From Pirellulaceae bacterium (GTDB taxonomy: Bacteria; Planctomycetota; Planctomycetia; Pirellulales; Pirellulaceae): a stretch of 64,000 bases of DNA. The position numbers and the translations under genes were made by a program. Location: contig JAWKTK010000011.1 in assembly GCA_041399205.1 (NCBI GenBank), positions 122,448-186,447 of the forward strand, written 5' to 3'. The notes beneath the pieces were generated by a model, which ran no database searches, was not told where the DNA came from, and was given only the letters and a program-made list of their open reading frames with translations. Positions within the stretch are counted from its first letter, which is position 1. Every line of letters begins with the position of its first letter. Below, in pieces: positions 1 through 64,000 of this stretch.

Positions 1-104
1 TTCCCGACGATGCCACCAACCGTGAACACAATCATCAGGGCGACGCCGAACACGGCGAGCAACACTTTTTGGTATTTACGAAAAAACGAAAGAGGATTCG
101 ACAT
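1..104 (-). CDS. 5' part of a membrane-anchored protein with a PpiD/SurA-like N-terminus; runs off the left edge
   Basis: Minus-strand ATG at 102-104. Translation MSNPLSFFRKYQKVLLAVFGVALMIVFTVGGIVG: basic residues then a hydrophobic helix. Only 34 codons are visible. Confidence 0.35.
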   Translation of the reverse strand, partial: MSNPLSFFRKYQKVLLAVFGVALMIVFTVGGIVG

Positions 105-509
105 GTCTATTTCACCTGGTTTAGACCACTGGATTGTGGCATTGCGGTTCGTCACATCTGCCGCCGGATGGCTCGCGCCATCTTGACAAGCGTTGCCGAC
201 ACGCATTATTGATTTCGTTGGGCCAATTCAGCGTGGGCCGATTGTAGGGACCATTGAGGTAAATTCAATCCCAAAACGGAGCTCCAAGACTGCGGATCCA
301 CTGGATTCGTGCCTTTGGGCCTTTCCCTACTGCCGAGCTGGATTATAGAGTTCCAGAGAAAAGGATTGAATGGATCGAAACAATTTTTGCGTCCAACGAA
401 CCGAACTCTTCGACTTTTCCAGGCACGTTGTTAATTCAACACGCATATTAGTGACGACGCCCAAGTTAATTACCCGCTTTTACCAGAACACGCAGTTAGA
501 TTTTTACCC

Positions 510-3407
510 TTGAACGAGTCGTCTCATATGGCAAAGAAATCCGAAGGTACCGGCAAGTCTTTGGTGATTGTGGAATCGCCAGCCAAAGCACGAACGATCT
601 CGAAATTCCTTGGCAAGAACTATACCGTCGAAGCCAGTGTGGGGCATGTTCGAGACCTGCCCAGCGGCAGTAAACAGGTTCCCGAAGAATTCAAGAAAGA
701 GAATTGGTCCTATTTGGGGGTTAATGTCGAGGATAAATTTACACCAATTTATATTATACCGGACGACAAAAAGCAGCAGGTTACCAAGCTTCGCAAGGCG
801 TTGAAGGAATCGGATTCCTTGTATCTGGCGACGGACGAAGACCGCGAAGGGGAGGCGATTAGCTGGCATTTGTCTGAAATTCTCAAGCCCAAAGTTCCGG
901 TCAAGCGTTTGGTTTTCCACGAAATCACCAAACCAGCCATCGAAGCGGCGCTCGCGTCACCTCGTGATATTGACGAAGGCTTGGTCCGCGCCCAGGAAAC
1001 GCGACGCATTCTGGATCGTCTGTACGGTTACGACGTTTCGCAATTGCTGTGGAAGAAGGTGGGTCGAGGGCTTTCGGCGGGTCGAGTGCAAAGTGTGGCG
1101 GTGCGATTGATTGTGCAGCGCGAACGGGAACGCATGGCCTTTGTGAGTTCGGACTATTGGGATTTGATCGGCACGTTTGCCAAACAACAAGGCGCGCAGT
1201 TCGAAACGACATTGGTGTCCGTGGATGGTCGCCGGATTCCTCGAGCCAAAGATTTTGATTCGGCAACCGGAAAACTGCTGAACGAAAACTTGTTGCTGCT
1301 GGATGAGACAGCGGCCAAAGAGTTGGCAGACAAACTCACCAGCGCCGAGTTTTCGGTCACCAATTTGGAAGTCAAACCGTTCACGGAAAAACCCAAAGCT
1401 CCGTTTACCACCAGTACGCTTCAACAAGAAGCCAACCGCAAATTGGGTTTCACCGCCAAGCGAACCATGGCGGCGGCGCAAAGTTTGTATGAAAACGGTT
1501 TCATCACCTACATGCGAACCGATTCCACCACGTTGGCCGATGTCGCACTGAAGGCCGCGCGAAATTTGGTTCAATCGGAATACGGCCCGGATTACCTGTA
1601 CGAATCGCCTCGAGTCTACGCTTCCAAGGTCAAGAACGCTCAGGAAGCTCACGAAGCGATTCGTCCCGCCGGAACGGAATTTCCCACGCCGATGGCGCTG
1701 AAGGATAAACTTCGCGAAGACCAGTTCAAACTTTATGATTTGATCTGGAAACGAACCATCGCCAGCCAAATGGCCGACGCCAAAAAACGTCGGATCACCA
1801 TTTCGATCGAAGGCGCCGGCGCGCTGTTCCAAGTCAGCGGTACGACGATTGATTTTGAAGGTTTTCTACGAGCGTACGTGGAAGGTTCTGACGATCCAGA
1901 AGCGGAATTGGCCGACAAGGAAACACTGCTTCCACCTGTGGAAAAGGGTGAAAAAGTCATTCCCAAAAAGATGGAAGCTAAGGGCCATTCTACCAAACCG
2001 CCGGCTCGTTTCAGCGAAGCGGCGCTCACGCAAGAATTAGAAAAACGAGGGATCGGTCGGCCCAGTACCTATGCGTCGATTATCGAAACCATTCAGGATC
2101 GTCGCTACGTTTTCAAAAAGGGAAACGCCCTGGTTCCCAACTGGATTGCGTTTAGCGTGATTCGATTATTGGAAGAGCATTTTCCCAACTTGGTGGATTA
2201 TGAATTCACCGCGCAGATGGAAGACTATTTGGATTCCATCAGTCGCCAAGAAGCGGAACACTTGAAGTATCTGAACGACTTCTATTTTGGTAACGGCAAG
2301 CCTGGTTTAAAGCCCAGTCTGAAGTCCAAGGAAGAAGAGATTGATCCGCGAGTGATGAGTCGCTTTCCCGTGGGTAATCCGCCGGCCGATTTGGAAGGCT
2401 TTAATGCGGACGAACCGATTGTGTTACGAGTGGGCAAGTGGGGACCGTTTTTAGAGCACGGCGAAAGGAAAGCGAGTCTGCCGGATGGAATGGCTCCGGA
2501 CGAATTGACTCTGGAGAAGGCGATTGAACTGTTGACGCAAGCGGCGGTGGAAGACGAACCATTGGGTGTCGATCCAGAAACGGGTAAGCCCGTTTACATC
2601 AAGGTCGGCCGCTTCGGACCGTACGTCCAGCTAGGACATCCGGACGACGAAGAGAAGCCCAAGAATGCGTCACTGCTAAAAGGCATGGTGGCCAACGAAA
2701 TTGACTTGGAAACGGCACTCAAGCTCCTTTCGATTCCTCGTGATTTAGGTGTCTACCCAGAGAATAACGAGCCGATTGTGGCATACAACGGCCGTTTCGG
2801 TCCGTACATTAAATGTGACAAGGAAACACGATCGCTGGGTGCTATTTCTCCACTGGACGTCACTCTGGAACAAGCGATCGAACTGCTGAAACAGCCGAAG
2901 ACTCGAGGCCGAGGTGCGGCGAAGGAACCGCTGAAGGTTTTTGAACAAAAGTCTCCTGTGACAGAAGAAGAAGTCAAACTGTTGGACGGTCGTTATGGCC
3001 CGTACGTTACCGACGGCAGCACCAATGCGTCGTTGCCCAAAGACGCGAAGCCGGAAGAATTGACCTTTGAACAAGCTTTAAGTCTATTGGCGGAACGTGC
3101 CGCCAAAGCTCCGGCCAAGAAGAAAAAGAAAAAGGCAGCCAAAAAGAAAACGGCCAAGAAGACGACAGCGAAGAAGAAAACGGCCAAGAAGAAAAAACGG
3201 CCCAGAAAAAGACAACAACGAAGAAAAGCAGCTAGGCGTGCGACTCTGACGATTCCGCATTGGCAGGTCGTCTGTCCAATTGCCGAAGAAGATGACCGCC
3301 CGGGAAAACTGTTGTCCTATCAGTGGCCGGCCAGGCCGATGGTTCTGGCCACTCGCCGCACGGTCCACCAAGGATTGCAGGCAGCGGCCCAACCCATCCG
3401 CAAGTAA
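510..3407 (+). CDS. topA: DNA topoisomerase I with a lysine-rich, histone H1-like C-terminal tail
   Basis: 965-aa ORF. N-terminal TOPRIM motif LVIVESPAKARTISKFLG. C-terminal tail AKKKKKKAAKKKTAKKTTAKKKTAKKKKRPRK encoded by a purine-rich tract near 3110-3230. The true start may be the MAKKSEG methionine at 528. Confidence 0.9.
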   Translation: MNESSHMAKKSEGTGKSLVIVESPAKARTISKFLGKNYTVEASVGHVRDLPSGSKQVPEEFKKENWSYLGVNVEDKFTPIYIIPDDKKQQVTKLRKALKESDSLYLATDEDREGEAISWHLSEILKPKVPVKRLVFHEITKPAIEAALASPRDIDEGLVRAQETRRILDRLYGYDVSQLLWKKVGRGLSAGRVQSVAVRLIVQRERERMAFVSSDYWDLIGTFAKQQGAQFETTLVSVDGRRIPRAKDFDSATGKLLNENLLLLDETAAKELADKLTSAEFSVTNLEVKPFTEKPKAPFTTSTLQQEANRKLGFTAKRTMAAAQSLYENGFITYMRTDSTTLADVALKAARNLVQSEYGPDYLYESPRVYASKVKNAQEAHEAIRPAGTEFPTPMALKDKLREDQFKLYDLIWKRTIASQMADAKKRRITISIEGAGALFQVSGTTIDFEGFLRAYVEGSDDPEAELADKETLLPPVEKGEKVIPKKMEAKGHSTKPPARFSEAALTQELEKRGIGRPSTYASIIETIQDRRYVFKKGNALVPNWIAFSVIRLLEEHFPNLVDYEFTAQMEDYLDSISRQEAEHLKYLNDFYFGNGKPGLKPSLKSKEEEIDPRVMSRFPVGNPPADLEGFNADEPIVLRVGKWGPFLEHGERKASLPDGMAPDELTLEKAIELLTQAAVEDEPLGVDPETGKPVYIKVGRFGPYVQLGHPDDEEKPKNASLLKGMVANEIDLETALKLLSIPRDLGVYPENNEPIVAYNGRFGPYIKCDKETRSLGAISPLDVTLEQAIELLKQPKTRGRGAAKEPLKVFEQKSPVTEEEVKLLDGRYGPYVTDGSTNASLPKDAKPEELTFEQALSLLAERAAKAPAKKKKKKAAKKKTAKKTTAKKKTAKKKKRPRKRQQRRKAARRATLTIPHWQVVCPIAEEDDRPGKLLSYQWPARPMVLATRRTVHQGLQAAAQPIRK

Positions 3408-4243
3408 CCTTTCACCGGATGGCTGCCGTAGATATCCGCCACGGCAACTCGATAATGATGCAACGAATAGGACAGCATGGCATCCTTTAGGCGAATATAC
3501 GCCGGGCGTTTTTTTTGTTGTTCCAGGAATTCGTCGTAAGTAATTGCGGGTGCCTGTGCTTCGCGGCGATCGGCCAGTGCGCAAGCGAACGCAATATGAG
3601 AACGCATGCGCCGCATCGCTTGACCGTTCAGGCTGCCACCGTGAACTCGGTAGTGATGTAGCACTTCGTCAATGTTAGCTAATTCGGCCACTTCGCCCAT
3701 GCGTAACATCATGTCCCAATCATCGATCAAGCGAAACGACCAGTAGCCGCCGATTTGCTTCAAGAGTTCGGTTCGCATCATGATGGCCGAATGGGCCAAG
3801 CCATGATATCCCTTTCGCATCGAAGGATAGATCTCTTGATGGGTCAACGGCAGATGCAAACTCTTGCCGACTTTATTGAGGCCCATCGGCGCCATTTGGG
3901 TTCCCACCAGCCCGACCTGCGGATGCGCATCCAAAAACGCCACTTGCTTTTCAAATCGTTGCGGCAGCGAAATGTCATCCGCGTCCATGCGCGCCAACAG
4001 TTCGCCGTGGCAGTGCTGAAGGCCGTGGTTGGCCGCCGCCGCCGTACCGCCATTTTCTTGCGTAATCACTCGGATTCGCGGATCATCTAGTGACGCTAAG
4101 TAGTCAGCCGTCGCGTCGGTAGAGCCATCATTCACAATAACAAAATCAAAGTCTTGGAACGTCTGGCCCAACACCGATTCCACGGCCGGCGGCAAGAACG
4201 GCATTCCGTTGTAGACCGTCATTAGAACACTGACTTTGGGCAT
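3320..4243 (-). CDS. Family 2 glycosyltransferase
   Basis: 307-aa ORF. N-terminus VSVLMTVYNGMPFLPPAVESVLGQTF...VIVNDGSTD matches the GT2 GT-A signature. Its 3' end overlaps the topA 3' end convergently by about 88 bp. Confidence 0.8.
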   Translation of the reverse strand: MPKVSVLMTVYNGMPFLPPAVESVLGQTFQDFDFVIVNDGSTDATADYLASLDDPRIRVITQENGGTAAAANHGLQHCHGELLARMDADDISLPQRFEKQVAFLDAHPQVGLVGTQMAPMGLNKVGKSLHLPLTHQEIYPSMRKGYHGLAHSAIMMRTELLKQIGGYWSFRLIDDWDMMLRMGEVAELANIDEVLHHYRVHGGSLNGQAMRRMRSHIAFACALADRREAQAPAITYDEFLEQQKKRPAYIRLKDAMLSYSLHHYRVAVADIYGSHPVKGYLRMGWAAACNPWWTVRRVARTIGLAGH

Positions 4244-4324
4244 GATGCTACCTGAGTGTGAGATGCAATCGACGAGACGATTATGGTGTGTGAATCTTCG
4301 AGATGCGTTTGGTGCGAATGCGAA

Positions 4325-5359
4325 CTAGTTTTGCTTGGCCAGCTTTTGTCGACCTTCGCGAAAATTGATCTTCGAAAAGAAACTGTTCTGCTTGAACGGA
4401 GACAACAGGCTGATGGCGCGACGCACATACCCTTCGGTAAACCAAATCCAACAACGATGTCCCAACGCGGTTTCTCGATCTCCCTTCAGCTTCGCCAGCA
4501 GATACGGCGGCACAAACTTAACGGCTGCTCGTGCCACGCGAGCTGCCGTCATGACGGGCAACAGGAAGAAACCCCAATCCTTGTATTCTCGATACGCCAC
4601 ATGGTTTCCTTGCCGCAACGACGTCCACATCATGTATTGATCTTCCATGCGATAGGGCGGAATCATGTGATGAATGATGGCTTTCGGGGCGAACCACGTG
4701 ACCACTCCGCCTTCTCGCATCCGGCGATACAGGTCGGCATCTTCGCCGCCGTCCACCAGTTCTGTGTCGAAGATTCCGATGCGTTCAAACACCGATTTGC
4801 GGATCATCAAGTTATTGGTGCCGGGCACCAAGACGCGAGTGAATTCGCAGGGTTCGGTCAGCCCGTACATTTCGCCTAACAGTCGACGGCAAGTCTTATC
4901 CAATTTGCGATCGGTTGGTTCAAGCATCAACAGCTTGACGTCTCCGCCAACAGCATCGCATTGCTTTTCTTGGGCCATGGCCAAGAGTTCCACCAGCCAG
5001 TTTTCATCGGCCAATTGATCGTCGTCAAAGAATGCTACCCATTCGCCTTGGGCTTCTTTGATGCCCAGATTTCTGGCGCTCGCTACACCCTTTTGCGTTT
5101 CAACATAAAGTCGTAACGGATAGCCGACTTCGCTTTGAGTGTCTTTGACCATTTGCGAAGTGTGATCGGTGGAATCATTATCGACCACAATCACTTCATA
5201 CGTGATGCCTCCGGTTCGGTTGAGCTTATCTAGGCTCAGCAATCCGTCCTTCAACATGTCCGCTCGATTGAAAGTGCCGATAACAATGGTGACGTCTAGA
5301 TGTGTCTGATTCACGAGTGATCTTTCGTAGGTCAAATCAAGGATTGGTGTGAACAGCAA
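4325..5359 (-). CDS. Family 2 glycosyltransferase
   Basis: 344-aa ORF with VTIVIGTFNRADMLKDGLLSL...VIVVDNDSTD, the GT2 DxD-type fold signature. Confidence 0.8.
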   Translation of the reverse strand: MLFTPILDLTYERSLVNQTHLDVTIVIGTFNRADMLKDGLLSLDKLNRTGGITYEVIVVDNDSTDHTSQMVKDTQSEVGYPLRLYVETQKGVASARNLGIKEAQGEWVAFFDDDQLADENWLVELLAMAQEKQCDAVGGDVKLLMLEPTDRKLDKTCRRLLGEMYGLTEPCEFTRVLVPGTNNLMIRKSVFERIGIFDTELVDGGEDADLYRRMREGGVVTWFAPKAIIHHMIPPYRMEDQYMMWTSLRQGNHVAYREYKDWGFFLLPVMTAARVARAAVKFVPPYLLAKLKGDRETALGHRCWIWFTEGYVRRAISLLSPFKQNSFFSKINFREGRQKLAKQN

Positions 5360-5367
5360 TTTCTATT

Positions 5368-6684
5368 CTACGGATTTGACGCCGGTGCACGAGTGAGCCG
5401 AACAAACCAAAACCACATGAACGAAGTCACACAGACGTTTGCAACAAGAATGCCAATCGCGACGCCCATGGCACCCAATTTCCAAATTAGAAATGTCCCC
5501 AGGCAAACCGAGAAAACCAAGCGAATAAACGCGGCGGAAAACAGCATTTTCCCATGGCTTATTGCTTGAAAGCCGCATTCTAACGGCATCATCATGTGCT
5601 CAGAAAACGTGGCCAATCCAAACATGACAACCAGTTGTCCCAAGCCGGCGTATTCTTCCTTGCACAAGAAAACCACAACGGCGTCGCCAAAAATCGCCAA
5701 GAAGATGCAAAAAAGCGACAACAACGCACCCATGCCGACAAACGTCTTAAACACCGATCCAAAGAGTGCTCGCGCACCTTGCTTCGCAAAAATCGTTGCC
5801 GAAGTTGGTCCGTAGAAATTGGATAGACCTAATAGAAGAGGGTTAGCCAAATAGACCACCGTTTGGACCGCCGTTAGATTGGCCAATTCGGAATAGCTAT
5901 GAAATTTCGCCAGTAGCGATCGATACAGGAAGTTTGCCAACATCACCGCTAACGCGCCAACAAAGATCCACTTGGAAAACTGCCAATTGTGTTTGGCGTC
6001 TTCCTTGACTTGTGATCGTTCCATCCGAATTTCGGACCGACGCAGGTACAACCAAAACAGCGTAATGGAAGAAGAAATACCGAACGCCCAATACGCGTTC
6101 GATCCGGTCAGTTGCCCTTCCCAGGCTACAAGCCACAAGATTCCTACCTGCAGAATTGAAACCAGCGTATCCAGCACCAAGACTTCTTCATTACGCAGCC
6201 AAGCCAAGCACAGCCGCCGAGCGTGTTCGCGAATCATCACCAACACAATGGCTGGGCACAACACCAACAGTAGTCGGCCCAGCAGTGGATCAGAATTCGG
6301 CATGAGGGCCTGGGCGAAACTTGCCACAAGCAACGCCAGACCGGTTACCAAGGCGATCAGCAACATATGGACCGTAACGCTGCCAGTAAACTTGGTCAGC
6401 CGGTCGTGCGATTCCAAACGAGGAGCGAAGGTGGTGTAGGGGGTCCAAACCAATGATTTAGGTATGGCCGAAAGGAGAACGACCATACTAAAGCCGAGCC
6501 CGTAAATGCCAAATTCTTCTTTTGTGCACGATTTGGCCACAATCAGCGAAGAAGCAAAATTGGCCACACTCACCACGCCCTGATCGACCAACGCCGCAAA
6601 TCCTTTGGAAAAAAGTATGCGCAGCAGCAAGTGAGGACGTGCGACAGACGTTGCTGATTCCGAAGTTCCTGAAGCCAACGGCAC
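5368..6684 (-). CDS. Wzx-like polysaccharide flippase (polytopic membrane protein)
   Basis: 438-aa ORF, hydrophobic throughout with about 12 predicted TM helices. Sits inside a glycosyltransferase/Wzz locus. Confidence 0.65.
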   Translation of the reverse strand: MPLASGTSESATSVARPHLLLRILFSKGFAALVDQGVVSVANFASSLIVAKSCTKEEFGIYGLGFSMVVLLSAIPKSLVWTPYTTFAPRLESHDRLTKFTGSVTVHMLLIALVTGLALLVASFAQALMPNSDPLLGRLLLVLCPAIVLVMIREHARRLCLAWLRNEEVLVLDTLVSILQVGILWLVAWEGQLTGSNAYWAFGISSSITLFWLYLRRSEIRMERSQVKEDAKHNWQFSKWIFVGALAVMLANFLYRSLLAKFHSYSELANLTAVQTVVYLANPLLLGLSNFYGPTSATIFAKQGARALFGSVFKTFVGMGALLSLFCIFLAIFGDAVVVFLCKEEYAGLGQLVVMFGLATFSEHMMMPLECGFQAISHGKMLFSAAFIRLVFSVCLGTFLIWKLGAMGVAIGILVANVCVTSFMWFWFVRLTRAPASNP

Positions 6685-6727
6685 TGGGGCGTTCCTACCG
6701 ATTTACAGTGTCAAACTCTTGCCGCTT

Positions 6728-7411
6728 CTACAGAAATCGCGATATCAAGTTTGGCATATCTTGTTGCGTCTTGTTCATGACAGAACCAACCAAATTGACG
6801 CCGACGTTGTCCATCTGCTTGCGAAGCTGCGAGACCAAATGGGTTTGCACTTTTCCGGGTTCTATCACCAAGACAGTTCCGTCCATGAACGACGCGAAAT
6901 ACATCGCTTTGGGGTTATCATCCAGCATAGGCAGGTCAAAAATAATAGCCTTGTAATCTGGAGTCAGTTCGTCAATCAGCGTGTTGATGCCCAACGGCAC
7001 CACATCTGCACCTCGCTGCGAAGCATCATAGCCAAAAGGAAGCACCGACAATCCGGCAATCTGCGATGGTGCAATGTGTTCGCGTACACTTGTTCCATTG
7101 TTTAGCGAATCCAAGATCCCTGGTGCACGCGTCTTCTTGCAGAAGATGCGGCCTAACCGAGGCGAAAGGAAGTTCAGATCTACCAGCAAAACGGGGCCCA
7201 GCCCCTGTTCCGCCAATCGCACCGCCAAATTACATGCAATGGTGGTTACGCCGGCTCCCGGAGCACACGAGGTTACTCCGAGCGTCTTGATGGCGTTGTC
7301 TTGTGACTTGAAAATCCCCCATACCAAGGAATCAATGACGTGACTGCCGGGACGCCCCTGATTGTTTCGCTTGCTGGAGTTCTTCGATTTTTCGGCTGCC
7401 GATTTTATCAT
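6728..7411 (-). CDS. CpsD/CapB-like P-loop protein (BY-kinase-like; Walker A lysine not evident)
   Basis: 227 aa. VTSCAPGAGVTTIACNLAVRLAEQG...VLLVDLN resembles the BY-kinase/ParA Walker A region. GAGVTT replaces the usual GxGKS/T. Confidence 0.6.
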   Translation of the reverse strand: MIKSAAEKSKNSSKRNNQGRPGSHVIDSLVWGIFKSQDNAIKTLGVTSCAPGAGVTTIACNLAVRLAEQGLGPVLLVDLNFLSPRLGRIFCKKTRAPGILDSLNNGTSVREHIAPSQIAGLSVLPFGYDASQRGADVVPLGINTLIDELTPDYKAIIFDLPMLDDNPKAMYFASFMDGTVLVIEPGKVQTHLVSQLRKQMDNVGVNLVGSVMNKTQQDMPNLISRFL

Positions 7412-7475
7412 GGTGTCGTCTTTTGCTCGTCTATAGGAATTGGTCGAGTTGTAGCGTCAGATTTCGAAACAGATC

Positions 7476-9038
7476 TTAGCGAATAGGTTGGTGCCATACT
7501 TTTCCGTAGATGCGAGACCGAGGAATCGTGCCGATGACCTTGGTACCTAACAATTGCGAAATATCTTCTTCGGAACGAACGGAATGATCTAACAAGTTTG
7601 CTAACAATCCCACAAACAATGGGATTCCCAATACCATCATGGATCCGCCCGCAATGAGCAGAAGCTTGGAAGGACTAACCGGCTTATGCCAAGATCGTGC
7701 CTGTTGAATGACGTTGATATTGGATACCAAGTCCTTTTGCAGTTGTTCCTGAATACGAGATTCTTCAAATTTGTTGTCATAGGTGAGAAAATCTTCTTTA
7801 GTGATTTGAACGTCACGCTCCAGCCCCGTGATTTCTCGTTCCGCTTGGTTTGCTTCGCGGATTTTGGCCAACAAATCGGCTTGTTGCTGCTTCAGCTTGT
7901 CCAGTCTGGCTTCTTGTCCTTGAGCGTTCGTTTCCATTTGTTCGAAACTCATCGCCAGTTGTTCATAGATGGGATTCGAATCACTGGTGGTTTCTGTTCG
8001 CCGAGCTGATTCTTGTGCAAGTTGTCGTTCCGCTTGTTGCACCGCCTCACGAGCTCGCTGCAAACGAGGATCCGATTCCTGTAACTTGGTTTCCAGTTCC
8101 ACCAGTTGTAGCTGAGCGGTATACAGCTGCTGTTGAAGAAGATCTAAGCCCGCGTTGGCGACGTCCACCTCTTCTGTCATCTTGCGTTCCGGAATCACTG
8201 ACAGTTTCTGCTTAATGGCGTCGGCCGATCCTCGGTACATGGCCAATTCACGTTCGGCCAAGAAGACGTCGTTTTCCACGGTCAGTAATTCTGTTTCCAA
8301 TTTGCTGCGATGGCCGCCGATGGACGCAAAGCCCAGTTCGGACTTGCGAGCTTCCAGTTGTTGTTCTAACGCCGTCAGTTTTTCATGCGAAGCGTCACGT
8401 TGAACCTCAAAAAAGTCTTTCGAACCATCATTGCGAAACGCCTTCACATGTTCTCGCTGGTATGCCTTGACCAGTTCGCTGACAATCGCTCGAGCCAATT
8501 CGGGCGAATCAGCAACCTGCTTGATATAGATCACGGACGAGTCTCGTTCCACCTCCACGTCCAAGGTTTCTTCCAATTCGCGAATCGCCTTTTCTCGCTC
8601 CGGAACCGGGTCAATATTGGATAGCGTGGACAAGACCGGAGCCACAACCGACGCCACCCAATCCTTTACGGCGGATTCGCGAACCGGTCCATTGTCATTC
8701 TCCAAAGGCACATCACCTAACACGACGCCGGGTGTAAGCGAATCGACAATCGCGCCCATCACTGACCGACTTAACAAGGTGTCCAGCGCCGACTTGATCT
8801 CTGAATCTCGGTTCAACTGCGCCAGTCCAATCGTCGGACCCGTCGTGGCCGTAGGGTCGATACCGATACTTTCACGTCCAATTTGCAAAAACAACTTGGC
8901 GTCGGCGTAATATTTTCGAGGCCAAAACAGAATGGCCAAAACCGTAACAGCAATCACCAGCAACTGCAGGAAAACGATCTTTCCTTTGTGCCGAAACATG
9001 GACGCCATAATGTCTGCAGGGCGGAGCGAATGGTTCAT
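7476..9038 (-). CDS. Wzz/GumC-like polysaccharide chain-length determinant protein
   Basis: 520 aa. N-terminal TM helix, long coiled-coil periplasmic region, C-terminal TM helix (LLLIAGGSMMVLGIPLFVGLLANLL). Adjacent to the P-loop partner. Confidence 0.7.
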   Translation of the reverse strand: MNHSLRPADIMASMFRHKGKIVFLQLLVIAVTVLAILFWPRKYYADAKLFLQIGRESIGIDPTATTGPTIGLAQLNRDSEIKSALDTLLSRSVMGAIVDSLTPGVVLGDVPLENDNGPVRESAVKDWVASVVAPVLSTLSNIDPVPEREKAIRELEETLDVEVERDSSVIYIKQVADSPELARAIVSELVKAYQREHVKAFRNDGSKDFFEVQRDASHEKLTALEQQLEARKSELGFASIGGHRSKLETELLTVENDVFLAERELAMYRGSADAIKQKLSVIPERKMTEEVDVANAGLDLLQQQLYTAQLQLVELETKLQESDPRLQRAREAVQQAERQLAQESARRTETTSDSNPIYEQLAMSFEQMETNAQGQEARLDKLKQQQADLLAKIREANQAEREITGLERDVQITKEDFLTYDNKFEESRIQEQLQKDLVSNINVIQQARSWHKPVSPSKLLLIAGGSMMVLGIPLFVGLLANLLDHSVRSEEDISQLLGTKVIGTIPRSRIYGKVWHQPIR

Positions 9039-9308
9039 CAGAGGTATTCATCACGAAGCTAAGGGATTCAAAAGAAAGCAAGCTCGGAATCCATTCGCCA
9101 TGTGCCAACCAACACGAAGCTGACACCTGTTCCAGCGCATTTGGTGAACATGCGGACAACCAAACGCAAACAGAAGTTAAGCTATCAGCATAAAATCACG
9201 TGTCAGCCGTGACAAGCGACCGTCTGCTTCCAACAAGCCACACCTGCCTGAAATCGGCAGATTCTGTCGATTATTAGGACTAGACGGCGGCGCCCGCCCG
9301 ATGGCACC

Positions 9309-10341
9309 TCACTTGGGCAACGCTCCGGTATCGCGGTACCAGGCCACCAGATCGTTCAGTCGAAGCTGTAACCGCTTTGTACAAGAAAATCCTAGTTCGG
9401 ACCGAATTCGCTGGCTGGAGCAAGCCCACGGACCGTTTTGGGCTTCTCTAGCCTTGTCCCAGTTGAAAATATGAGGCCTACGTCGAATTCGCCCCCACGC
9501 TTCATTGACCGATGCGGTGGTGTTAATTAGCCAACGAGATGCTTGGACGGTTCGAACCGTTCGCTTCTCTAATGCTTTGGCCAGCATGTCTCCCAGCTCC
9601 GCGAAACTAGGCGTCTGTTCGGCTGCCACAAAATAGACACCTCGGCTATCGGCGCCGCTGGCAAACTCACAATTCAACGTTTGCCCTTGTTCCGCCACCA
9701 ATTTCAATGCCACGGCAACATCCTCGGCCGCGATTAACGAAATCGGTTGGCTATGTGTCAGCGGAGCCAGATGGACGCCGAATTGACTAATCGGCTTCAC
9801 CATCTCGAGGAACTCGGTGTCATGCGGTCCAAAAACAATGGGAGGTCGCACAATAGATATGGGCATGTGCTGGGCGAACCGAGCTGCTTCCAGTTCTGCG
9901 CGGCGTTTGCTGGCGCCGTAGCGTGAAACTGGCGAAACCGGATCTTCTTCTCTTCGAAGACGACCGGTCAGCGCTGGCCCCGCAGCCGCCAGCGACGACA
10001 CGACAATCAGCTTGGGCGGCGTCGATTGCGGCACACACCTTTGCCAATGTTGCTGTGCCTTGCGAATTGGTACGAAACAAATCGGAGGCACGAAACGCCT
10101 TGGTCAGTCCGGCCAGATGGTAGACCACATCTATTGGTCCCACGGCAGTTCGCAAACTCGATTCATCATTCAGGTCACCATGAACGAATCGAACTTGCCA
10201 AGATGTGAGGCGGTCCACGCGAGACGATGCTCGCACAAGACATGTGACATCCTCGCCCGCCCGCGCCAAATGCGCAACGACATGTGCTCCCAAGAAGCCA
10301 GAAGCTCCCGTAACCAGAACGCGACTCATTACGACGACCAA
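9309..10341 (-). pseudogene. NAD-dependent epimerase/dehydratase interrupted by a frameshift near 10020-10030
   Basis: Two overlapping minus-strand ORFs in different frames. 9820..10341 has the N-terminal Rossmann motif MSRVLVTGASGFLGAHVV. 9309..10091 has the YGASKRRAE (YxxxK) catalytic motif and the C-terminal part. Reading continuity switches between ...KVCAAIDAAQ and PKLIVVSS. Confidence 0.7.
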
Positions 10342-10569
10342 AACTTAGAACCATCTTTGAATGGCATTTGCCGCCAAGAATCAAACCGGGTAACGCCGGA
10401 AGCCGCAGGGCATTAGATTCGCTACACCAAGTGTGTTAGCCGAGCTGTGAGAGAAGAGGCCTGATTCACCAACACAAAACATCATAACATGGACGTTTTC
10501 GTCCGCCAATCGCCAAGCCTCCGTTATCACGTCAAATCACCGTAGCTGCAATTGCATGTTCGTCTTTGC

Positions 10570-11628
10570 TTACGGGGAGCTCTTCAAGCGGTAGACATAG
10601 GCCAACAATTCGGCAATGGCCTGATACATTTCCACGGGGATTTCGTCTCCTACTTCCACCATCCGATACAGGGCTCGTGCCAATGGCTTGCGTTCCAACA
10701 CTGGAACATCGTGCTGTTCGGCAATTTCAATGATTCGCAACGCCAAAAAGTCGGCACCTTTGGCAACCACTTTGGGAGCACCGCCCGCTTCTTGATCATA
10801 CTTCAAGGCCACAGCAAAATGCGTAGGATTTCGCACAACCGCGTCCGCGCCGGGCACGTTTTTCATCATTCGCCGGTTTGCGGTTTCACGCTGAATCTTC
10901 TTCAATCTTGCCTTCAGATGTGGATCGCCTTCCGATTCCTTGTGTTCGCGTTTGACTTCTTCCAACGTCATTCTCAAATCCATTTCGTGCTGCCAACGCT
11001 GGAACAGATAGTCGCCAATCCCTAGCGTGGTCAACGCTAATCCGGATGACCCAATGATCTTGATCACAATGTTCCATGTCGTAGCAACCGTTTCATTCAC
11101 GGACGTAAATCCAATAGCATAGATTTGTCCAAAGTCATTGCGCATCACAAAGAACACAACACATGTGATTACAATCACCTTTAGAATAGCCATGATGCCA
11201 CGAACTGTGGTGCGAATAGAAAACAGCCGCTGAAATCCATTGGTAGGAAGCAAACGATCCCATTTGATTTCCAGTGTTTCCGAAGAAAACTGAATTCCGT
11301 TCTGCAAGACGTACACCAGAATGTTTGCCAGAAACAAGCTGACGACCACAGCCGCCGTAGCGTAAAACAAGCGGATGCCAAACAGTTGTCCCGCAACGAT
11401 CACTTCGTTTGAACCCCACTGGATGCGATCCAGTCCCACCAGTTCGGCTCGCATCACTTGAAACAACACACCTCCCAACATTTCGCCCATCGACCAAAAG
11501 ACCGCCGCCAACACTAGCAACACCAGACCCGTCGCCAGGTCCGAACTGGTAGCCAGTTGACCCCGGCGCCGCGCTTCATCGCGACGACGCTGCGTAGGTG
11601 CTTCCGTCTTTGATTGTTGCGAATCCAT
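10570..11628 (-). CDS. flhB: Flagellar export apparatus protein FlhB
   Basis: 352 aa. N-terminus KTEAPTQRRRDEARRRGQLATSSDL, four TM helices, and the NPTH autocleavage motif (NPTHFAVALKYD). Confidence 0.9.
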   Translation of the reverse strand: MDSQQSKTEAPTQRRRDEARRRGQLATSSDLATGLVLLVLAAVFWSMGEMLGGVLFQVMRAELVGLDRIQWGSNEVIVAGQLFGIRLFYATAAVVVSLFLANILVYVLQNGIQFSSETLEIKWDRLLPTNGFQRLFSIRTTVRGIMAILKVIVITCVVFFVMRNDFGQIYAIGFTSVNETVATTWNIVIKIIGSSGLALTTLGIGDYLFQRWQHEMDLRMTLEEVKREHKESEGDPHLKARLKKIQRETANRRMMKNVPGADAVVRNPTHFAVALKYDQEAGGAPKVVAKGADFLALRIIEIAEQHDVPVLERKPLARALYRMVEVGDEIPVEMYQAIAELLAYVYRLKSSP

Positions 11629-11714
11629 GCGGTGATACCGATCCTAATGATTATCTTTCGAACATCTACCACTCGATCTCGTGGTGCCATGCCTCTGATG
11701 TGCTTGGCATCTCA

Positions 11715-12498
11715 CTAGCGAAAGAATCGCATCCAATCAATAGCCGACTCCTGGATCAACCATTGTAGATGCACAGCCATGGCGGGTAAAAACACGAGCA
11801 ACGCTCCCAACCCCACCGTCAAACGCAACGTAAATCCCAGCGAAAAAATATTGATCTGGGGCGACGCCTTCATCAGTACGCCCAGCATGACAATCGTCAA
11901 GAACAAACAGATGCCTACCGGCGCGGCTAACAACACACCGTCGCGGTGTACCTGTGACGATTCAACCACCAAGGCATCAAGCGGAGCGTCGCTCCAGAAT
12001 TTTCCAATCGGAAGGGCAAAAAAGGACTGGTACACAACGGTGAGAATGCCATGATGAACATTCGCACCTAACAATAGCAGAATGGCAAACGACTGAAAGA
12101 TTTCACCCACGATGTTCGTCATCACATTGGTGCCTGGGTCAATCAGAGATGCTTGGTTGAGTCCCATTTCGTTACCAATGTACGAACCAGCGATTCGAGC
12201 TGGTTCGAGAAACAGACCAAACGCAAAACCAATGGCGCCGCCTACGATTACTTCGCGAAGAACGCAAACGGCAAATTGCAGCCAGGCGGCAGGGCCATCC
12301 GCCGCCGAAGCATGAAACAGCATGTGATTCGGTACGATTGGAAACCAGCACAGCGTGAGCGAAACTGACAGGCCGACTTTCACCAGATTTGGCAATCGTC
12401 TTCCGCCAAATAGCGGAAAAAACACAATGAAGGCGCCTATCCGAGTCAGCATGAGGACAAAGCCCAGAATCAGCGGTTCCAGCATGTATTGCGTCATC
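11715..12498 (-). CDS. fliR: Flagellar export apparatus protein FliR
   Basis: Family-typical N-terminus MTQYMLEPLILGFVLMLTRIGAFIVFFPLFGG and a polytopic membrane body. The start ATG (minus, 12496-12498) overlaps a TGA, giving an ATGA junction. The ORF-track start at 12557 is an artefact of reading into the tandem repeat. Confidence 0.85.
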
Positions 12499-12698
12499 GA
12501 CCGGCCTCGGCGGCATAGTAAAAAGCGTGTTGTGTCATCGACCGGCCTCGGCGGCATAGTAAAAAACGTGTTGTGTCATCGACCGGCGTCGGTGGCATAG
12601 TAAAAAGCGTGTTGTGTCATCGACCGGCGTCGGTGGCATAGTAAAAAGCGGGTTGCGTCATCGACCGGCCTCGGCGGCATAGTAAAACATGTTCTGGG
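12494..12698 (-). repeat. Five copies of a 41-bp tandem repeat at the fliQ/fliR junction, each regenerating a TGA/ATG (ATGA) overlap
   Basis: Copies start at 12494, 12535, 12576, 12617 and 12658, with a unit like GTCATCGACCGGCCTCGGCGGCATAGTAAAAAGCGTGTTGT. The unit fuses a fliR-head-like segment (ATGACaCAAcAC-GCT) to a fliQ-tail-like segment (TTTTACTATGCCGCCGAGGCCGGTCGATGA). On the minus strand each unit reads ATG ACA CAA CAC GCT TTT TAC TAT GCC GCC GAG GCC GGT CGA TGA. Copies differ by 1-4 substitutions. Confidence 0.9.
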
Positions 12699-12945
12699 CA
12701 AAGTTCATCAGCACATGCAAGGACCACGGTAATGTGAAGGCAAGCACTAGCCCCACTGCAAAAATGCGTGGCGCAAAACTCAGAGTTTGCTCTTGGATGC
12801 TGGTGACCGTCTGAAAGATGCTAATCGCCAAACCGACCAACAGACTGACCGCGATCGTGGGAGCTGTCAGCAGCAGTGACGTGTAAAACAGTTCACGACC
12901 AATCTGGACGACCGTATCCATCTCCATAACACTTCTCCTGGTCAC
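12658..12945 (-). CDS. fliQ: Flagellar export apparatus protein FliQ
   Basis: About 89-95 aa with two TM helices. MEMDTVVQIGRELFYTSLLLTAPTIAVSLLVGLAISIFQTVTSIQEQTLSFAPRIF matches the FliQ family. Its last codons and the TGA stop lie inside the tandem repeat. Confidence 0.85.
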   Translation of the reverse strand: MTRRSVMEMDTVVQIGRELFYTSLLLTAPTIAVSLLVGLAISIFQTVTSIQEQTLSFAPRIFAVGLVLAFTLPWSLHVLMNFAQNMFYYAAEAGR

Positions 12946-12971
12946 ATTGCTGTGATGTTCATGACTGGCGG

Positions 12972-13663
12972 CTATCCAAAGCTGGAACTCAACGCCTGGG
13001 CTACTAGTCGCCAGCCGTCGACTAACACAAACAATAACACTTTGAATGGTAGCGACAGCATCATGGGCGGCATCATCATCATGCCTAACGACATTAAGAT
13101 GGTAGATACCACTAGGTCAATCAGCATGAACGGGATGTAGATGCAAAATCCCATGATAAAGGCGGTTTTGAGTTCGCTCATCATGAACGCCGGCACTAAC
13201 ACTCGTAGCTTGGTGTCTTCCGGCGTACGGCGGTTCTTCTCGAGACAATTCGACGAACAGCCGCAATGTCGTCTTTGCGAGTTTGATACAGCATGAATGA
13301 TTTCAGTTCCGAAGTCGCCAGCGCAATCGCTTCCACTCCGGCAATTTTGCCATCCACGTACGGCGTAATCGCTTTTTCGGCCACCGCATCAATCGTTGGG
13401 CCCATGATAAACATGGTCAAAAACAGCGACATGCCCAAGACCACCGGCGTAGGCGGAATTTCCTGAGTGGTTAACGCTCGCCGGACAAAAGAAAAGACAA
13501 TGACAATTCGAGTGAACGCGGTTAGGGAAACCAATGCCGTGGTCAGAAACGCAAAGCCGCCCATGAACAAGGCAACTTGGATGGGAGTGGCTAGTTCGCC
13601 CAGGTTTTCCGACTGTGTTACTCGAGCGGCAAGGTCTAGGTAAGCGTTGGTCTGCGGGTCCAC
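12972..13663 (-). pseudogene. fliP: Flagellar export apparatus protein FliP, interrupted by a frameshift near 13230-13245
   Basis: ORF 13196..13663 carries the FliP N-terminal and middle part (...FTRIVIVFSFVRRALTTQEIPP...[10 protein letters not shown]). ORF 12972..13202 (GTG start) carries the C-terminus [18 protein letters not shown]...[14 protein letters not shown]. The second frame is also open upstream ([18 protein letters not shown]) and matches the FliP consensus. A 1-nt indel in the agaagaacc run explains the split. Confidence 0.8.
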
Positions 13664-14463
13664 GATGGCGCCTCCATGTAGTTGGACGAATTCGTTTCGA
13701 AAAGGCTGCGTCGCGAGGAACCGTTGTCTAGCGAATGCGAGTCATGGCTGTCGGCAGGTGCAAGCGGTGTGTTCGAATCAAGTTGATCCATCACATCCAC
13801 AAAATCGCTGGACAAGACTTCCATATGCTGCAGGCCGTGCGCATCCATTCCTAATAACACTTTGTGCTGCCCAACTCGTACCAGTCGCAATTGGACTTTG
13901 CCATTCACCTGCAATGATTCCACAACCGCCAATTCGGACACCGCTTGTTTGTTGGGCACGTTGGACTTGAGCCAACGTTTGGCCAACAACAGCGTTCCGC
14001 CGCACAGGATCATCACTCCGAAGGTGGCGAACACAAGCTGGCTGACCACTTGCGCAAAATCGATTTTTTCAGGCGAATGGGCCGGCGTGATTTGACTGGG
14101 AGTGTCTTGTTCGTACCACGGCTTGCTGGCGACGGCTGTGGGAGCGGGCAAGTCGTCTTGTTCGGCCGGTTCCAGGCGTCGCACCTGCGTTGATTTGGAC
14201 ACGCGATTCGTGGCACCTACGGTTCGGGGCGAAGGCGAATCTTGAACATCACCTTCGTTCGAATCTCCGGGGGTTGCGGAAGTAGAAGGATGCCCATTCG
14301 CCGAGACTGATTCCGGCGTGCTGGCTTGGATTTGTCTAAACGCTGCCAGAATGGCGTCCGAACCGGTTGGTTCCGTTTCGTTCGCGCAAGCTGAGTTTGT
14401 GCAACAAGCCAATCTGACCAGCAGCAGAAAACCAACCGTCCGTCGAGTGTAGGGCCAATCCAT
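13636..14463 (-). CDS. fliO: FliO-like flagellar biosynthesis protein with a long N-terminal extension
   Basis: The C-terminal part has a TM helix (VFATFGVMILCGGTLLLAKRWLK) followed by VNGKVQLRLVRVGQHKVLLGMDAHGLQHMEVL, typical of FliO. It lies directly upstream of fliP, overlapping by 28 bp. At 275 aa it is much longer than usual, so the start is uncertain. Confidence 0.55.
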   Translation of the reverse strand: MDWPYTRRTVGFLLLVRLACCTNSACANETEPTGSDAILAAFRQIQASTPESVSANGHPSTSATPGDSNEGDVQDSPSPRTVGATNRVSKSTQVRRLEPAEQDDLPAPTAVASKPWYEQDTPSQITPAHSPEKIDFAQVVSQLVFATFGVMILCGGTLLLAKRWLKSNVPNKQAVSELAVVESLQVNGKVQLRLVRVGQHKVLLGMDAHGLQHMEVLSSDFVDVMDQLDSNTPLAPADSHDSHSLDNGSSRRSLFETNSSNYMEAPSWTRRPTLT

Positions 14464-14799
14464 AGCCGCATTCCTTTCTGCCCAATGAAATCCTAGAACG
14501 ATCGATTCTTCGGAATACGACCTGGCAGACCTTGAAGACTTTGCGGATTACAAAGAGTTTGCAGTGGAAATTCTGCTGTCATAGCGACGGCCAGCCGCAA
14601 TGTAAAGCGACGGCGGATTCACAGTGCCGAGACATCATTGTCGGCTTGCCGAACACAGGCTGACATCGGGATTGCTTGGGGGCAGCGAATGTGAAAACGA
14701 AAAAAGCGAACAACCTGGATTGCTCGCTTTTTCGTCCGAAGGAATCCGAGAAGAACCCAGATAAGATTCGGAGGGTTGTTTTTCGTAGCCGGTTTAGGC

Positions 14800-16245
14800 T
14801 TACAGCAGCGAAAGGACCAACTGGCTGGTCTGGTTGGCGTTCGACAGAATCGAAGTACCTGCCTGAACCAAAACCTGCTGTTTGGTGAAGTTGGCGATTT
14901 CCGAAGCAAAGTCGGTATCTCGAATCACCGATTCCGCAGCCACTGAGTTTTCCAAGGTGGTTTGCAAGTTGCTGGCCGTCGATTCCAACGTATTCTGCTG
15001 GAACGCACCCAATGCACCTCGCAAGTTGGTGATTTCGTCGATGGCCGCATCAATGACGGCGATGGAGTCTTGAGCTTCTGTGTCGGTCAGAACACTGATT
15101 TCCGCTAGGCTAGTAAACTTATTTCCTTCGACTCCAACACCAAGTGAGTCCGGATTCGCCTTATCTACGCCAATCGATGCGGTTTGGTATGCATTTGGAC
15201 CGATTTGGAACGTGAGACGATCGTCGGCAAGTGCAATGATGGCTTGGCTGTCGGCTCCAGCACCCACGGTTAGTGCTGGATCCGTCCCATCTTCCGCGAA
15301 CCGAATAGTTAGTCCTTTTGCAACCCCGCTGTCCGCCGTGACTACGTTGCCATCGCCCGTATAATTCACTGTTGGCGCACCGACGGCTGAACCAGTAAAC
15401 GATGCTACAACGTCGACACCTTGACCGGTAATCGTTGCAATTCCGATACCCGAACTATCCGCAGCAGCTACGACATTGGAGACAACAGATATCTCGTTAG
15501 CGCTGCCAAATCCACGAGAATAGAGACGGGTTTCACCGCCGGCGCCGCCCTTATCTGCGGTCACGCCCGTCTCACTAGTGTATTCGTTGATACGTTTGAC
15601 AACGGCGTCCTGATCCATGCCTTGGTTCAATTCGATAGCAACGCCGTTGACATTAACAATTTCATCGGCGGCAAGTGTTGTTGTTTGCAACGTGCCCGCT
15701 TCCGCAACGGCTCGTTGCCCTTGCGTAACGACTTCCACACTATAGTTGTCAACCGTTACGGAGGAATTGGCTCGCACGAAGTCGACATTGGTATTCGTAG
15801 ACGTCGCATTGTAGCCCGCCGAGCCGTCCAACAGCTTTTTATTGGCGAATTGTGTGTTGTTGGCAATACGATTAATGGTATCCAAGGCGTTATCAATTTC
15901 CGCTTGGTTAGCAGCCAACGCGTCTGCGTCATTCACACCAGAGTTCGCTGCGTCCAACGCCAAGCCGCGAGCTCGATTGAGCAGTGTGCTGATTTCGTTC
16001 AAGGCACCTTCCGCCGTTTGAACCACGGTAACGCCCTTGTTGGCGTTTTCGATGGCTTGTTCGATACCTACGATTTGAGCTCGTTGCTTTTCCGAAATCA
16101 CCAACGCGGCAGGACCGTCGGCACCTCGGTTCACTTTCAAACCAGACGACAATCGTTCCAGCGATTTGCCCAACGATTTGGACGAACGAGCCAGATTGTT
16201 CTGTGCTGTAATGGACGACACGTTGTTGGCAATGACAAGGCTCAT
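14800..16245 (-). CDS. fliC: Flagellin
   Basis: 481 aa. Conserved N-terminal D0/D1 (ANNVSSITAQNNLARSSKSLGKSLERLSSGLKVNRGADGPAALVISEKQRAQIVG) and C-terminal D0 (DFASEIANFTKQQVLVQAGTSILSNANQTSQLVLSLL). Confidence 0.95.
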   Translation of the reverse strand: MSLVIANNVSSITAQNNLARSSKSLGKSLERLSSGLKVNRGADGPAALVISEKQRAQIVGIEQAIENANKGVTVVQTAEGALNEISTLLNRARGLALDAANSGVNDADALAANQAEIDNALDTINRIANNTQFANKKLLDGSAGYNATSTNTNVDFVRANSSVTVDNYSVEVVTQGQRAVAEAGTLQTTTLAADEIVNVNGVAIELNQGMDQDAVVKRINEYTSETGVTADKGGAGGETRLYSRGFGSANEISVVSNVVAAADSSGIGIATITGQGVDVVASFTGSAVGAPTVNYTGDGNVVTADSGVAKGLTIRFAEDGTDPALTVGAGADSQAIIALADDRLTFQIGPNAYQTASIGVDKANPDSLGVGVEGNKFTSLAEISVLTDTEAQDSIAVIDAAIDEITNLRGALGAFQQNTLESTASNLQTTLENSVAAESVIRDTDFASEIANFTKQQVLVQAGTSILSNANQTSQLVLSLL

Positions 16246-16931
16246 TGTAACCCTTTCAAAAAGACTCTTGACTCCTGAGCCGCGAACTACCTAGCCATCC
16301 GTAACAAATTGCTCCCTACCAGTAACCTCAAAAGACGCGGATCAAACTAACTTGAAAAAGACGGAACCGTTTAGCGGACCATCACAACCTGCAAACTTTA
16401 TCGAAGCAATCAAACGTAGCTTGCGGTATCGGCGCAGAAAATCACAAAAAGCCTGACCATCCAATGTCTACTTCTTTCCAATGTGCGGCTTGTATGACAA
16501 GCGTTTGTCAGTTACTACGAACCTGTAACTGGAAAGCACCGAGCAGCTTCGTAGAAACCGCAGTGCCGCAGCAAGAATATTTCGTGATACGAAACTGTCA
16601 CCGTAAAATTTGCTGGGCGAAGAATAAGCGCCGATTCGAAAGAATTGACATTCTCCGGACCAGCTACGCCAGCAGCAACTGCGCAGCCTGATCAAGCACA
16701 AACTGGATGTGCTTCGAAATGCGACGGAAATCGAACCTAGCGGGTGACCGAGTCGCGAAATTGGAAAGCCCAGTAGAACGCCGACGATCGTTGGCGTCCT
16801 ATCAAGAGAAAACGCCAACAAGCGAAAGGAAAGCCGCGTTATCGAGGTGTCGCGTCCAATGCCTAGTCAATCGAGTGCCGGGCAGATAAGGTAACATCTC
16901 TGTGAGAAAATGACGAATATGCGAGTTCATT

Positions 16932-18833
16932 TTGCGAGACCTCTCCTTGAGCCGAACCGAGAATCCTGAAGTTGTGATAGCCCCCGACGAATATTACCAG
17001 CGGCGTCTGGAGTCGTTGCAGCAAAGCTTCGACGAATGTAACCGCACCGGTGATTGGTTGTCCAAGAGCCGCGGCATTGCGTTTTTTACGTCGCTGGGAT
17101 TGCTGCTGATGGCCGTGAACGCCGAAGATCAGGCAACGGCTTGGTACTGGGCATCGGGCGTTTTGTTTTTGGGATTTGTGGCGTTGGTGACTTGGCATGA
17201 AGCGGTGATTCGCCGACAGGCTTTGATTGAATTTCGCATGAAAATCAATCGCCAACAGCAGCATCGACGCCAGCGTAATTGGGATGAAATTCGCACGCCC
17301 GATGTCATTGTTCCACCTGAACACGTCGCATTAGCCGCTGATCTGAATCTGTTTGGCAACGGGTCTCTGTTTCAACTTTTGTGCACAGCCCACACGACGT
17401 TTGGCGTACGGTTTCTGCAGCAGTGGATGCTGAATCCGGCCGAACCCAGCGAGATCGTTTGTCGCCAACAAACTGCTGTGGCGCTGGCTAACCAGAACGA
17501 ATTTCGTGAACAGCTACAACTTCAATCCATGATTCTGGCGCACAGCCCCGCCGGGCCGGATCGAATTGTCCAATGGGCAGAAGGGCCAATGTGGCTGGCC
17601 CGCCGAAGTTGGTTGAAATGGTTGGTTCGCGGCTTGACTGCACTGTCCATGACGCTGCCAATCCTCTGGTTGGCCGGTTGGTTGCCTTCGCCCTGGGGAA
17701 TTTACCTGTTGGGCGGCGTGATTGTGGTGAACGTGTTAGTGAATGTGTTGTTTACCGGTCGAGTGCACGAGATTTTTGATTCGGTAGATTCGAAAGCGCA
17801 TGATCTGAAAGCGTACCAGCATCTGTTTGAGTTGGTCGATTCGCTTCCAACCGAAACGGATAAATTGCGGCAGCTTCGCGAAAAGATGGGCGACGCTGGA
17901 GCCAGTCGGCAGACGCTCGGCCAGTTGTCACGAATCATGGCGTTTGCCAATCTCAGACGTTCGCCAATGTTCGGTGTGTTGCATATCCTGATTCAGCTGG
18001 TCTGGCTGCTGGATTTTCATGTGCTGGATTGGCTGGAATCGTGGCAAGCCAAGCACGGCCAGAAACCTCGACGGTGGTTTGAGGCCGTGGGTGAGTTGGA
18101 AGCCATTTGCTGTTTGGCTTATTTGCATTTCGATAATCCAGAATGGGCCTTCCCTGCAGTACGTCAGGAACAAGAAACCGTGGACGCGTTGCAATTGGGC
18201 CATCCACTTCTGGCAGCCAAAGACGGCGTCGCCAACGACGTGAACGTTGGTCCGGCTGGTCGATTCCTGTTGGTGACCGGTTCCAACATGTCTGGCAAGA
18301 GCACGCTGTTACGTTCCTTGGGTGCGAACGTGGTGTTGGCACAGATGGGAGCTCCCGTGTGCGCGAAGCAGTTCGTGATACCTCGGCTGTTGGTGGCCAC
18401 CAGCATGCGAATCCAGGATTCGCTGAATGACGGTGTGTCGTTCTTTATGGCGGAACTGAAACGCTTGAAAGAGATTGTCGACATGGCACAGCGCCAAGCC
18501 GATTCGCCCATGACGCTGATGTTTCTGCTGGACGAAATCTTGCAGGGAACCAATTCCGTTGAACGCCAGATTGCCGTGGTGAAAGTGATTGGCCATTTGG
18601 TGAAGTGCCGCGCCCTGGGAGCGGTTTCTACGCATGACTTAGATCTGGCCGGGCATGCGGAAATCAAAGACCATTGCCAAACGGTCCATTTTCGCGAAAC
18701 CATTTCGGCGCAAGACGGCCGCGAAGTCATGACGTTTGACTATAAAATGCGACAAGGCGTGGCCACCACAACCAACGCCTTGAAACTGTTGAAACTTGTC
18801 GGGCTGTCGGAATCATCGCCCGAATCGTCTTGA
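16932..18833 (+). CDS. MutS domain V (ABC-type ATPase) protein with N-terminal transmembrane segments; no mismatch-binding domain seen
   Basis: 633 aa. Walker A LLVTGSNMSGKSTLLRSLG, the MutS signature region, and Walker B MTLMFLLDEILQGTNS. N-terminal hydrophobic helices (FFTSLGLLLMAV, VLFLGFVALV). Confidence 0.7.
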   Translation: MRDLSLSRTENPEVVIAPDEYYQRRLESLQQSFDECNRTGDWLSKSRGIAFFTSLGLLLMAVNAEDQATAWYWASGVLFLGFVALVTWHEAVIRRQALIEFRMKINRQQQHRRQRNWDEIRTPDVIVPPEHVALAADLNLFGNGSLFQLLCTAHTTFGVRFLQQWMLNPAEPSEIVCRQQTAVALANQNEFREQLQLQSMILAHSPAGPDRIVQWAEGPMWLARRSWLKWLVRGLTALSMTLPILWLAGWLPSPWGIYLLGGVIVVNVLVNVLFTGRVHEIFDSVDSKAHDLKAYQHLFELVDSLPTETDKLRQLREKMGDAGASRQTLGQLSRIMAFANLRRSPMFGVLHILIQLVWLLDFHVLDWLESWQAKHGQKPRRWFEAVGELEAICCLAYLHFDNPEWAFPAVRQEQETVDALQLGHPLLAAKDGVANDVNVGPAGRFLLVTGSNMSGKSTLLRSLGANVVLAQMGAPVCAKQFVIPRLLVATSMRIQDSLNDGVSFFMAELKRLKEIVDMAQRQADSPMTLMFLLDEILQGTNSVERQIAVVKVIGHLVKCRALGAVSTHDLDLAGHAEIKDHCQTVHFRETISAQDGREVMTFDYKMRQGVATTTNALKLLKLVGLSESSPESS

Positions 18834-19146
18834 AATTGGTCTCCCGCCCAACGTTCGTGTTCACTCGCTCGCGTTTTTTGAAGTTGCGCTTTTTCATAGC
18901 CCGAAACGTAAGTGAGGGGAAACGGAGTGATTCTCTGGTCCCTCGCTGACGCTTCGGGCTAGGAAATTACGCCGAAAAAACGCGAGTACGCAACTTCAAA
19001 ACTCTCGCTTCGGGCGAGGATATTCCGCCGAAAAACGAGAATGCGGAACGTTCAAGCCAACGCGTGGCCACGAACCTGAGCAGCTTGAAACACTGACACA
19101 TCGCTGGTCACGACGATTTGAACCAAACGTGCCGAAGTGCCGAATC

Positions 19147-19500
19147 CTAGCGGCGACGTTCTTTCAAACGAACTGCCTTGCCCACACGGTCTCGCAAGAA
19201 ATACAATTTCGCTCGACGAACAACGCTGGAACGTTTGACTTCAACCTTGTCCACTCGAGGCGAATGGATTGGAAACTTTCGTTCTACACCTTCGCCTGCC
19301 ACGATCCGACGCACGGTAAAGGTTTCTTCAATTCCAGAACCAGCTCGCGCAATCACCGTACCGGTGAAGACTTGGATACGTTCTTTGTCGCCTTCCAGAA
19401 TCTTGGTGTGCACGTCCACCGTGTCGCCGATTTCAAACTGAGGCGGTTCGGCCTTCATGCTGCTTTCGGCTACTTGCTTTAGAATTTGTTGCTTGTTCAT
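19147..19500 (-). CDS. rplS: 50S ribosomal protein L19
   Basis: 117 aa. [44 protein letters not shown] is the L19 core. Confidence 0.95.
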
Positions 19501-19563
19501 GACAGCACCTATGTTATCTAACTGAATCGAATTCGATTTGAGTTACTTGCGTTTTCGGTTAGG

Positions 19564-20277
19564 TCACGCGTCTGACTTTTCATCTAGTAAATCAGACCGT
19601 CGTTGTTCGGTTCGTCGGATGCTTTCTGACTTTCGCCAAGCGGCAATGCGACCATGATCACCGCTCAGCAAAATGTCCGGCACCACGTGGCCTCGGTATT
19701 CAGGAGGCCGAGTGTACTGGGCGTATTCCAGTAGCCGGTTTCCCGACGAAAAGGAATCGTCCTGGTTACTTTGTTCATGGCCCAGTACGCCGGGCACCAT
19801 GCGTACCAACGTATCTACAACCACCATTGCTGCAACTTCTCCGCCATTGAGGATAAAGTCGCCGATCGACAATTCATACGGCTGCAGGATATCGACAACT
19901 CGTTGGTCAAAGCCTTCGTATCGTCCGCACAGCACAATGAATCGATTTTCCGAGCTACTCAGCTGTTCCACAACGCGTTGATCTAATCGATTCCCTTGCG
20001 GAGTCGTTAAGACTACCAAGCCAGGTTTTTCGGCCAACGCCTGAACCGCCTCGACACACTCGACAACTACGTCTACTTTGATGACCATTCCTGGGCCACC
20101 ACCGTACGGTCGGTCGTCCACCGTATTATGTTTGTTTTTGGCCCACAGTCGCAAATCGTGAACGTGGACTTCCACCAAACCGTTTTCAATTGCCTTGTTC
20201 AGCAAGCTTTGGCCCAAGTAGCCCGAAAACATTTCGGGAAACAACGTCACAATGTCAAAACGCATTGTGTGGGGCAT
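19564..20277 (-). CDS. trmD: tRNA (guanine37-N1)-methyltransferase
   Basis: MRFDIVTLFPEMFSGYLGQSLLNKAIENGLVEVHVHDLRLWA...RPYGGGPGMV. The start was taken at the internal Met to avoid overlap with rpsP. Confidence 0.9.
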   Translation of the reverse strand: MPHTMRFDIVTLFPEMFSGYLGQSLLNKAIENGLVEVHVHDLRLWAKNKHNTVDDRPYGGGPGMVIKVDVVVECVEAVQALAEKPGLVVLTTPQGNRLDQRVVEQLSSSENRFIVLCGRYEGFDQRVVDILQPYELSIGDFILNGGEVAAMVVVDTLVRMVPGVLGHEQSNQDDSFSSGNRLLEYAQYTRPPEYRGHVVPDILLSGDHGRIAAWRKSESIRRTEQRRSDLLDEKSDA

Positions 20278-20347
20278 CACCGCTGAACCTTTATCCAAAC
20301 GAACGTCCGAATTCGCGAAGCAAACATTACTCCGCCAACCGTTCGGG

Positions 20348-20773
20348 CTATGATTCGCTGGATTCGCCTGCCGAACCACCTTCACCTTCGGCCGAAGCAG
20401 CTTCATCGGCAGGCGCTTCCGCAACCGGTTCTTCCTTCTTGGGCAGTTCGATCTTGGTAGGCGGAGGCGCTTCGGGGCGAATATTTAACCGATCCAAAGC
20501 CGCCTTTTGTGCATCCAAATGAGTGCCGTTGGTGCCATACTTCTTGATCAGCACCTTCATCTTGTCTGATGGCTGAGCACCGACGCCTAGCCAATAATCA
20601 ATCCGTTCGCTCTTCAAGATCGCGCGTGCGTCGGTTTCCTTCACCATCGGGTCATAGAATCCCAATTCTTCGATCACACGACCATCTCGAGGCGAACGAG
20701 TGTCCATGGCGCAAACGCGATAAAATGGACGGTGGGTTCTACCCATTCGCTTCAGTCGAATCTTTACTGCCAC
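20348..20773 (-). CDS. rpsP: 30S ribosomal protein S16 with an acidic, proline-rich C-terminal extension
   Basis: MAVKIRLKRMGRTHRPFYRVCAMDTRSPRDGRVIEELGFYDP is the S16 core, followed by a low-complexity tail of about 60 aa. Confidence 0.9.
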   Translation of the reverse strand: MAVKIRLKRMGRTHRPFYRVCAMDTRSPRDGRVIEELGFYDPMVKETDARAILKSERIDYWLGVGAQPSDKMKVLIKKYGTNGTHLDAQKAALDRLNIRPEAPPPTKIELPKKEEPVAEAPADEAASAEGEGGSAGESSES

Positions 20774-20900
20774 AATACGTTCTCCGAAAACTCTCTATTT
20801 AGCTCAGATAATCTAGAAATATCAAAATGTTTTGGAAAGGTCGGTAGCCCCAGAAAATGCCCAAATCGCACACTTTCTGGCGAAAACAACCTATTCTTTG

Positions 20901-22367
20901 CTATTTTCCTCGTTTGCGACGCCGCAGTTCTCGATCCCGCTCTTTCTTCAATTTTGCTCGCTCTTTGGGAGTCAATCGCTTGCCGGTCCCCTTCTTTTGC
21001 TTGGCCAAGGCCCCACCGCCGTCCAACATGCCGCCTCGTTGCAGTTCTTGGACCATCTTCATTCGGTTGCCTATGCCTTGCCCGGCCATGTTTTTCATAA
21101 TGGAGGCCATGGCGTCGAACTGCTTTATCAGCTCGTTGACTTCGTTGTGCTGAACTCCGGCCCCCTTAGCAATACGCTGACGACGGCTCTGGTCAATCAC
21201 CTTGGGATTGCGACGCTCTTCTGGCGTCATGGAGTCAATGATACCGAACAGACGCTTTATGTCCTTTTCTGCGTCTACTTGGTCCATCATCCCCTTCAGT
21301 TCGCCCATGCCGGGCATCAAGCCCACCATTTTCTGCATGAGGCCCGGTTTGGCAATTTGTGCTAGCTGCTTGCGGAAATCCTCCAGCGTGAACTGGCCCT
21401 TCTGAAGCCGTTCTTCGGCCAGCCGCATTTCATCCTGGTCAAATTCGGTCTGGGCGGTGCGAACAATCTCCATGACGTCGCCCATGCCCAAAATTCGTCC
21501 GGCCATGCCTTCGGGCCGAAACGGTTCGAGCGACTCCAGCTGTTCGCCCGTACCAATGAATTTGATGGGGACGCCGGTAACTTGCTTGACAGAAAGGACC
21601 GCACCGCCTCGAGCGTCACCGTCCAGCTTGGTCAGAATCACGCCGTCCAGCTCTAACGCTTCATTAAACGCTTTGGCGCTGTTGACGGCATCCTGCCCCG
21701 TCATGCCGTCCACTACCAAGAATGCTTGATCCGGACTGACTTTCTGGTCAATCCGCTTCAATTGATCCATTAGCTCTTGGTCAATGGCCAACCGACCAGC
21801 CGTGTCCAGGATCAAGACGTCTACGCCCGCCGATTTGGCTTCTTTGACCGCGTTTTGGCAGACTTTGACCGGGTCTGCTTCTCCCTGTTGCGAATAGACC
21901 GGGACCGAAAGCTGGTCACCAATCACATGCAATTGCTCAATCGCCGCCGGACGCTGCAAGTCCGCTGCGGCTAGCATCGCCTTTTTGTTTTCTTTTTGAA
22001 TTAAACGAGCCAGTTTGCCGCAAGTGGTTGTTTTACCCGAACCCTGCAAACCGCACATCATGATAATGGTCGGTTGTTTGGTTACGGCAATTGACGAATC
22101 GACTGGTCCCATGACGCGAACCAGTTCGTCGTGCACAATCCCTACTAATTGCTGGCCGGGATCGAGCGAATCGAGCACTTTTTGGCCCAGTGCTTGTTCG
22201 GTGACGTTGGTCATGAACGATTTGACCACGTCATAGCTGACGTCGGCTTCCAGCAGCGATTGTTCGACCAGACCCAGGCCTTCGCGCATATTTGCTTCGG
22301 TCAACTTCCCTTTACCGCGAAGCGATTTCAACGCCGATTTCAGCCCGTCCTGAAGTGATTCAAACAT
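20901..22367 (-). CDS. ffh: Signal recognition particle protein Ffh
   Basis: N-domain, then the GTPase GxxGxGKTT motif ([18 protein letters not shown]), DTAGR, and a Met-rich M domain ([17 protein letters not shown]). The start was taken at MFESLQDGL (ATG at 22365-22367). The ORF-track upstream extension is probably spurious. Confidence 0.9.
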
Positions 22368-22640
22368 CCGTCGTGAAAACTCGTTAAAAGATCTTGGCCA
22401 CCGACAACAGCCGGCGGCAGGCCACCCCCACTGAACGAGGGCATTCATTTGCGAATCCCACAGTCTACAGGACAACTGCCAGCTTTGTAAATGCTGCGAT
22501 TTTTGCAGCTCGGTAGACACGAAACGGTGGCCGAGCTACAAAATTGTTCAACAGACTACGCGGCTGATGGCGAGGCATAACGGTCGATTCGGAATTGTGC
22601 TTGAATCAATCGTCATTTGTTCCGTTTCCGGAAGGCTACC

Positions 22641-23756
22641 ATGCGTCTAATCTATCTGTATTCGATCTTGGTCTTTGTCATATTGCCAAGTTCCATTGGC
22701 GTGATGGCCCAGGAAGCGGTGGCGGAAAGGCTGCTGCTGGTCACGTTGGACGGACTCCGTTGGCAAGAGCTGTTTACCGGCGCGGACGCTCGGCTGATGA
22801 CCAAAGACGGTGGAAACGTCAACGACGAGGATGCGTTGCGGAATCGCTTCTTTCGCGATTCGCCAGAAGAACGCCGAATAGCACTCATGCCGTTTTTTTG
22901 GAATTCGATGGCTGCCCAAGGTCAAGTCTTTGGCGATCCCGACCACGATAGTTCCGTGACCGTTACCAATGGGCACTTTTTTTCGTACCCCGGTTACAAC
23001 GAAATCCTGTCCGGCATCGGTGATCCAGCCATCGATTCCAATGACAAGAATCCCAATCCCAATGTCTCCGTGCTGGAATTTTTGCACAACAAGTCGAATT
23101 TTGCCGGCCAAGTTTTTGCCTTCGGATCGTGGGATGTGTTTCCGTTTATTCTGAACGAAGGTCGTAGCGGAATTCCGGTTAATGCCGGATGGGAACCGTT
23201 GAACGAAGGTCATGATTCCGATTCGCTGGAACGACTGGACGCCATCGCCAAAGAATTGCCGGCTGTCTGGCCTTCGGTTCGCTACGACATTTTCACGCTG
23301 GAAGGCGCACTCCACTGTCTGCGCACCCAGAAGCCGAAAATCTTGTACGTGGCACTCGGTGAAACCGACGATTGGGCACATGAAGGTCGATACGATCTGT
23401 ATCTAGACAGCGCGAACCGAAACGACCGCTACATCCAAAGACTCTGGCAAGCCGCCCAAGCGATGCCCGAATTCGCCAACAAGACGGCATTGATCTTGAC
23501 GACGGATCATGGTCGAGGTGACGGGCGAGAAGGCTGGAAGAGCCACGGCGTGGACTATCCTGGTTCGGACAAAATGTGGATTGCTGTCATGGGCCCCGGC
23601 ATAAAGTCGCTTGGCGTGCGAAACTCTGTGCATGTCACTCAAGCACAAGTGGCCGCGACGGTTGCCAAACTATTGGGCCATGATTTTTCCGTCACCAACC
23701 AAAACGTCGCACCGCCATTGCCGTTGGCACCCGTCGTTGTGGAGGACAACCAATGA
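22641..23756 (+). CDS. Secreted alkaline-phosphatase-superfamily protein (nucleotide pyrophosphatase/phosphodiesterase-like)
   Basis: Signal peptide MRLIYLYSILVFVILPSSIGVMAQ. LLLVTLDGLRWQEL (DG-R metal-site motif) and TDDWAHEG are AP-superfamily hallmarks. Its stop overlaps the next ATG (ATGA at 23753-23756). Confidence 0.5.
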   Translation: MRLIYLYSILVFVILPSSIGVMAQEAVAERLLLVTLDGLRWQELFTGADARLMTKDGGNVNDEDALRNRFFRDSPEERRIALMPFFWNSMAAQGQVFGDPDHDSSVTVTNGHFFSYPGYNEILSGIGDPAIDSNDKNPNPNVSVLEFLHNKSNFAGQVFAFGSWDVFPFILNEGRSGIPVNAGWEPLNEGHDSDSLERLDAIAKELPAVWPSVRYDIFTLEGALHCLRTQKPKILYVALGETDDWAHEGRYDLYLDSANRNDRYIQRLWQAAQAMPEFANKTALILTTDHGRGDGREGWKSHGVDYPGSDKMWIAVMGPGIKSLGVRNSVHVTQAQVAATVAKLLGHDFSVTNQNVAPPLPLAPVVVEDNQ

Positions 23757-24238
23757 TTACCCCAAGACTTCTCTACTGCTTGCGGAGCAATCACCATGCA
23801 GGTTCCGTCCAAAGAATCATCGTCGTGACCATCCTCTGCTGTGTAGCTGGCACCGATTGGAGCACACGTAGTTTTGCAGGCGAACCAAAGATCATTCCAG
23901 TAACGGAAGCATCAGCTCAGATCGGCAAGGGCGAAGTCCAAATACGGATGGTGGTCCAACAAGCGAAAGACCGAATGGAAAAACGCGGCGTTGTCTATCT
24001 GGATTCGCACAAGGATTTCAACAGCCTCGACAATCTGGGCGTGGCCCTTTCCAGTACCGTGGCGAACGAACTGAAAGAAGTTTTGGCTGTCTCCGATCTG
24101 GCCGCCTTTCTCAAGGGGAAGACAATCGTGGTGACGGGGCCCATCATGAAACTGGAAACTAGAATCTATCTGCCCGTCCTTTCCATGAAGCAGATTGAAA
24201 TCGAATCTCGCGAGACAAGCATCCCGGAATCAGACTAA
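23753..24238 (+). CDS. Hypothetical exported protein
   Basis: 161-aa ORF translationally coupled (ATGA) to the upstream gene. N-terminal hydrophobic segment. No recognisable motif. Confidence 0.4.
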   Translation: MITPRLLYCLRSNHHAGSVQRIIVVTILCCVAGTDWSTRSFAGEPKIIPVTEASAQIGKGEVQIRMVVQQAKDRMEKRGVVYLDSHKDFNSLDNLGVALSSTVANELKEVLAVSDLAAFLKGKTIVVTGPIMKLETRIYLPVLSMKQIEIESRETSIPESD

Positions 24239-24329
24239 GGTGTATCGCATGCCGACCCGTGTCGTCAACGAAACCGTGCATCATCTTTTCGAGCACGTCA
24301 GGCATGGATTCCGGCTGCTGCTGCAATTG

Positions 24330-25560
24330 CTGCGATCCGTTCGACTACTCTCGCTCCTCACGAGCCTTGTTCGTAGTCCCGCTTTGTTCGTAGTCCCGCC
24401 TTTAGGCGAAACAGCACGGAACGACGATTCCGCCTAAAGGCGGGACTACGAACGACCTTGAATGCAAAACGAAATATCGCAACCGTGAATAAACGCAATA
24501 CGCAAGCGAAACGAACAGTGAGTCACGCGATTCTGGTATTTCGATTGATTTTTCTCAATGTATTTTCATTTGTATTTTTCAATTTGATTTTCAATTTGTA
24601 TTTGCAATCCGGCCAGTCGTTGTACCTGTTTACGTCCCGTCTTGTTCGTAGTCCCGCCTTTAGGCAAACAGCACGGAACGACGATTCGCCTAAAGGCGGA
24701 CACACAACCGGAATGCAAAACGAAATACGCAACCGTGAATGCAAAACGCAATACGCAAGGCGCAAAACGAACAGTGAGTCACACGCGAATTCTGCGTATT
24801 TCGATTGCATTTTCATTTCATTTGTATTTTTCATTTGATTTGCAATCCGGCCATCGTTGGTCTGCATAAAAAGTTACGTCCGCCTGTAGTCCGCTTGAAC
24901 ACCGAACGACGATTCCGCCTAAGGCGGACTACGAACGACCGTGAATGCAAAACGAAATACGCAACCGTGAATGCAAAACGCAATACGCAAGTTGACGCAA
25001 GAAACTGAACAGTGAGCGTCACACGCGAATTCTGCGTATTTCGATTTGCATTTTTCAATTTTCAATTTGTATTTTTTCAATTTGATTTTGCAATCCGGCC
25101 AGTCGTTGGCCTGCACCTAACGAAAGTTTACGTCCCGTCTTGTTCGTAGTCCCGCCTTTAGGCGGAAGCAGAACGGAACGACGATTCCGCCTAAAGGCGG
25201 GACTACGAACGACCGTGAATGCAAAACGAAAATACGCAACCGTGAATGCAAAACGAAATACGCAACCGTGAATGCAAAACGCAATACGCAAGTTGACGCA
25301 AGAAACTGAACAGTGAGCGTCACACGCGAATTCTGCGTATTTCGATTTGCATTTTTATTTGCAATTTTATTTTTCAATTTGTATTTTGCAATCCGGCCAG
25401 TCGTTGGCCTGCACCTAACGAAAGTTTACGTCCCGCCTTGTTCGTAGTCCCGCCTTTAGGCGAAACAGCACGGAACGACGATTCCGCCTAAGGCGGGACT
25501 ACGAACGACCGTGAATGCAAAACGAAAATACGCTGCACTTCTTTCGTGCAGTTTCGGACG
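24330..25560. repeat. Complex intergenic tandem macro-repeat of about five composite units (244-296 bp each)
   Basis: Unit anchors near 24380, 24641, 24885, 25141 and 25437. Each full unit has four parts. (i) A perfect hairpin GTTCGTAGTCCCGCCTTTAGGCG-22 nt-CGCCTAAAGGCGGGACTACGAAC (copies 2-3 degenerate). (ii) One to three adjacent 26-27-bp direct repeats GTGAATGCAAAACGAAATACGCAACC. (iii) TTGCGTATTTCGATTTGCATT, the reverse complement of the direct repeat with one mismatch. (iv) CAATTTGTATTTT micro-repeats and the GGCCAGTCGTTGGCC palindrome. The array ends about 130 bp before the secretin start codon. Confidence 0.9.
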
Positions 25561-25693
25561 GCTAGCACGCCAGATGCTGTCGCACGCAAACGGCATTTTC
25601 GATGTTTCTACCTTGACGAATTCTGACCACGTGAATACCTTCCGCGTGAATTTCGTTTGACAGTCTGTCTTTATCCGCGAAGAAGTCCCGCCC

Positions 25694-28600
25694 ATGATCG
25701 GAAAACTAGGGTCCACGCGAATCGCCGTGTTGTTGCTGTGCAGCGTATTGGTTCCCAGTTCGTTGCTGTTCGGCCAATCGACTGGTTCAGCGTACGAATC
25801 GATTGCATGCCAAAATCGGCGTCCATCCGAATTGCAGCCGATGCTGTTGGACTTGTTGCCTAAGGACGGTTCGGTGCATTTGGTGGCCGACGATGGTAGT
25901 GGTCAAATCCTGATCAAGGCGAACGCAGATGATTTGCGGACCGCTCGCAGCGCGATCGCTCGGCTCGACCGACGGCCGGAAGCGAGCTTAACTGCGGGTG
26001 ATTCGAACCTTGCCTTTCGCGAGCCAGTTCGTTCGGCGCAGTTGGCTCGGCCATTGTCTTCGTTCGAATCCAACGGTTCGAATTCCGCAATCACTAGGCC
26101 AACAACGGCGGCACCGGCAGCCAGGCCACTGGACAACAATTCGGTCAGCCGATTTGTGGCGTTGCCCGCAGATGCGGCGGCCATCGAACAACGGTTTCAG
26201 TCGTTGCTAGGCCAGCGTTTGAATCATATCGCCCACGACAATATTTATCTATTAACCACCGCTGCCGGTGAAACCATTGAATTTGAATTCGACCATCGAC
26301 GACGAGGCGTCTTGGTGACCGCTCGCGCGGCGCTCGTTGATCAAGCGGCTCGTTTGCTGCAAGCAGTTGCGCCAACCGCCGAAGCCGATTCGCGCACTGC
26401 GGTCGTTTCGATCGAACGGACGGATCCGTATCGGCTAAGAGAAGCGATCGAAGCTTACCGAGGCCAAAACGGCAGTGACCAACGCTTGTCACCGGCAGGT
26501 TCGAATCGAACGAACCAACCCAATCCTAATCAAAGCAGCCAAGTCCTAGCTCCGGGCAGCGGCTTGGCGTTGGTCAACTATCTGTTCCAGGACCAAAACG
26601 CAGAAGCATCCACAGCCGACTCGAACGAACCCGCCGCAACCTCGCCGGCTGCGGCCACCACGCCCGGCGGTTTGGACGTGGATGTGGAAGTGGAAACGTT
26701 GCCGGATTTGGATGTAATTATTCTTCGCGGCCGCAACCGAGACGTGCGGAAGCTGACAGAAATTATCCAAGAATTGGAACGGTTGAGCCGCGAGACTCAG
26801 CCGGCCATTCGCATTGTTCAATTGCAACATGCCCAAAGTGAAGCGATCGCCACGATTGTGGAAGGCGTGCAAGAAGACCTGACAGGCCGGCGGCAAGGCC
26901 GAGTGAGCGTGACGCCGTTGGTGAAGCCGAATGCATTGCTGCTGATTGGTTGGGGTGACGCGATCGAGTCCGTAGTGGAATTAATTCAGAAACTCGACAC
27001 ACCCGTAGCGCCGGAAACGCAATTCCAAGTCTTTCGGCTGCGCAGTGCGAACGCCACGATTGCTCAGACCGCGGTCACTCAGTTTTTTGCGAACCGCACC
27101 GGGCTCGGTCCCAAAGTTCAGGCCTTGGCAGATATTCAATCCAATTCGCTGATTGTGTACGCTTCGCCTCGAGACATGCAGGAAGTACAACGTTTGGTCG
27201 AATCGATCGATTCGCCGGCCAGTGGCATGGTGAATCGAGCGGAAGTGGTGCCGCTGAAGAATTCGCTGGCGACGGATTTGGCAGCCACCTTGCAGACTGC
27301 CATTCAATCAACGGACGGCGCAGGACAACCGACTGGCGTGCTGGAATTATTGACCGTGGATGCGGCGGGCGAGCAGTTGATTCGATCGGGAATTTTGTCT
27401 CGAGTGAAAATCACGGCGAACGCTCGGAACAATTCGCTGATCATCAGTGGTCCCAAAGAAACAGTGCCGATGATTCGCGCGTTGATCAATGAACTCGATT
27501 CGCCCGGCGCGGTCGCGCAGATCAAAGTCTTCCGGATTCTGAACGGTGACGCCACCAGTCTCGTGCAGATGTTGCGTTCGCTGCTGCCGACGCAAACGGG
27601 AGCGAACATTGGTCCTCAGCTGCCCACGGCGGACGGCGATACTTCGTTGGCGCCGCTGCGTTTTGCGGTCGACAACCGGACCAACAGTATTATCGCCACG
27701 GGCGGCGCGGGAGACTTGGAAATTGTTCAGGCGTTGCTGCTTCGCTTGGACGAAAAAGATATTGCCGAACGGCGGAACGAAGTTTATCGGCTGAAGAACG
27801 CGCCGGCGATTGACGTGGCAGCCGCGATTAACGAATTCCTGCGAAGTGAACGCATTGTTTCGCAAGCAGCGCCCGGCGTGCAAAATCCGTTTGAACAGAT
27901 TGAAAAAGAAGTGGTGGTGGTGCCCGAACCGGTTCGCAACACCTTGATCATCAGCGCCACGCCTCGTTACTTTGACGAAATTGAACGTCTGGTCCAAGAA
28001 CTGGATCAAGAGCCGCCACAAGTGATGATCCAAGTGCTGATTGCGGAAATCACGCTGGGCAGCCAGACCGAGTTTGGTGTTGAACTGGGGCTGCAAGATT
28101 CCGTGTTGTTTGATCGTGGACTATTGGAGAATATTTTCTATCGAACCACATCGACACAAACGTCTACTCCAGCTGGAATTGTAACGACAACCGATCAGAT
28201 CATCGAAGCGGCTGAAAACACACCTGGTTTCAACTTCAACAACCAACCGTTGGGCAACAGCGGCAGTACCAAGGCGCTGCAGAATTCTGATCGAGTGGGA
28301 TCGCAGGGCTTATCCAGTTTTGCGGTAGGACGAGTGAATTCGGAGTTGGGTTTTGGCGGTTTGGTGTTGTCGGCCAGTAGTGATAGTGTGAGCGTATTGC
28401 TGCGAGCGTTGCAGGAATCGCGAAGATTGGACGTGCTGAGTCGACCTCAGATTCGAACCTTGGACAATCAAACGGCCTTCATTCAAGTGGGTCAACGCGT
28501 GCCAAGAATTGTACAATCGAACGTCACGGACGGTGGTCGGCAAACCAACGAAGTGGCGTTGGAAAACGTCGGTTTGATTCTGGGCGTGACGCCTCGGATC

Positions 28601-29428
28601 AGTCCCGCGGGCACAGTGGTGATGGAGATTGACGCGGAAAAATCTTCGTTAGGGCCCGAAGCCGAAGGGATTCCGGTTTCGTTTGCACCGGACGGAAGTG
28701 CCATTCGTTCGCCTCGAATCGATACGACCACGGCTCAGGCTACGGTTAGCGCTTCCAGCGGTGAAACGATTATTCTGGGCGGACTGATCACTAAGGAAAC
28801 GCAAGCGATCACTCGCCGAGTACCTTATCTTTCGGACATTCCGTTGTTAGGTAATGCGTTTCGGTTTGATTCCAGCGCGCATCGCCGCAAAGAGCTGCTG
28901 ATTGTGTTGACGCCGCATGTGATTCGCAGTCCGGAAGATTCCGAGCGAATTAATCAGATTGAAATGGCTCGCATGTCTTGGTGTGCGGCCGATGTGTTTG
29001 AAGTGCACGGTGACATGGGATTGTCATCGCAAATGACCATGTTTGACGAATCAGCTCCGGCAGTGATCTATCCGCACGAGAATCCTCGAGGAGTGCCTTC
29101 GCCCGTGGAAGCTCCGGGCCTGGAAGCGATGCCTCCCGGTGAATACGAAATTCCCAGTCCGGTTCCTTCGCCCACGCCGTTCGGTTCGCTGAATGGACCA
29201 AGAGGTGACGGCGTTGATGGGCGGCAGGCGGACAGTCGGCAGGTTCGCGCAGACGCGATTCAGGACGAACGCATCGCGCCCACTCGTTATGCAACCGAAT
29301 ACCAACCGAACGATACGCGAGCGAACCGATACGGACAAACGCCCATTGACTACACGCAATACATTGTGCCATCCGCGGACCAGCAGCAGACAGCAACCAT
29401 CGGGCGGCGGTCGGACGCATCGCGATGA
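25694..29428 (+). CDS. Giant secretin (GspD/PilQ family) with an expanded N-terminal domain region and a C-terminal extension
   Basis: 1244 aa with a signal peptide. Repeated N1-type secretin-N domain motifs (NSLIISGPKETVPMIRALINELD, NTLIISATPRYFDEIERLVQELD). Secretin core VLSRPQIRTLDNQTAFIQVGQRVP...GETIILGGLI...VPYLSDIPLLGNAFRFDSS...LLIVLTPHVI. Confidence 0.85.
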   Translation: MIGKLGSTRIAVLLLCSVLVPSSLLFGQSTGSAYESIACQNRRPSELQPMLLDLLPKDGSVHLVADDGSGQILIKANADDLRTARSAIARLDRRPEASLTAGDSNLAFREPVRSAQLARPLSSFESNGSNSAITRPTTAAPAARPLDNNSVSRFVALPADAAAIEQRFQSLLGQRLNHIAHDNIYLLTTAAGETIEFEFDHRRRGVLVTARAALVDQAARLLQAVAPTAEADSRTAVVSIERTDPYRLREAIEAYRGQNGSDQRLSPAGSNRTNQPNPNQSSQVLAPGSGLALVNYLFQDQNAEASTADSNEPAATSPAAATTPGGLDVDVEVETLPDLDVIILRGRNRDVRKLTEIIQELERLSRETQPAIRIVQLQHAQSEAIATIVEGVQEDLTGRRQGRVSVTPLVKPNALLLIGWGDAIESVVELIQKLDTPVAPETQFQVFRLRSANATIAQTAVTQFFANRTGLGPKVQALADIQSNSLIVYASPRDMQEVQRLVESIDSPASGMVNRAEVVPLKNSLATDLAATLQTAIQSTDGAGQPTGVLELLTVDAAGEQLIRSGILSRVKITANARNNSLIISGPKETVPMIRALINELDSPGAVAQIKVFRILNGDATSLVQMLRSLLPTQTGANIGPQLPTADGDTSLAPLRFAVDNRTNSIIATGGAGDLEIVQALLLRLDEKDIAERRNEVYRLKNAPAIDVAAAINEFLRSERIVSQAAPGVQNPFEQIEKEVVVVPEPVRNTLIISATPRYFDEIERLVQELDQEPPQVMIQVLIAEITLGSQTEFGVELGLQDSVLFDRGLLENIFYRTTSTQTSTPAGIVTTTDQIIEAAENTPGFNFNNQPLGNSGSTKALQNSDRVGSQGLSSFAVGRVNSELGFGGLVLSASSDSVSVLLRALQESRRLDVLSRPQIRTLDNQTAFIQVGQRVPRIVQSNVTDGGRQTNEVALENVGLILGVTPRISPAGTVVMEIDAEKSSLGPEAEGIPVSFAPDGSAIRSPRIDTTTAQATVSASSGETIILGGLITKETQAITRRVPYLSDIPLLGNAFRFDSSAHRRKELLIVLTPHVIRSPEDSERINQIEMARMSWCAADVFEVHGDMGLSSQMTMFDESAPAVIYPHENPRGVPSPVEAPGLEAMPPGEYEIPSPVPSPTPFGSLNGPRGDGVDGRQADSRQVRADAIQDERIAPTRYATEYQPNDTRANRYGQTPIDYTQYIVPSADQQQTATIGRRSDASR

Positions 29429-30534
29429 CTTGGTATCAATTTCACTTCGCCAGATCAGTCGCCCACGCCTTATTCAGATCGACCTTAAATTTTCAGGACC
29501 ATGCCGAGATGGATGTTCACACTTCCGCAAAGCGACAACTTCGATGGCTCGCCGGAGTGCTGTTGGTGGTAACCGCTGCGTGCGCCGGTTGTGCGCAGTG
29601 GAAGATTTCGGACGCCAAATTTCCGTGGAAGAAAGACGCCCAGCTGGTGCGGCCGACGCGAATTGTGCCGATGTGGACCGATACCATTTTGTACGAATCG
29701 GGCAAGCCGGGAGTGCGAGGTTTTGGGGCCCGGATCTATTTCTATCCGGACGAAGGAACTGACCCGGTGGAAGTGGATGGTTCGCTGGTGGTTTATGCTT
29801 TTGACGGTGACAACTATGACGCGCACATGCCCGTGCCCGAAAAGAAGTTTGTCTTCACGGCGGAACAATTTGCGGAACATCACAGTGTGACCAAAGTCGG
29901 TCACTCGTACAGCGTGTGGCTTCCGTGGGATGAAGTTGGTGGTGAAGCCCGGCAGATTACACTGATCACTCGCTTCCATGGTGCCGACGGTACGGTGGTG
30001 GTGTCTGAACCGAATCGAAAACTGCTGCCGGGGATTCGTGGCAAAGAGGCCAACGAATCGACAGGTGTGCAGCAGGCCAGTTACCAGCAACAAAGCGGAA
30101 CGGGGCAGACGAAGAACGGCCAGATGTCGCCGATTACGATTGATTTGCCGCCGAGTTTTGTGCGTCGGTTGCGCGATGCCAATCGTCGCGAACAGAGCTA
30201 TTTGCCACAGCGACCCGAGGATCCTCGTTCTGATACGGACATGGGTGACACAGATTCCGCTTCGTCAGCAGCGTCGCTGCAGTCGATGCCGCAAGACGGA
30301 CAGGTGCGTTCGTACAACAGTGACGGCGCGCAGGTTACGGTTGGGGGACAGGGTCCGCAGGAGCTTCCGTATCGTTCAAGACTGTCAAGTCATTTCGCAG
30401 ATCGTGGACTTCCGGCTCGAACCGCAGGTACGACTCGGCCAACCGTTTCTGTTCCGCGGAGACAACCGTACCTCTCAGAACCGTTGTCTGGCCTTCCACC
30501 GACACCTCGATATTCGCTCCCAACGCCTCGCTAA
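29425..30534 (+). CDS. Hypothetical lipoprotein-like protein translationally coupled to the secretin gene
   Basis: The ATG overlaps the secretin TGA (ATGA at 29425-29428). LAGVLLVVTAACAGC is a signal/lipobox-like segment. A folded N-terminal region (about 180 aa) is followed by a low-complexity S/P/Q-rich tail. The 3' 200 bp overlaps a convergent ORF. Confidence 0.5.
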   Translation: MTWYQFHFARSVAHALFRSTLNFQDHAEMDVHTSAKRQLRWLAGVLLVVTAACAGCAQWKISDAKFPWKKDAQLVRPTRIVPMWTDTILYESGKPGVRGFGARIYFYPDEGTDPVEVDGSLVVYAFDGDNYDAHMPVPEKKFVFTAEQFAEHHSVTKVGHSYSVWLPWDEVGGEARQITLITRFHGADGTVVVSEPNRKLLPGIRGKEANESTGVQQASYQQQSGTGQTKNGQMSPITIDLPPSFVRRLRDANRREQSYLPQRPEDPRSDTDMGDTDSASSAASLQSMPQDGQVRSYNSDGAQVTVGGQGPQELPYRSRLSSHFADRGLPARTAGTTRPTVSVPRRQPYLSEPLSGLPPTPRYSLPTPR

Positions 30535-31207
30535 CAAACCGGTTCAGTTTGGCAACTCGTTCTGTAGACAATAACACGGTTTGACGTGCGTCAAAGTCGA
30601 AGGCAATTTGTAGTTGGGGTAGATACATTTGCCCGGTGGGCGCTGGTTGCAGCGGAGCGTTGATACTGGCACCGGTATCTTCGTTGATACGCAGTCCCGT
30701 GGCGGCGGATCGAACCAGGACGCCGCCGATTTGTTCGCCTCCGACAAAGCCGCTTGAATCTCGGCGATCCGAACCGACAAAATCGGTCGCTCGTCGATTG
30801 CCACGAACAAAGCGTTCGTTGAACTGCAACTGGCCGGTCTGTTCTTGCGACGCCATGGTCCTTGAACTTCCAGCACCGGGGCCTTGGCGACGCGTCAATG
30901 GGCGTCCTACAGTGCGTTGCCCAAACATTTGTGCTGATGCGGCAGTGTCCAGTGCCACGACCATGCCGAAGACAAGCACAAGCATCCCTGGTGACTTGAA
31001 CCATCGATTGGCGTGGGATTCGGTTTGGCGTTGGCAAGCGGAGTTGAGCATGGCCTGACTTTCACGAATGTTGCGTTGCGTTGTTACGTGTGGCATCCAT
31101 TTTTCGCTGGCGAGTTTTCTAGGAACGCCAGCGAAAAGGGAACGCCACGCGAGCCGCTCGACTCGCATGGCGCAAGTTGGCTTACGCGGGCGAATCTTCG
31201 TCCGCAA
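30335..31207 (-). CDS. Secreted BON-domain protein
   Basis: Signal peptide (MLVLVFGMVVALDTAASAQ, internal start near 31000). C-terminal IEVSVEGQTTVLRGTVVSAEQKRLAESYLRFEPEVHDLRNDLTV matches the BON (OsmY-like) domain pattern. The true start is probably downstream of the ORF-track start. Confidence 0.5.
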   Translation of the reverse strand: MRTKIRPRKPTCAMRVERLAWRSLFAGVPRKLASEKWMPHVTTQRNIRESQAMLNSACQRQTESHANRWFKSPGMLVLVFGMVVALDTAASAQMFGQRTVGRPLTRRQGPGAGSSRTMASQEQTGQLQFNERFVRGNRRATDFVGSDRRDSSGFVGGEQIGGVLVRSAATGLRINEDTGASINAPLQPAPTGQMYLPQLQIAFDFDARQTVLLSTERVAKLNRFVSEALGANIEVSVEGQTTVLRGTVVSAEQKRLAESYLRFEPEVHDLRNDLTVLNDTEAPADPVPQP

Positions 31208-32819
31208 CAGGTTCTACTTTGGTTTTAGCCGCCGCCGTTTTTTCTTTCTTGGCCTGCAGGGCTGCTGCTTCGGCCAGTTGCTGATCCTTCAAGTTTAGCA
31301 GCGATTCCGGCAAATTCACTCCGCCAATGTCCTTCATGACTTGCATCATGGGTGGCAGCGTATTGGCCATGCCGCTCAGGAAGTTGGCGGTGTTGGTTCG
31401 ACCATTTTGACCGCCGTTTTCCCACACGACAACCTTATCGAATTTGATATTCGAGATCGCTCGTGCCGAAGCATCCGCCAGGTTGTCCAAGTGTTCCAGC
31501 ATCATCAGCTGGAAGGCCTGATCGGCACCACCGCACGCATCGACGATTTGGCGCAAGCCGTCGCCTTTCTTGGCCAAGATTTCAAAGTTACCTCGAGCTT
31601 CCGCGTCCAGTTTGGCAAAGATGGCGTCCGCTTCGGCCCTGGCTTCAATGCGACGACGTTCGGCCGCGGCTTCGGCGTCGACGATGGTTCGCGCTTTTTC
31701 CGCCAATGCTGGAGCTTCCAATTTGGCGCGTTGTTCCGCTTCCACTCGTTCTGCTTCGGCCAGAGCGGCCTTGGCCATGGCTCGGTTTTGCGTTTCCAAA
31801 ACTTTGGCTTCGGCTTCCTTCTTGCGGCTTTCACCAATTTCGTAGGCTTCTGCTTTGCGAACCGAAAGTTCCGCTTGCGAACCGGCAATTTTTGCTTGGG
31901 CTACGTTTTCACCGTCGATGGCAGATGCGTCGGCTTCGGCCACTTGCACACGCATGTTCCGTTCGGCCTCTTTGATCTGCGCTTGTTGCAAGAACTGAGC
32001 GGTTTGTTCGCCGACCAGCTGCTCTTTGCTGAGTTCGGCGACGCGAATGGCTTCGTCACGAGTGGCTTCTCGAGTTCCCACGGATTGGTCTCGTCGCGCC
32101 TTCGCCACTTGAATCGATTTGTCTCGTTCTGCTTCAGCGACTCGCGTTTCACCTTTGCGTTCTTCTTCCGCCACGTCGGCACGAGCTTGTTGGATGGCTT
32201 GCGAAGCGGCTTTCTGGCCGATGGCGTCAATGTAGCCCGATTCGTCCGTGATGTCTGTGATGTTCACGTTGATCAGCTGTAAGCCGATCTTGTTCAATTC
32301 CGGCTCCAACGATTGTTGAATGTGCTGCAGGAAAGTGTCGCGGTCACGATTGATTTCTTCGATGCCCATCGAAGCGATGACTTGTCGCAGTTGACCGAAG
32401 ATGATTTCTTCCGCTTGTTTGCGAATTTCAGCCGTGGACAGTCCCAGCAAGCGAATCGCCGCTTGGTGCATCACACCGGGTTCGGTACCAATGGCCACGG
32501 TGAAAACGCTAGGCACGTTCACTCGGATATTTTCCGAAGACAACGCACCTCGCAATGGAACTTCAATTTGAATGGGATCCAAGCTCAGATAGGCATAGTC
32601 TTGAATCAAGGGGATAACAAACGCGGCGCCGCCATGGATGGTTCGCGCGGCTTCACCTTTCTTGCCGGTCTTACCGTAGATCACTAAGACTCGGTTACTA
32701 GGACAGCGTTTGTACTGTTTTGCCAGTAGCAAAAGCATGGAAACCAAGACCACCATCACGGCAATGGCGATTACCGCCAGCGATTGCAAGGGAAGGTCGG
32801 CAAACAAGATCCAATTCAT
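31182..32819 (-). CDS. Flotillin (SPFH/band 7 family; FloT/YqiK-like)
   Basis: N-terminal TM helix, SPFH domain (RVLVIYGKTGKKGEAARTIHGGAAFVIPLIQDYAYLSLDPIQIEV...), then long Ala/Glu-rich coiled-coil (EAERVEAEQRAKLEA...). Start ATG at 32817-32819 with an AAGGG Shine-Dalgarno. Confidence 0.85.
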   Translation of the reverse strand: MNWILFADLPLQSLAVIAIAVMVVLVSMLLLLAKQYKRCPSNRVLVIYGKTGKKGEAARTIHGGAAFVIPLIQDYAYLSLDPIQIEVPLRGALSSENIRVNVPSVFTVAIGTEPGVMHQAAIRLLGLSTAEIRKQAEEIIFGQLRQVIASMGIEEINRDRDTFLQHIQQSLEPELNKIGLQLINVNITDITDESGYIDAIGQKAASQAIQQARADVAEEERKGETRVAEAERDKSIQVAKARRDQSVGTREATRDEAIRVAELSKEQLVGEQTAQFLQQAQIKEAERNMRVQVAEADASAIDGENVAQAKIAGSQAELSVRKAEAYEIGESRKKEAEAKVLETQNRAMAKAALAEAERVEAEQRAKLEAPALAEKARTIVDAEAAAERRRIEARAEADAIFAKLDAEARGNFEILAKKGDGLRQIVDACGGADQAFQLMMLEHLDNLADASARAISNIKFDKVVVWENGGQNGRTNTANFLSGMANTLPPMMQVMKDIGGVNLPESLLNLKDQQLAEAAALQAKKEKTAAAKTKVEPVADEDSPA

Positions 32820-32937
32820 AGCGTTACCCTTCAGAAAGTTTCTCACCCAAGTACGGTCAATTCGTCGAATTTTGATGGCATGGCGCGTACGCTGGGCGCC
32901 AAGACCGGAAACGTGTGCCTACAAACGATGTCGAACG

Positions 32938-33612
32938 CTATTCGCTGCTCACGGAAGTCAGCAACGGTTCCACGGAAAGTGTTGTAGGCGTGACGACATC
33001 CACCACAACGACTCGCGTTCCCGTGATCAGCTTTTCGGTGCACGATGTCATTGCGGGATATTCAGCAATGCGTCCTTGAACTTGAAGCTGCACCTTGCCG
33101 GTTCCGGATTGACTAGGCGGAATCGGGATGTACACGGTCCCCTCCAAGCCGATGGACGATTGGATGCGCAACGTCCCATCCTGCCGAAGGGAATATAGCT
33201 TTCGCATCAGCCAATGAACGGAATACATGGCCGTAATTCCGGCGACGCAGCCGAACAGCACGGCCACTATATCTCCTAGTCCGGATTGAATGGTCGCCAT
33301 TCCGACAAGTCCGAAGAAAGTCACAGCTGCTACAACCGTGCGAAACGTGACGACTCCAAAAAACCAAGTGGAACCGTGATCCAGAATCGGCGCACCATGA
33401 TCCGAATCAAAATTACCTCCAACATCACCGTGGAAATCGGTCGGGACATCGTCGGGGACGTCGTCAGGCAGGTCATCTGCCACGTCAAAGTCCAAGCTGT
33501 CCGAACCAAACCCGATCAGTAGCAATGCGAATTGGAACAGGAACACCGTTCCGCCGACGACAGCACAGATCGTAAATGCGTTAAACAACATGACAATCGT
33601 CCTCGCGTTCAA
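32938..33612 (-). CDS. NfeD-like membrane protein (flotillin partner)
   Basis: Directly upstream of the flotillin gene in the same orientation. TM helices plus a C-terminal OB-fold-like segment (GTVYIPIPPSQSGTGKVQLQVQGRIAEYPAMT...GTRVVVVDVV). It also has an acidic DDLPDDVPDDVP insert. Confidence 0.6.
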   Translation of the reverse strand: MNARTIVMLFNAFTICAVVGGTVFLFQFALLLIGFGSDSLDFDVADDLPDDVPDDVPTDFHGDVGGNFDSDHGAPILDHGSTWFFGVVTFRTVVAAVTFFGLVGMATIQSGLGDIVAVLFGCVAGITAMYSVHWLMRKLYSLRQDGTLRIQSSIGLEGTVYIPIPPSQSGTGKVQLQVQGRIAEYPAMTSCTEKLITGTRVVVVDVVTPTTLSVEPLLTSVSSE

Positions 33613-33844
33613 ATTCAGGGGACTTTAGAGTGGCTAATCTGCGAGTAATTCGACAGTTGGGCTGGAATCTTGCCCCGGCAGTATACCAGAATTCCGTCTA
33701 ATTCGATTTTCTTTACATCTGACCCCCAAAAGTCGTCTCTCGGTTGGTTCGGCAAATCTGTTACAACCATGCGTTCAGGAGTCATCGGTTGGCGGCCCAA
33801 AGCTAAGAAATTACAGGGAAATCCGTTATCACGAATAGAATCTG

Positions 33845-33870
33845 GGAACTTCCCCAGATGCGGCCACGTC
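33845..33870 (+). promoter_or_regulatory. ECF-type promoter GGAAC-N17-CGTC upstream of the ECF sigma factor gene
   Basis: GGAAC at 33845-33849, a 17-nt spacer, then CGTC at 33867-33870, about 20 nt before the ATG at 33890. This matches the ECF consensus and suggests an autoregulated operon. Confidence 0.5.
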
Positions 33871-33889
33871 CCATGACTAGCAGAACCCA

Positions 33890-34450
33890 ATGAATACGGA
33901 CCACGATTTTATTGACGCCGCCATCACTGGAGATACGGCCGCGTTTGGGCAGTTGGTACTGAAATATCAGGACCGATTGTTCAACACGCTGGCCCACGTG
34001 ATCGGCTGCGCGTCTGAAGCCGAGGATGTAGCGCAAGAGGCGTTTGTTCAAGCGTTTATCAATTTGAAGTCCTTTCAACGCAAAAGCAGCGTTTACACTT
34101 GGCTCTATCGTATTGCCCTGAATAACTGGATTTCTCGAACTCGACGAACCAAAAAACAACAATCCATTCAGCACGCAATGGAAGTCGCTGGCGAAGAACC
34201 GGTCAGCGCCAACTCGGCACCCGATCAGCCCTTGGAGCGAAGGGAACGAGTGGAGTTGGTGCAGCAGGCGATTGCCCAGTTGGAAGACGAACAACGGATG
34301 GTGATTGTGTTGCGAGAAATCGAAGGCTGCGATTATGAACAGATTGCGGAGATCTTGGAGATACCGCTGGGAACCGTACGCAGTCGGCTGCATCGAGCTC
34401 GATTGCAACTGAAAGAAAAATTGAAGGGAGTGTTTCAAGAGAACATTTAG
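33890..34450 (+). CDS. RNA polymerase ECF-type sigma-70 factor
   Basis: 186 aa. Region 2 (DVAQEAFVQAFINLKSF...YTWLYRIALNNWISRTRR) and region 4 (MVIVLREIEGCDYEQIAEILEIPLGTVRSRLHRARLQLKEKL). Confidence 0.9.
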   Translation: MNTDHDFIDAAITGDTAAFGQLVLKYQDRLFNTLAHVIGCASEAEDVAQEAFVQAFINLKSFQRKSSVYTWLYRIALNNWISRTRRTKKQQSIQHAMEVAGEEPVSANSAPDQPLERRERVELVQQAIAQLEDEQRMVIVLREIEGCDYEQIAEILEIPLGTVRSRLHRARLQLKEKLKGVFQENI

Positions 34451-34556
34451 AGACGTGGCCCGATTTTCCTAAGTAAAGGATTCGTCACCTCGTCCACTAC
34501 GAATAGTAAAGGATTCGTGTATCGAATCAACACTCCGTGTTATTGACAGAAATATC

Positions 34557-35885
34557 ATGAGCAAAGAGTCAGAACAATCCTTAGACGAATTGATCAGCGC
34601 TTTTGTTGACGGCGAACTGACCGGCAGCGAATTGGCTCGCGCGCAGGAACTGTTGACCTCCAGTGCCCAGCATCGGCAGCTACTAGCCGATTGGAAAGCG
34701 TTGCGCGCCACGTTGCAGGAACTTCCGTCTCACCGCGCATCTTCGTCGTTTACTCAACAAGTGCAACAGCAGTGCCAGGCCGCCATGGACAACGCTTCGG
34801 CCGATTCGCAGGTCGAGCGGAATTCGCCAATTACTCCAGCCGCACCTGATGCGGGTGGTGCTTCCGTGTGGGCTCGGCGACTGTTTTGGCCTCTGATGGC
34901 AGCGGCTGCTGGAATATTGTTGATGGTCTTTGGAGAACCGGCTCGTAAAGGGGAATTGGCGAACGCACCTGATGCAAACTCGGCGTCGATGCAGGCCGAA
35001 ATGGCCGAAGCAGAGGGAATGGATCGCGAAGTCCGACGAAGCGACGCTGCGACCGAAGCCACCATTCAATCTCGCGAATTTGCCGCAGACACATTGACTC
35101 GATCCGCACAACCTGCCAATCGGCAAGCTGGCATCGTGGAAGAACTTCCAGCAGACGCTGTGTCGACCGGCGGCTTGGCCAACGACTTTGCTGTTGAACG
35201 GCAATGGCTAGGTGGCGGACGGTTTGACGATCAGCCGCGGCCTTCTGCGTTGGCAGATTCGTCCAGGGCGCAAGCATTGAACGAGCCGTCGCTGCAGCAA
35301 GCCGTGCTTTCGATTCAAGTTCGCAAGGACGCGCTGAATACCGGTCGGCTGAATCGCATCTTGGCGGACAATTCGATCACGCCTGCACCGACCGATGCGA
35401 ACGAAACTGTGGCCGCGGACGTTCCGCCGGATGTGAATCAATTGACATTGAATCGGTTCGGTCGCACGACTTCGTGGCAGAGTCAACAGTTAGGAATCAA
35501 CGATGGCGATGTGGAAACTGTCTTCTTCAATACCACGCAGCGTAATTATCGCCAATTGGTTTCGGAAATCATGCAAAATGATGTTGATTTTCGAGTGACC
35601 AATCAGTTTCAGCTGGCCGGAGAATCAAAGAATTTGACCGAACTATTTCGTTTGGCCGAAGGCGATTTCCAAGCCGCTGGCAAGGTCGCGACAACCACTG
35701 CCAAAAGCGACGATCTTGCGAAACCGGCCAACAGTCCGATTCCTCAAGAGGATCAGTCCTTCGAATTGAATCAAAACGAAGCGGCCGAAGCTGACTTGCC
35801 GTTAGGTTCTGAAGAATCGGCCGAGCCGGATCAGCCGGTGCAGGTGTATTTTTTCTTGCGGCCAGTGGAAGCTGTAAAACAATGA
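34557..35885 (+). CDS. Anti-sigma factor (single-pass membrane protein)
   Basis: Immediately downstream of the ECF sigma gene. N-terminal anti-sigma motif LDELISAFVDGELTGSELARAQELL. TM helix LFWPLMAAAAGILLMVFG. Long periplasmic low-complexity region. Confidence 0.7.
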   Translation: MSKESEQSLDELISAFVDGELTGSELARAQELLTSSAQHRQLLADWKALRATLQELPSHRASSSFTQQVQQQCQAAMDNASADSQVERNSPITPAAPDAGGASVWARRLFWPLMAAAAGILLMVFGEPARKGELANAPDANSASMQAEMAEAEGMDREVRRSDAATEATIQSREFAADTLTRSAQPANRQAGIVEELPADAVSTGGLANDFAVERQWLGGGRFDDQPRPSALADSSRAQALNEPSLQQAVLSIQVRKDALNTGRLNRILADNSITPAPTDANETVAADVPPDVNQLTLNRFGRTTSWQSQQLGINDGDVETVFFNTTQRNYRQLVSEIMQNDVDFRVTNQFQLAGESKNLTELFRLAEGDFQAAGKVATTTAKSDDLAKPANSPIPQEDQSFELNQNEAAEADLPLGSEESAEPDQPVQVYFFLRPVEAVKQ

Positions 35886-35950
35886 CGATTCGCCTTTCCG
35901 CAAATACGCGTGGAGGTTGTTGCTTGGAGAATGCTACGACTTAGGCTTTC

Positions 35951-36403
35951 TTGGCAAGACGTCTGTGCGAGAATGATCGGGGGCAAAACGTGGGCGAAGC
36001 GTATCCAAAGGAATTGTTTCTTAGCAGCCTGAAGCGGTGCGAATCGAATCCCGGATTCTTGGCATCGTTTTACGAACGCTTTATGAAGTCGTCAGACGAG
36101 GTCGCTCGGTATTTTCGCTTCACGAATTTCGAAAAACAGCACAAGATGCTCATGCAGTCGCTGGAATTGTCGGCACGCGCTACGGAAGGGGACCGCGAAG
36201 GACTGCGAGAAATCGGGATGCGCGCCGAAACACACTCTCGACGTTATCTCAACGTGCGACCGCCTTTATATCAACTATGGCTCGATTCCCTGGTTGCCGC
36301 GGCGGCCGAATTTGATCCCGAATGGAACGATGAAACCGAACAGGCCTGGCGTCGAATACTAGGTTTCATCATCAAGCATATGGTGTCGCATTACGAAGAC
36401 TAA
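35951..36403 (+). CDS. Globin-like (truncated-haemoglobin-family-like) protein
   Basis: 150-aa ORF. FLASFYERFMKSSDEVARYF...H...VRPPLYQLWLDSLV...AWRRILGFIIKHM resembles the trHb fold pattern. This is a weak motif-level call only. Confidence 0.35.
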   Translation: MARRLCENDRGQNVGEAYPKELFLSSLKRCESNPGFLASFYERFMKSSDEVARYFRFTNFEKQHKMLMQSLELSARATEGDREGLREIGMRAETHSRRYLNVRPPLYQLWLDSLVAAAAEFDPEWNDETEQAWRRILGFIIKHMVSHYED

Positions 36404-36543
36404 CGTGTTTTCAAGTTGCGCATTTGCTTTCTTCTGTGAGTTATCCTAGTCCGAAACCGCAGAAGGCTCCGTTCTTCCCGCACCTACGTTTCCGGCTAGG
36501 AAAAACGCGCAACATCAAAACCAACGCGCGATGATTTCGGTGC

Positions 36544-37284
36544 TCAGCTGTCTCGTTGACGGCAAAAGGCCAAAATGTCCGCCACATTAGTAGGTAAATC
36601 GCCAGCCGGTTCTGGTTTTGATTCTTGGGCTGGAGGATCTGCGGCAGCAGGAGCGTCCGCAACGGGCTCGGGCTTGGCTGCGGGTGCTGCCGAGCCACCA
36701 CGAGCTGCTGCCAGGATATCGTCCACAGACATCGACTTGGAATCCGCAGCGGCAGGTTTGGGCGCCGCTGGTTTCTCGTTGGCCGGCGCCGATCCACCTC
36801 GAGCGGCCGCCAGGATGTCCGCCGCGCTCATTCCGGCTGGTTTTGCAGCGGCAGGTTTCGGTGCCGATGCGCCGCCTCGAGCGGCCGCCAGTATATCTGC
36901 TGGCGACATTCCACCGCCGCTTGCGGCCGGCTTCTTCGCCGGAGCGGCTGGCTTTGGAGCCGCTTTGGCTGCGGGCTTCTCCGGAGCTTCGACCGGTTTG
37001 TCCACGACTTTGAGGAAATCAACATCGATATCAAACCAGCCAATGTTGTTGGCAGAATTCAAAAATTCCACCAACGCGCGGCCGTTCATGTTGACCGTTT
37101 TCACGACGCCCGTAAGGTTGCGAAATCGACGCAATTCGGCGAGCGAAGCATCTACGATCACGTATTTGTCGGTGTATTCGCTCTTGAGCTTTTCGATATT
37201 TTCAAACACCATCGACGTGTTTACTCCCGAATTGTTGAATTCAAACCAAGCCAGCCTGATTAGATTTTCTTCGAATTTCTCCAC
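36544..37284 (-). CDS. Hypothetical protein with three MS(P/A)ADILAAARGG repeats in an Ala/Pro/Lys-rich region
   Basis: 246 aa. Globular N-terminal domain of about 95 aa, then PAAKAAPKPAAPAKKPAASGGGMSPADILAAARGGASAPKPAAAKPAGMSAADILAAARGGSAPANEKPAAPKPAAADSKSMSVDDILAAARGGSAAP. Confidence 0.6.
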   Translation of the reverse strand: MEKFEENLIRLAWFEFNNSGVNTSMVFENIEKLKSEYTDKYVIVDASLAELRRFRNLTGVVKTVNMNGRALVEFLNSANNIGWFDIDVDFLKVVDKPVEAPEKPAAKAAPKPAAPAKKPAASGGGMSPADILAAARGGASAPKPAAAKPAGMSAADILAAARGGSAPANEKPAAPKPAAADSKSMSVDDILAAARGGSAAPAAKPEPVADAPAAADPPAQESKPEPAGDLPTNVADILAFCRQRDS

Positions 37285-37319
37285 AGATCAAGGCGGGCGA
37301 ACCTGAAAACGCCGCCGAT

Positions 37320-37865
37320 CTATTTTGTCGTTTTCTTGGCCGCCGTTTTCCGAAGAACTTCGTATTTCCAACGAACCGTCACGGGAAAAGTCGCGTCCGC
37401 CGCCAAAACGGTGGTAATCTGGGCCAATTGATCCCCTACATTTCCATCCGAGCCGAGGCCCTGGCAGTGCAGGTCCAGGTGCCGTCCCGTGTCCATAGAC
37501 CCCAGACGATAGGTAGAACCTAGGAAATTCGGGGCGTCCTTCATGCGGCAGGCCACATCAAAGACCAGACGGCCCGAATCCGCGGAAACGGCCAGAGACC
37601 AGTGGCTGGCACCGGCCATTCCGACGGCAAACAGACACCGATTCCCAGGCGCAATTTCCTGGAAATGAATCTGTTGCAACGGCGGACTTAGTGGCCAGAG
37701 GTCTTGGCTGTCTCCATCCACAGAGCCCCATTCATCCATGATCTGACCATCTTGCAACGCCACCACCTGATGGACGTATCGGTCTTGTTGCCAGTGGAAC
37801 CTGACGGAGATACCGCTATTCGCTGTATCAACGTTGTCCAGCTGGAATGATTCGGGATTAGACAT
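37320..37865 (-). CDS. Hypothetical protein
   Basis: 181-aa ORF with no recognisable motifs. Stands between prfB and the repeat protein. Confidence 0.4.
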   Translation of the reverse strand: MSNPESFQLDNVDTANSGISVRFHWQQDRYVHQVVALQDGQIMDEWGSVDGDSQDLWPLSPPLQQIHFQEIAPGNRCLFAVGMAGASHWSLAVSADSGRLVFDVACRMKDAPNFLGSTYRLGSMDTGRHLDLHCQGLGSDGNVGDQLAQITTVLAADATFPVTVRWKYEVLRKTAAKKTTK

Positions 37866-37886
37866 GGCACTCTTGTTCGAACCAAA

Positions 37887-38970
37887 CTAGTCTGTCTTGA
37901 CTCGCCACTTCAAATACGATTCCAGAAAACCATCGATGTCGCCATCCATGACTTGATGAAAATTGCCCACAGAATAGCCGGTACGACTATCTTTTACTCG
38001 CTGATCTGGATGCAAGAAGTAGTTGCGAATTTGCGAACCGAACCCGACCTTGGCTTGATCTTTGTACTTCTGAGCTTGTTGGGATTCTCGCTTTTCTTCT
38101 TCGATTCTTGCCAAACGAGCACGAAGCATCTTCCACGCCGACGCTCGATTTTTATGTTGACTCCGTTCGTTTTGACACTGCACGACGATCCCGGTAGGCA
38201 TGTGTGTTAGTCGAATGGCGCTATCGGTCTTGTTCACGTGCTGACCGCCGGCACCACTGGCGCGAAACGTGTCTTCGCGAACATCAGACTCTTTCACGTC
38301 CACGTCGACGCTGTCCGAGATTTCGGGCGCCACGTCCACTGCGGCAAAACTGGTTTGGCGTTTTCCTTCCGAATTGAACGGACTGATTCGCACCAAACGA
38401 TGCACGCCCGTTTCGCCCTTCAAATATCCGTAGGCCATTGGCCCGCGAATGGCGATCGTGGCGCTATTGATCCCCGCTTCATCGTTGTCTTGACGATCCA
38501 GTATTTCCACGTTGCAGTCATGGTTTTGAGCCCAATGAGAATACATTCGCAGCAGCATTTCCGCCCAATCATTGGCGTCCGTTCCGCCGTCTCGTGCGTT
38601 GATCGTCAGAATGGCGCCTAAGTGATCATGTGCGCCACACAGCAGCGTACTTAACTGCAACCGTTCTAGTTCGGTTTCCAGTTGCTCAATTTCCGCTTGG
38701 GCTTCTTGTGCAAACGAAGCGTCTTCTTCGGCCATTTCGATCATGGCGTCCAGGTCTTCCAGACGAGCGGACACTTCGTTTAACGGCTTCAGCATGGTTC
38801 GCAAAGACTTGAGTTGCGTCACCTTTTCTTGAGCCGCGTCTTGTTTTTCCCAGAATCCGGGCGCTGCCATTTCCGCTTCAATCACGGCGATTTGCTTGGT
38901 CTTGGCATCGTAGTCAAAGACTGTCTCGTAGCTGAACAAGTTCGTCACGAATCACGTCCGCTCGGTTCAT
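37887..38970 (-). CDS. prfB: Peptide chain release factor 2, containing the programmed +1 frameshift
   Basis: Frame-0 start ATG at 38968-38970 encodes MNRADVIRDELVQLRDSL and ends at CTT TGA C (38914-38920). The +1 frame continues DYDAKTKQIAV...SPF...GGQHVNKTDSAIRLTHMPTGIVVQCQNERSQHKNR (GGQ and SPF motifs). Confidence 0.9.
38914..38920 (-). other. prfB: prfB programmed +1 ribosomal frameshift site CUU UGA C
   Basis: Plus-strand GTCAAAG equals minus-strand CTT TGA C, located at the point where the RF2 reading frame switches. Confidence 0.85.
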
Positions 38971-39200
38971 TAGATCGCGGTCCATCCCATTTGACTCCGG
39001 ATTTCATTGTGTGAAAACGCCAGCGACCAGTGTAGTCGCATTCGAAAGAACGGGAAACGGGACTATTCTTTTACGCGTCTCCAATGCCTCTGTGGCAGCA
39101 GCAGAATCCGTACTCGCGGAGCGTTTTGGTCAGCGCAATAACAAAGGCCCGATGAATTCATCGGGCCTTTGAAGATCGATTCGCTAATTAGCGAAGAACG

Positions 39201-41558
39201 TTAGTTGCAAGAGCTGCAACCGCCGCATCCGCCTGCGTTTCCAGCACCACCGCAACCGGCAGCACCTGCACCGTATCCAGCTCCAACGCCAGAACCGTAA
39301 ACCGGAACCGTAACGGTGGAAGGAACAGTGACGCACTTACGAACTTGAACTGGCTTCTGAACGGTTACAGGAACGCAAACCGTGTAAGATTCAGTGGTTT
39401 CGTAAGGAACCGTCGTGTAAGACGTTACATTGTCAACCTTGGTGCGAACTTGCGGAACCATTACCGTGTAAGGAACTTCTCGTGTACGAGTTTCCGTGTG
39501 GTAATCGGTTACGTTGTAAGTTTGCTGACGAGTTTCCGTGCGAACTTGTTGAACCTTTTCAGTTCGAGTTCGCGTTTGGTTTTCGTAGCTGCAAACTTTG
39601 ACCATTCGCGTGCGAGTTTCAGGTTGGTATTCAGTAACTTGGCGAGTACGAGTTCGTTGTTCGGTAACGAATTCCGTAACTTGCTCGGTACGAGTACGAG
39701 TCTGAGTTTCGCAGCTGGTCACGTTGACCATACGAGTTCGTTGTTGGTTAACCATACGAGTTACCGGAACGGTGCGAGATCGCTGTTCGGTCTGCATGGT
39801 GGTTACAGGAACCGTTCGAGTTCGCGTTTCCGTTCGATACGTGGTGTAAGGAACGGTGCGAGTCTTTTGTTCTTGAACCATGCGAGTTACGGGAACAGAT
39901 CGAGTTCGCGTTTCGGTTCGCATCGTGGTTACGGGAACAGATCGAGTTCGCGTTTCCGTTCGGAACGTAGTGTAAGGAACGGTGCGAGTCTTCTGTTCTT
40001 GAACCATACGAGTTACCGGAACGGTGCGAGTTCGTGTTTCTGTGTTGTAAGTCGTCACAGGAACCGTTCGAGTTCGCGTTTCAGCATGGTTGACCGTTAC
40101 ATTATAGGTGTAAGGAACCGATTCTAGCTGACGTTCGTAGGTGGTGTAAGGAACCTGTTCTGTGACAGGATTCGACACCCATACTCGTTTGGTAACCGTG
40201 CATGCAGTTCCGACGATTTGTTCGCCACCCATGCCGCCAGCGTAACCGCCGTCAACATAAGCACCGCTTCCACCGCACGCGGAACCAGCCGCAGCAGAAC
40301 CACCACAGCCACAAGCATTGGAGCAAGGAGCACAGTCGCCGCAACCACCGCAGCCACCGCCGCAAGAGCTGACAACAACCGAACCACAGCCACCACAACC
40401 AGCAGCAGCACCCACACCTGCTCCGGCACCGTAAACAGCACCACCAGCACCGTAGCCACCACCAACCGGTTCAACTCGCGTTTCCCAGTGACCTTGGTCA
40501 CGGCAAACCGAGCGATACTTGGTGACGGGAACCATACGGCAAACCGTTCGAGAGGCCGAACGCTGTTCCGTATGAGGAACCATAACCGTGTACGATTCTT
40601 CTCGTTGCGAAGTTACCGGAACCTGAACCGTGTAAGATTCTTCTCGGTTTTCCGTTACAGGAACACAAACCGTGTAAGATTCTTCACGAGTTTCCTGAAC
40701 GGGAACTTGAACCGTGTAAGATTCTTCACGAGTTTCCGTTACAGGAACCTGAACCGTGTAGGATTCTTCGCGGTTTTCCGTTACGGGAACGGTAACCGTG
40801 TAAGTTTCTTCCCGAGTTTCTTGAACTGGGACCTGAACGGTGTAGGTTTCTTCACGCTGAGTCGTAACCGGAACTTGAACCGTATAGGTTTCTTCGCGGT
40901 TTTCCGTTACCGGAACACAAACCGTGTAGGTCTGTTCAACTTGGCGAGTCACAGGAACCTGAACTTGGTAAGTTCGTTCAACCGACTTGGTTCGAGGCAC
41001 CGAAACCGTGTAGTTTTCTACTACTTCACGGGTTACAGGTACGTTGACCGTGTACTGCTGAGGAACTTCCTTCCAGACGGGAACGCGTACTGTGTATTCC
41101 CGAGTGACGTCCGTCCAATATGGAACTTGAACGGTGTAGTCTCGCGTTTCAGTGCGAGTAACTGGTACATTCACGGTGTAATTTTCCGTTCGTGTACGTT
41201 GTTCCGGAACCATGACTGTGTATTCACGAGTCACTTGGCGGGTTTCTGGAACTTGACGATAACGCGTCACCGTTCGTTGACGGGTCTGACGCTGATACTG
41301 GGTTACATTCACCATTTGTGTTTCCGTAACCCACTGCGGTACCATTACTGTACGTTGAACGTAAGCAGGACCGCAATTAACGGCAGGTGCTGACAAATCT
41401 GCTCCGGATACATATGCACCAGAAACATCACCACCACCAACGACAGAACCACCACAATCGGTGGATGCGCCGCAACCACAACCGCAATCCGCACGCAACG
41501 AGCCAACAAGGCCCAGGGCGGCGGTCATGGTCAATGCTAACCAAGAACGATTAAGCAT
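39201..41558 (-). CDS. Secreted, highly repetitive Cys/Gly-rich protein with 14-residue tandem repeats
   Basis: 785 aa with signal peptide MLNRSWLALTMTAALGLVGSLRA. Cys/Gly-rich segments at the N-terminus, centre (about 80 aa) and C-terminus. Block A has about 15 repeats of E[ST]YTVQVPVTETRE. Block B has about 12 repeats of TETRTRTVPVT[TR]M. The underlying DNA repeats are about 42 bp. Confidence 0.75.
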   Translation of the reverse strand: MLNRSWLALTMTAALGLVGSLRADCGCGCGASTDCGGSVVGGGDVSGAYVSGADLSAPAVNCGPAYVQRTVMVPQWVTETQMVNVTQYQRQTRQRTVTRYRQVPETRQVTREYTVMVPEQRTRTENYTVNVPVTRTETRDYTVQVPYWTDVTREYTVRVPVWKEVPQQYTVNVPVTREVVENYTVSVPRTKSVERTYQVQVPVTRQVEQTYTVCVPVTENREETYTVQVPVTTQREETYTVQVPVQETREETYTVTVPVTENREESYTVQVPVTETREESYTVQVPVQETREESYTVCVPVTENREESYTVQVPVTSQREESYTVMVPHTEQRSASRTVCRMVPVTKYRSVCRDQGHWETRVEPVGGGYGAGGAVYGAGAGVGAAAGCGGCGSVVVSSCGGGCGGCGDCAPCSNACGCGGSAAAGSACGGSGAYVDGGYAGGMGGEQIVGTACTVTKRVWVSNPVTEQVPYTTYERQLESVPYTYNVTVNHAETRTRTVPVTTYNTETRTRTVPVTRMVQEQKTRTVPYTTFRTETRTRSVPVTTMRTETRTRSVPVTRMVQEQKTRTVPYTTYRTETRTRTVPVTTMQTEQRSRTVPVTRMVNQQRTRMVNVTSCETQTRTRTEQVTEFVTEQRTRTRQVTEYQPETRTRMVKVCSYENQTRTRTEKVQQVRTETRQQTYNVTDYHTETRTREVPYTVMVPQVRTKVDNVTSYTTVPYETTESYTVCVPVTVQKPVQVRKCVTVPSTVTVPVYGSGVGAGYGAGAAGCGGAGNAGGCGGCSSCN

Positions 41559-41786
41559 TTTTCCTAGACTCTCCTTTCTCGTAGAGCTGCTAGATGTACA
41601 AAAACCTCGCTGACTTTTACGGTCAGTTAAAATGCCGTGCAGGCACGGACTAGGTAATATAAGTTGCCACTAACACTGTGCAAGTGACATTTGGCAACAT
41701 GTCGAATTTTTGGTACCTAATTGCACTTCTTTTGCAAGAGTTGGGCCATCCTAATTGTTAGAAGCCGAAAGAATTTCAGGTCAGCA

Positions 41787-42902
41787 ATGTCAAAACGAGT
41801 GGTACTTGCGATGTCTGGTGGGGTGGATAGCAGTGTTGCTGCCCACTTGCTGTTAGAGCAGGGATTCCAACTGGTTGGAGTTTTTATGCGACATGGCGAA
41901 TCGTCGCCAGCTGAATACAGCGCCGCCGGATTGGAAATACTGAGTAGCTGTGATTCGCTAACTCACAAACAGGGATGCTGTACCGCATCGGATGCTCGTG
42001 ATGCACAACGAATCGCCCACCAATTGGACATTCCGTTCTATTCGCTAAATCTCCAACAGGAGTTTGGCGAAATCATGGACTATTTTTCGGCGGAGTACTT
42101 GGCCGGCCGCACGCCAAACCCCTGTGTGATGTGTAACAACTGGATTAAATTCGGAAAGCTTTTTGCTTATGCCGACAGCATTCAGGCAGATTTTGTCGCC
42201 ACCGGCCATTACGCGCGATTGCAGCGAAACGACAACGAATGCCATCTATTACGCGGTGTTGATTCGAATAAAGACCAGTCGTACGTCTTGTTCGGTATTA
42301 GTCGAAACCTGTTAGATCGAATGCTCCTCCCGGTGGGTGACTATGAGAAACACCAGATACGCGCCATTGCCGAATCGATGGGCATGAGCGTGGCCGAAAA
42401 AAAAGACAGCCAAGAGATATGCTTTGTCACTCAGGGCCATCATTCTGACTTCATTCGCCGTCATCATCACAACTTGCAGACATCAGGAGATATCATCACA
42501 ACCGACGGCCGAGTAGTTGGTAGACATGCTGGGTATGAGCAATTCACCGTGGGGCAGCGACGAGGCTTGGGCGTGGCCATGGGCGAACCATACTTTGTTA
42601 CTCGTATTAATAGTGATACCAATCAGGTCATCATCGGTCGCCATGACGAATTGGCCGTATCTGAACTCATCGCCGACCAAACAAATTGGCTGGTCAACAC
42701 GTCCGATTCGTTTCCGTGTCTCGCGCAGATTCGCTACAACAGTCAAGCCGTACCGGCCGTGGCAACATGTCAAGACGAACAACTGCGGATTCGCTTTGAA
42801 GATCCCTGTTTTGGCGTGGCACCCGGCCAAGCTGTGGTCTGTTATGATGGAGATCAAGTCCTAGGTGGTGGTTGGATCAAAACAACCACCCCAGCCATGT
42901 AG
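41787..42902 (+). CDS. mnmA: tRNA-specific 2-thiouridylase
   Basis: PP-loop motif VVLAMSGGVDSSVAAHLL and conserved catalytic cysteines (QEICFV). About 370 aa counted from the MSKRVV start. Confidence 0.9.
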   Translation: MSKRVVLAMSGGVDSSVAAHLLLEQGFQLVGVFMRHGESSPAEYSAAGLEILSSCDSLTHKQGCCTASDARDAQRIAHQLDIPFYSLNLQQEFGEIMDYFSAEYLAGRTPNPCVMCNNWIKFGKLFAYADSIQADFVATGHYARLQRNDNECHLLRGVDSNKDQSYVLFGISRNLLDRMLLPVGDYEKHQIRAIAESMGMSVAEKKDSQEICFVTQGHHSDFIRRHHHNLQTSGDIITTDGRVVGRHAGYEQFTVGQRRGLGVAMGEPYFVTRINSDTNQVIIGRHDELAVSELIADQTNWLVNTSDSFPCLAQIRYNSQAVPAVATCQDEQLRIRFEDPCFGVAPGQAVVCYDGDQVLGGGWIKTTTPAM

Positions 42903-43001
42903 GTGCCCAAATCAACGGCTCCTCTGACTGGTGAACCGCAGAAGACTTATCTATCATCCTGAAAAAGGCATGTGTTTCTTGCAACGGAAGGGCATTTCGC
43001 C

Positions 43002-44006
43002 ATGCATACTCGGCTTTCTCTTGACTCTATCTACCTGTTCGCGCAAACCGACCCCAAAACCATCTTCTTGATTTTCTTGGTTGGATTTGTCCTTTTCATC
43101 ATGATGGTGGGGCTCGTTCTTTTTGGCATCTACGGCAAGCTCTGGCTGCAGGCCTTCACGTCTGGGGCCGACGTCAAAATGGCCAGTTTGGTAGGCATGT
43201 TTTTCCGTCAAGTGAATTCGTCCATGATTGTACGAGGCAAAGTCATGGCGGCTCAGGCCGGTTTGAGCATCAACCGCAAGACTGGCATTTCGACTACTCG
43301 ACTGGAAGCACACTACTTAGCCGGCGGCAATATCATGGGCGTCATCAATGCCATCATTGCGGCTCATCGAGCGGGCATTGATCTGGACTTTGATCGAGCG
43401 GCAGCGATTGACTTGGCGGGACGAGACGTTTTGGATGCGGTGCGAACCAGCGTTCATCCCAAAGTCATTGATTGCCCCGATCCGCAGCGAAGCGGCAAGA
43501 CGACGCTCAGCGCCATTGCCAAGAACGGTGTCGAATTACGCATCAGAGCCCGAGTCACCGTGCGAACGAATCTGGAACAGTTGATCGGCGGAGCCACGGA
43601 AGAAACCGTGATTGCTCGAGTCGGCGAAAGCATCATTTCTTCCATCGGTTCGTCCGATACTCACCTGCACGTCTTGGAAAATCCCGATCGGATTTCTCGA
43701 GCCGTCTTGGAGCGAGGCCTCGACGCGCAAACCGCGTTTGAAATCGTATCCATTGACATTGCCGATATCGACGTGGGTGAAAATATTGGCGCGCGATTAC
43801 AAGCCGACCAAGCCGAAGCCGACACGCGAGTTGCTCGAGCACATGCGGAACAGCGCCGCGCGGAAGCCGTGGCTCAAGAACAAGAAATGAAAGCCAAGGT
43901 CGCAGAAAATCGAGCTCGCTTGGTGCTGGCGGAAGCGGAAGTTCCTCAAGCCATGGCGGATGCATTCCGACAAGGGAATCTTCATGTCAATGAAACGTCC
44001 GTCTAG
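43002..44006 (+). CDS. floA: Flotillin-like protein FloA
   Basis: N-terminal TM helix ([21 protein letters not shown]), SPFH-like body, and a C-terminal Ala/Glu-rich helix ([40 protein letters not shown]). Confidence 0.75.
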
Positions 44007-44043
44007 CTTCGTTGAATTTGGTTCCCAGCGATTGTGAATCTCC

Positions 44044-44325
44044 GTGCAACGCCAGTGTGAATTCTGTTTGCGAATTGTGGAACACGGCACCACGCAGCAT
44101 CACCTGATTCCGCGAACGTGCCATTCGAACAAATGGTTCAAGAAACGGTTTACTCGCCAACAAATGCGACAGACCGTTTCGCTTTGTCGCGAATGCCACG
44201 GCGCCGTGCATCGCTTCATTCCCAGCGAAAAGACATTGGGACGAAGTTTCAACACACTAGAAAAATTATCGCTCCATCCAGAATTGGCCAAATTCCGCGA
44301 TTGGGTCGTTCGGCAAAAAACTTAG
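44044..44325 (+). CDS. Small HNH-family endonuclease-like protein
   Basis: 93 aa. CEFC...HH.IP...LC.ECH..VH gives the CxxC...HH...CxxCH spacing typical of the HNH/His-Me finger. Confidence 0.55.
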   Translation: MQRQCEFCLRIVEHGTTQHHLIPRTCHSNKWFKKRFTRQQMRQTVSLCRECHGAVHRFIPSEKTLGRSFNTLEKLSLHPELAKFRDWVVRQKT

Positions 44326-44491
44326 CTCATTTCGCCAACCAAATTGTTCGCAAGCAATCCAACACGGCGAAAGTCTTTGTCAGAAACGGATCGAATATCA
44401 CCGCCTACGGTGCGAACTCAGCCCGCGAATCGAATAAGATACGGTGGCTGGTCCAAGTTCATTTTTTGTTCTTTATTTCGAGGCGAACAAG

Positions 44492-45358
44492 ATGATTGAT
44501 AGTCGTTTCCTTGCTTGGTGTGGAGTTTGTTTGCTGGCAACGGTGGCCGGCGCGGTGGACAATTCAGATGTGAAAGTCATGAGTTTCAACGTGCGATATG
44601 GTACCGCCAAGGACGGAGACAATCATTGGGATTTGCGAAAAGAGGTCGTCGCGCAAACCGTCAAAGCGTTTTCGCCCGACGTGATGGGAACGCAGGAAAT
44701 CATGCCGTTTCAAGCCAAGTTTCTCCAGGAATCGCTGGCGGATTACACGTATGTGGGGACCAGCCGAGTTCCTGCGGATCCAAACCAAGAGCAGTGCGGC
44801 ATTTTCTTTCTCCGGGATCGCTTTTACAAATTAGAGGAAGGCCATTTTTGGCTCAGCACTTCGCCAGACGTGCCGGGATCGCAAGGCTGGGACGCCGCGC
44901 TGCCCCGAATGGTCTCTTGGGTCAAACTGTTTGATCAAAAGAACGAACGAACCTTTTATTTCTTCAACACTCATTTTGATCACCGAGGCGAACAGGCCAG
45001 AAACGAATCGGGCGCATTGCTGGCCCAACGCATCCAACGATTAGATCCACAGGCATGTGTGATTGTGACCGGAGATTTCAATTGTGGCGAAGGTTCCGCA
45101 GCACATGTCAAACTCACCGCTCAGGCGGATGGTCAACTGCAACTACGCGACACACTTCGTACGTACCGGCCGAATGCCACGGACGGCGAAGGAACCTTCA
45201 ATGGATTTCAGGGCCGAGATACCGGCGCTAGAATCGATTGGATCTTGGCTTCACCTGCGTTCGAAGTTAAAAACGCCGAAATCGACAAATCCTCTGTCGA
45301 CGGACGATTTCCTTCCGACCATTTTCCTGTCAACGCCACACTTGAATTTGCCAAGTGA
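44492..45358 (+). CDS. Secreted endonuclease/exonuclease/phosphatase (EEP) family protein
   Basis: Signal peptide, VMSFNVRYGTAKDGDNHW near the N-terminus, and SDHFPV at the C-terminus. These are EEP fold signatures. Confidence 0.7.
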   Translation: MIDSRFLAWCGVCLLATVAGAVDNSDVKVMSFNVRYGTAKDGDNHWDLRKEVVAQTVKAFSPDVMGTQEIMPFQAKFLQESLADYTYVGTSRVPADPNQEQCGIFFLRDRFYKLEEGHFWLSTSPDVPGSQGWDAALPRMVSWVKLFDQKNERTFYFFNTHFDHRGEQARNESGALLAQRIQRLDPQACVIVTGDFNCGEGSAAHVKLTAQADGQLQLRDTLRTYRPNATDGEGTFNGFQGRDTGARIDWILASPAFEVKNAEIDKSSVDGRFPSDHFPVNATLEFAK

Positions 45359-45376
45359 CGTAGCCTTCGCAACCGT

Positions 45377-46111
45377 ATGAACATCCACGACGATTATCGC
45401 GTCCTAGCGCCGCCGACCGACTGTTCGTATTTGCCGGGCGAAACGTCGGTCATGGATTATCGGATTATCTTCTCGCTGAATTCGAACGAGTACGAACATT
45501 TGCTGGCGCGAGGCTGGCGGCGGCAAGGTGTGCACGTTTTTCGTCCGGCTTGTCCGGCTTGTAATAGGTGCCGCAGTTTGCGAGTCAACGTGGCGGAGTT
45601 TCGTCCCAGTAAGAGTCAGCGGCGAGTTCTCAGGCAGAATCAAGATGTGCAGCTGATTGTGCAGCGTCCGGTGATCACGCATCAGCACATTGATGTTTTC
45701 AATCGCTACCATCAGGACATGAGCCAGCGGCGCGGCTGGCGTTTTCGGCAGGTAGACCCGGAAGAATACTACAAGTCGTTCCTGTCGGGCGACTACGATT
45801 TCGCTCGCGAATTTCTGTATCTTCGCGATGGCCAACTGTTGGGCGTCGGCTTGGTGGATGTCACCGATAACGCCATGTCCAGCGTTTACTTTTTTCACGA
45901 CCCGGCTTGGCGAAACGATAGCCCCGGTACGTTTAGCGCCTTGAAAGAACTTGAATTCGCTGCGGCTCGAAACATCCCGTTCGTTTATCTCGGCTACTGG
46001 ATTCGCGAAAACCAATCGATGCAGTACAAGAATCGCTTTCGTCCTCATGAACTACTGGACGAATATGGCGATGACAAAGCAAAGCCGAATTGGCAGTCTC
46101 CTGAAGTGTAA
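45377..46111 (+). CDS. bpt: Arginyl/leucyl-tRNA--protein transferase (Ate1/Bpt family)
   Basis: CPACNRCRSLRV zinc-like motif, GWRRQG, and C-terminal VYLGYW are characteristic of the ATE family. Confidence 0.7.
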   Translation: MNIHDDYRVLAPPTDCSYLPGETSVMDYRIIFSLNSNEYEHLLARGWRRQGVHVFRPACPACNRCRSLRVNVAEFRPSKSQRRVLRQNQDVQLIVQRPVITHQHIDVFNRYHQDMSQRRGWRFRQVDPEEYYKSFLSGDYDFAREFLYLRDGQLLGVGLVDVTDNAMSSVYFFHDPAWRNDSPGTFSALKELEFAAARNIPFVYLGYWIRENQSMQYKNRFRPHELLDEYGDDKAKPNWQSPEV

Positions 46112-46169
46112 GTTCGGCAGCTACTGTTCCTTGTTAACGCGTTGTTGGTAGCCTCGTATTGTTGGAAGT

Positions 46170-46270
46170 GTGCAGCTGTTCGTAGTCCCGGCTTCAGCCG
46201 GAATCGTTTTGGCAAAGCGTGTACGGCTCGTTCGCATCCGCCTGAAGGCGGTACTACGAACTCAACGAAT
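46170..46270. repeat. Solitary diverged copy of the GTTCGTAGT...ACTACGAAC hairpin repeat family
   Basis: GTTCGTAGTCCCGGCTTCAGCCGG-36 nt-CCGCCTGAAGGCGGTACTACGAAC. It has the same 9-nt termini as the hairpins in the 24.3-25.5-kb array. The inner stem differs by paired changes (TTTAGG/CCTAAA becomes TTCAG/CTGAA). Confidence 0.7.
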
Positions 46271-46276
46271 CCTCTT

Positions 46277-46714
46277 TCACGCTGTCAAAAACACGCGTCG
46301 AAATTCGGGGTCCGTCACAAACACTCCTTCCTTAGCTAACTGCAGCACCACTGCGTCACCGGATAACTGGAACGCATCCAAGATTTGGTCCCACGCGTCT
46401 GGATCGCACGTTCCTTTCAGCTCGACATTTTGCAGCGTGGCGATGCCGTCATTCAGCAGGCCGTCCAACTGCCAACGTTCGGACGTGGCAGTCTGCCCTA
46501 CCCAGACAAACGAACCGTCCGGTTCAAAATACAGCTGAGGCAATGCTTGGAGGCGTTCGCCGGCCGATTCGAAGGAAACGTCCAGCGGAGCCGACACCAT
46601 TTCGGGCGTCAAGCGTAAGACTTCGCACGGCAACTCAAGCAGCGGTTGCGAACGCCGCGCGGCAGTTAATTCGATAGCGGGTTTGGCATGCAAGAAAACG
46701 TGGAACGTTCGCAT
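46277..46714 (-). CDS. Hypothetical protein
   Basis: 145-aa ORF with no recognisable motif. Confidence 0.35.
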   Translation of the reverse strand: MRTFHVFLHAKPAIELTAARRSQPLLELPCEVLRLTPEMVSAPLDVSFESAGERLQALPQLYFEPDGSFVWVGQTATSERWQLDGLLNDGIATLQNVELKGTCDPDAWDQILDAFQLSGDAVVLQLAKEGVFVTDPEFRRVFLTA

Positions 46715-46745
46715 CCGTTTTCCCTCCGTGGTTCAGCCGCTCCAA

Positions 46746-47063
46746 CTAATCATCCTTGCGAAAACTGACTTGCCGCCGAGAAGGATTGCAGATGATCAAC
46801 AGCCCCAATCCGACGGCTGCAATGATGATGATGTAAACCGGAACGTAGGTCTTGGGTTCTTCTTCTTCCTGCCCGACCTGTGCCCACACGGGACTCGCCA
46901 AGCACAGCCAGCTGGCCAACCCATATCCGACAATCTGGACGAATTTTTGTAACGGCTTCAACATTTTGAAATCATCATTTCTGGGATCGAAAGGAAACAT
47001 GCCACGTTTCCTCTCATTGTAATCGAACGGCCCAGCCTGACCAGCGTCACGCAGAACCGTCAA
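46746..47063 (-). CDS. Small hypothetical membrane protein
   Basis: 105 aa with two hydrophobic helices (LASWLCLASPVWA, YIIIIAAVGLGLLIIC). Confidence 0.35.
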   Translation of the reverse strand: MTVLRDAGQAGPFDYNERKRGMFPFDPRNDDFKMLKPLQKFVQIVGYGLASWLCLASPVWAQVGQEEEEPKTYVPVYIIIIAAVGLGLLIICNPSRRQVSFRKDD

Positions 47064-47125
47064 GCAGGCTGAACAACCGAATGGGTCGGAATATTTTTTT
47101 CGGCCGCCGTAGCGTTGGCTTTCCC

Positions 47126-48229
47126 CTATTCGTCAGCCACGTTTACATAGACTTTTAGGGCGTCCTTGTCTTCGACCAACAGGCGCATCATTTCTTGGTA
47201 ACTGTCCAGGCCGTCCAACGGATTGGTCAGGATCTTCTGGACCACGCCGGGATACATTACTTCGCCCAACGCCAAATCCTTGATCCCCATTTCAAAGTGT
47301 TCGCGGTTCGCATTTACCGAGCCCACCAACAGTTTGTTCCCCAAGACAAATTCCAAGTTGATTTTGTCTGCCGGAACTTCTGTTTTGTGACTACCTCCGG
47401 TCACACTATGCCAGACCAAGACGCCGTTGAGCCCCAAAACACTCATGGCATCAAAGGCAATTTTACTGCTACCGGTAGCCTCCATGATGATGTCGGGCTT
47501 GCCCACTTCTGCGGCGAGCTGTTCCAGGGATTTTTGTTCCGAACTGACGTACGTAGCGCCAAAGCCTTCGACGATTTCGGAATTCAAACGAGGTGCTGGT
47601 CGTCGAGCACACGTGTAAACATCCAATCCTTTTAAACGAAGAATCAGTGTCGACAGTAAACCGATCTGGCCGGCACCCATGACAAACGCTCGCTGCGGCC
47701 GCCAAACTCGCATCCGACGTTGCACTTCAAACGCCTGGTGAATCGCTTTGGCCGCACAGCTCATCGGTTCCATCAGCACGTGCAAATGCTTCAATCCGGG
47801 CGGAACTTTGACAATATATTCTTCGTCGTCCACCAAATATTCGGTCAAGTAGCCGTGTCGCAGATTGATGCCTCGTTCATAGTACGTCTCTTCGCTGGTC
47901 ATATCGTACGTGCCGATTCGATCGTAGATAGAACCACCGGGACGTCTTACGGTAGCCGTTACGTAATCACCGGGCTTAATGGTTCGCACATTCGGACCAA
48001 CCTCTGGGACAATACCAAACGATTCGTGGCCAATGACCAAATAGTTGTCACCAGGAGGTGCGTTGCCGTACAGTGCATCGTTGATTTCTCGATCCGTAGC
48101 GTCAACTCCCACCTTTAAAACCTTCACCAAGACACCTCGGCCATTGGGAATACTATCCAGCGTAGGCATCGGGATGTCTTCAAGATGAACACTGTTGGGA
48201 GTTCCAGGATGAACGGCAACTGCTTTCAT
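47126..48229 (-). CDS. Zinc-dependent medium-chain dehydrogenase (glucose/sorbitol dehydrogenase-like)
   Basis: MKAVAVHPG...GHESFGIV (zinc ligands) and a GAGQIGL Rossmann motif. Confidence 0.8.
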
Positions 48230-49313
48230 GGGACGAATATCCTTCGTTCGGATCTGCAATGGACTTTCAAATCAGTTCGGTTTACGTTGGTTGGCGGGCG
48301 CGAATGGGAATCATGTTCGAATGGGCCGCATCGGCTTGGATGTTTCGGCAAGCTTCGCCGGTTCGAATCGAATCAGCATTAGCCGTCACCGTTAAACGTC
48401 TCGAGCCCCTTCGGCACCTCCCCCCCGGAAAGACCTAACATGGTATAGTTCGACGCAGAGATTGGCGAGCCCGCCTTGCCTGATTTTCACGGCCCCGCAA
48501 AATGGGCGGTTTTGAAGCAATGTTGGCTGGATGACGCGTTTTCGCATCCGGCGCTGGTCGCTAGAAAAAATGTTCGCGGCTGCCGCGAATACAATTGCGA
48601 ATCGAGCAAGCGAAACACCGTACCATCTGGTTGCCGAATACTTCGTGCTTCGTGGTGTCATCCAAATCGCCTGGCACGAAGTTGTGTTAATCGAATTCTC
48701 TTGCCAGTCGGCGGTAGAAGCTGTTGTGAATTCAAAATGGTGCGGTTCGTCTTTGCAGAGTAAGTACTCAGGTGTGGTCCGATTTCGCCGTGGAGGATAC
48801 TTGCCGCTTGTTATATTGGGCGTTTTCCCAGCGTCCGCATGTGTCGCCCGCTGCGCCGAGCGGGGTAGGACAGAACGATGACCGGTGGCTGACGCACACC
48901 GGCAAAAATGTTTCGCCCGCCGGGCGGAGAAGACCGTCGAGATACGGAGGATCAGAATAGTGTTGGCTGGCCCCTGGATGATGCCGTGATGGCTGGCCCC
49001 TGGATGATATCAGGAACGACCGCTGTCTGATTCAAAACCACAGACTGTCGGATCACGGATTTGCTAAGGTTGCAGAATGCGAATTGACGGTGATTCGTCT
49101 GGGACGTCCAAGAATGTTCCCGCAACGCTTAGCGACCCCCAATCAATTCTCGCAGTATTCGCGGTGCGAGCGATCAGGCAAGCGTTCAGTTTTTTCACGT
49201 TCTATGCGGCGGGCAGGTGAAACGGGCTGGAAAAGAAGCTAGAATTGTCGCGAGTTTTCTTCGTGCGAATAGTTTTCATGGTCGAATTGGTGTTTTACTT
49301 CCGAGGTGGTTCG

Positions 49314-50288
49314 ATGCGATATCTTGTTGCGATTCTGGCAGTGTGGTCCGGTTTAGGGTGTTGGGTTTCGGCCGACGAAGCGACGGCGCTGGCTGAAATT
49401 GAAAAGCTGGGTGGCAGCGTGCGCAAAATCGCGATGAATACAGAGGACAAGGAAGCCGCCTTTCATTTGGCTGGTAAGGAAATTGATGATGCAGGGCTGG
49501 TTCATTTAAAAGAATTGTCGAACTTGGTTTGGCTGAACCTAGCGAACACGAAGGTCACCGACGCTGGTCTTGCGGAACTGAGCGGCATCCAAACGGTAAC
49601 TCGTTTGCATTTGGAAAACACCGGCATCACCGACGCCGGATTGGCGCATTTGGCCGGCTTGGAAAATCTGGAATATCTGAATCTTTACGGCACCAAAGTT
49701 TCCGATGCAGGTTTGGATCATTTGGCTGGCCTCAAGAAGCTGAAGAAGTTGTATCTGTGGCAGACCGAGGTGACTAAGGAAGGCGCCGAGAAATTATCGC
49801 AAGCCATTCCGGATTTGTATATCAATCGAGGTGCGGATGCGGAGCCCGGCCCGCCAACCAAGAACTTGGCAGTTGGCCGTTATGTAAAAATTCGACTGGA
49901 AGGCGAAAAACGCATTTTGAGTCTGGCGGAAGTGCAGGTGATTGAAACGGCCACCGGCGCTGAACTGCAAAAGGACGCTGCGGTTGTTTCGCAGTCTTCG
50001 AATTATGAGGATACGGCTGCGGATCGAGCGAAAGATGGGAACGTGGATGGCGTGTTTTCGAATGGTTCGGTCACACACACCAACGAACAGACCAATCCGT
50101 GGTGGTTGCTGGATTTAGGCGAATCAAAAGACGTTGGTAAAATTGTGATTTACAATCGAGCAGATTGTTGCGGTGACCGCTTGGCGGACGCGGTGGTGGA
50201 AGTCTTTGATGCGGGTTTGAACGTGGTTTGGTCCGGTAAGGTGGCCGACGCCAAGGACGGCAGTTCGCACGAATTTGTGGCTCCGTAA
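49314..50288 (+). CDS. Secreted leucine-rich-repeat protein with a C-terminal F5/8 type C (discoidin)-like domain
   Basis: GAGGTGG Shine-Dalgarno before the ATG at 49314, then a signal peptide. Repeated L.N/L.T..ITDAGLAHLAGL LRR units. The C-terminus has WWLLDLG...IVIYNRADCCGDRLADAVVEVFD, typical of a fucolectin/discoidin fold. Confidence 0.65.
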   Translation: MRYLVAILAVWSGLGCWVSADEATALAEIEKLGGSVRKIAMNTEDKEAAFHLAGKEIDDAGLVHLKELSNLVWLNLANTKVTDAGLAELSGIQTVTRLHLENTGITDAGLAHLAGLENLEYLNLYGTKVSDAGLDHLAGLKKLKKLYLWQTEVTKEGAEKLSQAIPDLYINRGADAEPGPPTKNLAVGRYVKIRLEGEKRILSLAEVQVIETATGAELQKDAAVVSQSSNYEDTAADRAKDGNVDGVFSNGSVTHTNEQTNPWWLLDLGESKDVGKIVIYNRADCCGDRLADAVVEVFDAGLNVVWSGKVADAKDGSSHEFVAP

Positions 50289-50555
50289 GCTCGGAGTAAC
50301 TCGCTTAGCGCAAGCCAAATCGTCGTTTTTTTATTTTTGGCGATTTGGCGATTCCAACTTCCTTCGCGTGAGCGGAGCGTGTATATTGACGAAGCTTAGC
50401 GGGGCCAAACTTGAAGGGCCCTTTCGACGCTCGAGATTCTTCCGGTTTTCTTTCGCCTGTGCGACGGTTTTGGATGTTCTTGATCGCATAAGGCTGCTTT
50501 TGGCTAGGTACCCGCGTCTACGTTTGTTTCGTTTTTTTGTTAGGAGTGACGCCGG

Positions 50556-50753
50556 ATGCCACAGGGCGTAATTAAGAAGTTGGTTTCGGACAAAGGTTTT
50601 GGTTTTATCAAGGGTGATACGGGAGAATTCTTCTTCCATCATTCGGCTGTTGAAGGCGTTCCATTTGAATCGCTACAAGAAGGCCAGAATGTTGAGTACA
50701 CCGAAGGAAACGGTCCCAAAGGGCCTCGTGCCGAACAGGTCAAGCTGGTCTAG
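50556..50753 (+). CDS. cspA: Cold-shock protein (CspA family)
   Basis: 65 aa. GVIKKLVSDKGFGFI (RNP1) and FFHHSAV (RNP2). Preceded by a long 5' UTR of about 250 nt. Confidence 0.95.
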   Translation: MPQGVIKKLVSDKGFGFIKGDTGEFFFHHSAVEGVPFESLQEGQNVEYTEGNGPKGPRAEQVKLV

Positions 50754-50791
50754 TTTTCACTAGCCATTGCTTTTTGCATATCGACCATTGA

Positions 50792-50830
50792 GCCGCCATG
50801 TTCGCTTGAGCATGGCGGTTTTTCTTTTTG
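50792..50830 (+). terminator. Intrinsic terminator downstream of cspA, possibly bidirectional
   Basis: CCGCCATG-TTCGCTTGAG-CATGGCGG stem-loop followed by TTTTTCTTTTTG. An A-rich tract on the 5' side could also let it serve the convergent gene that ends at 50858. Confidence 0.7.
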
Positions 50831-50857
50831 TCCCAAAATCATTCGTCTCGCTAACGC

Positions 50858-53164
50858 CTACGGTTGCGATGCTGGTCGATGCTTGGCTTCCATTCGAAAA
50901 AAGTAGACCTTGGAACCTCCGCCCGTATCGGTTGTCGGCGCTATCTGGTCTGTAAACGAACCGATCACCGCGTTGTCCGCAGTCACCTTGCGAAATCCGC
51001 CAATCGAATAGGGATTAGTCACCTGGTCACTGACGCCATAGTCAGACCAAGATTGACCGTGGTCCGTACTGACGAGGCATGCCAACCGAGACGACTTGGC
51101 GTCACGCGATACGATAAACATATCACTGGTGTGATCAGGCCCTAACACAAAATATCCATCCAAGTTGCGAACCTGCAACTGCTGGCCTCGGACTTCCGGC
51201 CACACGTCCAGCTTCCGTTGACCGGAACCCAGTTCGTACTGAACGTAATGTTGTCGAGGAGTTGGCGTCTGCGCCAAATACAGGAAGTGTCCGATACCTT
51301 TTCGCACCGCAAAGCTGGACAGCCACGTATGATGATCTGATTCATCGTCCAGCGTAATTCGCTCTGCCGGACCTCCTTCGTCCGCGATCACTGGCAACGG
51401 TACGTTTTGCCCTGACATGGTCTGCCATGTTTTGCCACCGTCCGACGACTGCAGATAATGGATGTCCCAATACAAATAGATGCCATGTTTTTGCGTGGTC
51501 CAAGCGGCATGCAACGTATTCTGAGAATCTAGAAACAAGTGCGGATATTGAAGCAGCGCATTGGCGCCGGGTTGCAATAAATTGAATTGAGAAAGTACTT
51601 TGCCGTCCAGCGAAATCAGGTGAAACGAATTATTGTGCGCGAAGTAATACAATTGTCGGCGAACCAAATCGATGGCCATTGAATATTTTCCGGCGGCTCC
51701 ATCCGGAATCTTTGTGACCAGCGGATCACGATAGTTGCGGTCTGCCAGAAAGCGATACAAATACGCGTGCCCGTCTTGGAAGTCGGAACGAATCAAATAC
51801 AGATTATCGTGGTCATCGGTTTCCATCACGGGCGGATTGGTGGCGTGCGTGGCTTCGTACAGCGTGCGAAAGGATCGTCCTTGATCGGTACTCCACGACA
51901 ACCGCCATTGTTGTGCGGTATAGTCTTCATTTCTGGTACGAATGTGCGTCATGAAGTAGCCTCGACCATTCGCGACCACTTTCTGGTTGTGGCTTTGAAA
52001 CGTGCCATAACCGGTGGCATGTTCGTCCACACAAGTGAGTTGAATTTTCTGCAGCGACGCGGTTTTGATTTCTGATTTTGGTTGGGAAATCGTCGCAACC
52101 GCAATCGAGTTGCCATCCCAGGTGGGACGACTGGCCGCGCCGACATACAGGTCCCAACGTTGATCATCGTGTGCCATCAACTGGGGCGTAACGTGTCCGT
52201 GTTGATCAAATTCGCGACCAGAAGTGGCCAGCCATCGCCGAGGTGACGTCCATTCCAGGCCATCGCGACTTTCGGCCCCGTAGACTCCGCTGTGCGATTC
52301 GTAAACCAAAACGTAACGGCCATCCAGACGCTCGACATCAACGGCTCCAGCGCCGTGCAGAAAAACAGGTTCGGCGCGGCGCGTCCAGGTCTGGCCGTCG
52401 CTCGATTCGGCATATCCGACCGCTCGTCCTTGGCCAAGCACGCGACGGGCGGTTTCGTTTTGTTCGGCCGCAGCCGTTGTTGGTTGGCCGTCATACCACA
52501 GGCGAAACCGACCATCTTCGAACAACACCGTCGGGCGACCCACTTTTTTCGAATCCCACGCCAAGGCGTCTCCCGTGGCCAGCACCACTCCCAGCTCTTT
52601 CCAGTGCAGACCGTCTGTCGAGACGGCGGCCGCAATTTCATCATCTTCTGCCGTTTGTGCGACCGTATAAAACATCCACCATTGCGAGTTAACTCGTACC
52701 ACGGATGGATCGTTCACGTGATTGGCCGTTCCGCAGTCAATCACCACGCCCTTTTTGACCCAGCGCCGCCCGTCGGTAGATTCAGCAAAGTGGATTCGAT
52801 CATGTCCGTCGGTGCCTTGGGCTCCATACCACATTTGCCACGCGTCACCGTGATGGTGAACCTCGGGCGCATAAATATTGCCACCGCCGTGCGGAGCTCT
52901 TTCGGACGGCGTATCGGCTGAAAGAATCACGCGGACCGTACCCTGTGGATTCGCCGGTTGGTCCGCCATGGCGACACGGCTAAAAGCATTGGCGATAACG
53001 CAGCAGCCGATCATCGCCAACAGGCTGCCGCTGAAGATGCGTTCGAATAAGTTCGGCATCCGTATTGCGCGAACGTGGTCGTGGACAGTGGTGACGAACG
53101 GCGAGTTCCACTGCAGGCGAATCATGAATCGGTCCTTTCCTAGAGATCGATCGAATACAGCCAA
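50858..53164 (-). CDS. Secreted glycoside-hydrolase-like beta-propeller protein with C-terminal BNR/Asp-box repeats
   Basis: 768-aa ORF; the likely start is the internal Met near 53059 followed by a signal peptide. Several S-x-D-x-G-x-[ST]-W Asp-box motifs (STDQGRSF, SSDGGKTW, STDHGQSW). The N-terminal half resembles a 5-bladed GH43/GH32-type propeller. Confidence 0.5.
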   Translation of the reverse strand: MAVFDRSLGKDRFMIRLQWNSPFVTTVHDHVRAIRMPNLFERIFSGSLLAMIGCCVIANAFSRVAMADQPANPQGTVRVILSADTPSERAPHGGGNIYAPEVHHHGDAWQMWYGAQGTDGHDRIHFAESTDGRRWVKKGVVIDCGTANHVNDPSVVRVNSQWWMFYTVAQTAEDDEIAAAVSTDGLHWKELGVVLATGDALAWDSKKVGRPTVLFEDGRFRLWYDGQPTTAAAEQNETARRVLGQGRAVGYAESSDGQTWTRRAEPVFLHGAGAVDVERLDGRYVLVYESHSGVYGAESRDGLEWTSPRRWLATSGREFDQHGHVTPQLMAHDDQRWDLYVGAASRPTWDGNSIAVATISQPKSEIKTASLQKIQLTCVDEHATGYGTFQSHNQKVVANGRGYFMTHIRTRNEDYTAQQWRLSWSTDQGRSFRTLYEATHATNPPVMETDDHDNLYLIRSDFQDGHAYLYRFLADRNYRDPLVTKIPDGAAGKYSMAIDLVRRQLYYFAHNNSFHLISLDGKVLSQFNLLQPGANALLQYPHLFLDSQNTLHAAWTTQKHGIYLYWDIHYLQSSDGGKTWQTMSGQNVPLPVIADEGGPAERITLDDESDHHTWLSSFAVRKGIGHFLYLAQTPTPRQHYVQYELGSGQRKLDVWPEVRGQQLQVRNLDGYFVLGPDHTSDMFIVSRDAKSSRLACLVSTDHGQSWSDYGVSDQVTNPYSIGGFRKVTADNAVIGSFTDQIAPTTDTGGGSKVYFFRMEAKHRPASQP

Positions 53165-53473
53165 CGGTCGTTGAACTGGTTACGGTTCTGCCAAAAGCAT
53201 GGCGTCCCTATTGTAGCTGTGGGACAAATTCCGTCTGGCCGCTGACACGTGCCAATTGACCAAGATTGCGAAGCGGCGGCAGCCGTGTGACGCTTCGCAT
53301 GGAGAAATCCCTATAACGCGAAGTTATTCTGGAAATTTCCTGGTTTTCACTGACTTAGAAACGCGATTCTGGAGTGTTTCAGCTTGGAAACACGCGCGAT
53401 AGACCAACGTTGTGCCTATACTGGAAGTTCTCTGATCCGTTTCGTTCGAGAATATGATTTTCGCGGTAGTTGC

Positions 53474-56400
53474 ATGTATAAGCGTGAACAAAAATCGGTT
53501 CGGCCTCTGTTTGGTCTTTTGGCTCTGGTAGCTGTGTCTGCGTCAGCCGTATCTGTTTCGGCTCAGCAAAACTCGCCGACTCCCACTCCGGTGATCGCGC
53601 CGCACGAACAAAGCGTGCATTTGACTCGCGCAAAAGAGGCGCTTGCTGAAGGTCGGCTGGTGGACGTCACAGAACATTTGGCTCCGCTCATGCGACGTGA
53701 CGCCGCCGACTATTTTCTGTCTGAAAACGGCCCGTCTCTGAAAGATGAAGTCTTGCGGTTGATCCGCCGCCTGGACTCAAATCAAGCCGAATTATGGGAA
53801 CAGATTTTGGGTGATCAAGCGAGCGCCTCGTTGGTCAAAGCACTGCAGGAACGGAGTGTGGCGCAGCTGGATCGCGTCACGTATCAATTTGCCGGTACCG
53901 CAGCGGCGCGAAAGGCACACATCATGGCGGCGCGAATCCTGATGGACCAAGGCCAACATTACGCGGCTGCCGTGCGACTACAAAACCGCCGCGAATGGAA
54001 ACATCTGGATGGTCTGGAACCAGAGCTTTCCGTGTTGACCGCGGTGTGCTGGATGCGAGCGGGCGAAGAGCGCCGAGCCAAGGAAGTTTTGCTGGAAGTG
54101 GAAAAGCAATATCAGCCTGACGTGGTGGCCATCAACGGCCAGCAAACGCCGTGGTTTCCTCAGCTGGGCGAACTGGACGCATGGATGGATTCTCATTTGC
54201 AGACTTCCGCCGTTTTGTCGTCTGATCTAAGTTCATCATTTCCTTCGTTTCATCCGCTATGGCATGTCGATGTGGCCGAAACGGAAAAAGAACATTCGCT
54301 GTTGAGCCGTTTGGATAATCAATTCCGTTCATCGCGGTATGCGTCCAGTGGTTCGCTGCAGCCGCTGTTATTGGACTCCACCGTGGTCATGCGCAACGCT
54401 TGGCGAATGTTGGGCGTCGAAGCAATTGGCGGCCGCCGCATTTGGGCATTCCCAGAATCGCCGTCCATGGAACATGAAGACGACTTGGTGATTGAAGCCA
54501 AAGGCAAAACGCTGCTGACAGAAACGGGGCGTACGATTCAGCGGCGAGTCTGGGCGGATCAGTTGTACGGACAAGTGGCGTTTGACAGCGGTCGAATGTA
54601 TTTTTTGGATCAAATGGAATTTCAGTATGGCCAAGCAGCGGCCTCGGTGGGGATTCGTCAATTTCGGTCAACTCGGAACACCCAGAATCCGCTCGGCAGC
54701 CGCCTTGTTGCGTTGGACCGTCAGCGAGAAGGTGCACGTAACTGGCTTCTGGGCGACCAAGATTGGGACGAACAAGAATTCGGCACGGCGCTATTTCAGT
54801 CGCCTCCGGTATCCGACGGCAACGAAGTGTACGTGTTGGCGGATCGAGGCAACGGGCAACAGTCGGGTGTAACCTCTTTGCTGTGCCTGGACGCCACCAC
54901 CGGCCAGCTGCAGTGGGAGCAGCCGCTGCAGTCCAAGGAAACCAATGAACCCGACATGATTGGCCAACTTCGAGGCGGCCGGATTATATTGGCAGACACC
55001 ATCGTGATCTGCTGGACCGTTGACAATATGTTGTTTGGTGTTGAACGGCATTCGGGCCGATTCGCTTGGAAGAAACAACTGGATTCTGGCGGCGAGATCT
55101 TCATTTATCCGGACAATCAGAATCGCATGTTTCGCGATACTTCGCAAAATCAATTCAGTTCATTTGTGGAGCAGCTCACGCCTGGTGATCGCTGGTTTGA
55201 TCCCGGTTGTTTGGTCCAAGCGCCCTACTGCATCTTAACGCCGGACAACAGTAGTACGTTGATTTGCCTGAATACGTATACCGGCCAGATTGTTTGGACT
55301 CGCGCACGCAAGGACTTTCTTTACGCGGCGTGTATTCATCAAGACGCCGTCTTGTTGGTAGGTGAAAATCGACTGGCCTTGGTCAAGCTGCAAGATGGTT
55401 CGTCCGCTTGGGGTGACACGTTCTACGTCAATTTGGAATCGTATGGTGCGCCCAGCGGTCGCGGTGTCTTGGTGGATAACTTTTACGTACTGACCACGGA
55501 TGACGGCGATTTGATCAGCGTGCGTCTGGCAGACGGTCAAATGAAACGGCAGTCGTTTGGCTATGGGCTGGGAAATCTTGCGTACGAAAACGGGTTCTTG
55601 GTTTCTCAATCGCCCACGCAGTTGGTCGGTTTCACAAGTGATGAACAAGTTTGGGCCGATTCGACTCTAGCCGTTAGCACGAACAACCCCGCAGCAAGTG
55701 AAGACGAACGCATCGCACTGCTGGTGGAACAGCTGGGCGCGGTTCGTTTTCAAGATCGAGAAGCCGCAGAACAGGATCTGATTGTGCTGGGAGACGTTGC
55801 GGCCGAAGCGTTGCGAACCGCCGCCGACGGACCGAATCTGGAAGTTCGCATACGAGCTCGTCGCATACTCAAGATCATGGGGCAAGACGCACTGAGCCGT
55901 CGCATTGCTCAATTCATGGAAGATCCAGACGCCGCGAATCTGGCCGGCTGGACGCAGTTTCGCGAATGGTTTGGAAACGATACCGCGCAACGCAGTTTCT
56001 TTGCCGAAATGTATAAAGCCGAATCGCGATTGCTGGATACGTTGCAGAATTCGCCTGATCGAATTACCACTGTGGCCAACAAACGGTGTGGCGACATTCA
56101 GCAACTCATGCGCATCCAACAGCCGTTTCAATTGGAACCAGCCACCACAGCCACTCTGATCTTTTTGTTGCTGCAACCGCCAGCGCAAAACGATAGTCGC
56201 TTGATGCAAATGACGGCCAGCTTCTGCAACAGTACGCCCATGAACTTCAATGGTGCGGAAGGAGAAATCCAAAAGGCCTTGCTGGTCAAGTTGTTACAGC
56301 AGAACAAGGAATCTTCGGATCAGAGCTTGGCCAACTTGGCGTATCGCTTCAATCTACCGGAAGGCTATCCCATTGCCGTAAACATCTTAAATAGTGATAT

Positions 56401-56878
56401 CAACGGCTATTCGAAGAATCTGGCCTTCATGTTGCTGGACAAGTTCGGAGGCAAACAAGACATTCCGCTGTTGAAAAAATTGTTGAAGGATGAATCGGTG
56501 GTTCGCAACTATAACCGAGCTGGAAAGCGGTACATTCTGCAAGTCCGAGACATCTCGTTGATCTTTCTGCTTCGCTTGTCAGGCCTCGACCCCAAAGAAA
56601 ACGGTTTTCCCAAATACAACGGCCAAGCGAACTTGATGTCCAACTACGAACTGGGGTTCGAAACAGACGAAGAGCGCAAGCAAGTGTATCAACAATGCGA
56701 AAAGGCGATTGCGGAAAAAGAAGCAGAACAAGAACAGACAGGCGAACCATCTGAATCGAATCCTGGTTCAACCCCGGAAGACGAACCGGCCGAAGCAACA
56801 CTGGAACAGGAAAACGAAGACACTATCTTCCCCGATGGTGCTCCGGACTTTGGGTTGTTTCTAGATGACACTTTCTAG
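53474..56878 (+). CDS. Large secreted protein with TPR-like N-terminus, PQQ-type beta-propeller and C-terminal HEAT/PBS-lyase repeats
   Basis: Signal peptide at MYKREQKSVRPLFGLLALVAVSASAVSVSAQQ. PQQ-like blades (LCLDATTGQLQWEQPL, ICLNTYTGQIVWTRA). HEAT-like repeats (EAAEQDLIVLGDVAAEALRTAAD). Acidic C-terminal tail. Confidence 0.6.
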   Translation: MYKREQKSVRPLFGLLALVAVSASAVSVSAQQNSPTPTPVIAPHEQSVHLTRAKEALAEGRLVDVTEHLAPLMRRDAADYFLSENGPSLKDEVLRLIRRLDSNQAELWEQILGDQASASLVKALQERSVAQLDRVTYQFAGTAAARKAHIMAARILMDQGQHYAAAVRLQNRREWKHLDGLEPELSVLTAVCWMRAGEERRAKEVLLEVEKQYQPDVVAINGQQTPWFPQLGELDAWMDSHLQTSAVLSSDLSSSFPSFHPLWHVDVAETEKEHSLLSRLDNQFRSSRYASSGSLQPLLLDSTVVMRNAWRMLGVEAIGGRRIWAFPESPSMEHEDDLVIEAKGKTLLTETGRTIQRRVWADQLYGQVAFDSGRMYFLDQMEFQYGQAAASVGIRQFRSTRNTQNPLGSRLVALDRQREGARNWLLGDQDWDEQEFGTALFQSPPVSDGNEVYVLADRGNGQQSGVTSLLCLDATTGQLQWEQPLQSKETNEPDMIGQLRGGRIILADTIVICWTVDNMLFGVERHSGRFAWKKQLDSGGEIFIYPDNQNRMFRDTSQNQFSSFVEQLTPGDRWFDPGCLVQAPYCILTPDNSSTLICLNTYTGQIVWTRARKDFLYAACIHQDAVLLVGENRLALVKLQDGSSAWGDTFYVNLESYGAPSGRGVLVDNFYVLTTDDGDLISVRLADGQMKRQSFGYGLGNLAYENGFLVSQSPTQLVGFTSDEQVWADSTLAVSTNNPAASEDERIALLVEQLGAVRFQDREAAEQDLIVLGDVAAEALRTAADGPNLEVRIRARRILKIMGQDALSRRIAQFMEDPDAANLAGWTQFREWFGNDTAQRSFFAEMYKAESRLLDTLQNSPDRITTVANKRCGDIQQLMRIQQPFQLEPATTATLIFLLLQPPAQNDSRLMQMTASFCNSTPMNFNGAEGEIQKALLVKLLQQNKESSDQSLANLAYRFNLPEGYPIAVNILNSDINGYSKNLAFMLLDKFGGKQDIPLLKKLLKDESVVRNYNRAGKRYILQVRDISLIFLLRLSGLDPKENGFPKYNGQANLMSNYELGFETDEERKQVYQQCEKAIAEKEAEQEQTGEPSESNPGSTPEDEPAEATLEQENEDTIFPDGAPDFGLFLDDTF

Positions 56879-57209
56879 AAATTACTGCCTTATGCCACGT
56901 GAGTGTCAAGTCTCTAGCCAACGGTGTTGTACCCAAGTTTTCAGGCTGCGGCTCGTTACTCACTTATCTCTGAGACGCTCCTCCTGGTGTCGCCGCTCCC
57001 TTCGCACCACTACACCTGGCGTTGGCGACGTCCTGCGTTTGGCTGTTTCTTCGCTAAACCATTGTTGGTGCGAATGAATCGATCGTAGCGAATGCGACCG
57101 TAGGACCCGTTCAGCCAACTGGCCCCAACGGATTTGACCGTAGGATATTCGCAACCTATTTTCTCGCAGACCCTCGTAACACAACCGAACAATCTGCGAG
57201 ACCTGAGAC

Positions 57210-58661
57210 GTGAGTTCGCTTCCTCAATCAAAAGCTGGAGAAGACCGTTTAGAAGGTCTTCTGGATCGAATCAACCGCATTGCATCTGGAGACGCGTCGG
57301 AAGACGAACCACTTGACGCAGTGGCATCGCACGATGATTCAAGCGACGATGCCGAAGCACTGGGCACTCCGTCTGTTGGCGCGGAAGGCCACACGTCCAG
57401 CGGCGAATTTGTGCCACCAGAACCCAAGTCTTACCGAGAAGCCGGGTTGTCAGATACGCAAGTTGAAGAGCTGATGCTGAAGTACTTGCTGGCGCGAGGC
57501 GATGCGCAAGGCCGCCAAATTGCCGATCAGTTGCGATTGCCTTTCAGCCTGATTGACAAGACCCTTCGACAGCTCAAATTCGAACAGTTGGTGGTCTATC
57601 GCGATGCGGCCGAAGTAAACGACTATCAATACCAACTGACAGAAAATGGTCGCGAACGCGCTCGACGCTACAGCAATGACTGCAGCTATTATGGATCGGC
57701 CCCCATTACATTGAAGGATTACATCAAGTCAGTCAAAGCGCAGTCCATCCAAGGCAAACATCCAACGCTGGCTGACTTGAAGGTGGCGTTTTCGGACTTG
57801 CTGATTAACCCCAAGATGCTGACTCGCCTGGGTCCGGCCATCAATTCGGGTCGAGGTATGTTCTTGTTCGGCTACCCAGGGAACGGGAAGACCAGTATCG
57901 CGGAACGAGTGACCAAGTGTTTTGGAGATAACATCTGGATTCCTCGCGCTTTGGGAATCGAAGGCGAAATCGTGCGTGTGTTCGATCCGAATCACCACAC
58001 CGAAATTCCTTTTGGCGAAAGCAACGGTCTGTTGGCCGACGTCAAATACGATCGACGTTGGGCGTACATTCGACGCCCCACCATCATTGTCGGTGGCGAA
58101 TTGACCATGGAGCAATTAGAACTCCGTTTGAATACCAGCACCAATGTCAATGAAGCTCCGGTGCAACTAAAAAGCAACTGCGGCACGCTGGTGATTGACG
58201 ACTTTGGTCGACAAAAAATGCGCACCGATGAATTGCTTAACCGTTGGATTGTGCCGCTGGAAAAGCGCTATGACTTCTTGAACCTGCCCAGCGGAAAATC
58301 GATTCAGGTTCCATTCGATCAGCTGGTTGTCTTCTCGACCAACCTAGAGCCGAAAGATCTGGTAGACGACGCGTTCCTGCGCCGAATTCCTTATAAGATT
58401 GAAGTGGAAAATCCATCCGAAGAAGAATTCATTGAGCTCTTCAAAATCATGTGTCCACTGATGGGCTTCACCTATAAGGAAGGTCCCATTCGGTACTTGG
58501 TTGACACGCACTATCTGCCGGTGAACAGGCCGTTTCGTTGCTGCCAACCTCGAGACTTGCTGTTGCAAGTCAAGAATTTGTGTTTGTACGAAAACCGGTC
58601 GCCGGAATTGACAAAGGAAAGCGTCGACTTTGCGGTGGACAACTATTTTGCCGTGATGTAG
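57210..58661 (+). CDS. AAA+ ATPase with an N-terminal acidic/winged-helix-like region
   Basis: Walker [18 protein letters not shown] and Walker [11 protein letters not shown]-terminal 150 aa are acidic and Ser-rich, followed by a DNA-binding-like helix region. Confidence 0.6.
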
Positions 58662-58699
58662 TGGGCCAGGAAGCTTGCTTCCGACCGGTCGAACCAACC

Positions 58700-59377
58700 T
58701 CAGAGCCCCGCCTTTTCTTCAGCGGCGCTCTTGCGATAGTAGTTGGGCACCATTTTCCAAAAATCATCCGTCTGGCTCGAAGCCACTTGTTGCAGCCCCA
58801 GTTGTCCCAGCGCAACAGCCGACGGTTCCCAATTCTCGGCCGCAGCAACCGTGCAATTCGCTGGCAAGCGACCGGCAAGGCGCTCCAAACCCGGTCCGGT
58901 TACCGAATGGTTTAAAGTAAGTGACGCCAGCCAATCTTCGATAGAGCAAATCGATACTTCCGAAATCCGGCGGATTTGCTGGGAGTCCACTTCGTACAAA
59001 GCGGTGAACAGTTGCTTCCGTTGCGCGTCCATCACCACCGAACAATGGGCAGACGTAAGTTGACAACCGGCCGCGATGACGTCCATGGTGTTAACGGCGA
59101 CGGTTCGCGCCTGCGTCACAAAGGCAAACGTCTTGGCGACCGTCATGCCAATTCGCAATCCGGTGAATGATCCAGGACCTTCCGACACGGCAATCACGTC
59201 CACCTCTGGAGGCGACACGTTGTTTTGAGCGAGCATCTGTTTGATTGCGGGAATCAGCGATTGCGTTGTCCGTTGCTGATGGTCTAGCTGAACGTGCTGC
59301 AGCAACATGTCACCTCGCAACAACGCTATACTGCCAGGCTGGATGGACGTTTCAATTGCCAGGACGTGCATTACCAA
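58700..59377 (-). CDS. tsaB: tRNA threonylcarbamoyladenosine biosynthesis protein TsaB (YeaZ)
   Basis: LAIETSIQPGSIALL...IAVSEGPGSFTGLRIGMTVAKTFAF. Confidence 0.8.
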   Translation of the reverse strand: MVMHVLAIETSIQPGSIALLRGDMLLQHVQLDHQQRTTQSLIPAIKQMLAQNNVSPPEVDVIAVSEGPGSFTGLRIGMTVAKTFAFVTQARTVAVNTMDVIAAGCQLTSAHCSVVMDAQRKQLFTALYEVDSQQIRRISEVSICSIEDWLASLTLNHSVTGPGLERLAGRLPANCTVAAAENWEPSAVALGQLGLQQVASSQTDDFWKMVPNYYRKSAAEEKAGL

Positions 59378-59450
59378 GAAAGCTCCGTAGCGTCGGAATG
59401 TTGTTTCGGAAAACGCAACACCATAGCAAACTGGTTGGATTTACATAACC

Positions 59451-60281
59451 ATGCTTCCTGCGTCAAAAAGAATCGTCATGATCGCGTTGATCGGTTCATT
59501 GATCCTACCGGCAATTGGGATCATGCATGGGCGAGCGTTAGTGGAAAAAACAGTTACGCACTTGCTGATGCCTTTAGGAATCACTTGGACGGCGGCCATC
59601 CTGCTGTGTGTCTATTGGACCTTGGAAAAACAACGTCGCAAAGCATCCTTCGCCGGTCTGTTTGTCGTTTTCCAAACGCTCACCTGCAGCGACAACGGGG
59701 GCACCATGTTGGTTCAAAGTTTAGAAAATCGGTTCGCGCCGATTCCCTTCGAATCAATGGAGACGTTTGATTATGTTGTGGTTCTGGGAGGCGGTTCGAA
59801 TTCAGACGAATCCAGTTACGTCTGGCTGAATAACTCTGGCGATCGAATCATGGCGGCCTTGCGAATGTATCATTTGGGAAAAGCCAAGAAGCTGATTGCC
59901 ACCGGTCGCCATCATGGCTGGCGAGACGTGCCACTGGCTGGACCGGCGGAAGAAACGACCAAGATTTGGACGCAAGCTGGCGTTCCTGTCGCCGACATCG
60001 TCCAGTTGGATGGCATCAATACCTATCAGGAAATGAAGCATCTTCGGCAATTCGCAAGCCAACATCCTGACGCACGATTTGCGTTGGTGACTTCCGCCGG
60101 ACATATGGCTCGAGCGATGCGGTTGGCGGCGTCCTTCGATCTGCAGTTTGAACCCGTTGCCGTAGACTGGGACGGCCGAGGATCTTCCGTGGCGTTTCTG
60201 GATTGGATTCCTAGCAGCGAAGGGCTCGAAAAGTCAGAATCGGCACTTCGGGAATACCTAGCTTATTTGGTGGGCCGATAA
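59451..60281 (+). CDS. YdcF/ElyC/SanA (DUF218) family membrane-associated protein
   Basis: YVVVLGGGSN...LIATGR...VTSAGHMARA matches the DUF218 pattern. N-terminal TM helices. Confidence 0.65.
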   Translation: MLPASKRIVMIALIGSLILPAIGIMHGRALVEKTVTHLLMPLGITWTAAILLCVYWTLEKQRRKASFAGLFVVFQTLTCSDNGGTMLVQSLENRFAPIPFESMETFDYVVVLGGGSNSDESSYVWLNNSGDRIMAALRMYHLGKAKKLIATGRHHGWRDVPLAGPAEETTKIWTQAGVPVADIVQLDGINTYQEMKHLRQFASQHPDARFALVTSAGHMARAMRLAASFDLQFEPVAVDWDGRGSSVAFLDWIPSSEGLEKSESALREYLAYLVGR

Positions 60282-60335
60282 AAAAACGCCGCTGGCAATC
60301 TCTTGCCAACGGCGTTCGCAAAATTTCGAATCCAA

Positions 60336-61664
60336 TTATGGGCCCGATGCCGATGCACTGGCCGCCGCGGATCCTCGAGTGAACACGTTGGTGAAGACAT
60401 TGAAGCCCAGCTGCTGTGCAAAGTAGCGAGACACTGCTTCCGACGGAGTTTCTTGCAGTAATAAGACGTCGCCTTCTTTCACCACAATGTTTTCTCGCGG
60501 ATCACGCAATGCTCGATTCAAGTCAACTCGGATGTTGACCTGGCCGCCACGCGGCGTTTTGCGGAGGACGGTCAGCAGACTGGGGTTGGGTCGTCCCAGA
60601 CCGTTGATTTGATTGATACCGTTGAAGTTGTTGGTCAACTGACCACCGCTCAAGATCGGACCACCCACGGCCAACACCGCTTCCACCACTCGCAGGTCAT
60701 AGTCACGAGGCAACGGTACTTGACGAGCAGGCATGAGACCGCCGGTGTAGTACACATCTGATTCACTGGCTGGCACGAACACGATGTCACCGCTTTGCAG
60801 TTTGACATCATCTTCGCTAAATGGCTTGGACGCGTTGGGTGGCAGTCGCAATGGAATCCGAATCGTTTGCCGTTTCGGTTTGGTGATCGTGCGTTCGTGG
60901 CTCCACGCCAGCTGATCGTCTTTTCCGGGAATCGATTCGTAGCCACGATAGACAATGATTTCATTCGCAGCACTCGGTCCCGGCAAGCCTCCGGTTCGCA
61001 CTAGGGCTCGTAAGACATCTGCGTGATTGCTGGGCAGCTCCAGTTCATTGCCTGTGCCTTGGGTTCGATTTCGAATTAGGCTAGCCGAAGTCACCAAACG
61101 GAAACCGGGATCTTCAATGTTAATTCTGGTGTTGGGCGAATCTTCACGCACCACCAAGATTCTCGCTCGACGCTGCAGTACCAGCGAAACGATGATGGGC
61201 ACTTTGCCTTTTTGGATCAACTGCTTGTCTTCTGTGTACGCTTTGGTAATCGCTGCTTCCGCTTCTTTGACCGTCATGCCTCGAACATTGATCGAATTGA
61301 CTTCGGTAAGCGTTACGGTGCCGTCTTCACGAACCGGGAACGGATAACCAAACGACGGCGGCACGTCGCCCGCGTCGGGGAAGTTGATGGGTGGCAGCTG
61401 GTTCGGATTGCCCAGATAGCCTTCGATGTAAACGCCCAGAATGTCGCCGGTATCTAAACGATACGGAAGTTCCGGCTGAGCCCGCAACCAAGATGGCGGA
61501 ATTTGCCGCAGTTCTTCTCGAGGTTCGGCCAGTAATTCGTCCGGCAACAGATGTGCGGGAACGCCGTTGGCAACCGGATTGGTAACTGACGCGCAGCCGG
61601 TAAACAGCAGCATGGCAGTTGCCAGGAAAAAGTAACTTCGTGGGATTGGCGATTGGTTCAGCAT
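60336..61664 (-). CDS. Wza-like polysaccharide export outer-membrane protein
   Basis: Lipoprotein-like signal peptide (LLFTGCAS). Poly_export motif YRLDTGDILGVYIEG. Repeated SLBB-like GD[IV]..[VL] segments (GDIVFVP, GDVLLLQ). Confidence 0.75.
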   Translation of the reverse strand: MLNQSPIPRSYFFLATAMLLFTGCASVTNPVANGVPAHLLPDELLAEPREELRQIPPSWLRAQPELPYRLDTGDILGVYIEGYLGNPNQLPPINFPDAGDVPPSFGYPFPVREDGTVTLTEVNSINVRGMTVKEAEAAITKAYTEDKQLIQKGKVPIIVSLVLQRRARILVVREDSPNTRINIEDPGFRLVTSASLIRNRTQGTGNELELPSNHADVLRALVRTGGLPGPSAANEIIVYRGYESIPGKDDQLAWSHERTITKPKRQTIRIPLRLPPNASKPFSEDDVKLQSGDIVFVPASESDVYYTGGLMPARQVPLPRDYDLRVVEAVLAVGGPILSGGQLTNNFNGINQINGLGRPNPSLLTVLRKTPRGGQVNIRVDLNRALRDPRENIVVKEGDVLLLQETPSEAVSRYFAQQLGFNVFTNVFTRGSAAASASASGP

Positions 61665-61717
61665 GATATTTCCGTACAGTCGAATGCTGTAAAAGGAGTA
61701 GCGCTGGGCGAATCGAG

Positions 61718-63016
61718 TTATCTCGCTTGCCAGTTATCGTTGGTCGTGTCGGTGTCCGATTCGTCCGGGATCGTTTCCAAGACGACGGGGCCTACGCTTT
61801 TCTGCAACGTGTTGCCATTTTCCGTTTCTGTGTTTCGAATCGGATTGGTCTTGAGTTGCGAACCACTAGGTCCAACCTGAACGGCGGCCCCAGCGAAAGG
61901 ATCGAATGCTTGCACTTGGGGTGTCCCGGGTTTTGCTTGTTTCGTCGCTGGCTTGTTTTGCCACGGCGGTAGCGGCGGCGAACGATCGTCCGTTTCAAAA
62001 GAAACCGGGTCCAGCAAGTCGTCACTGAGATCATCTTCCAGTAGATCGTTCGTTTCTTGCAGCAAGTCATTCAGCTGGCCGGAATCCTCCAACTCTTCCA
62101 ATTCGGGAAGTGCATCTTCCAGTTGCACATCGTCGTTCGCGCCAGGCAGTGGCAGTTCGTCCATTAAGTCACTGGAATTGTCAGAATCATCCAATCCAGG
62201 TTGCGGCGTATCACCTTCCAACAATGGATCTTCTGTCAGACTGTCATCTAACAATTGCTCGTCGGTTGCTTCTGCAGATTCGTCTTCCAACAAAATTGGT
62301 TCGTCTTCGACTGCATCGTCATTACCAGGAATATCAAGACCGCCATCGTCGCTGGGGTCTTCGGGTGCACGCTCCAACGCAGGTGTTGGAGTTGTCACTT
62401 GCGGAGTCAACTCGGGGCCAACGATGGACGGCTGCATCGGTTCGTCCATTGGCGAAGAAAGCTCCGGCCAATCCTGATTTGGCGCCGTTTGGTCAACTTC
62501 CCATTCTGGAACTTCTTCCGCGTTGTAGCCCAACAGCATGGACGAAGGAATGACCGCTCGTTGCCGATAGCCGCCATCACGAGCAACCTTGGCTCCGTGC
62601 GAAAAACCGTTGTACCAATCTTCCACTGCTTGGGTGCCACGCACGTTACGGTAACCAACTCGCCAAAATCGTCGAGGCGGAACGGGCGGCGGATCGGCTT
62701 CTCCACCGGCATACACTTGATCCACAAAACCTTGAATGAAACCGCTACCGTAATCCGAGGAATAGGTTCCGCCGGACTGCGTTGCCAATTGATTCCATTC
62801 CTGCTTGGCCCACCGCTTGTATTGTTGATTGGCTAACCGCCCGTCGGTGACTCGGGGATATCCGTGGAGTTCGCCATACATCGTGCGATACGCCAGTTGC
62901 ATAGGAGTGCAACCGACGCAAACCAGCAACAGAATTGCGAACCACAGGCAATTCGACCGCATCGGCGATAATTCGGCGCCGGGATAACGCATGTCGTTCA
63001 TCCGGTTGAAATTCAT
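61718..63016 (-). CDS. Hypothetical exported protein with an extremely acidic Asp/Glu/Leu-rich central region
   Basis: Signal peptide (LWFAILLLVCVGCTP), a folded N-terminal domain of about 150 aa, then a low-complexity DD/EE-rich tract, and a C-terminal basic/hydrophobic tail. Confidence 0.45.
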   Translation of the reverse strand: MNFNRMNDMRYPGAELSPMRSNCLWFAILLLVCVGCTPMQLAYRTMYGELHGYPRVTDGRLANQQYKRWAKQEWNQLATQSGGTYSSDYGSGFIQGFVDQVYAGGEADPPPVPPRRFWRVGYRNVRGTQAVEDWYNGFSHGAKVARDGGYRQRAVIPSSMLLGYNAEEVPEWEVDQTAPNQDWPELSSPMDEPMQPSIVGPELTPQVTTPTPALERAPEDPSDDGGLDIPGNDDAVEDEPILLEDESAEATDEQLLDDSLTEDPLLEGDTPQPGLDDSDNSSDLMDELPLPGANDDVQLEDALPELEELEDSGQLNDLLQETNDLLEDDLSDDLLDPVSFETDDRSPPLPPWQNKPATKQAKPGTPQVQAFDPFAGAAVQVGPSGSQLKTNPIRNTETENGNTLQKSVGPVVLETIPDESDTDTTNDNWQAR

Positions 63017-63456
63017 TGTTTATTGACCCTTTGCAGGTTCGCACGACGTGTTTTTCAGGATTGCGTCAAATCGACGAGCACGCATTCGCGAGTTCCCCCC
63101 GATTTGATAGGCGGCGGGAGAGTATCAAGTCAAAAAAAAGAAGTCCAGTCAGATTTGACTAAAGATTCAAATATTTTCCTTCCAACGCCCAAAAACGGCT
63201 CAATCTGAAGAAGATGCGTGCTTTAGCGAGCTTCTTCCTGGTGTTTTTCCGTGAATTCGACTGGGTTAAATGCAAAACATAGGCTGTCCTAAAAAAATAG
63301 AGATTCTTTTGCCAAAGTGCTTGCATTGCCAGCATTGCCGGTTATTATGAGACGAAATCGGCTGCTCGGAGCGTAGCCTTCATCCCCGGAACGGACGCCA
63401 ACAACGTTTGAGATTTTTGAAACTTTTGTTTTTGCATCCTAAGAGGAGGAACGCTA

Positions 63457-64000
63457 ATGACTCGGTGGGGAAAATTGGTTGCTTGTGTGTGCGCAGTCAC
63501 ACTTTCTAGTTTTGCTGGCAATATTTCAGCGAACATCATCACTTTTGACGTGATACCTGCTTACGCCCCTGTAGGCCCGAATTCGCCTAGCTGGAACGGT
63601 TACGTAAGCAATGCTTTACTGGGTATTCGATCGGGCGGTGTCCCGACGGGAGCAGGCCCAGATCGAGATGCGGATCCCACGTTCTACCAACCACTGGCTT
63701 TGAACGCGTTGGTTGATCCCAGCGAAATGATTTACACGCCATTTAACTCTTGGCGAGCCACAGCGACTCCGAATGCTTCGTTTACTGGCAATTCGGCAGT
63801 TTCCAGCGAATTTGGCAATCGCATTCACTTTGGTTTACATGTTGTTTCCGAACCCGGTTCGGAATTCGCCCTGAACGATCTGACTTGGGCGTTGGACAGC
63901 AATGATTCAGACGATTACTTTGATCAAGGCGGTTCGTTTGCCGGTGCTACCTACTCGTCCACGCGACTAGGTATCAACTACGGAACAGACGGAATCGCTG
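63457..64000 (+). CDS. Hypothetical secreted protein, 5' part; continues past the window end
   Basis: Strong AGGAGG Shine-Dalgarno 8 nt before the ATG at 63457. Signal peptide MTRWGKLVACVCAVTLSSFAGNISA. Open frame to the window end. Confidence 0.55.
   Translation, partial: MTRWGKLVACVCAVTLSSFAGNISANIITFDVIPAYAPVGPNSPSWNGYVSNALLGIRSGGVPTGAGPDRDADPTFYQPLALNALVDPSEMIYTPFNSWRATATPNASFTGNSAVSSEFGNRIHFGLHVVSEPGSEFALNDLTWALDSNDSDDYFDQGGSFAGATYSSTRLGINYGTDGIA

Follow-up and report, generated by a model that had tools for sequence, protein, structure and literature searches.

The fliQ-fliR junction and its neighbourhood

The window, by which we mean the whole 64-kb stretch of DNA that was analysed, carries a flagellar type III export-gate operon in the order fliO-fliP-fliQ-fliR-flhB (Pfam families FliO, FliP, Bac_export_3, Bac_export_1 and Bac_export_2), and the same order was found in the relatives described below. 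In the window fliP is interrupted, and a tandem array is located at the junction of fliQ and fliR. The features of the locus are:

14800-16245, flagellin gene, upstream of the operon (Pfam)
13636-14463, minus strand, fliO (Pfam)
12972-13663, minus strand, fliP, split into two ORFs (13196-13663 and 12972-13202), with Pfam profile positions 5-111 and 121-191 on separate ORFs
12658-12927, minus strand, fliQ, 89 aa, intact (Pfam PF01313, Bac_export_3, E=2.4e-26)
12489-12692, minus strand, tandem array of five 41-nt units (TRF, repeat search, and pattern search against shuffles)
12688-12692, minus strand, ACATG microhomology at the fliQ-side edge of the array, with its partner at 12483-12487 in fliR codons 4-5
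12617-12661, minus strand, mini-ORF 1, MTQPAFYYATDAGR and stop; its ATG overlaps the fliQ TGA, with GAGG upstream at 12669-12672
12576-12620, minus strand, mini-ORF 2, MTQHAFYYATDAGR and stop; upstream motif degenerated to GACG at 12628-12631
12535-12579, minus strand, mini-ORF 3, MTQHVFYYAAEAGR and stop; upstream motif degenerated to GACG at 12587-12590
12494-12538, minus strand, mini-ORF 4, MTQHAFYYAAEAGR and stop; GAGG upstream at 12546-12549, and its TGA overlaps the fliR ATG
11715-12497, minus strand, fliR, 260 aa, intact (Pfam PF01311, Bac_export_1, E=1.1e-51)
10570-11628, minus strand, flhB, intact, downstream member of the operon (Pfam)

The fliQ product is identical to NCBI MEZ6117975.1, and that of fliR is 100% identical to NCBI MEZ6117974.1. 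fliQ ends in ...NMFYYAAEAGR with its TGA at 12658-12660, and its last 33 nt or so form the first repeat unit. fliR starts at the ATG at 12495-12497 (ATG ACG CAA TAC ATG, MTQYMLEPL...), preceded by a GAGG motif at 12505-12508, with 7 nt between its end and the start codon; fliP and fliQ of the window operon likewise have similarly spaced motifs, GGAGG and AGGAG.

The array consists of five 41-nt units arranged head to tail on the minus strand. TRF reported it at 12489-12687 with a period of 41, 4.9 copies, 94% matches, no indels and a score of 342, and a repeat search inside the array gave spacings of 41, 41 and 41. A pattern search of the window with the 31-nt unit core, allowing up to 2 mismatches, found five matches at exact 41-nt spacing, none elsewhere in the 64-kb window and 0 in 100 shuffles. 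The copies are thus head to tail at a constant period beyond chance, as in a minisatellite, and a chance origin of the array is excluded. In each unit a fliR head (ATGAC[A/G]CAA...) is joined by a short novel core to a fliQ tail (TTTTACTATGCCGCCGAGGCCGGTCG), which corresponds to the final 26 nt or so of fliQ. The four mini-ORFs so formed are 45 nt and 14 codons each, with the TGA of each overlapping the following ATG, and all five junctions of the array are 4-nt ATGA stop/start overlaps between co-directional ORFs. Because 41 is not a multiple of 3, successive mini-cistrons rotate frame. The first-pass annotation had described five 41-nt copies at this junction, each fusing a fliR head to the fliQ tail, and a chain of four serial 14-codon overlapping cistrons; the TRF and pattern searches and the ORF coordinates agree with it on both points.

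The copies are not identical. The longest exact repeat within the array is 43 nt and every pair of units differs; the four internal units vary at 5 of 41 columns, with pairwise differences at 1-3 of 41 sites, and a derived change of GCC GAG to ACC GAC is common to two adjacent interior units. The peptide changes noted at first pass (T/D replacing A/E in two of the copies, and P replacing H in one) were read correctly, while an A-to-V change in the third mini-ORF had been overlooked. An ATG and an in-frame TGA are indeed kept in all four mini-ORFs, but as only 5 of the 41 columns vary this is not in itself evidence of selection: by simple arithmetic, five random substitutions would leave all four ATGA untouched in about 60% of cases. 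Selection for mini-ORF integrity therefore cannot be claimed from so few substitutions, and the first and last ATGA are in any case already constrained by the fliQ stop and the fliR start.

Alignment of the interrupted fliP to that of the close relative L001 (below) located two indels by comparison with the intact 230-aa fliP of relatives, an insertion (+1) near 13262 and a deletion (-2) near 13225. These indels create a premature stop and were met in the window MAG only, fliP being intact in L001 and in L012. Four other overlapping same-strand ORF pairs were checked and proved to be distinct genes or to show no split family, so indels are not pervasive in the window. A neighbouring epimerase gene (9309-10341) is also split, by an apparent frameshift near 10000. 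For the genes on either side of the array, dN/dS against relatives was 0.007-0.025 for fliQ and 0.03-0.05 for fliR; taken together, fliQ, fliR and flhB gave 0.01-0.06 in comparisons that include the window lineage, indicating strong purifying selection and hence that the duplication has not abolished the use of these genes. In view of the low dN/dS of its neighbours, the fliP lesion, if real, is very recent, and in that case the five-copy expansion may date to newly relaxed selection. If the split is instead an assembly error, the local sequence quality deserves less trust, but the existence of the duplication is unaffected.

Copy number in relatives and origin of the array

A scan of genome contigs gave one close relative, L001; a further match, L002, is a Psychrobacillus FliR and was set aside as irrelevant. 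Copy number was found to be 1, 2 or 5 depending on the lineage. Two copies occur in the lineage of MAG Planctomycetales HKST-UBA27 (L001/L005), which also comprises L006 (Logan), L007 and L008 (ENA). The FliR of HKST-UBA27 is 96% identical to that of the window, the other three two-copy assemblies carry the same sequence, and all 4 of 4 independent assemblies have the same 41-nt period and a single mini-ORF, MTQITIYYAAEAGR followed by a stop. A single ATGA overlap was found in all ten single-copy assemblies, which represent five lineages: L003, L004 and L012 (Logan; FliR 97% identical to that of the window) and, more distantly related, L009, L010/L011 (FliQ 78%), L013-L015 and L016-L018 (FliQ 67-73% in the last two). 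The five-copy state is known from one MAG assembly, and an exact-protein look-up with the window FliQ and FliR found no second five-copy assembly. Whatever the copy number (1, 2 or 5), FliQ is 89 aa and FliR 260 aa, and the close relatives with one or two copies have FliQ and FliR near-identical to those of the window (96-99% aa). Within lineages copy number was invariant, over four independent two-copy and three independent one-copy assemblies.

Pairwise nucleotide distances placed L003 with L005 (0.075), then the window (0.11), then L009 (0.21) and then L010 (0.29); the one-copy L003 is thus closer to the two-copy L005 than the five-copy window is. From the pattern across the tree of relatives, the single overlap is ancestral and the duplication derived. 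A comparison of related junctions had been proposed at first pass together with the expectation of a native single ATGA overlap, and the ten single-copy assemblies bear this out. The distance tree allows two histories of the duplication, each requiring two events: a single gain followed by loss in the L003 lineage, or two separate gains. If there was a single origin, the duplication would predate a split of dS about 0.5 and one loss would have followed; dS between the window and the two-copy lineage is about 0.45-0.55. The expansion to five copies appears recent relative to this divergence, given how few differences separate the internal units (1-3 of 41 sites). The earlier description of an old, maintained duplication thus stands in part: the duplication itself may be old (unless it arose twice), but the five-copy expansion looks recent, and maintenance is not supported, the closest relative of the two-copy lineage having a single copy.

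The edges of the array suggest how it may have arisen. In the window, an ACATG pair brackets the array at a distance of 205 nt (5 x 41). In the single-copy L003 and L009, two CATG are located exactly 41 nt apart, from fliQ (AAC ATG TTT) to fliR codons 4-5, and such a single-copy allele with short direct repeats one period apart was met in L003/L004/L012 and in L009. An (A)CATG pair at one-period spacing is the signature expected of slippage or of microhomology-mediated tandem duplication. We therefore propose an ancestral junction with a single ATGA overlap flanked by two CATG exactly 41 nt apart, of which the CATG-to-CATG segment of 41 nt would have been copied by slipped-strand or microhomology-mediated tandem duplication, later slippage then altering the copy number. 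A generic dispersed repeat was also considered and rejected: scans of JGI metagenome contigs by FliR alignment and by a 25-nt unit pattern gave no match, nor did a scan of viral contigs.

The fliQ 3′ end, fliR initiation and RNA structure

In the last 11 codons of fliQ, synonymous variation was seen at 1 of 9 eligible codons, versus 75% elsewhere in fliQ (P about 1e-4; four lineages with dS > 1). This depletion points to constraint at the nucleotide level on the fliQ tail, most simply explained by an embedded fliR translation-initiation region with its GAGG motif. The conserved tail is the very portion of the unit that is kept in the copies. Three of the five junctions (those of mini-ORF 1, mini-ORF 4 and fliR) have GAGG 7 nt ahead of the ATG, with GACG before mini-ORFs 2 and 3, and the native initiation region is complete at the last two junctions. 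The motif is a putative Shine-Dalgarno sequence; the more distant relatives L013-L015 have no clear motif of this kind. As for the junction core, the window and the HKST-UBA27 MAG differ at 5 of 15 sites, all of them altering the peptide. Such divergence is compatible with unconstrained evolution, giving no sign of constraint on the mini-ORF peptide, and it fits neutral divergence at dS about 0.5, without proving neutrality.

RNA folding found the array less structured than all 200 shuffles (MFE z=+2.81), and no Rfam family matched it at E<=1. An RNA element was therefore rejected. A promoter or terminator within the array was rejected likewise, no promoter-like or terminator-like site being found there. 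The array thus has neither the alternative hairpins nor the terminator that mark a leader-peptide attenuator.

Interpretation and significance

We consider it probable, going by sequence comparison, that the array is a lineage-specific, slippage-born junction minisatellite that is tolerated and nearly neutral. The unit holds the fliQ stop, the fliR start and the roughly 30-nt ribosome-binding region of the fliQ 3′ end, so that every copy rebuilds a complete junction. fliQ terminates normally in the first copy and fliR starts in the last, where its native upstream sequence is reproduced exactly, with the 14-codon ORFs of the interior copies as a by-product. Two routes to fliR are possible, singly or together: Shine-Dalgarno-directed initiation on unstructured mRNA and serial termination-reinitiation. 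The array probably lowers FliR output to some extent; one FliR per export gate suffices, however, and even a sizeable reduction may be tolerated, so that the array would be nearly neutral and at most a crude step-down, not a tuned regulator.

How large the reduction would be depends on the route. Of 14 gene pairs with ATGA or TGATG overlaps in the work of Huber et al. [quoted passage not shown] In a toy calculation with the recursion of Tian & Salis, de novo initiation above zero gave one drop and then a plateau after the first extra copy, with nearly equal FliR output at two and five copies, whereas strict coupling alone gave a geometric fall. Under strict coupling the four extra re-initiation steps, two of which lack GAGG, would therefore cut FliR geometrically, and this would not be neutral. 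If the duplication has a shared origin, it has moreover outlasted dS of about 0.5 despite direct repeats of 26-30 nt that should promote deletion, and this survival could hint at selective retention. The near-neutral reading further faces the fact that the five-copy state comes from a single MAG with a frameshift in fliP, so that the expansion may belong to a lineage in which flagellar genes have newly become dispensable.

Strict coupling is the premise of an adaptive translational attenuator, put forward at first pass as graded attenuation of FliR, in which fliR would be translated solely by reinitiation from fliQ, each mini-cistron would scale FliR output by the efficiency of re-initiation, a factor below 1, and copy number would set the low FliR:FliQ ratio of the FliP5Q4R1 gate. 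The stoichiometry of the gate is established (PMC7064499), family-wide conservation of the ATGA overlap suggests coupling, and strict coupling is common at such overlaps, where loss of the Shine-Dalgarno sequence lowers re-initiation (PMC6728339); GAGG is lost at two internal junctions, the duplication persists in two lineages, and the toy model attenuates geometrically when coupling is strict. We nevertheless judge this reading unlikely. Relatives with FliQ and FliR at 96-99% aa identity manage on one or two copies, so the array is not a conserved requirement; the native initiation region lies in unstructured RNA at the last two junctions, where ribosomes could plausibly initiate de novo, which would limit the effect; the content of the mini-ORFs is without constraint; and the near-identity of the internal units suggests a recent expansion, not one long maintained. 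To a copy-number-tuned, heritable version of the same idea, in which fliR would be reached strictly by re-initiation and each unit would divide FliR synthesis by a fixed factor, we give little credence; there, units that have lost GAGG would have an especially strong effect. Were it true, slippage would set the FliQ:FliR ratio, and hence the number of export gates, in steps that leave the proteins untouched, and a minisatellite would be acting via translational coupling and not by frameshift.

The frameshifted fliP bears on two other explanations. If flagellar function was recently lost through it, array expansion would have gone unopposed as part of decay under relaxed selection; the +1 and -2 indels with their premature stop are confined to this MAG (fliP is intact in L001 and L012), and the very similar internal units would make expansion and frameshift both recent. 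Yet the flagellin gene and fliO are intact along with fliQ, fliR and flhB, dN/dS values lie at 0.01-0.06, the duplication does not depend on decay since a two-copy relative has an intact fliP, and the fliP indels could, like the split epimerase gene (9309-10341), be assembly errors, all of which makes decay a rather doubtful account. The same frameshifts look suspicious as to assembly, and the five-copy lineage is represented by one assembly only, a MAG with a contig of 277,816 bp, so that the true genome might hold fewer or more than five units. That the copy number is such an artefact is nevertheless very unlikely: the four unit-to-unit transitions (AE-CCC-TD, TD-GCT-TD, TD-GTT-AE and AE-GCT-AE) are distinguishable, reads of at least 100 nt or k-mers above 43 resolve the array, and the duplication is independently present in four other assemblies. 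The first-pass annotation had likewise argued against an artefact from the divergence of the copies, and its argument is strengthened by the two-copy, 41-nt version in four independent assemblies of the sister lineage. Its suggestion of a hypervariable contingency locus fared worse. A phase-variable locus, at which frequent slippage would switch flagellar export on and off or between levels within populations, might be read from the copy numbers of 1, 2 and 5 between lineages, but copy number is constant within lineages (four two-copy and three one-copy assemblies), each unit has its own stop and start so that a copy change cannot frameshift fliQ or fliR, and a unit of 41 nt whose copies have diverged lends itself poorly to slippage by comparison with the classical tracts of 1-8 nt; we regard this as the most improbable of the explanations.

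The tolerated minisatellite that we favour shares features with several known systems. ATGA overlaps, translational coupling and slippage-born minisatellites are each already well known, and the ancestral fliQ-fliR junction is a standard coupled overlapping pair. As in the coupled pairs of PMC6728339, every junction of the array is an ATGA on one strand, with GAGG in the upstream frame at three of five; unlike them, the array reiterates the overlap five times, with 14-codon spacer cistrons that rotate frame. It resembles slipped-strand minisatellites and VNTRs in its constant period, in the boundary microhomology of single-copy alleles, in copy number that differs between lineages and in the derived substitutions shared by interior copies, but its unit straddles a gene boundary and the flanking proteins are unchanged at any copy number. 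With simple-sequence contingency loci it shares a repeat tract at a surface-organelle gene cluster and between-lineage copy variation, but it has no frameshift or promoter-spacing switch, its unit is long and diverged, and there is no within-lineage variation. Like leader-peptide and uORF attenuators it places short ORFs upstream of a gene, but without alternative RNA structures, a terminator or regulatory codon runs, and with an unconserved peptide core. In the engineered bicistronic designs that Mutalik et al. reportedly introduced in 2013, a short leader cistron is said to contain the Shine-Dalgarno sequence of the downstream gene and to overlap its start. Similarly, the 3′ end of a mini-ORF in the array holds the Shine-Dalgarno motif of the next start and its stop overlaps that start, but the array is natural, repeated four times and the product of duplication, not design. 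The synthetic coupling elements of PMC11602170 may be compared with such designs. A search of full-text literature found no description of a tandemly reiterated junction forming a chain of overlapping mini-cistrons.

In practical use of the locus it should be borne in mind that the five-copy allele comes from one MAG, whose fliP is frameshifted. By its structure alone, the array is a clean natural case of a stop/start junction tandemly duplicated with neither gene harmed, although 41 nt is not divisible by 3, and it also illustrates a fliQ 3′ end that doubles as the fliR initiation region. The junctions of these lineages, at 1, 2 and 5 copies and in forms that have or lack GAGG, amount to a natural allelic series in which the efficiency of re-initiation at ATGA overlaps could be weighed against de novo initiation. 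Should FliR prove to be tuned by copy number, the array would represent a new kind of repeat-based expression control.

Reading frame upstream of fliR

In both the window (11715-12557, minus strand) and L001, a contig of the relative Planctomycetales HKST-UBA27 (3920-4783), the fliR frame remains open upstream of the fliR start and runs into the 41-nt repeat of the fliQ-fliR junction. This open frame gives a 280-aa ORF in the window, with an ATG start located within a repeat unit, and a 287-aa ORF in L001, with a TTG start. All database entries use the start of the 260-aa FliR, and gene callers could wrongly predict an N-terminally extended FliR.

Split genes

Two genes were each found as two ORFs:
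12972-13663, minus strand, fliP
9309-10341, minus strand, NAD-dependent epimerase/dehydratase gene (Pfam Epimerase), ORFs overlapping

Comparison of fliP with the intact 230-aa fliP of relatives revealed two indels: near 13262 a +1 insertion (GCGGCTG in the window versus GCGCTA), and near 13225 a -2 deletion (TACGCC versus TACGCGCC). The split fliP reflects either a mistake in assembly or a gene that became a pseudogene very recently. In the epimerase/dehydratase gene, the Pfam Epimerase profile is divided between both ORFs, with positions 1-111 on one and 106-227 on the other, and the gene probably carries a frameshift near 10000.

Repeats elsewhere in the window

Other repeats lie in or next to the following features:
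510-3407, topoisomerase I ORF
24370-25550, non-coding region of about 1.2 kb, GC-poorer, upstream of the secretin gene
25694-29428, plus strand, secretin gene, 1244 aa
39201-41558, minus strand, YTV-repeat protein, 785 aa (Pfam PF07639, 8 matched stretches)

The non-coding region is composed of a higher-order unit of 240-300 nt in 4-5 copies, containing perfect 26-nt inverted repeats, GTTCGTAGTCCCGCCTTTAGGCGGAA and TTCCGCCTAAAGGCGGGACTACGAAC, spaced by 17 nt, together with tandem 26-mers, ACCGTGAATGCAAAACGAAATACGCA, and AT-rich tracts of the TTTCAATTTG type. A further repeat, 1.9 copies of a 56-bp unit with 82% match, was located at 18950-19055. In the topoisomerase I ORF, lysine/alanine-rich tandem repeats of 15 and 30 bp were found close to the C-terminal end (3126-3216, plus strand). 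The DNA periodicity of 42 and 126 bp at 39750-40082 and 40575-40938 is due to the YTV repeats of the 785-aa protein.

Follow-up and report, generated by a model that had tools for sequence, protein, structure and literature searches.

We analysed a window of 64,000 nucleotides (64 kb) from a Pirellulaceae genome, in which an open reading frame of 785 amino acids with an ATG start occupies positions 39201-41558 of the minus strand; its TAA stop codon (39201-39203) lies within the coordinates of the CDS. A putative Shine-Dalgarno-like motif precedes the gene and a predicted intrinsic terminator follows it, the latter consisting of a 13-bp stem closed by a loop of 4 nt (39142-39171) and then UUUGUUAUU. 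The RNA fold of the terminator reaches −23.9 kcal/mol (z = −5.5), and none of 200 shuffled sequences was equally stable. A consensus scan for promoters and terminators returned nothing exceeding the shuffle background and also missed the terminator at 39134-39171. The adjoining genes, which code for RF2, MnmA, FloA, an EEP-family protein and an arginyl-transferase, stand in a conserved order. They are housekeeping genes and, despite this conservation, offer no functional link. The features of the locus are:

39134..39171, minus strand: predicted intrinsic terminator ~30 nt 3′ of the stop codon (RNA fold)
39201..41558, minus strand: complete CDS of a YTV-family protein, 785 aa (ORF list, Pfam, 98.7%-identical protein in L001)
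39204..39299, minus strand: C-terminal Gly/Cys tail, aa 754-785 (Cys 769, 778, 781, 784)
39300..40202, minus strand: arm 2, basic ETRTR/TVPVT 14-aa repeats, aa 453-753 (AF2 mirror, coevolution)
39738..40115, minus strand: expanded part of arm 2, aa 482-607 (9 × 14 aa, net charge +15)
40203..40463, minus strand: central Cys/Gly-rich segment, aa 366-452, predicted loop at the hairpin tip (12 Cys at 388-428)
40464..41366, minus strand: arm 1, YTV 14-aa repeats, aa 65-365 (Pfam YTV and AF2 strands)
40551..40928, minus strand: expanded, near-homogeneous part of arm 1, aa 211-336 (TRF array, charge count)
41367..41489, minus strand: N-terminal Cys/Gly-rich segment, aa 24-64 (Cys 25, 27, 29, 35, 62)
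41490..41558, minus strand: putative Sec signal peptide, aa 1-23, MLNRSWLALTMTAALGLVGSLRA, cut before D (sequence reading)
41571..41576, minus strand: putative AAGGAG Shine-Dalgarno-like motif, 12 nt 5′ of the ATG (read off the sequence)

The protein is dominated by T (17%), V (17%), R (9%), G (8%) and E (8%) and contains 3.6% C. Twenty of its 28 Cys residues fall in three clusters, at aa 25-62, 388-428 (plus 453) and 769-784, and the sequence contains CGCGCG, GCGGCG and GCGDCAPC. The Cys-rich segments flank two repeat blocks, a layout shared by homologs. Block 1 contains 16 Y[TQ]V motifs at an exact 14-aa spacing (aa 113-323), block 2 eight strict VP[VY] motifs at the same spacing (aa 499-597), and degenerate TRTR units extend block 2 to about aa 690. 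At the DNA level, Tandem Repeats Finder (TRF) detected arrays of 42/84/126 bp in both blocks, at 40575-40938 for block 1 and 39750-40082 for block 2; scores reach 473, far above chance. These data confirm the 785-aa ORF, the three Cys/Gly segments and the two blocks of 14-aa repeats described in a first-pass annotation of this DNA, the underlying repeats being of 42/126 bp by TRF.

The N-terminus reads by eye as the n-, h- and c-regions of a putative signal peptide (MLNR, a hydrophobic stretch, and LRA before D); an AF2 helix falls inside it, at aa 5-13, and homologs also have a hydrophobic N-terminus. The N-terminal Cys/Gly segment, common across the family and variable in length, has low pLDDT and no secondary structure in the AF2 model, where it appears to lie at the open end of a hairpin beside the C-terminal tail. 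Arm 1 (AF2 strands E65-188, 191-204, 258-283, 321-354 and 357-365) terminates in a conserved CRDQGHWE clamp (W358). Its expanded part comprises 9 × 14 aa, or 3 × 42 aa, carries a net charge of −14 and is encoded by a 126-bp TRF array (2.8 copies, 81% matches). The central Cys/Gly segment again combines low pLDDT with a lack of secondary structure. Arm 2 (AF2 strands E453-461, 464-497, 509-534, 558-571, 622-627 and 630-753) begins at an invariant VWV motif (W460) and closes with two YTV-like units and a C..VP motif (C742-P746). Its expanded part, aa 482-607, is likewise encoded by a 126-bp array (2.6 copies, 81% matches) and is the predicted pairing partner of aa 211-336. The C-terminal tail, whose richness in Cys is conserved across the family, is unstructured in AF2.

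The first-pass annotation recognised no characterised domain and proposed a novel protein. Neither view can be kept: the protein belongs to the known YTV family (Pfam PF07639; nine stretches, E = 3.7e-54, 181 bits where the cutoff is 21), and the gene itself is an ordinary member. Pfam covers block 1 only (72 and 203 bits); block 2 remains below the threshold (E = 0.51 and 0.045), its ETRTR units escaping capture by the model. No NCBIfam family was matched, and an exact-sequence lookup of the protein gave no record. The best result of a PDB sequence search was a chance match (E = 0.43), and at E < 0.4 no protein of solved structure emerged as a homolog. Homologs numbered 208 in the word-indexed search and 972 in the representative library (439 of the latter at E ≤ 1e-10), and all those named come from Pirellulaceae, Pirellulales, Planctomycetaceae or Fuerstiella. 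The full architecture is collinear with that of relatives in Pirellulaceae and Planctomycetaceae, and all four anchors (TVMVPxxxTE, DxGHWE, VWVxN and C..VP) score well both here and in 175 relatives. Within the window, no further YTV gene was found. Many YTV relatives (about ten homologs) are named 'ferredoxin' by NCBI.

Planctomycete walls have long been described as proteinaceous, rich in Cys and Pro, and able to withstand boiling SDS. In 2008, Hieu et al. reportedly identified YTV proteins in the R. baltica cell wall, and since that year the family has been known from wall proteomes of planctomycetes. In R. baltica, G. obscuriglobus (PMC5287468) and T. immobilis (PMC8567305), YTV proteins are major components of the wall that is left after boiling in SDS; the family is limited to the class Planctomycetia (PMC10632474, PMC12673574), and in P. 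limnophila one YTV protein is essential (PMC10632474). The protein described here shares with the wall YTV proteins repeats scoring well above threshold, Cys-richness, a signal-peptide-like N-terminus and membership of the class Planctomycetia. It differs from other YTV proteins in having the longest arms seen, 281 residues between anchors against a family mode of 153, which corresponds to nine extra 14-aa units per arm.

A genome-contig scan identified a 98.7%-identical (~99%) protein in the same gene order in the Planctomycetales MAG HKST-UBA27 (L001), a strain diverged by ~8% at the DNA level. The two genes are 96.6% identical, compared with 91-93% in the flanks, and differ by 65 synonymous against 12 non-synonymous nucleotide substitutions; the ORF is intact in both strains and in an ortholog. 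The excess of synonymous changes and an identity above that of the flanks indicate that the gene is functional, and it is under strong purifying selection. It is most unlikely to be the decayed pseudogene that the first-pass annotation had considered as a possible objection. The same annotation expected the repeats to be prone to length variation and suggested a comparison across strains. This comparison gave an identical repeat number in the L001 copy, and length changes in the family proceed by 14-aa steps matched in both blocks. Therefore, the length is constrained rather than free-running.

The matching of the two arms is a family-wide property. Arm lengths were determined from PSSM anchors in 175 well-anchored relatives, and the two arms are equal in 169 of them, as they are here (281/281). 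The few relatives with unequal arms include L010 (153/97), P0152 and P0224, which may be collapsed assemblies or genuine intermediates. The relatives fill 12 arm-length classes from 99 to 281, spaced by 14 aa; since one class holds 107 of the 175, independent length changes number about a dozen, not 175. The central loop varies from 38 to 170 aa in homologs and is uncorrelated with arm length (r = −0.02). In the syntenic ortholog (L002), both arms are 28 aa shorter, at roughly mirrored positions.

AF2 modelling returned two long mirrored strands. In the 785-aa protein these include the continuous strands E65-188 and E630-753 (DSSP), and the strand boundaries of the arms mirror each other at i+j = 818, the register that is also derived from the anchors. 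The model is weak overall (mean pLDDT 56, pTM 0.26), and pLDDT falls below 50 where the expanded repeats are homogeneous (aa 204-320 and 499-627), so that pairing of these stretches rests on arm-length equality, parity and charge. A typical relative, P0044, gave continuous strands E43-205 and E262-424 (DSSP), with arms at pLDDT 85-91 mirrored at i+j = 467. The first-pass annotation had recommended an AlphaFold model followed by Foldseek; a Foldseek search against the PDB yielded nothing below E = 0.25.

Coevolution points to the same register. Mean APC-corrected mutual information peaks on the predicted anti-diagonal between arm 1 and arm 2 (z = 7.6), with z of about 5 on the ±2 neighbours and below 2 on all other diagonals; AF2 and coevolution draw on overlapping alignments and are thus not fully independent. 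Of the 100 highest-ranking pairs between the arms, 30 fall on the predicted and two neighbour diagonals (1.8 expected), and the covarying pairs include the charge swaps RE, KE, ER and DR. Family-wide, cross-strand pairs of opposite charge outnumber those of the same charge by 1530:223 at offset 0 and 1563:147 at +2, while −1 and +1 are intermediate and the remaining offsets mostly near 1:1. A scan of charge-pair registers is decisive in this family-wide version, but not within the 785-aa protein alone. All arm prolines (3295/3295) fall in one parity class. The arms are thus paired, in this register. Direct cross-strand disulfide staples were considered as well and rejected, with 0 Cys directly opposite Cys.

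We interpret the protein as an exported structural envelope protein of the YTV family whose arms pair in register as one long beta-hairpin rod, and put the probability of this reading at roughly 0.78. After putative Sec export, the acidic arm 1 (aa 65-365) would pair antiparallel with the basic arm 2 (aa 453-753), residue i facing residue 818−i, to form a single two-stranded beta-ribbon without a hydrophobic core. Fully extended, such a rod would measure ~100 nm (an arithmetic estimate from 301 residues × ~0.33 nm). One face of the ribbon would present Thr, Pro, Gln and most Cys at non-hydrogen-bonded pair positions, the only ones that can accommodate proline without the loss of a hydrogen bond. 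The opposite face would be a checkerboard of Val/Tyr opposite Arg/Lys/Glu with additional Glu-Arg salt bridges. Of the Cys clusters, the N- and C-terminal ones would meet at the open end of the rod and the central one would form its tip. These clusters and the scattered arm Cys may engage in intermolecular disulfides that would tie the rods together as the covalent protein network, resistant to SDS, that has been reported for walls of planctomycetes. The earlier description of an exported-looking, beta-rich, Cys-cross-linkable and most plausibly structural envelope protein stands; its solenoid is not supported, and its lack of a domain and its free length do not hold. For YTV proteins in general, we see even chances that they are giant hairpin rods of ~35-100 nm with equal arms quantised by 14 residues and Cys/Gly ends that act as disulfide nodes.

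The coevolution signal is the same for pairing within a molecule or between molecules, and arm 1 could instead pair with arm 2 of a neighbour, giving domain-swapped dimers or daisy-chain polymers. Equal arms, anti-diagonal coevolution, charge complementarity and proline parity fit such an intermolecular zipper as well as they fit the hairpin, and a long, flexible central loop (up to 170 aa in the range given above) and the presence of the family in insoluble wall fractions are compatible with it. If it were true, beta-pairing too, and not disulfides alone, would build the wall lattice. However, the AF2 monomer models close the hairpin inside one chain, the conserved W358/W460 clamp directly adjoins the loop, and tethered partners have an entropic advantage. 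Moreover, in two relatives (L006 and L007) the central Cys/Gly segment spans only ~18-20 residues between the clamp Trp residues (regex anchors), and closure within the chain is therefore favoured. We consider the intermolecular arrangement unlikely, although it is the alternative that we take most seriously.

The beta-solenoid or functional-amyloid fibre proposed in the first-pass annotation, in which each 14-aa repeat makes one rung of a parallel stack, would explain the strict 14-aa periodicity and the alternating Y/V/V/V residues. Weak covariation within the arms at separations of 14 and 28 residues (z = 2.0-2.6) also agrees with stacking, but it could be accounted for by repeat homogenisation and contrasts with z = 7.6 on the inter-arm anti-diagonal. 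In the AF2 models, DSSP strands run unbroken for 124-163 residues, with neither a turn in each repeat nor a strand-turn-strand rung, which makes the solenoid highly improbable. We give slightly less credence still to a metal- or Fe-S-binding 'ferredoxin', in which metal would sit in the CxCxC and CGGCG clusters, with the repeats as mere spacers. The product names that NCBI gives to homologs and the dense Cys-Gly clusters speak for it; against it, YTV was the sole match, with no Fe-S family in Pfam (E ≤ 1) or NCBIfam, and the N-terminus is putatively of Sec type. Furthermore, Cys number and spacing in the clusters are not conserved and loop length ranges between 38 and 170 aa, conservation and coevolution are seen at positions of the repeats and not of the clusters, and the family has been located in the wall by published proteomics. 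Finally, the biased composition (T+V = 34%) and low mean pLDDT could reflect a low-complexity, mostly disordered spacer or a decaying repeat gene without a defined fold. Strong purifying selection with conservation above the flanks, position-specific coevolution, the absolute proline parity rule, an intact ORF in two strains and the ortholog, and a predicted terminator of its own leave this explanation with next to no likelihood.

The main interest of the locus is this structural reading of the protein as a hairpin, not the gene itself. The architecture may be previously undescribed, no fold for a YTV protein being reported in the 2021-2025 literature searched that mentions YTV. If true, it would represent a way of building a bacterial cell wall that has not been described before, and a hairpin with matched, quantised arms provides a concrete, testable model for a signature wall protein. 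Rod length would scale with repeat number, reduction would dissolve the network, and one-arm deletions would be deleterious while matched deletions would be tolerated. Such tests are feasible in P. limnophila, which is amenable to genetics and has an essential YTV protein (PMC10632474). Natural examples of two different repeat arrays expanding in concert within one gene are rare, and the family provides one; with many members named 'ferredoxin', it is also a useful counter-example for repeat-protein annotation.

Several known systems offer partial parallels to the proposed rod. In chlamydiae, which belong to the same PVC superphylum, envelope rigidity is ascribed to the disulfide cross-linked Cys-rich proteins OmcA and OmcB. 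The likeness would be a functional analogy only: there is no sequence relationship, Pfam gives YTV alone for the 785-aa protein, and OmcA/OmcB are not known to have 14-aa repeats or a two-arm architecture. Elongated beta-sheets without a hydrophobic core are known from Borrelia OspA, as a single-layer sheet, and from staphylococcal SasG/Aap, as the G5-E rod. By analogy, the modelled ribbon would resemble them as a thin, solvent-exposed beta-sheet to which beta-branched and long charged side chains lend stability, and as a long surface rod. Curli (CsgA) are likewise secreted, repeat-built, beta-rich extracellular structural proteins, but their parallel-stacked strand-turn-strand rung is absent from the models of the 785-aa protein, and there is no family match. 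The best Foldseek matches were the long hairpin stems of pore toxins, which tell of shape only.

The open reading frame, Cys/Gly-rich segments and two blocks of 14-residue repeats noticed in the first-pass annotation were confirmed by the ORF list, motif spacing and Tandem Repeats Finder. The 785-aa protein contains ~17% each of Thr and Val by composition count, and 20 of its 28 Cys lie within three Cys/Gly-rich segments (aa 25-62, 388-428 and 769-784). The acidic block 1 (aa 65-365) carries 16 Y[TQ]V motifs at a strict 14-residue interval (aa 113-323); in the basic block 2 (aa 453-753), VP[VY] recurs every 14 residues at aa 499-597 and decays to TRTR units up to ~aa 690. Arrays of 42/84/126 bp underlie both blocks.

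39201-41558, minus strand: YTV-family CDS, 785 aa, ATG start (ORF list)
39142-39171, minus strand: strong intrinsic terminator hairpin downstream of the YTV stop, 13-bp stem, -23.9 kcal/mol, z=-5.5 (RNA fold)

With AAGGAG placed 12 nt before the ATG and a strong terminator after the stop, the gene looks like a self-contained transcription unit; a consensus terminator scan did not pick up the hairpin at 39142-39171 (-). The neighbours are housekeeping genes, RF2 downstream and the divergently transcribed MnmA and FloA upstream. The YTV 5' leader contains two short terminator-like hairpins (41610-41648, -), within the 160-nt divergent gap between the mnmA start and the YTV ATG, a number not above that in shuffled sequence.

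The protein had been said to contain no characterised domain. That statement is incorrect, and the family was already known: Pfam YTV (PF07639) matches with E=3.7e-54 (181 bits; gathering score 21), and YTV proteins have been reported as major constituents of SDS-boiled cell walls in R. baltica (a 2008 work, as cited in PMC8567305), Gemmata obscuriglobus (PMC5287468) and Tuwongella immobilis (PMC8567305). They are limited to class Planctomycetia (PMC12673574), and Planctopirus limnophila has one among its essential genes that are specific to planctomycetes (PMC10632474). The Pfam match is confined to block 1, block 2 (E=0.51) and the C-terminal part (E=0.045) being below threshold; NCBIfam has no model for the protein. 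Judged by its sequence, the protein belongs to this known family, in which it and a close twin have the longest arms (repeat blocks) observed. A word-indexed search gave 208 homologs and an exhaustive representative library 972, 439 of them at E<=1e-10. Many homologs (e.g. P0003, P0009, P0016, P0022, P0047, P0064, P0079, P0081, P0087 and P0091) are named 'ferredoxin' at NCBI, a name without domain support in Pfam or NCBIfam; as only PF07639 matches, it looks like a propagated annotation artefact of the Cys-rich segments.

Alignments revealed a family-wide layout: putative signal peptide, Cys-rich N segment, TVMVPxxxTE, YTV block and DxGHWE, followed by a Cys/Gly centre, VWVxN, ETRTR block, C..VP and Cys-rich tail. 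For the window protein, AF2 confidence is low overall (mean pLDDT 56, pTM 0.26; pLDDT 70-88 in less repetitive parts), and the strand boundaries of the model pair as 65/753, 188/630, 321/497, 354/464, 357/461 and 365/453, each summing to 818. The model of P0044, a typical short relative of 437 aa, is far better (pLDDT 85-91 in the arms); in it, strands E43-205 and E208-216 mirror E251-259 and E262-424 (all sums 467). Both models predict a single two-stranded antiparallel hairpin, with block 1 paired to block 2, the Cys/Gly centre at the tip and the termini together at the opposite end.

We examined the predicted register in the family sequences. Arm lengths, measured between four PSSM anchors (A to B for arm 1, C to D for arm 2), are equal in 169/175 well-anchored relatives and fall into twelve classes (99, 113, 127, 141, 143, 153, 155, 169, 181, 183, 253 and 281) that follow 99+14k, a few being shifted by 2; the central loop ranges between 38 and 170 aa, uncorrelated with arm length. 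The syntenic ortholog at L002 has arms of 253/253, with its 28-aa gaps at roughly mirrored positions. The equal-arm rule is broken by L010 3301-4752 (153/97), on a contig of 3.6x coverage, and by P0152 (127/153), P0224 (99/41) and P0022 (154/153); unequal-arm members may reflect repeat collapse, fragmentation or true intermediates of one-arm expansion.

Coevolution was scored as APC-corrected mutual information, averaged over each anti-diagonal, in an ungapped set of 102 proteins from the 153 class (effective number 58). The highest value (z=7.6) falls on precisely the register that the model of the window protein predicts; the +/-2 diagonals reach z ~5 and all others stay <2. These three diagonals hold 30 of the 100 strongest inter-arm pairs, vs 1.8 expected, and the 30 are spread along the whole arm; covarying pairs include RE/KE/ER/DR charge swaps and R-V/V-R swaps. 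Across the strands, opposite-charge pairs outnumber like-charge ones by 1530:223 at the predicted register and by 1563:147 at +2, vs mostly ~1:1 elsewhere (intermediate at offsets -1 and +1). In the window protein, the net charge of the expanded segments is -14 at aa 211-336 and +15 at aa 482-607. With this register, every one of the 3295 arm prolines in 169 proteins has the same parity. By established beta-sheet geometry, the non-hydrogen-bonded positions of a two-stranded antiparallel ribbon accept proline at no cost, and the parity class can correspond to these positions. The proline-bearing face has 28% Thr, 12% Pro and 77% of arm cysteines; on the opposite face Val makes up 33%, Arg+Lys 23% and Glu 14%, and Val/Tyr usually sits across from a charged residue. 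Such a composition is that of a solvent-exposed sheet without a core.

The repeats had been read as a beta-solenoid or amyloid-like fibre. Covariation between i and i+14, expected from stacked rungs, is weak (z=2.0-2.6), and the AF2 hairpin models argue against that reading. The hairpin architecture is well supported by the family sequences and directly testable. It is possibly undescribed so far: PF07639 was among repeat families without known structure in a 2021 survey (PMC8078820), a PDB sequence search found no relative with a solved structure, and targeted literature text searches found no publication tying YTV to a hairpin fold, which may have been noticed elsewhere. Foldseek against solved structures gave nothing significant; its best matches, also non-significant, fall on long hairpin stems in the pores of lysenin, anthrax PA and CDTb.

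The exact protein is absent from the indexed protein collection. A genome scan revealed its twin in the MAG 'Planctomycetales bacterium HKST-UBA27' (98.7% identity, 775/785 residues, one 1-aa indel), with identical gene order (FloA, MnmA, YTV, RF2). The two genes differ at 80/2358 alignment columns (65 synonymous, 12 non-synonymous), flanking DNA being just 91-93% identical; dN/dS is ~0.06 by our own arithmetic with a crude 1:3 site count. On this comparison the gene is under strong purifying selection and not decaying; the more distant ortholog at L002 is also intact. The supposed proneness to length variation does not hold, since repeat number is equal in the two strains and arm lengths are equal and classed across the family. 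Nine 14-aa units were gained in each arm via 126-bp super-repeats, which are alike in the two arms in copy number (2.8 vs 2.6) and divergence (81% matches each), which implies that the two arms expanded in concert, selection keeping them equal.

We propose an exported protein that adopts the form of a coreless beta-ribbon rod with Cys/Gly-rich ends; when extended, the rod would measure ~100 nm, vs ~57 nm for typical members. Under the predicted register no Cys lies opposite Cys across the hairpin in the family arms, so the cysteines would be available for intermolecular disulfides; these may knit rods into the SDS-resistant wall layer known from the literature. We infer this networking and localisation, as we do whether arms pair within or between molecules. 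The earlier interpretation is partly supported: a structural, cross-linkable beta protein that is probably exported stands, whereas its novelty, a solenoid/amyloid fold and free length variation do not. Comparing aa 100-700 with L002 8016-10085, many Tyr and other arm positions are Cys in L002 (e.g. VTTYNTE vs VVTCKTE). With 77% of arm Cys across the family on the Thr/Pro face, this difference suggests species-by-species tuning of how many lateral cross-link sites there are.

Downstream, prfB (release factor 2; 37887-39000, -) carries a canonical programmed +1 frameshift site, CTT TGA C (38913-38919, -), with frame-0 leader MDRDLMNRADVIRDELVQLRDSL* and a joined product of 365 aa; the mechanical ORF list gives RF2 merely as a 353-aa downstream frame. 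A 246-aa Ala/Pro/Lys-rich protein (36544-37284, -), without a match in a Pfam search, combines a conserved N-terminal domain with a motif, 'M[SP]x[AV]DILAAARGG', that occurs three times; its gene is linked to the YTV-RF2 locus both at L001, the twin's locus (9910-10650), and at L002 (12255-13010). Between it and RF2 lies a 181-aa ORF (37320-37865, -), likewise without a match in a Pfam search, whose position is kept in L001 and L002 (11549-12184).
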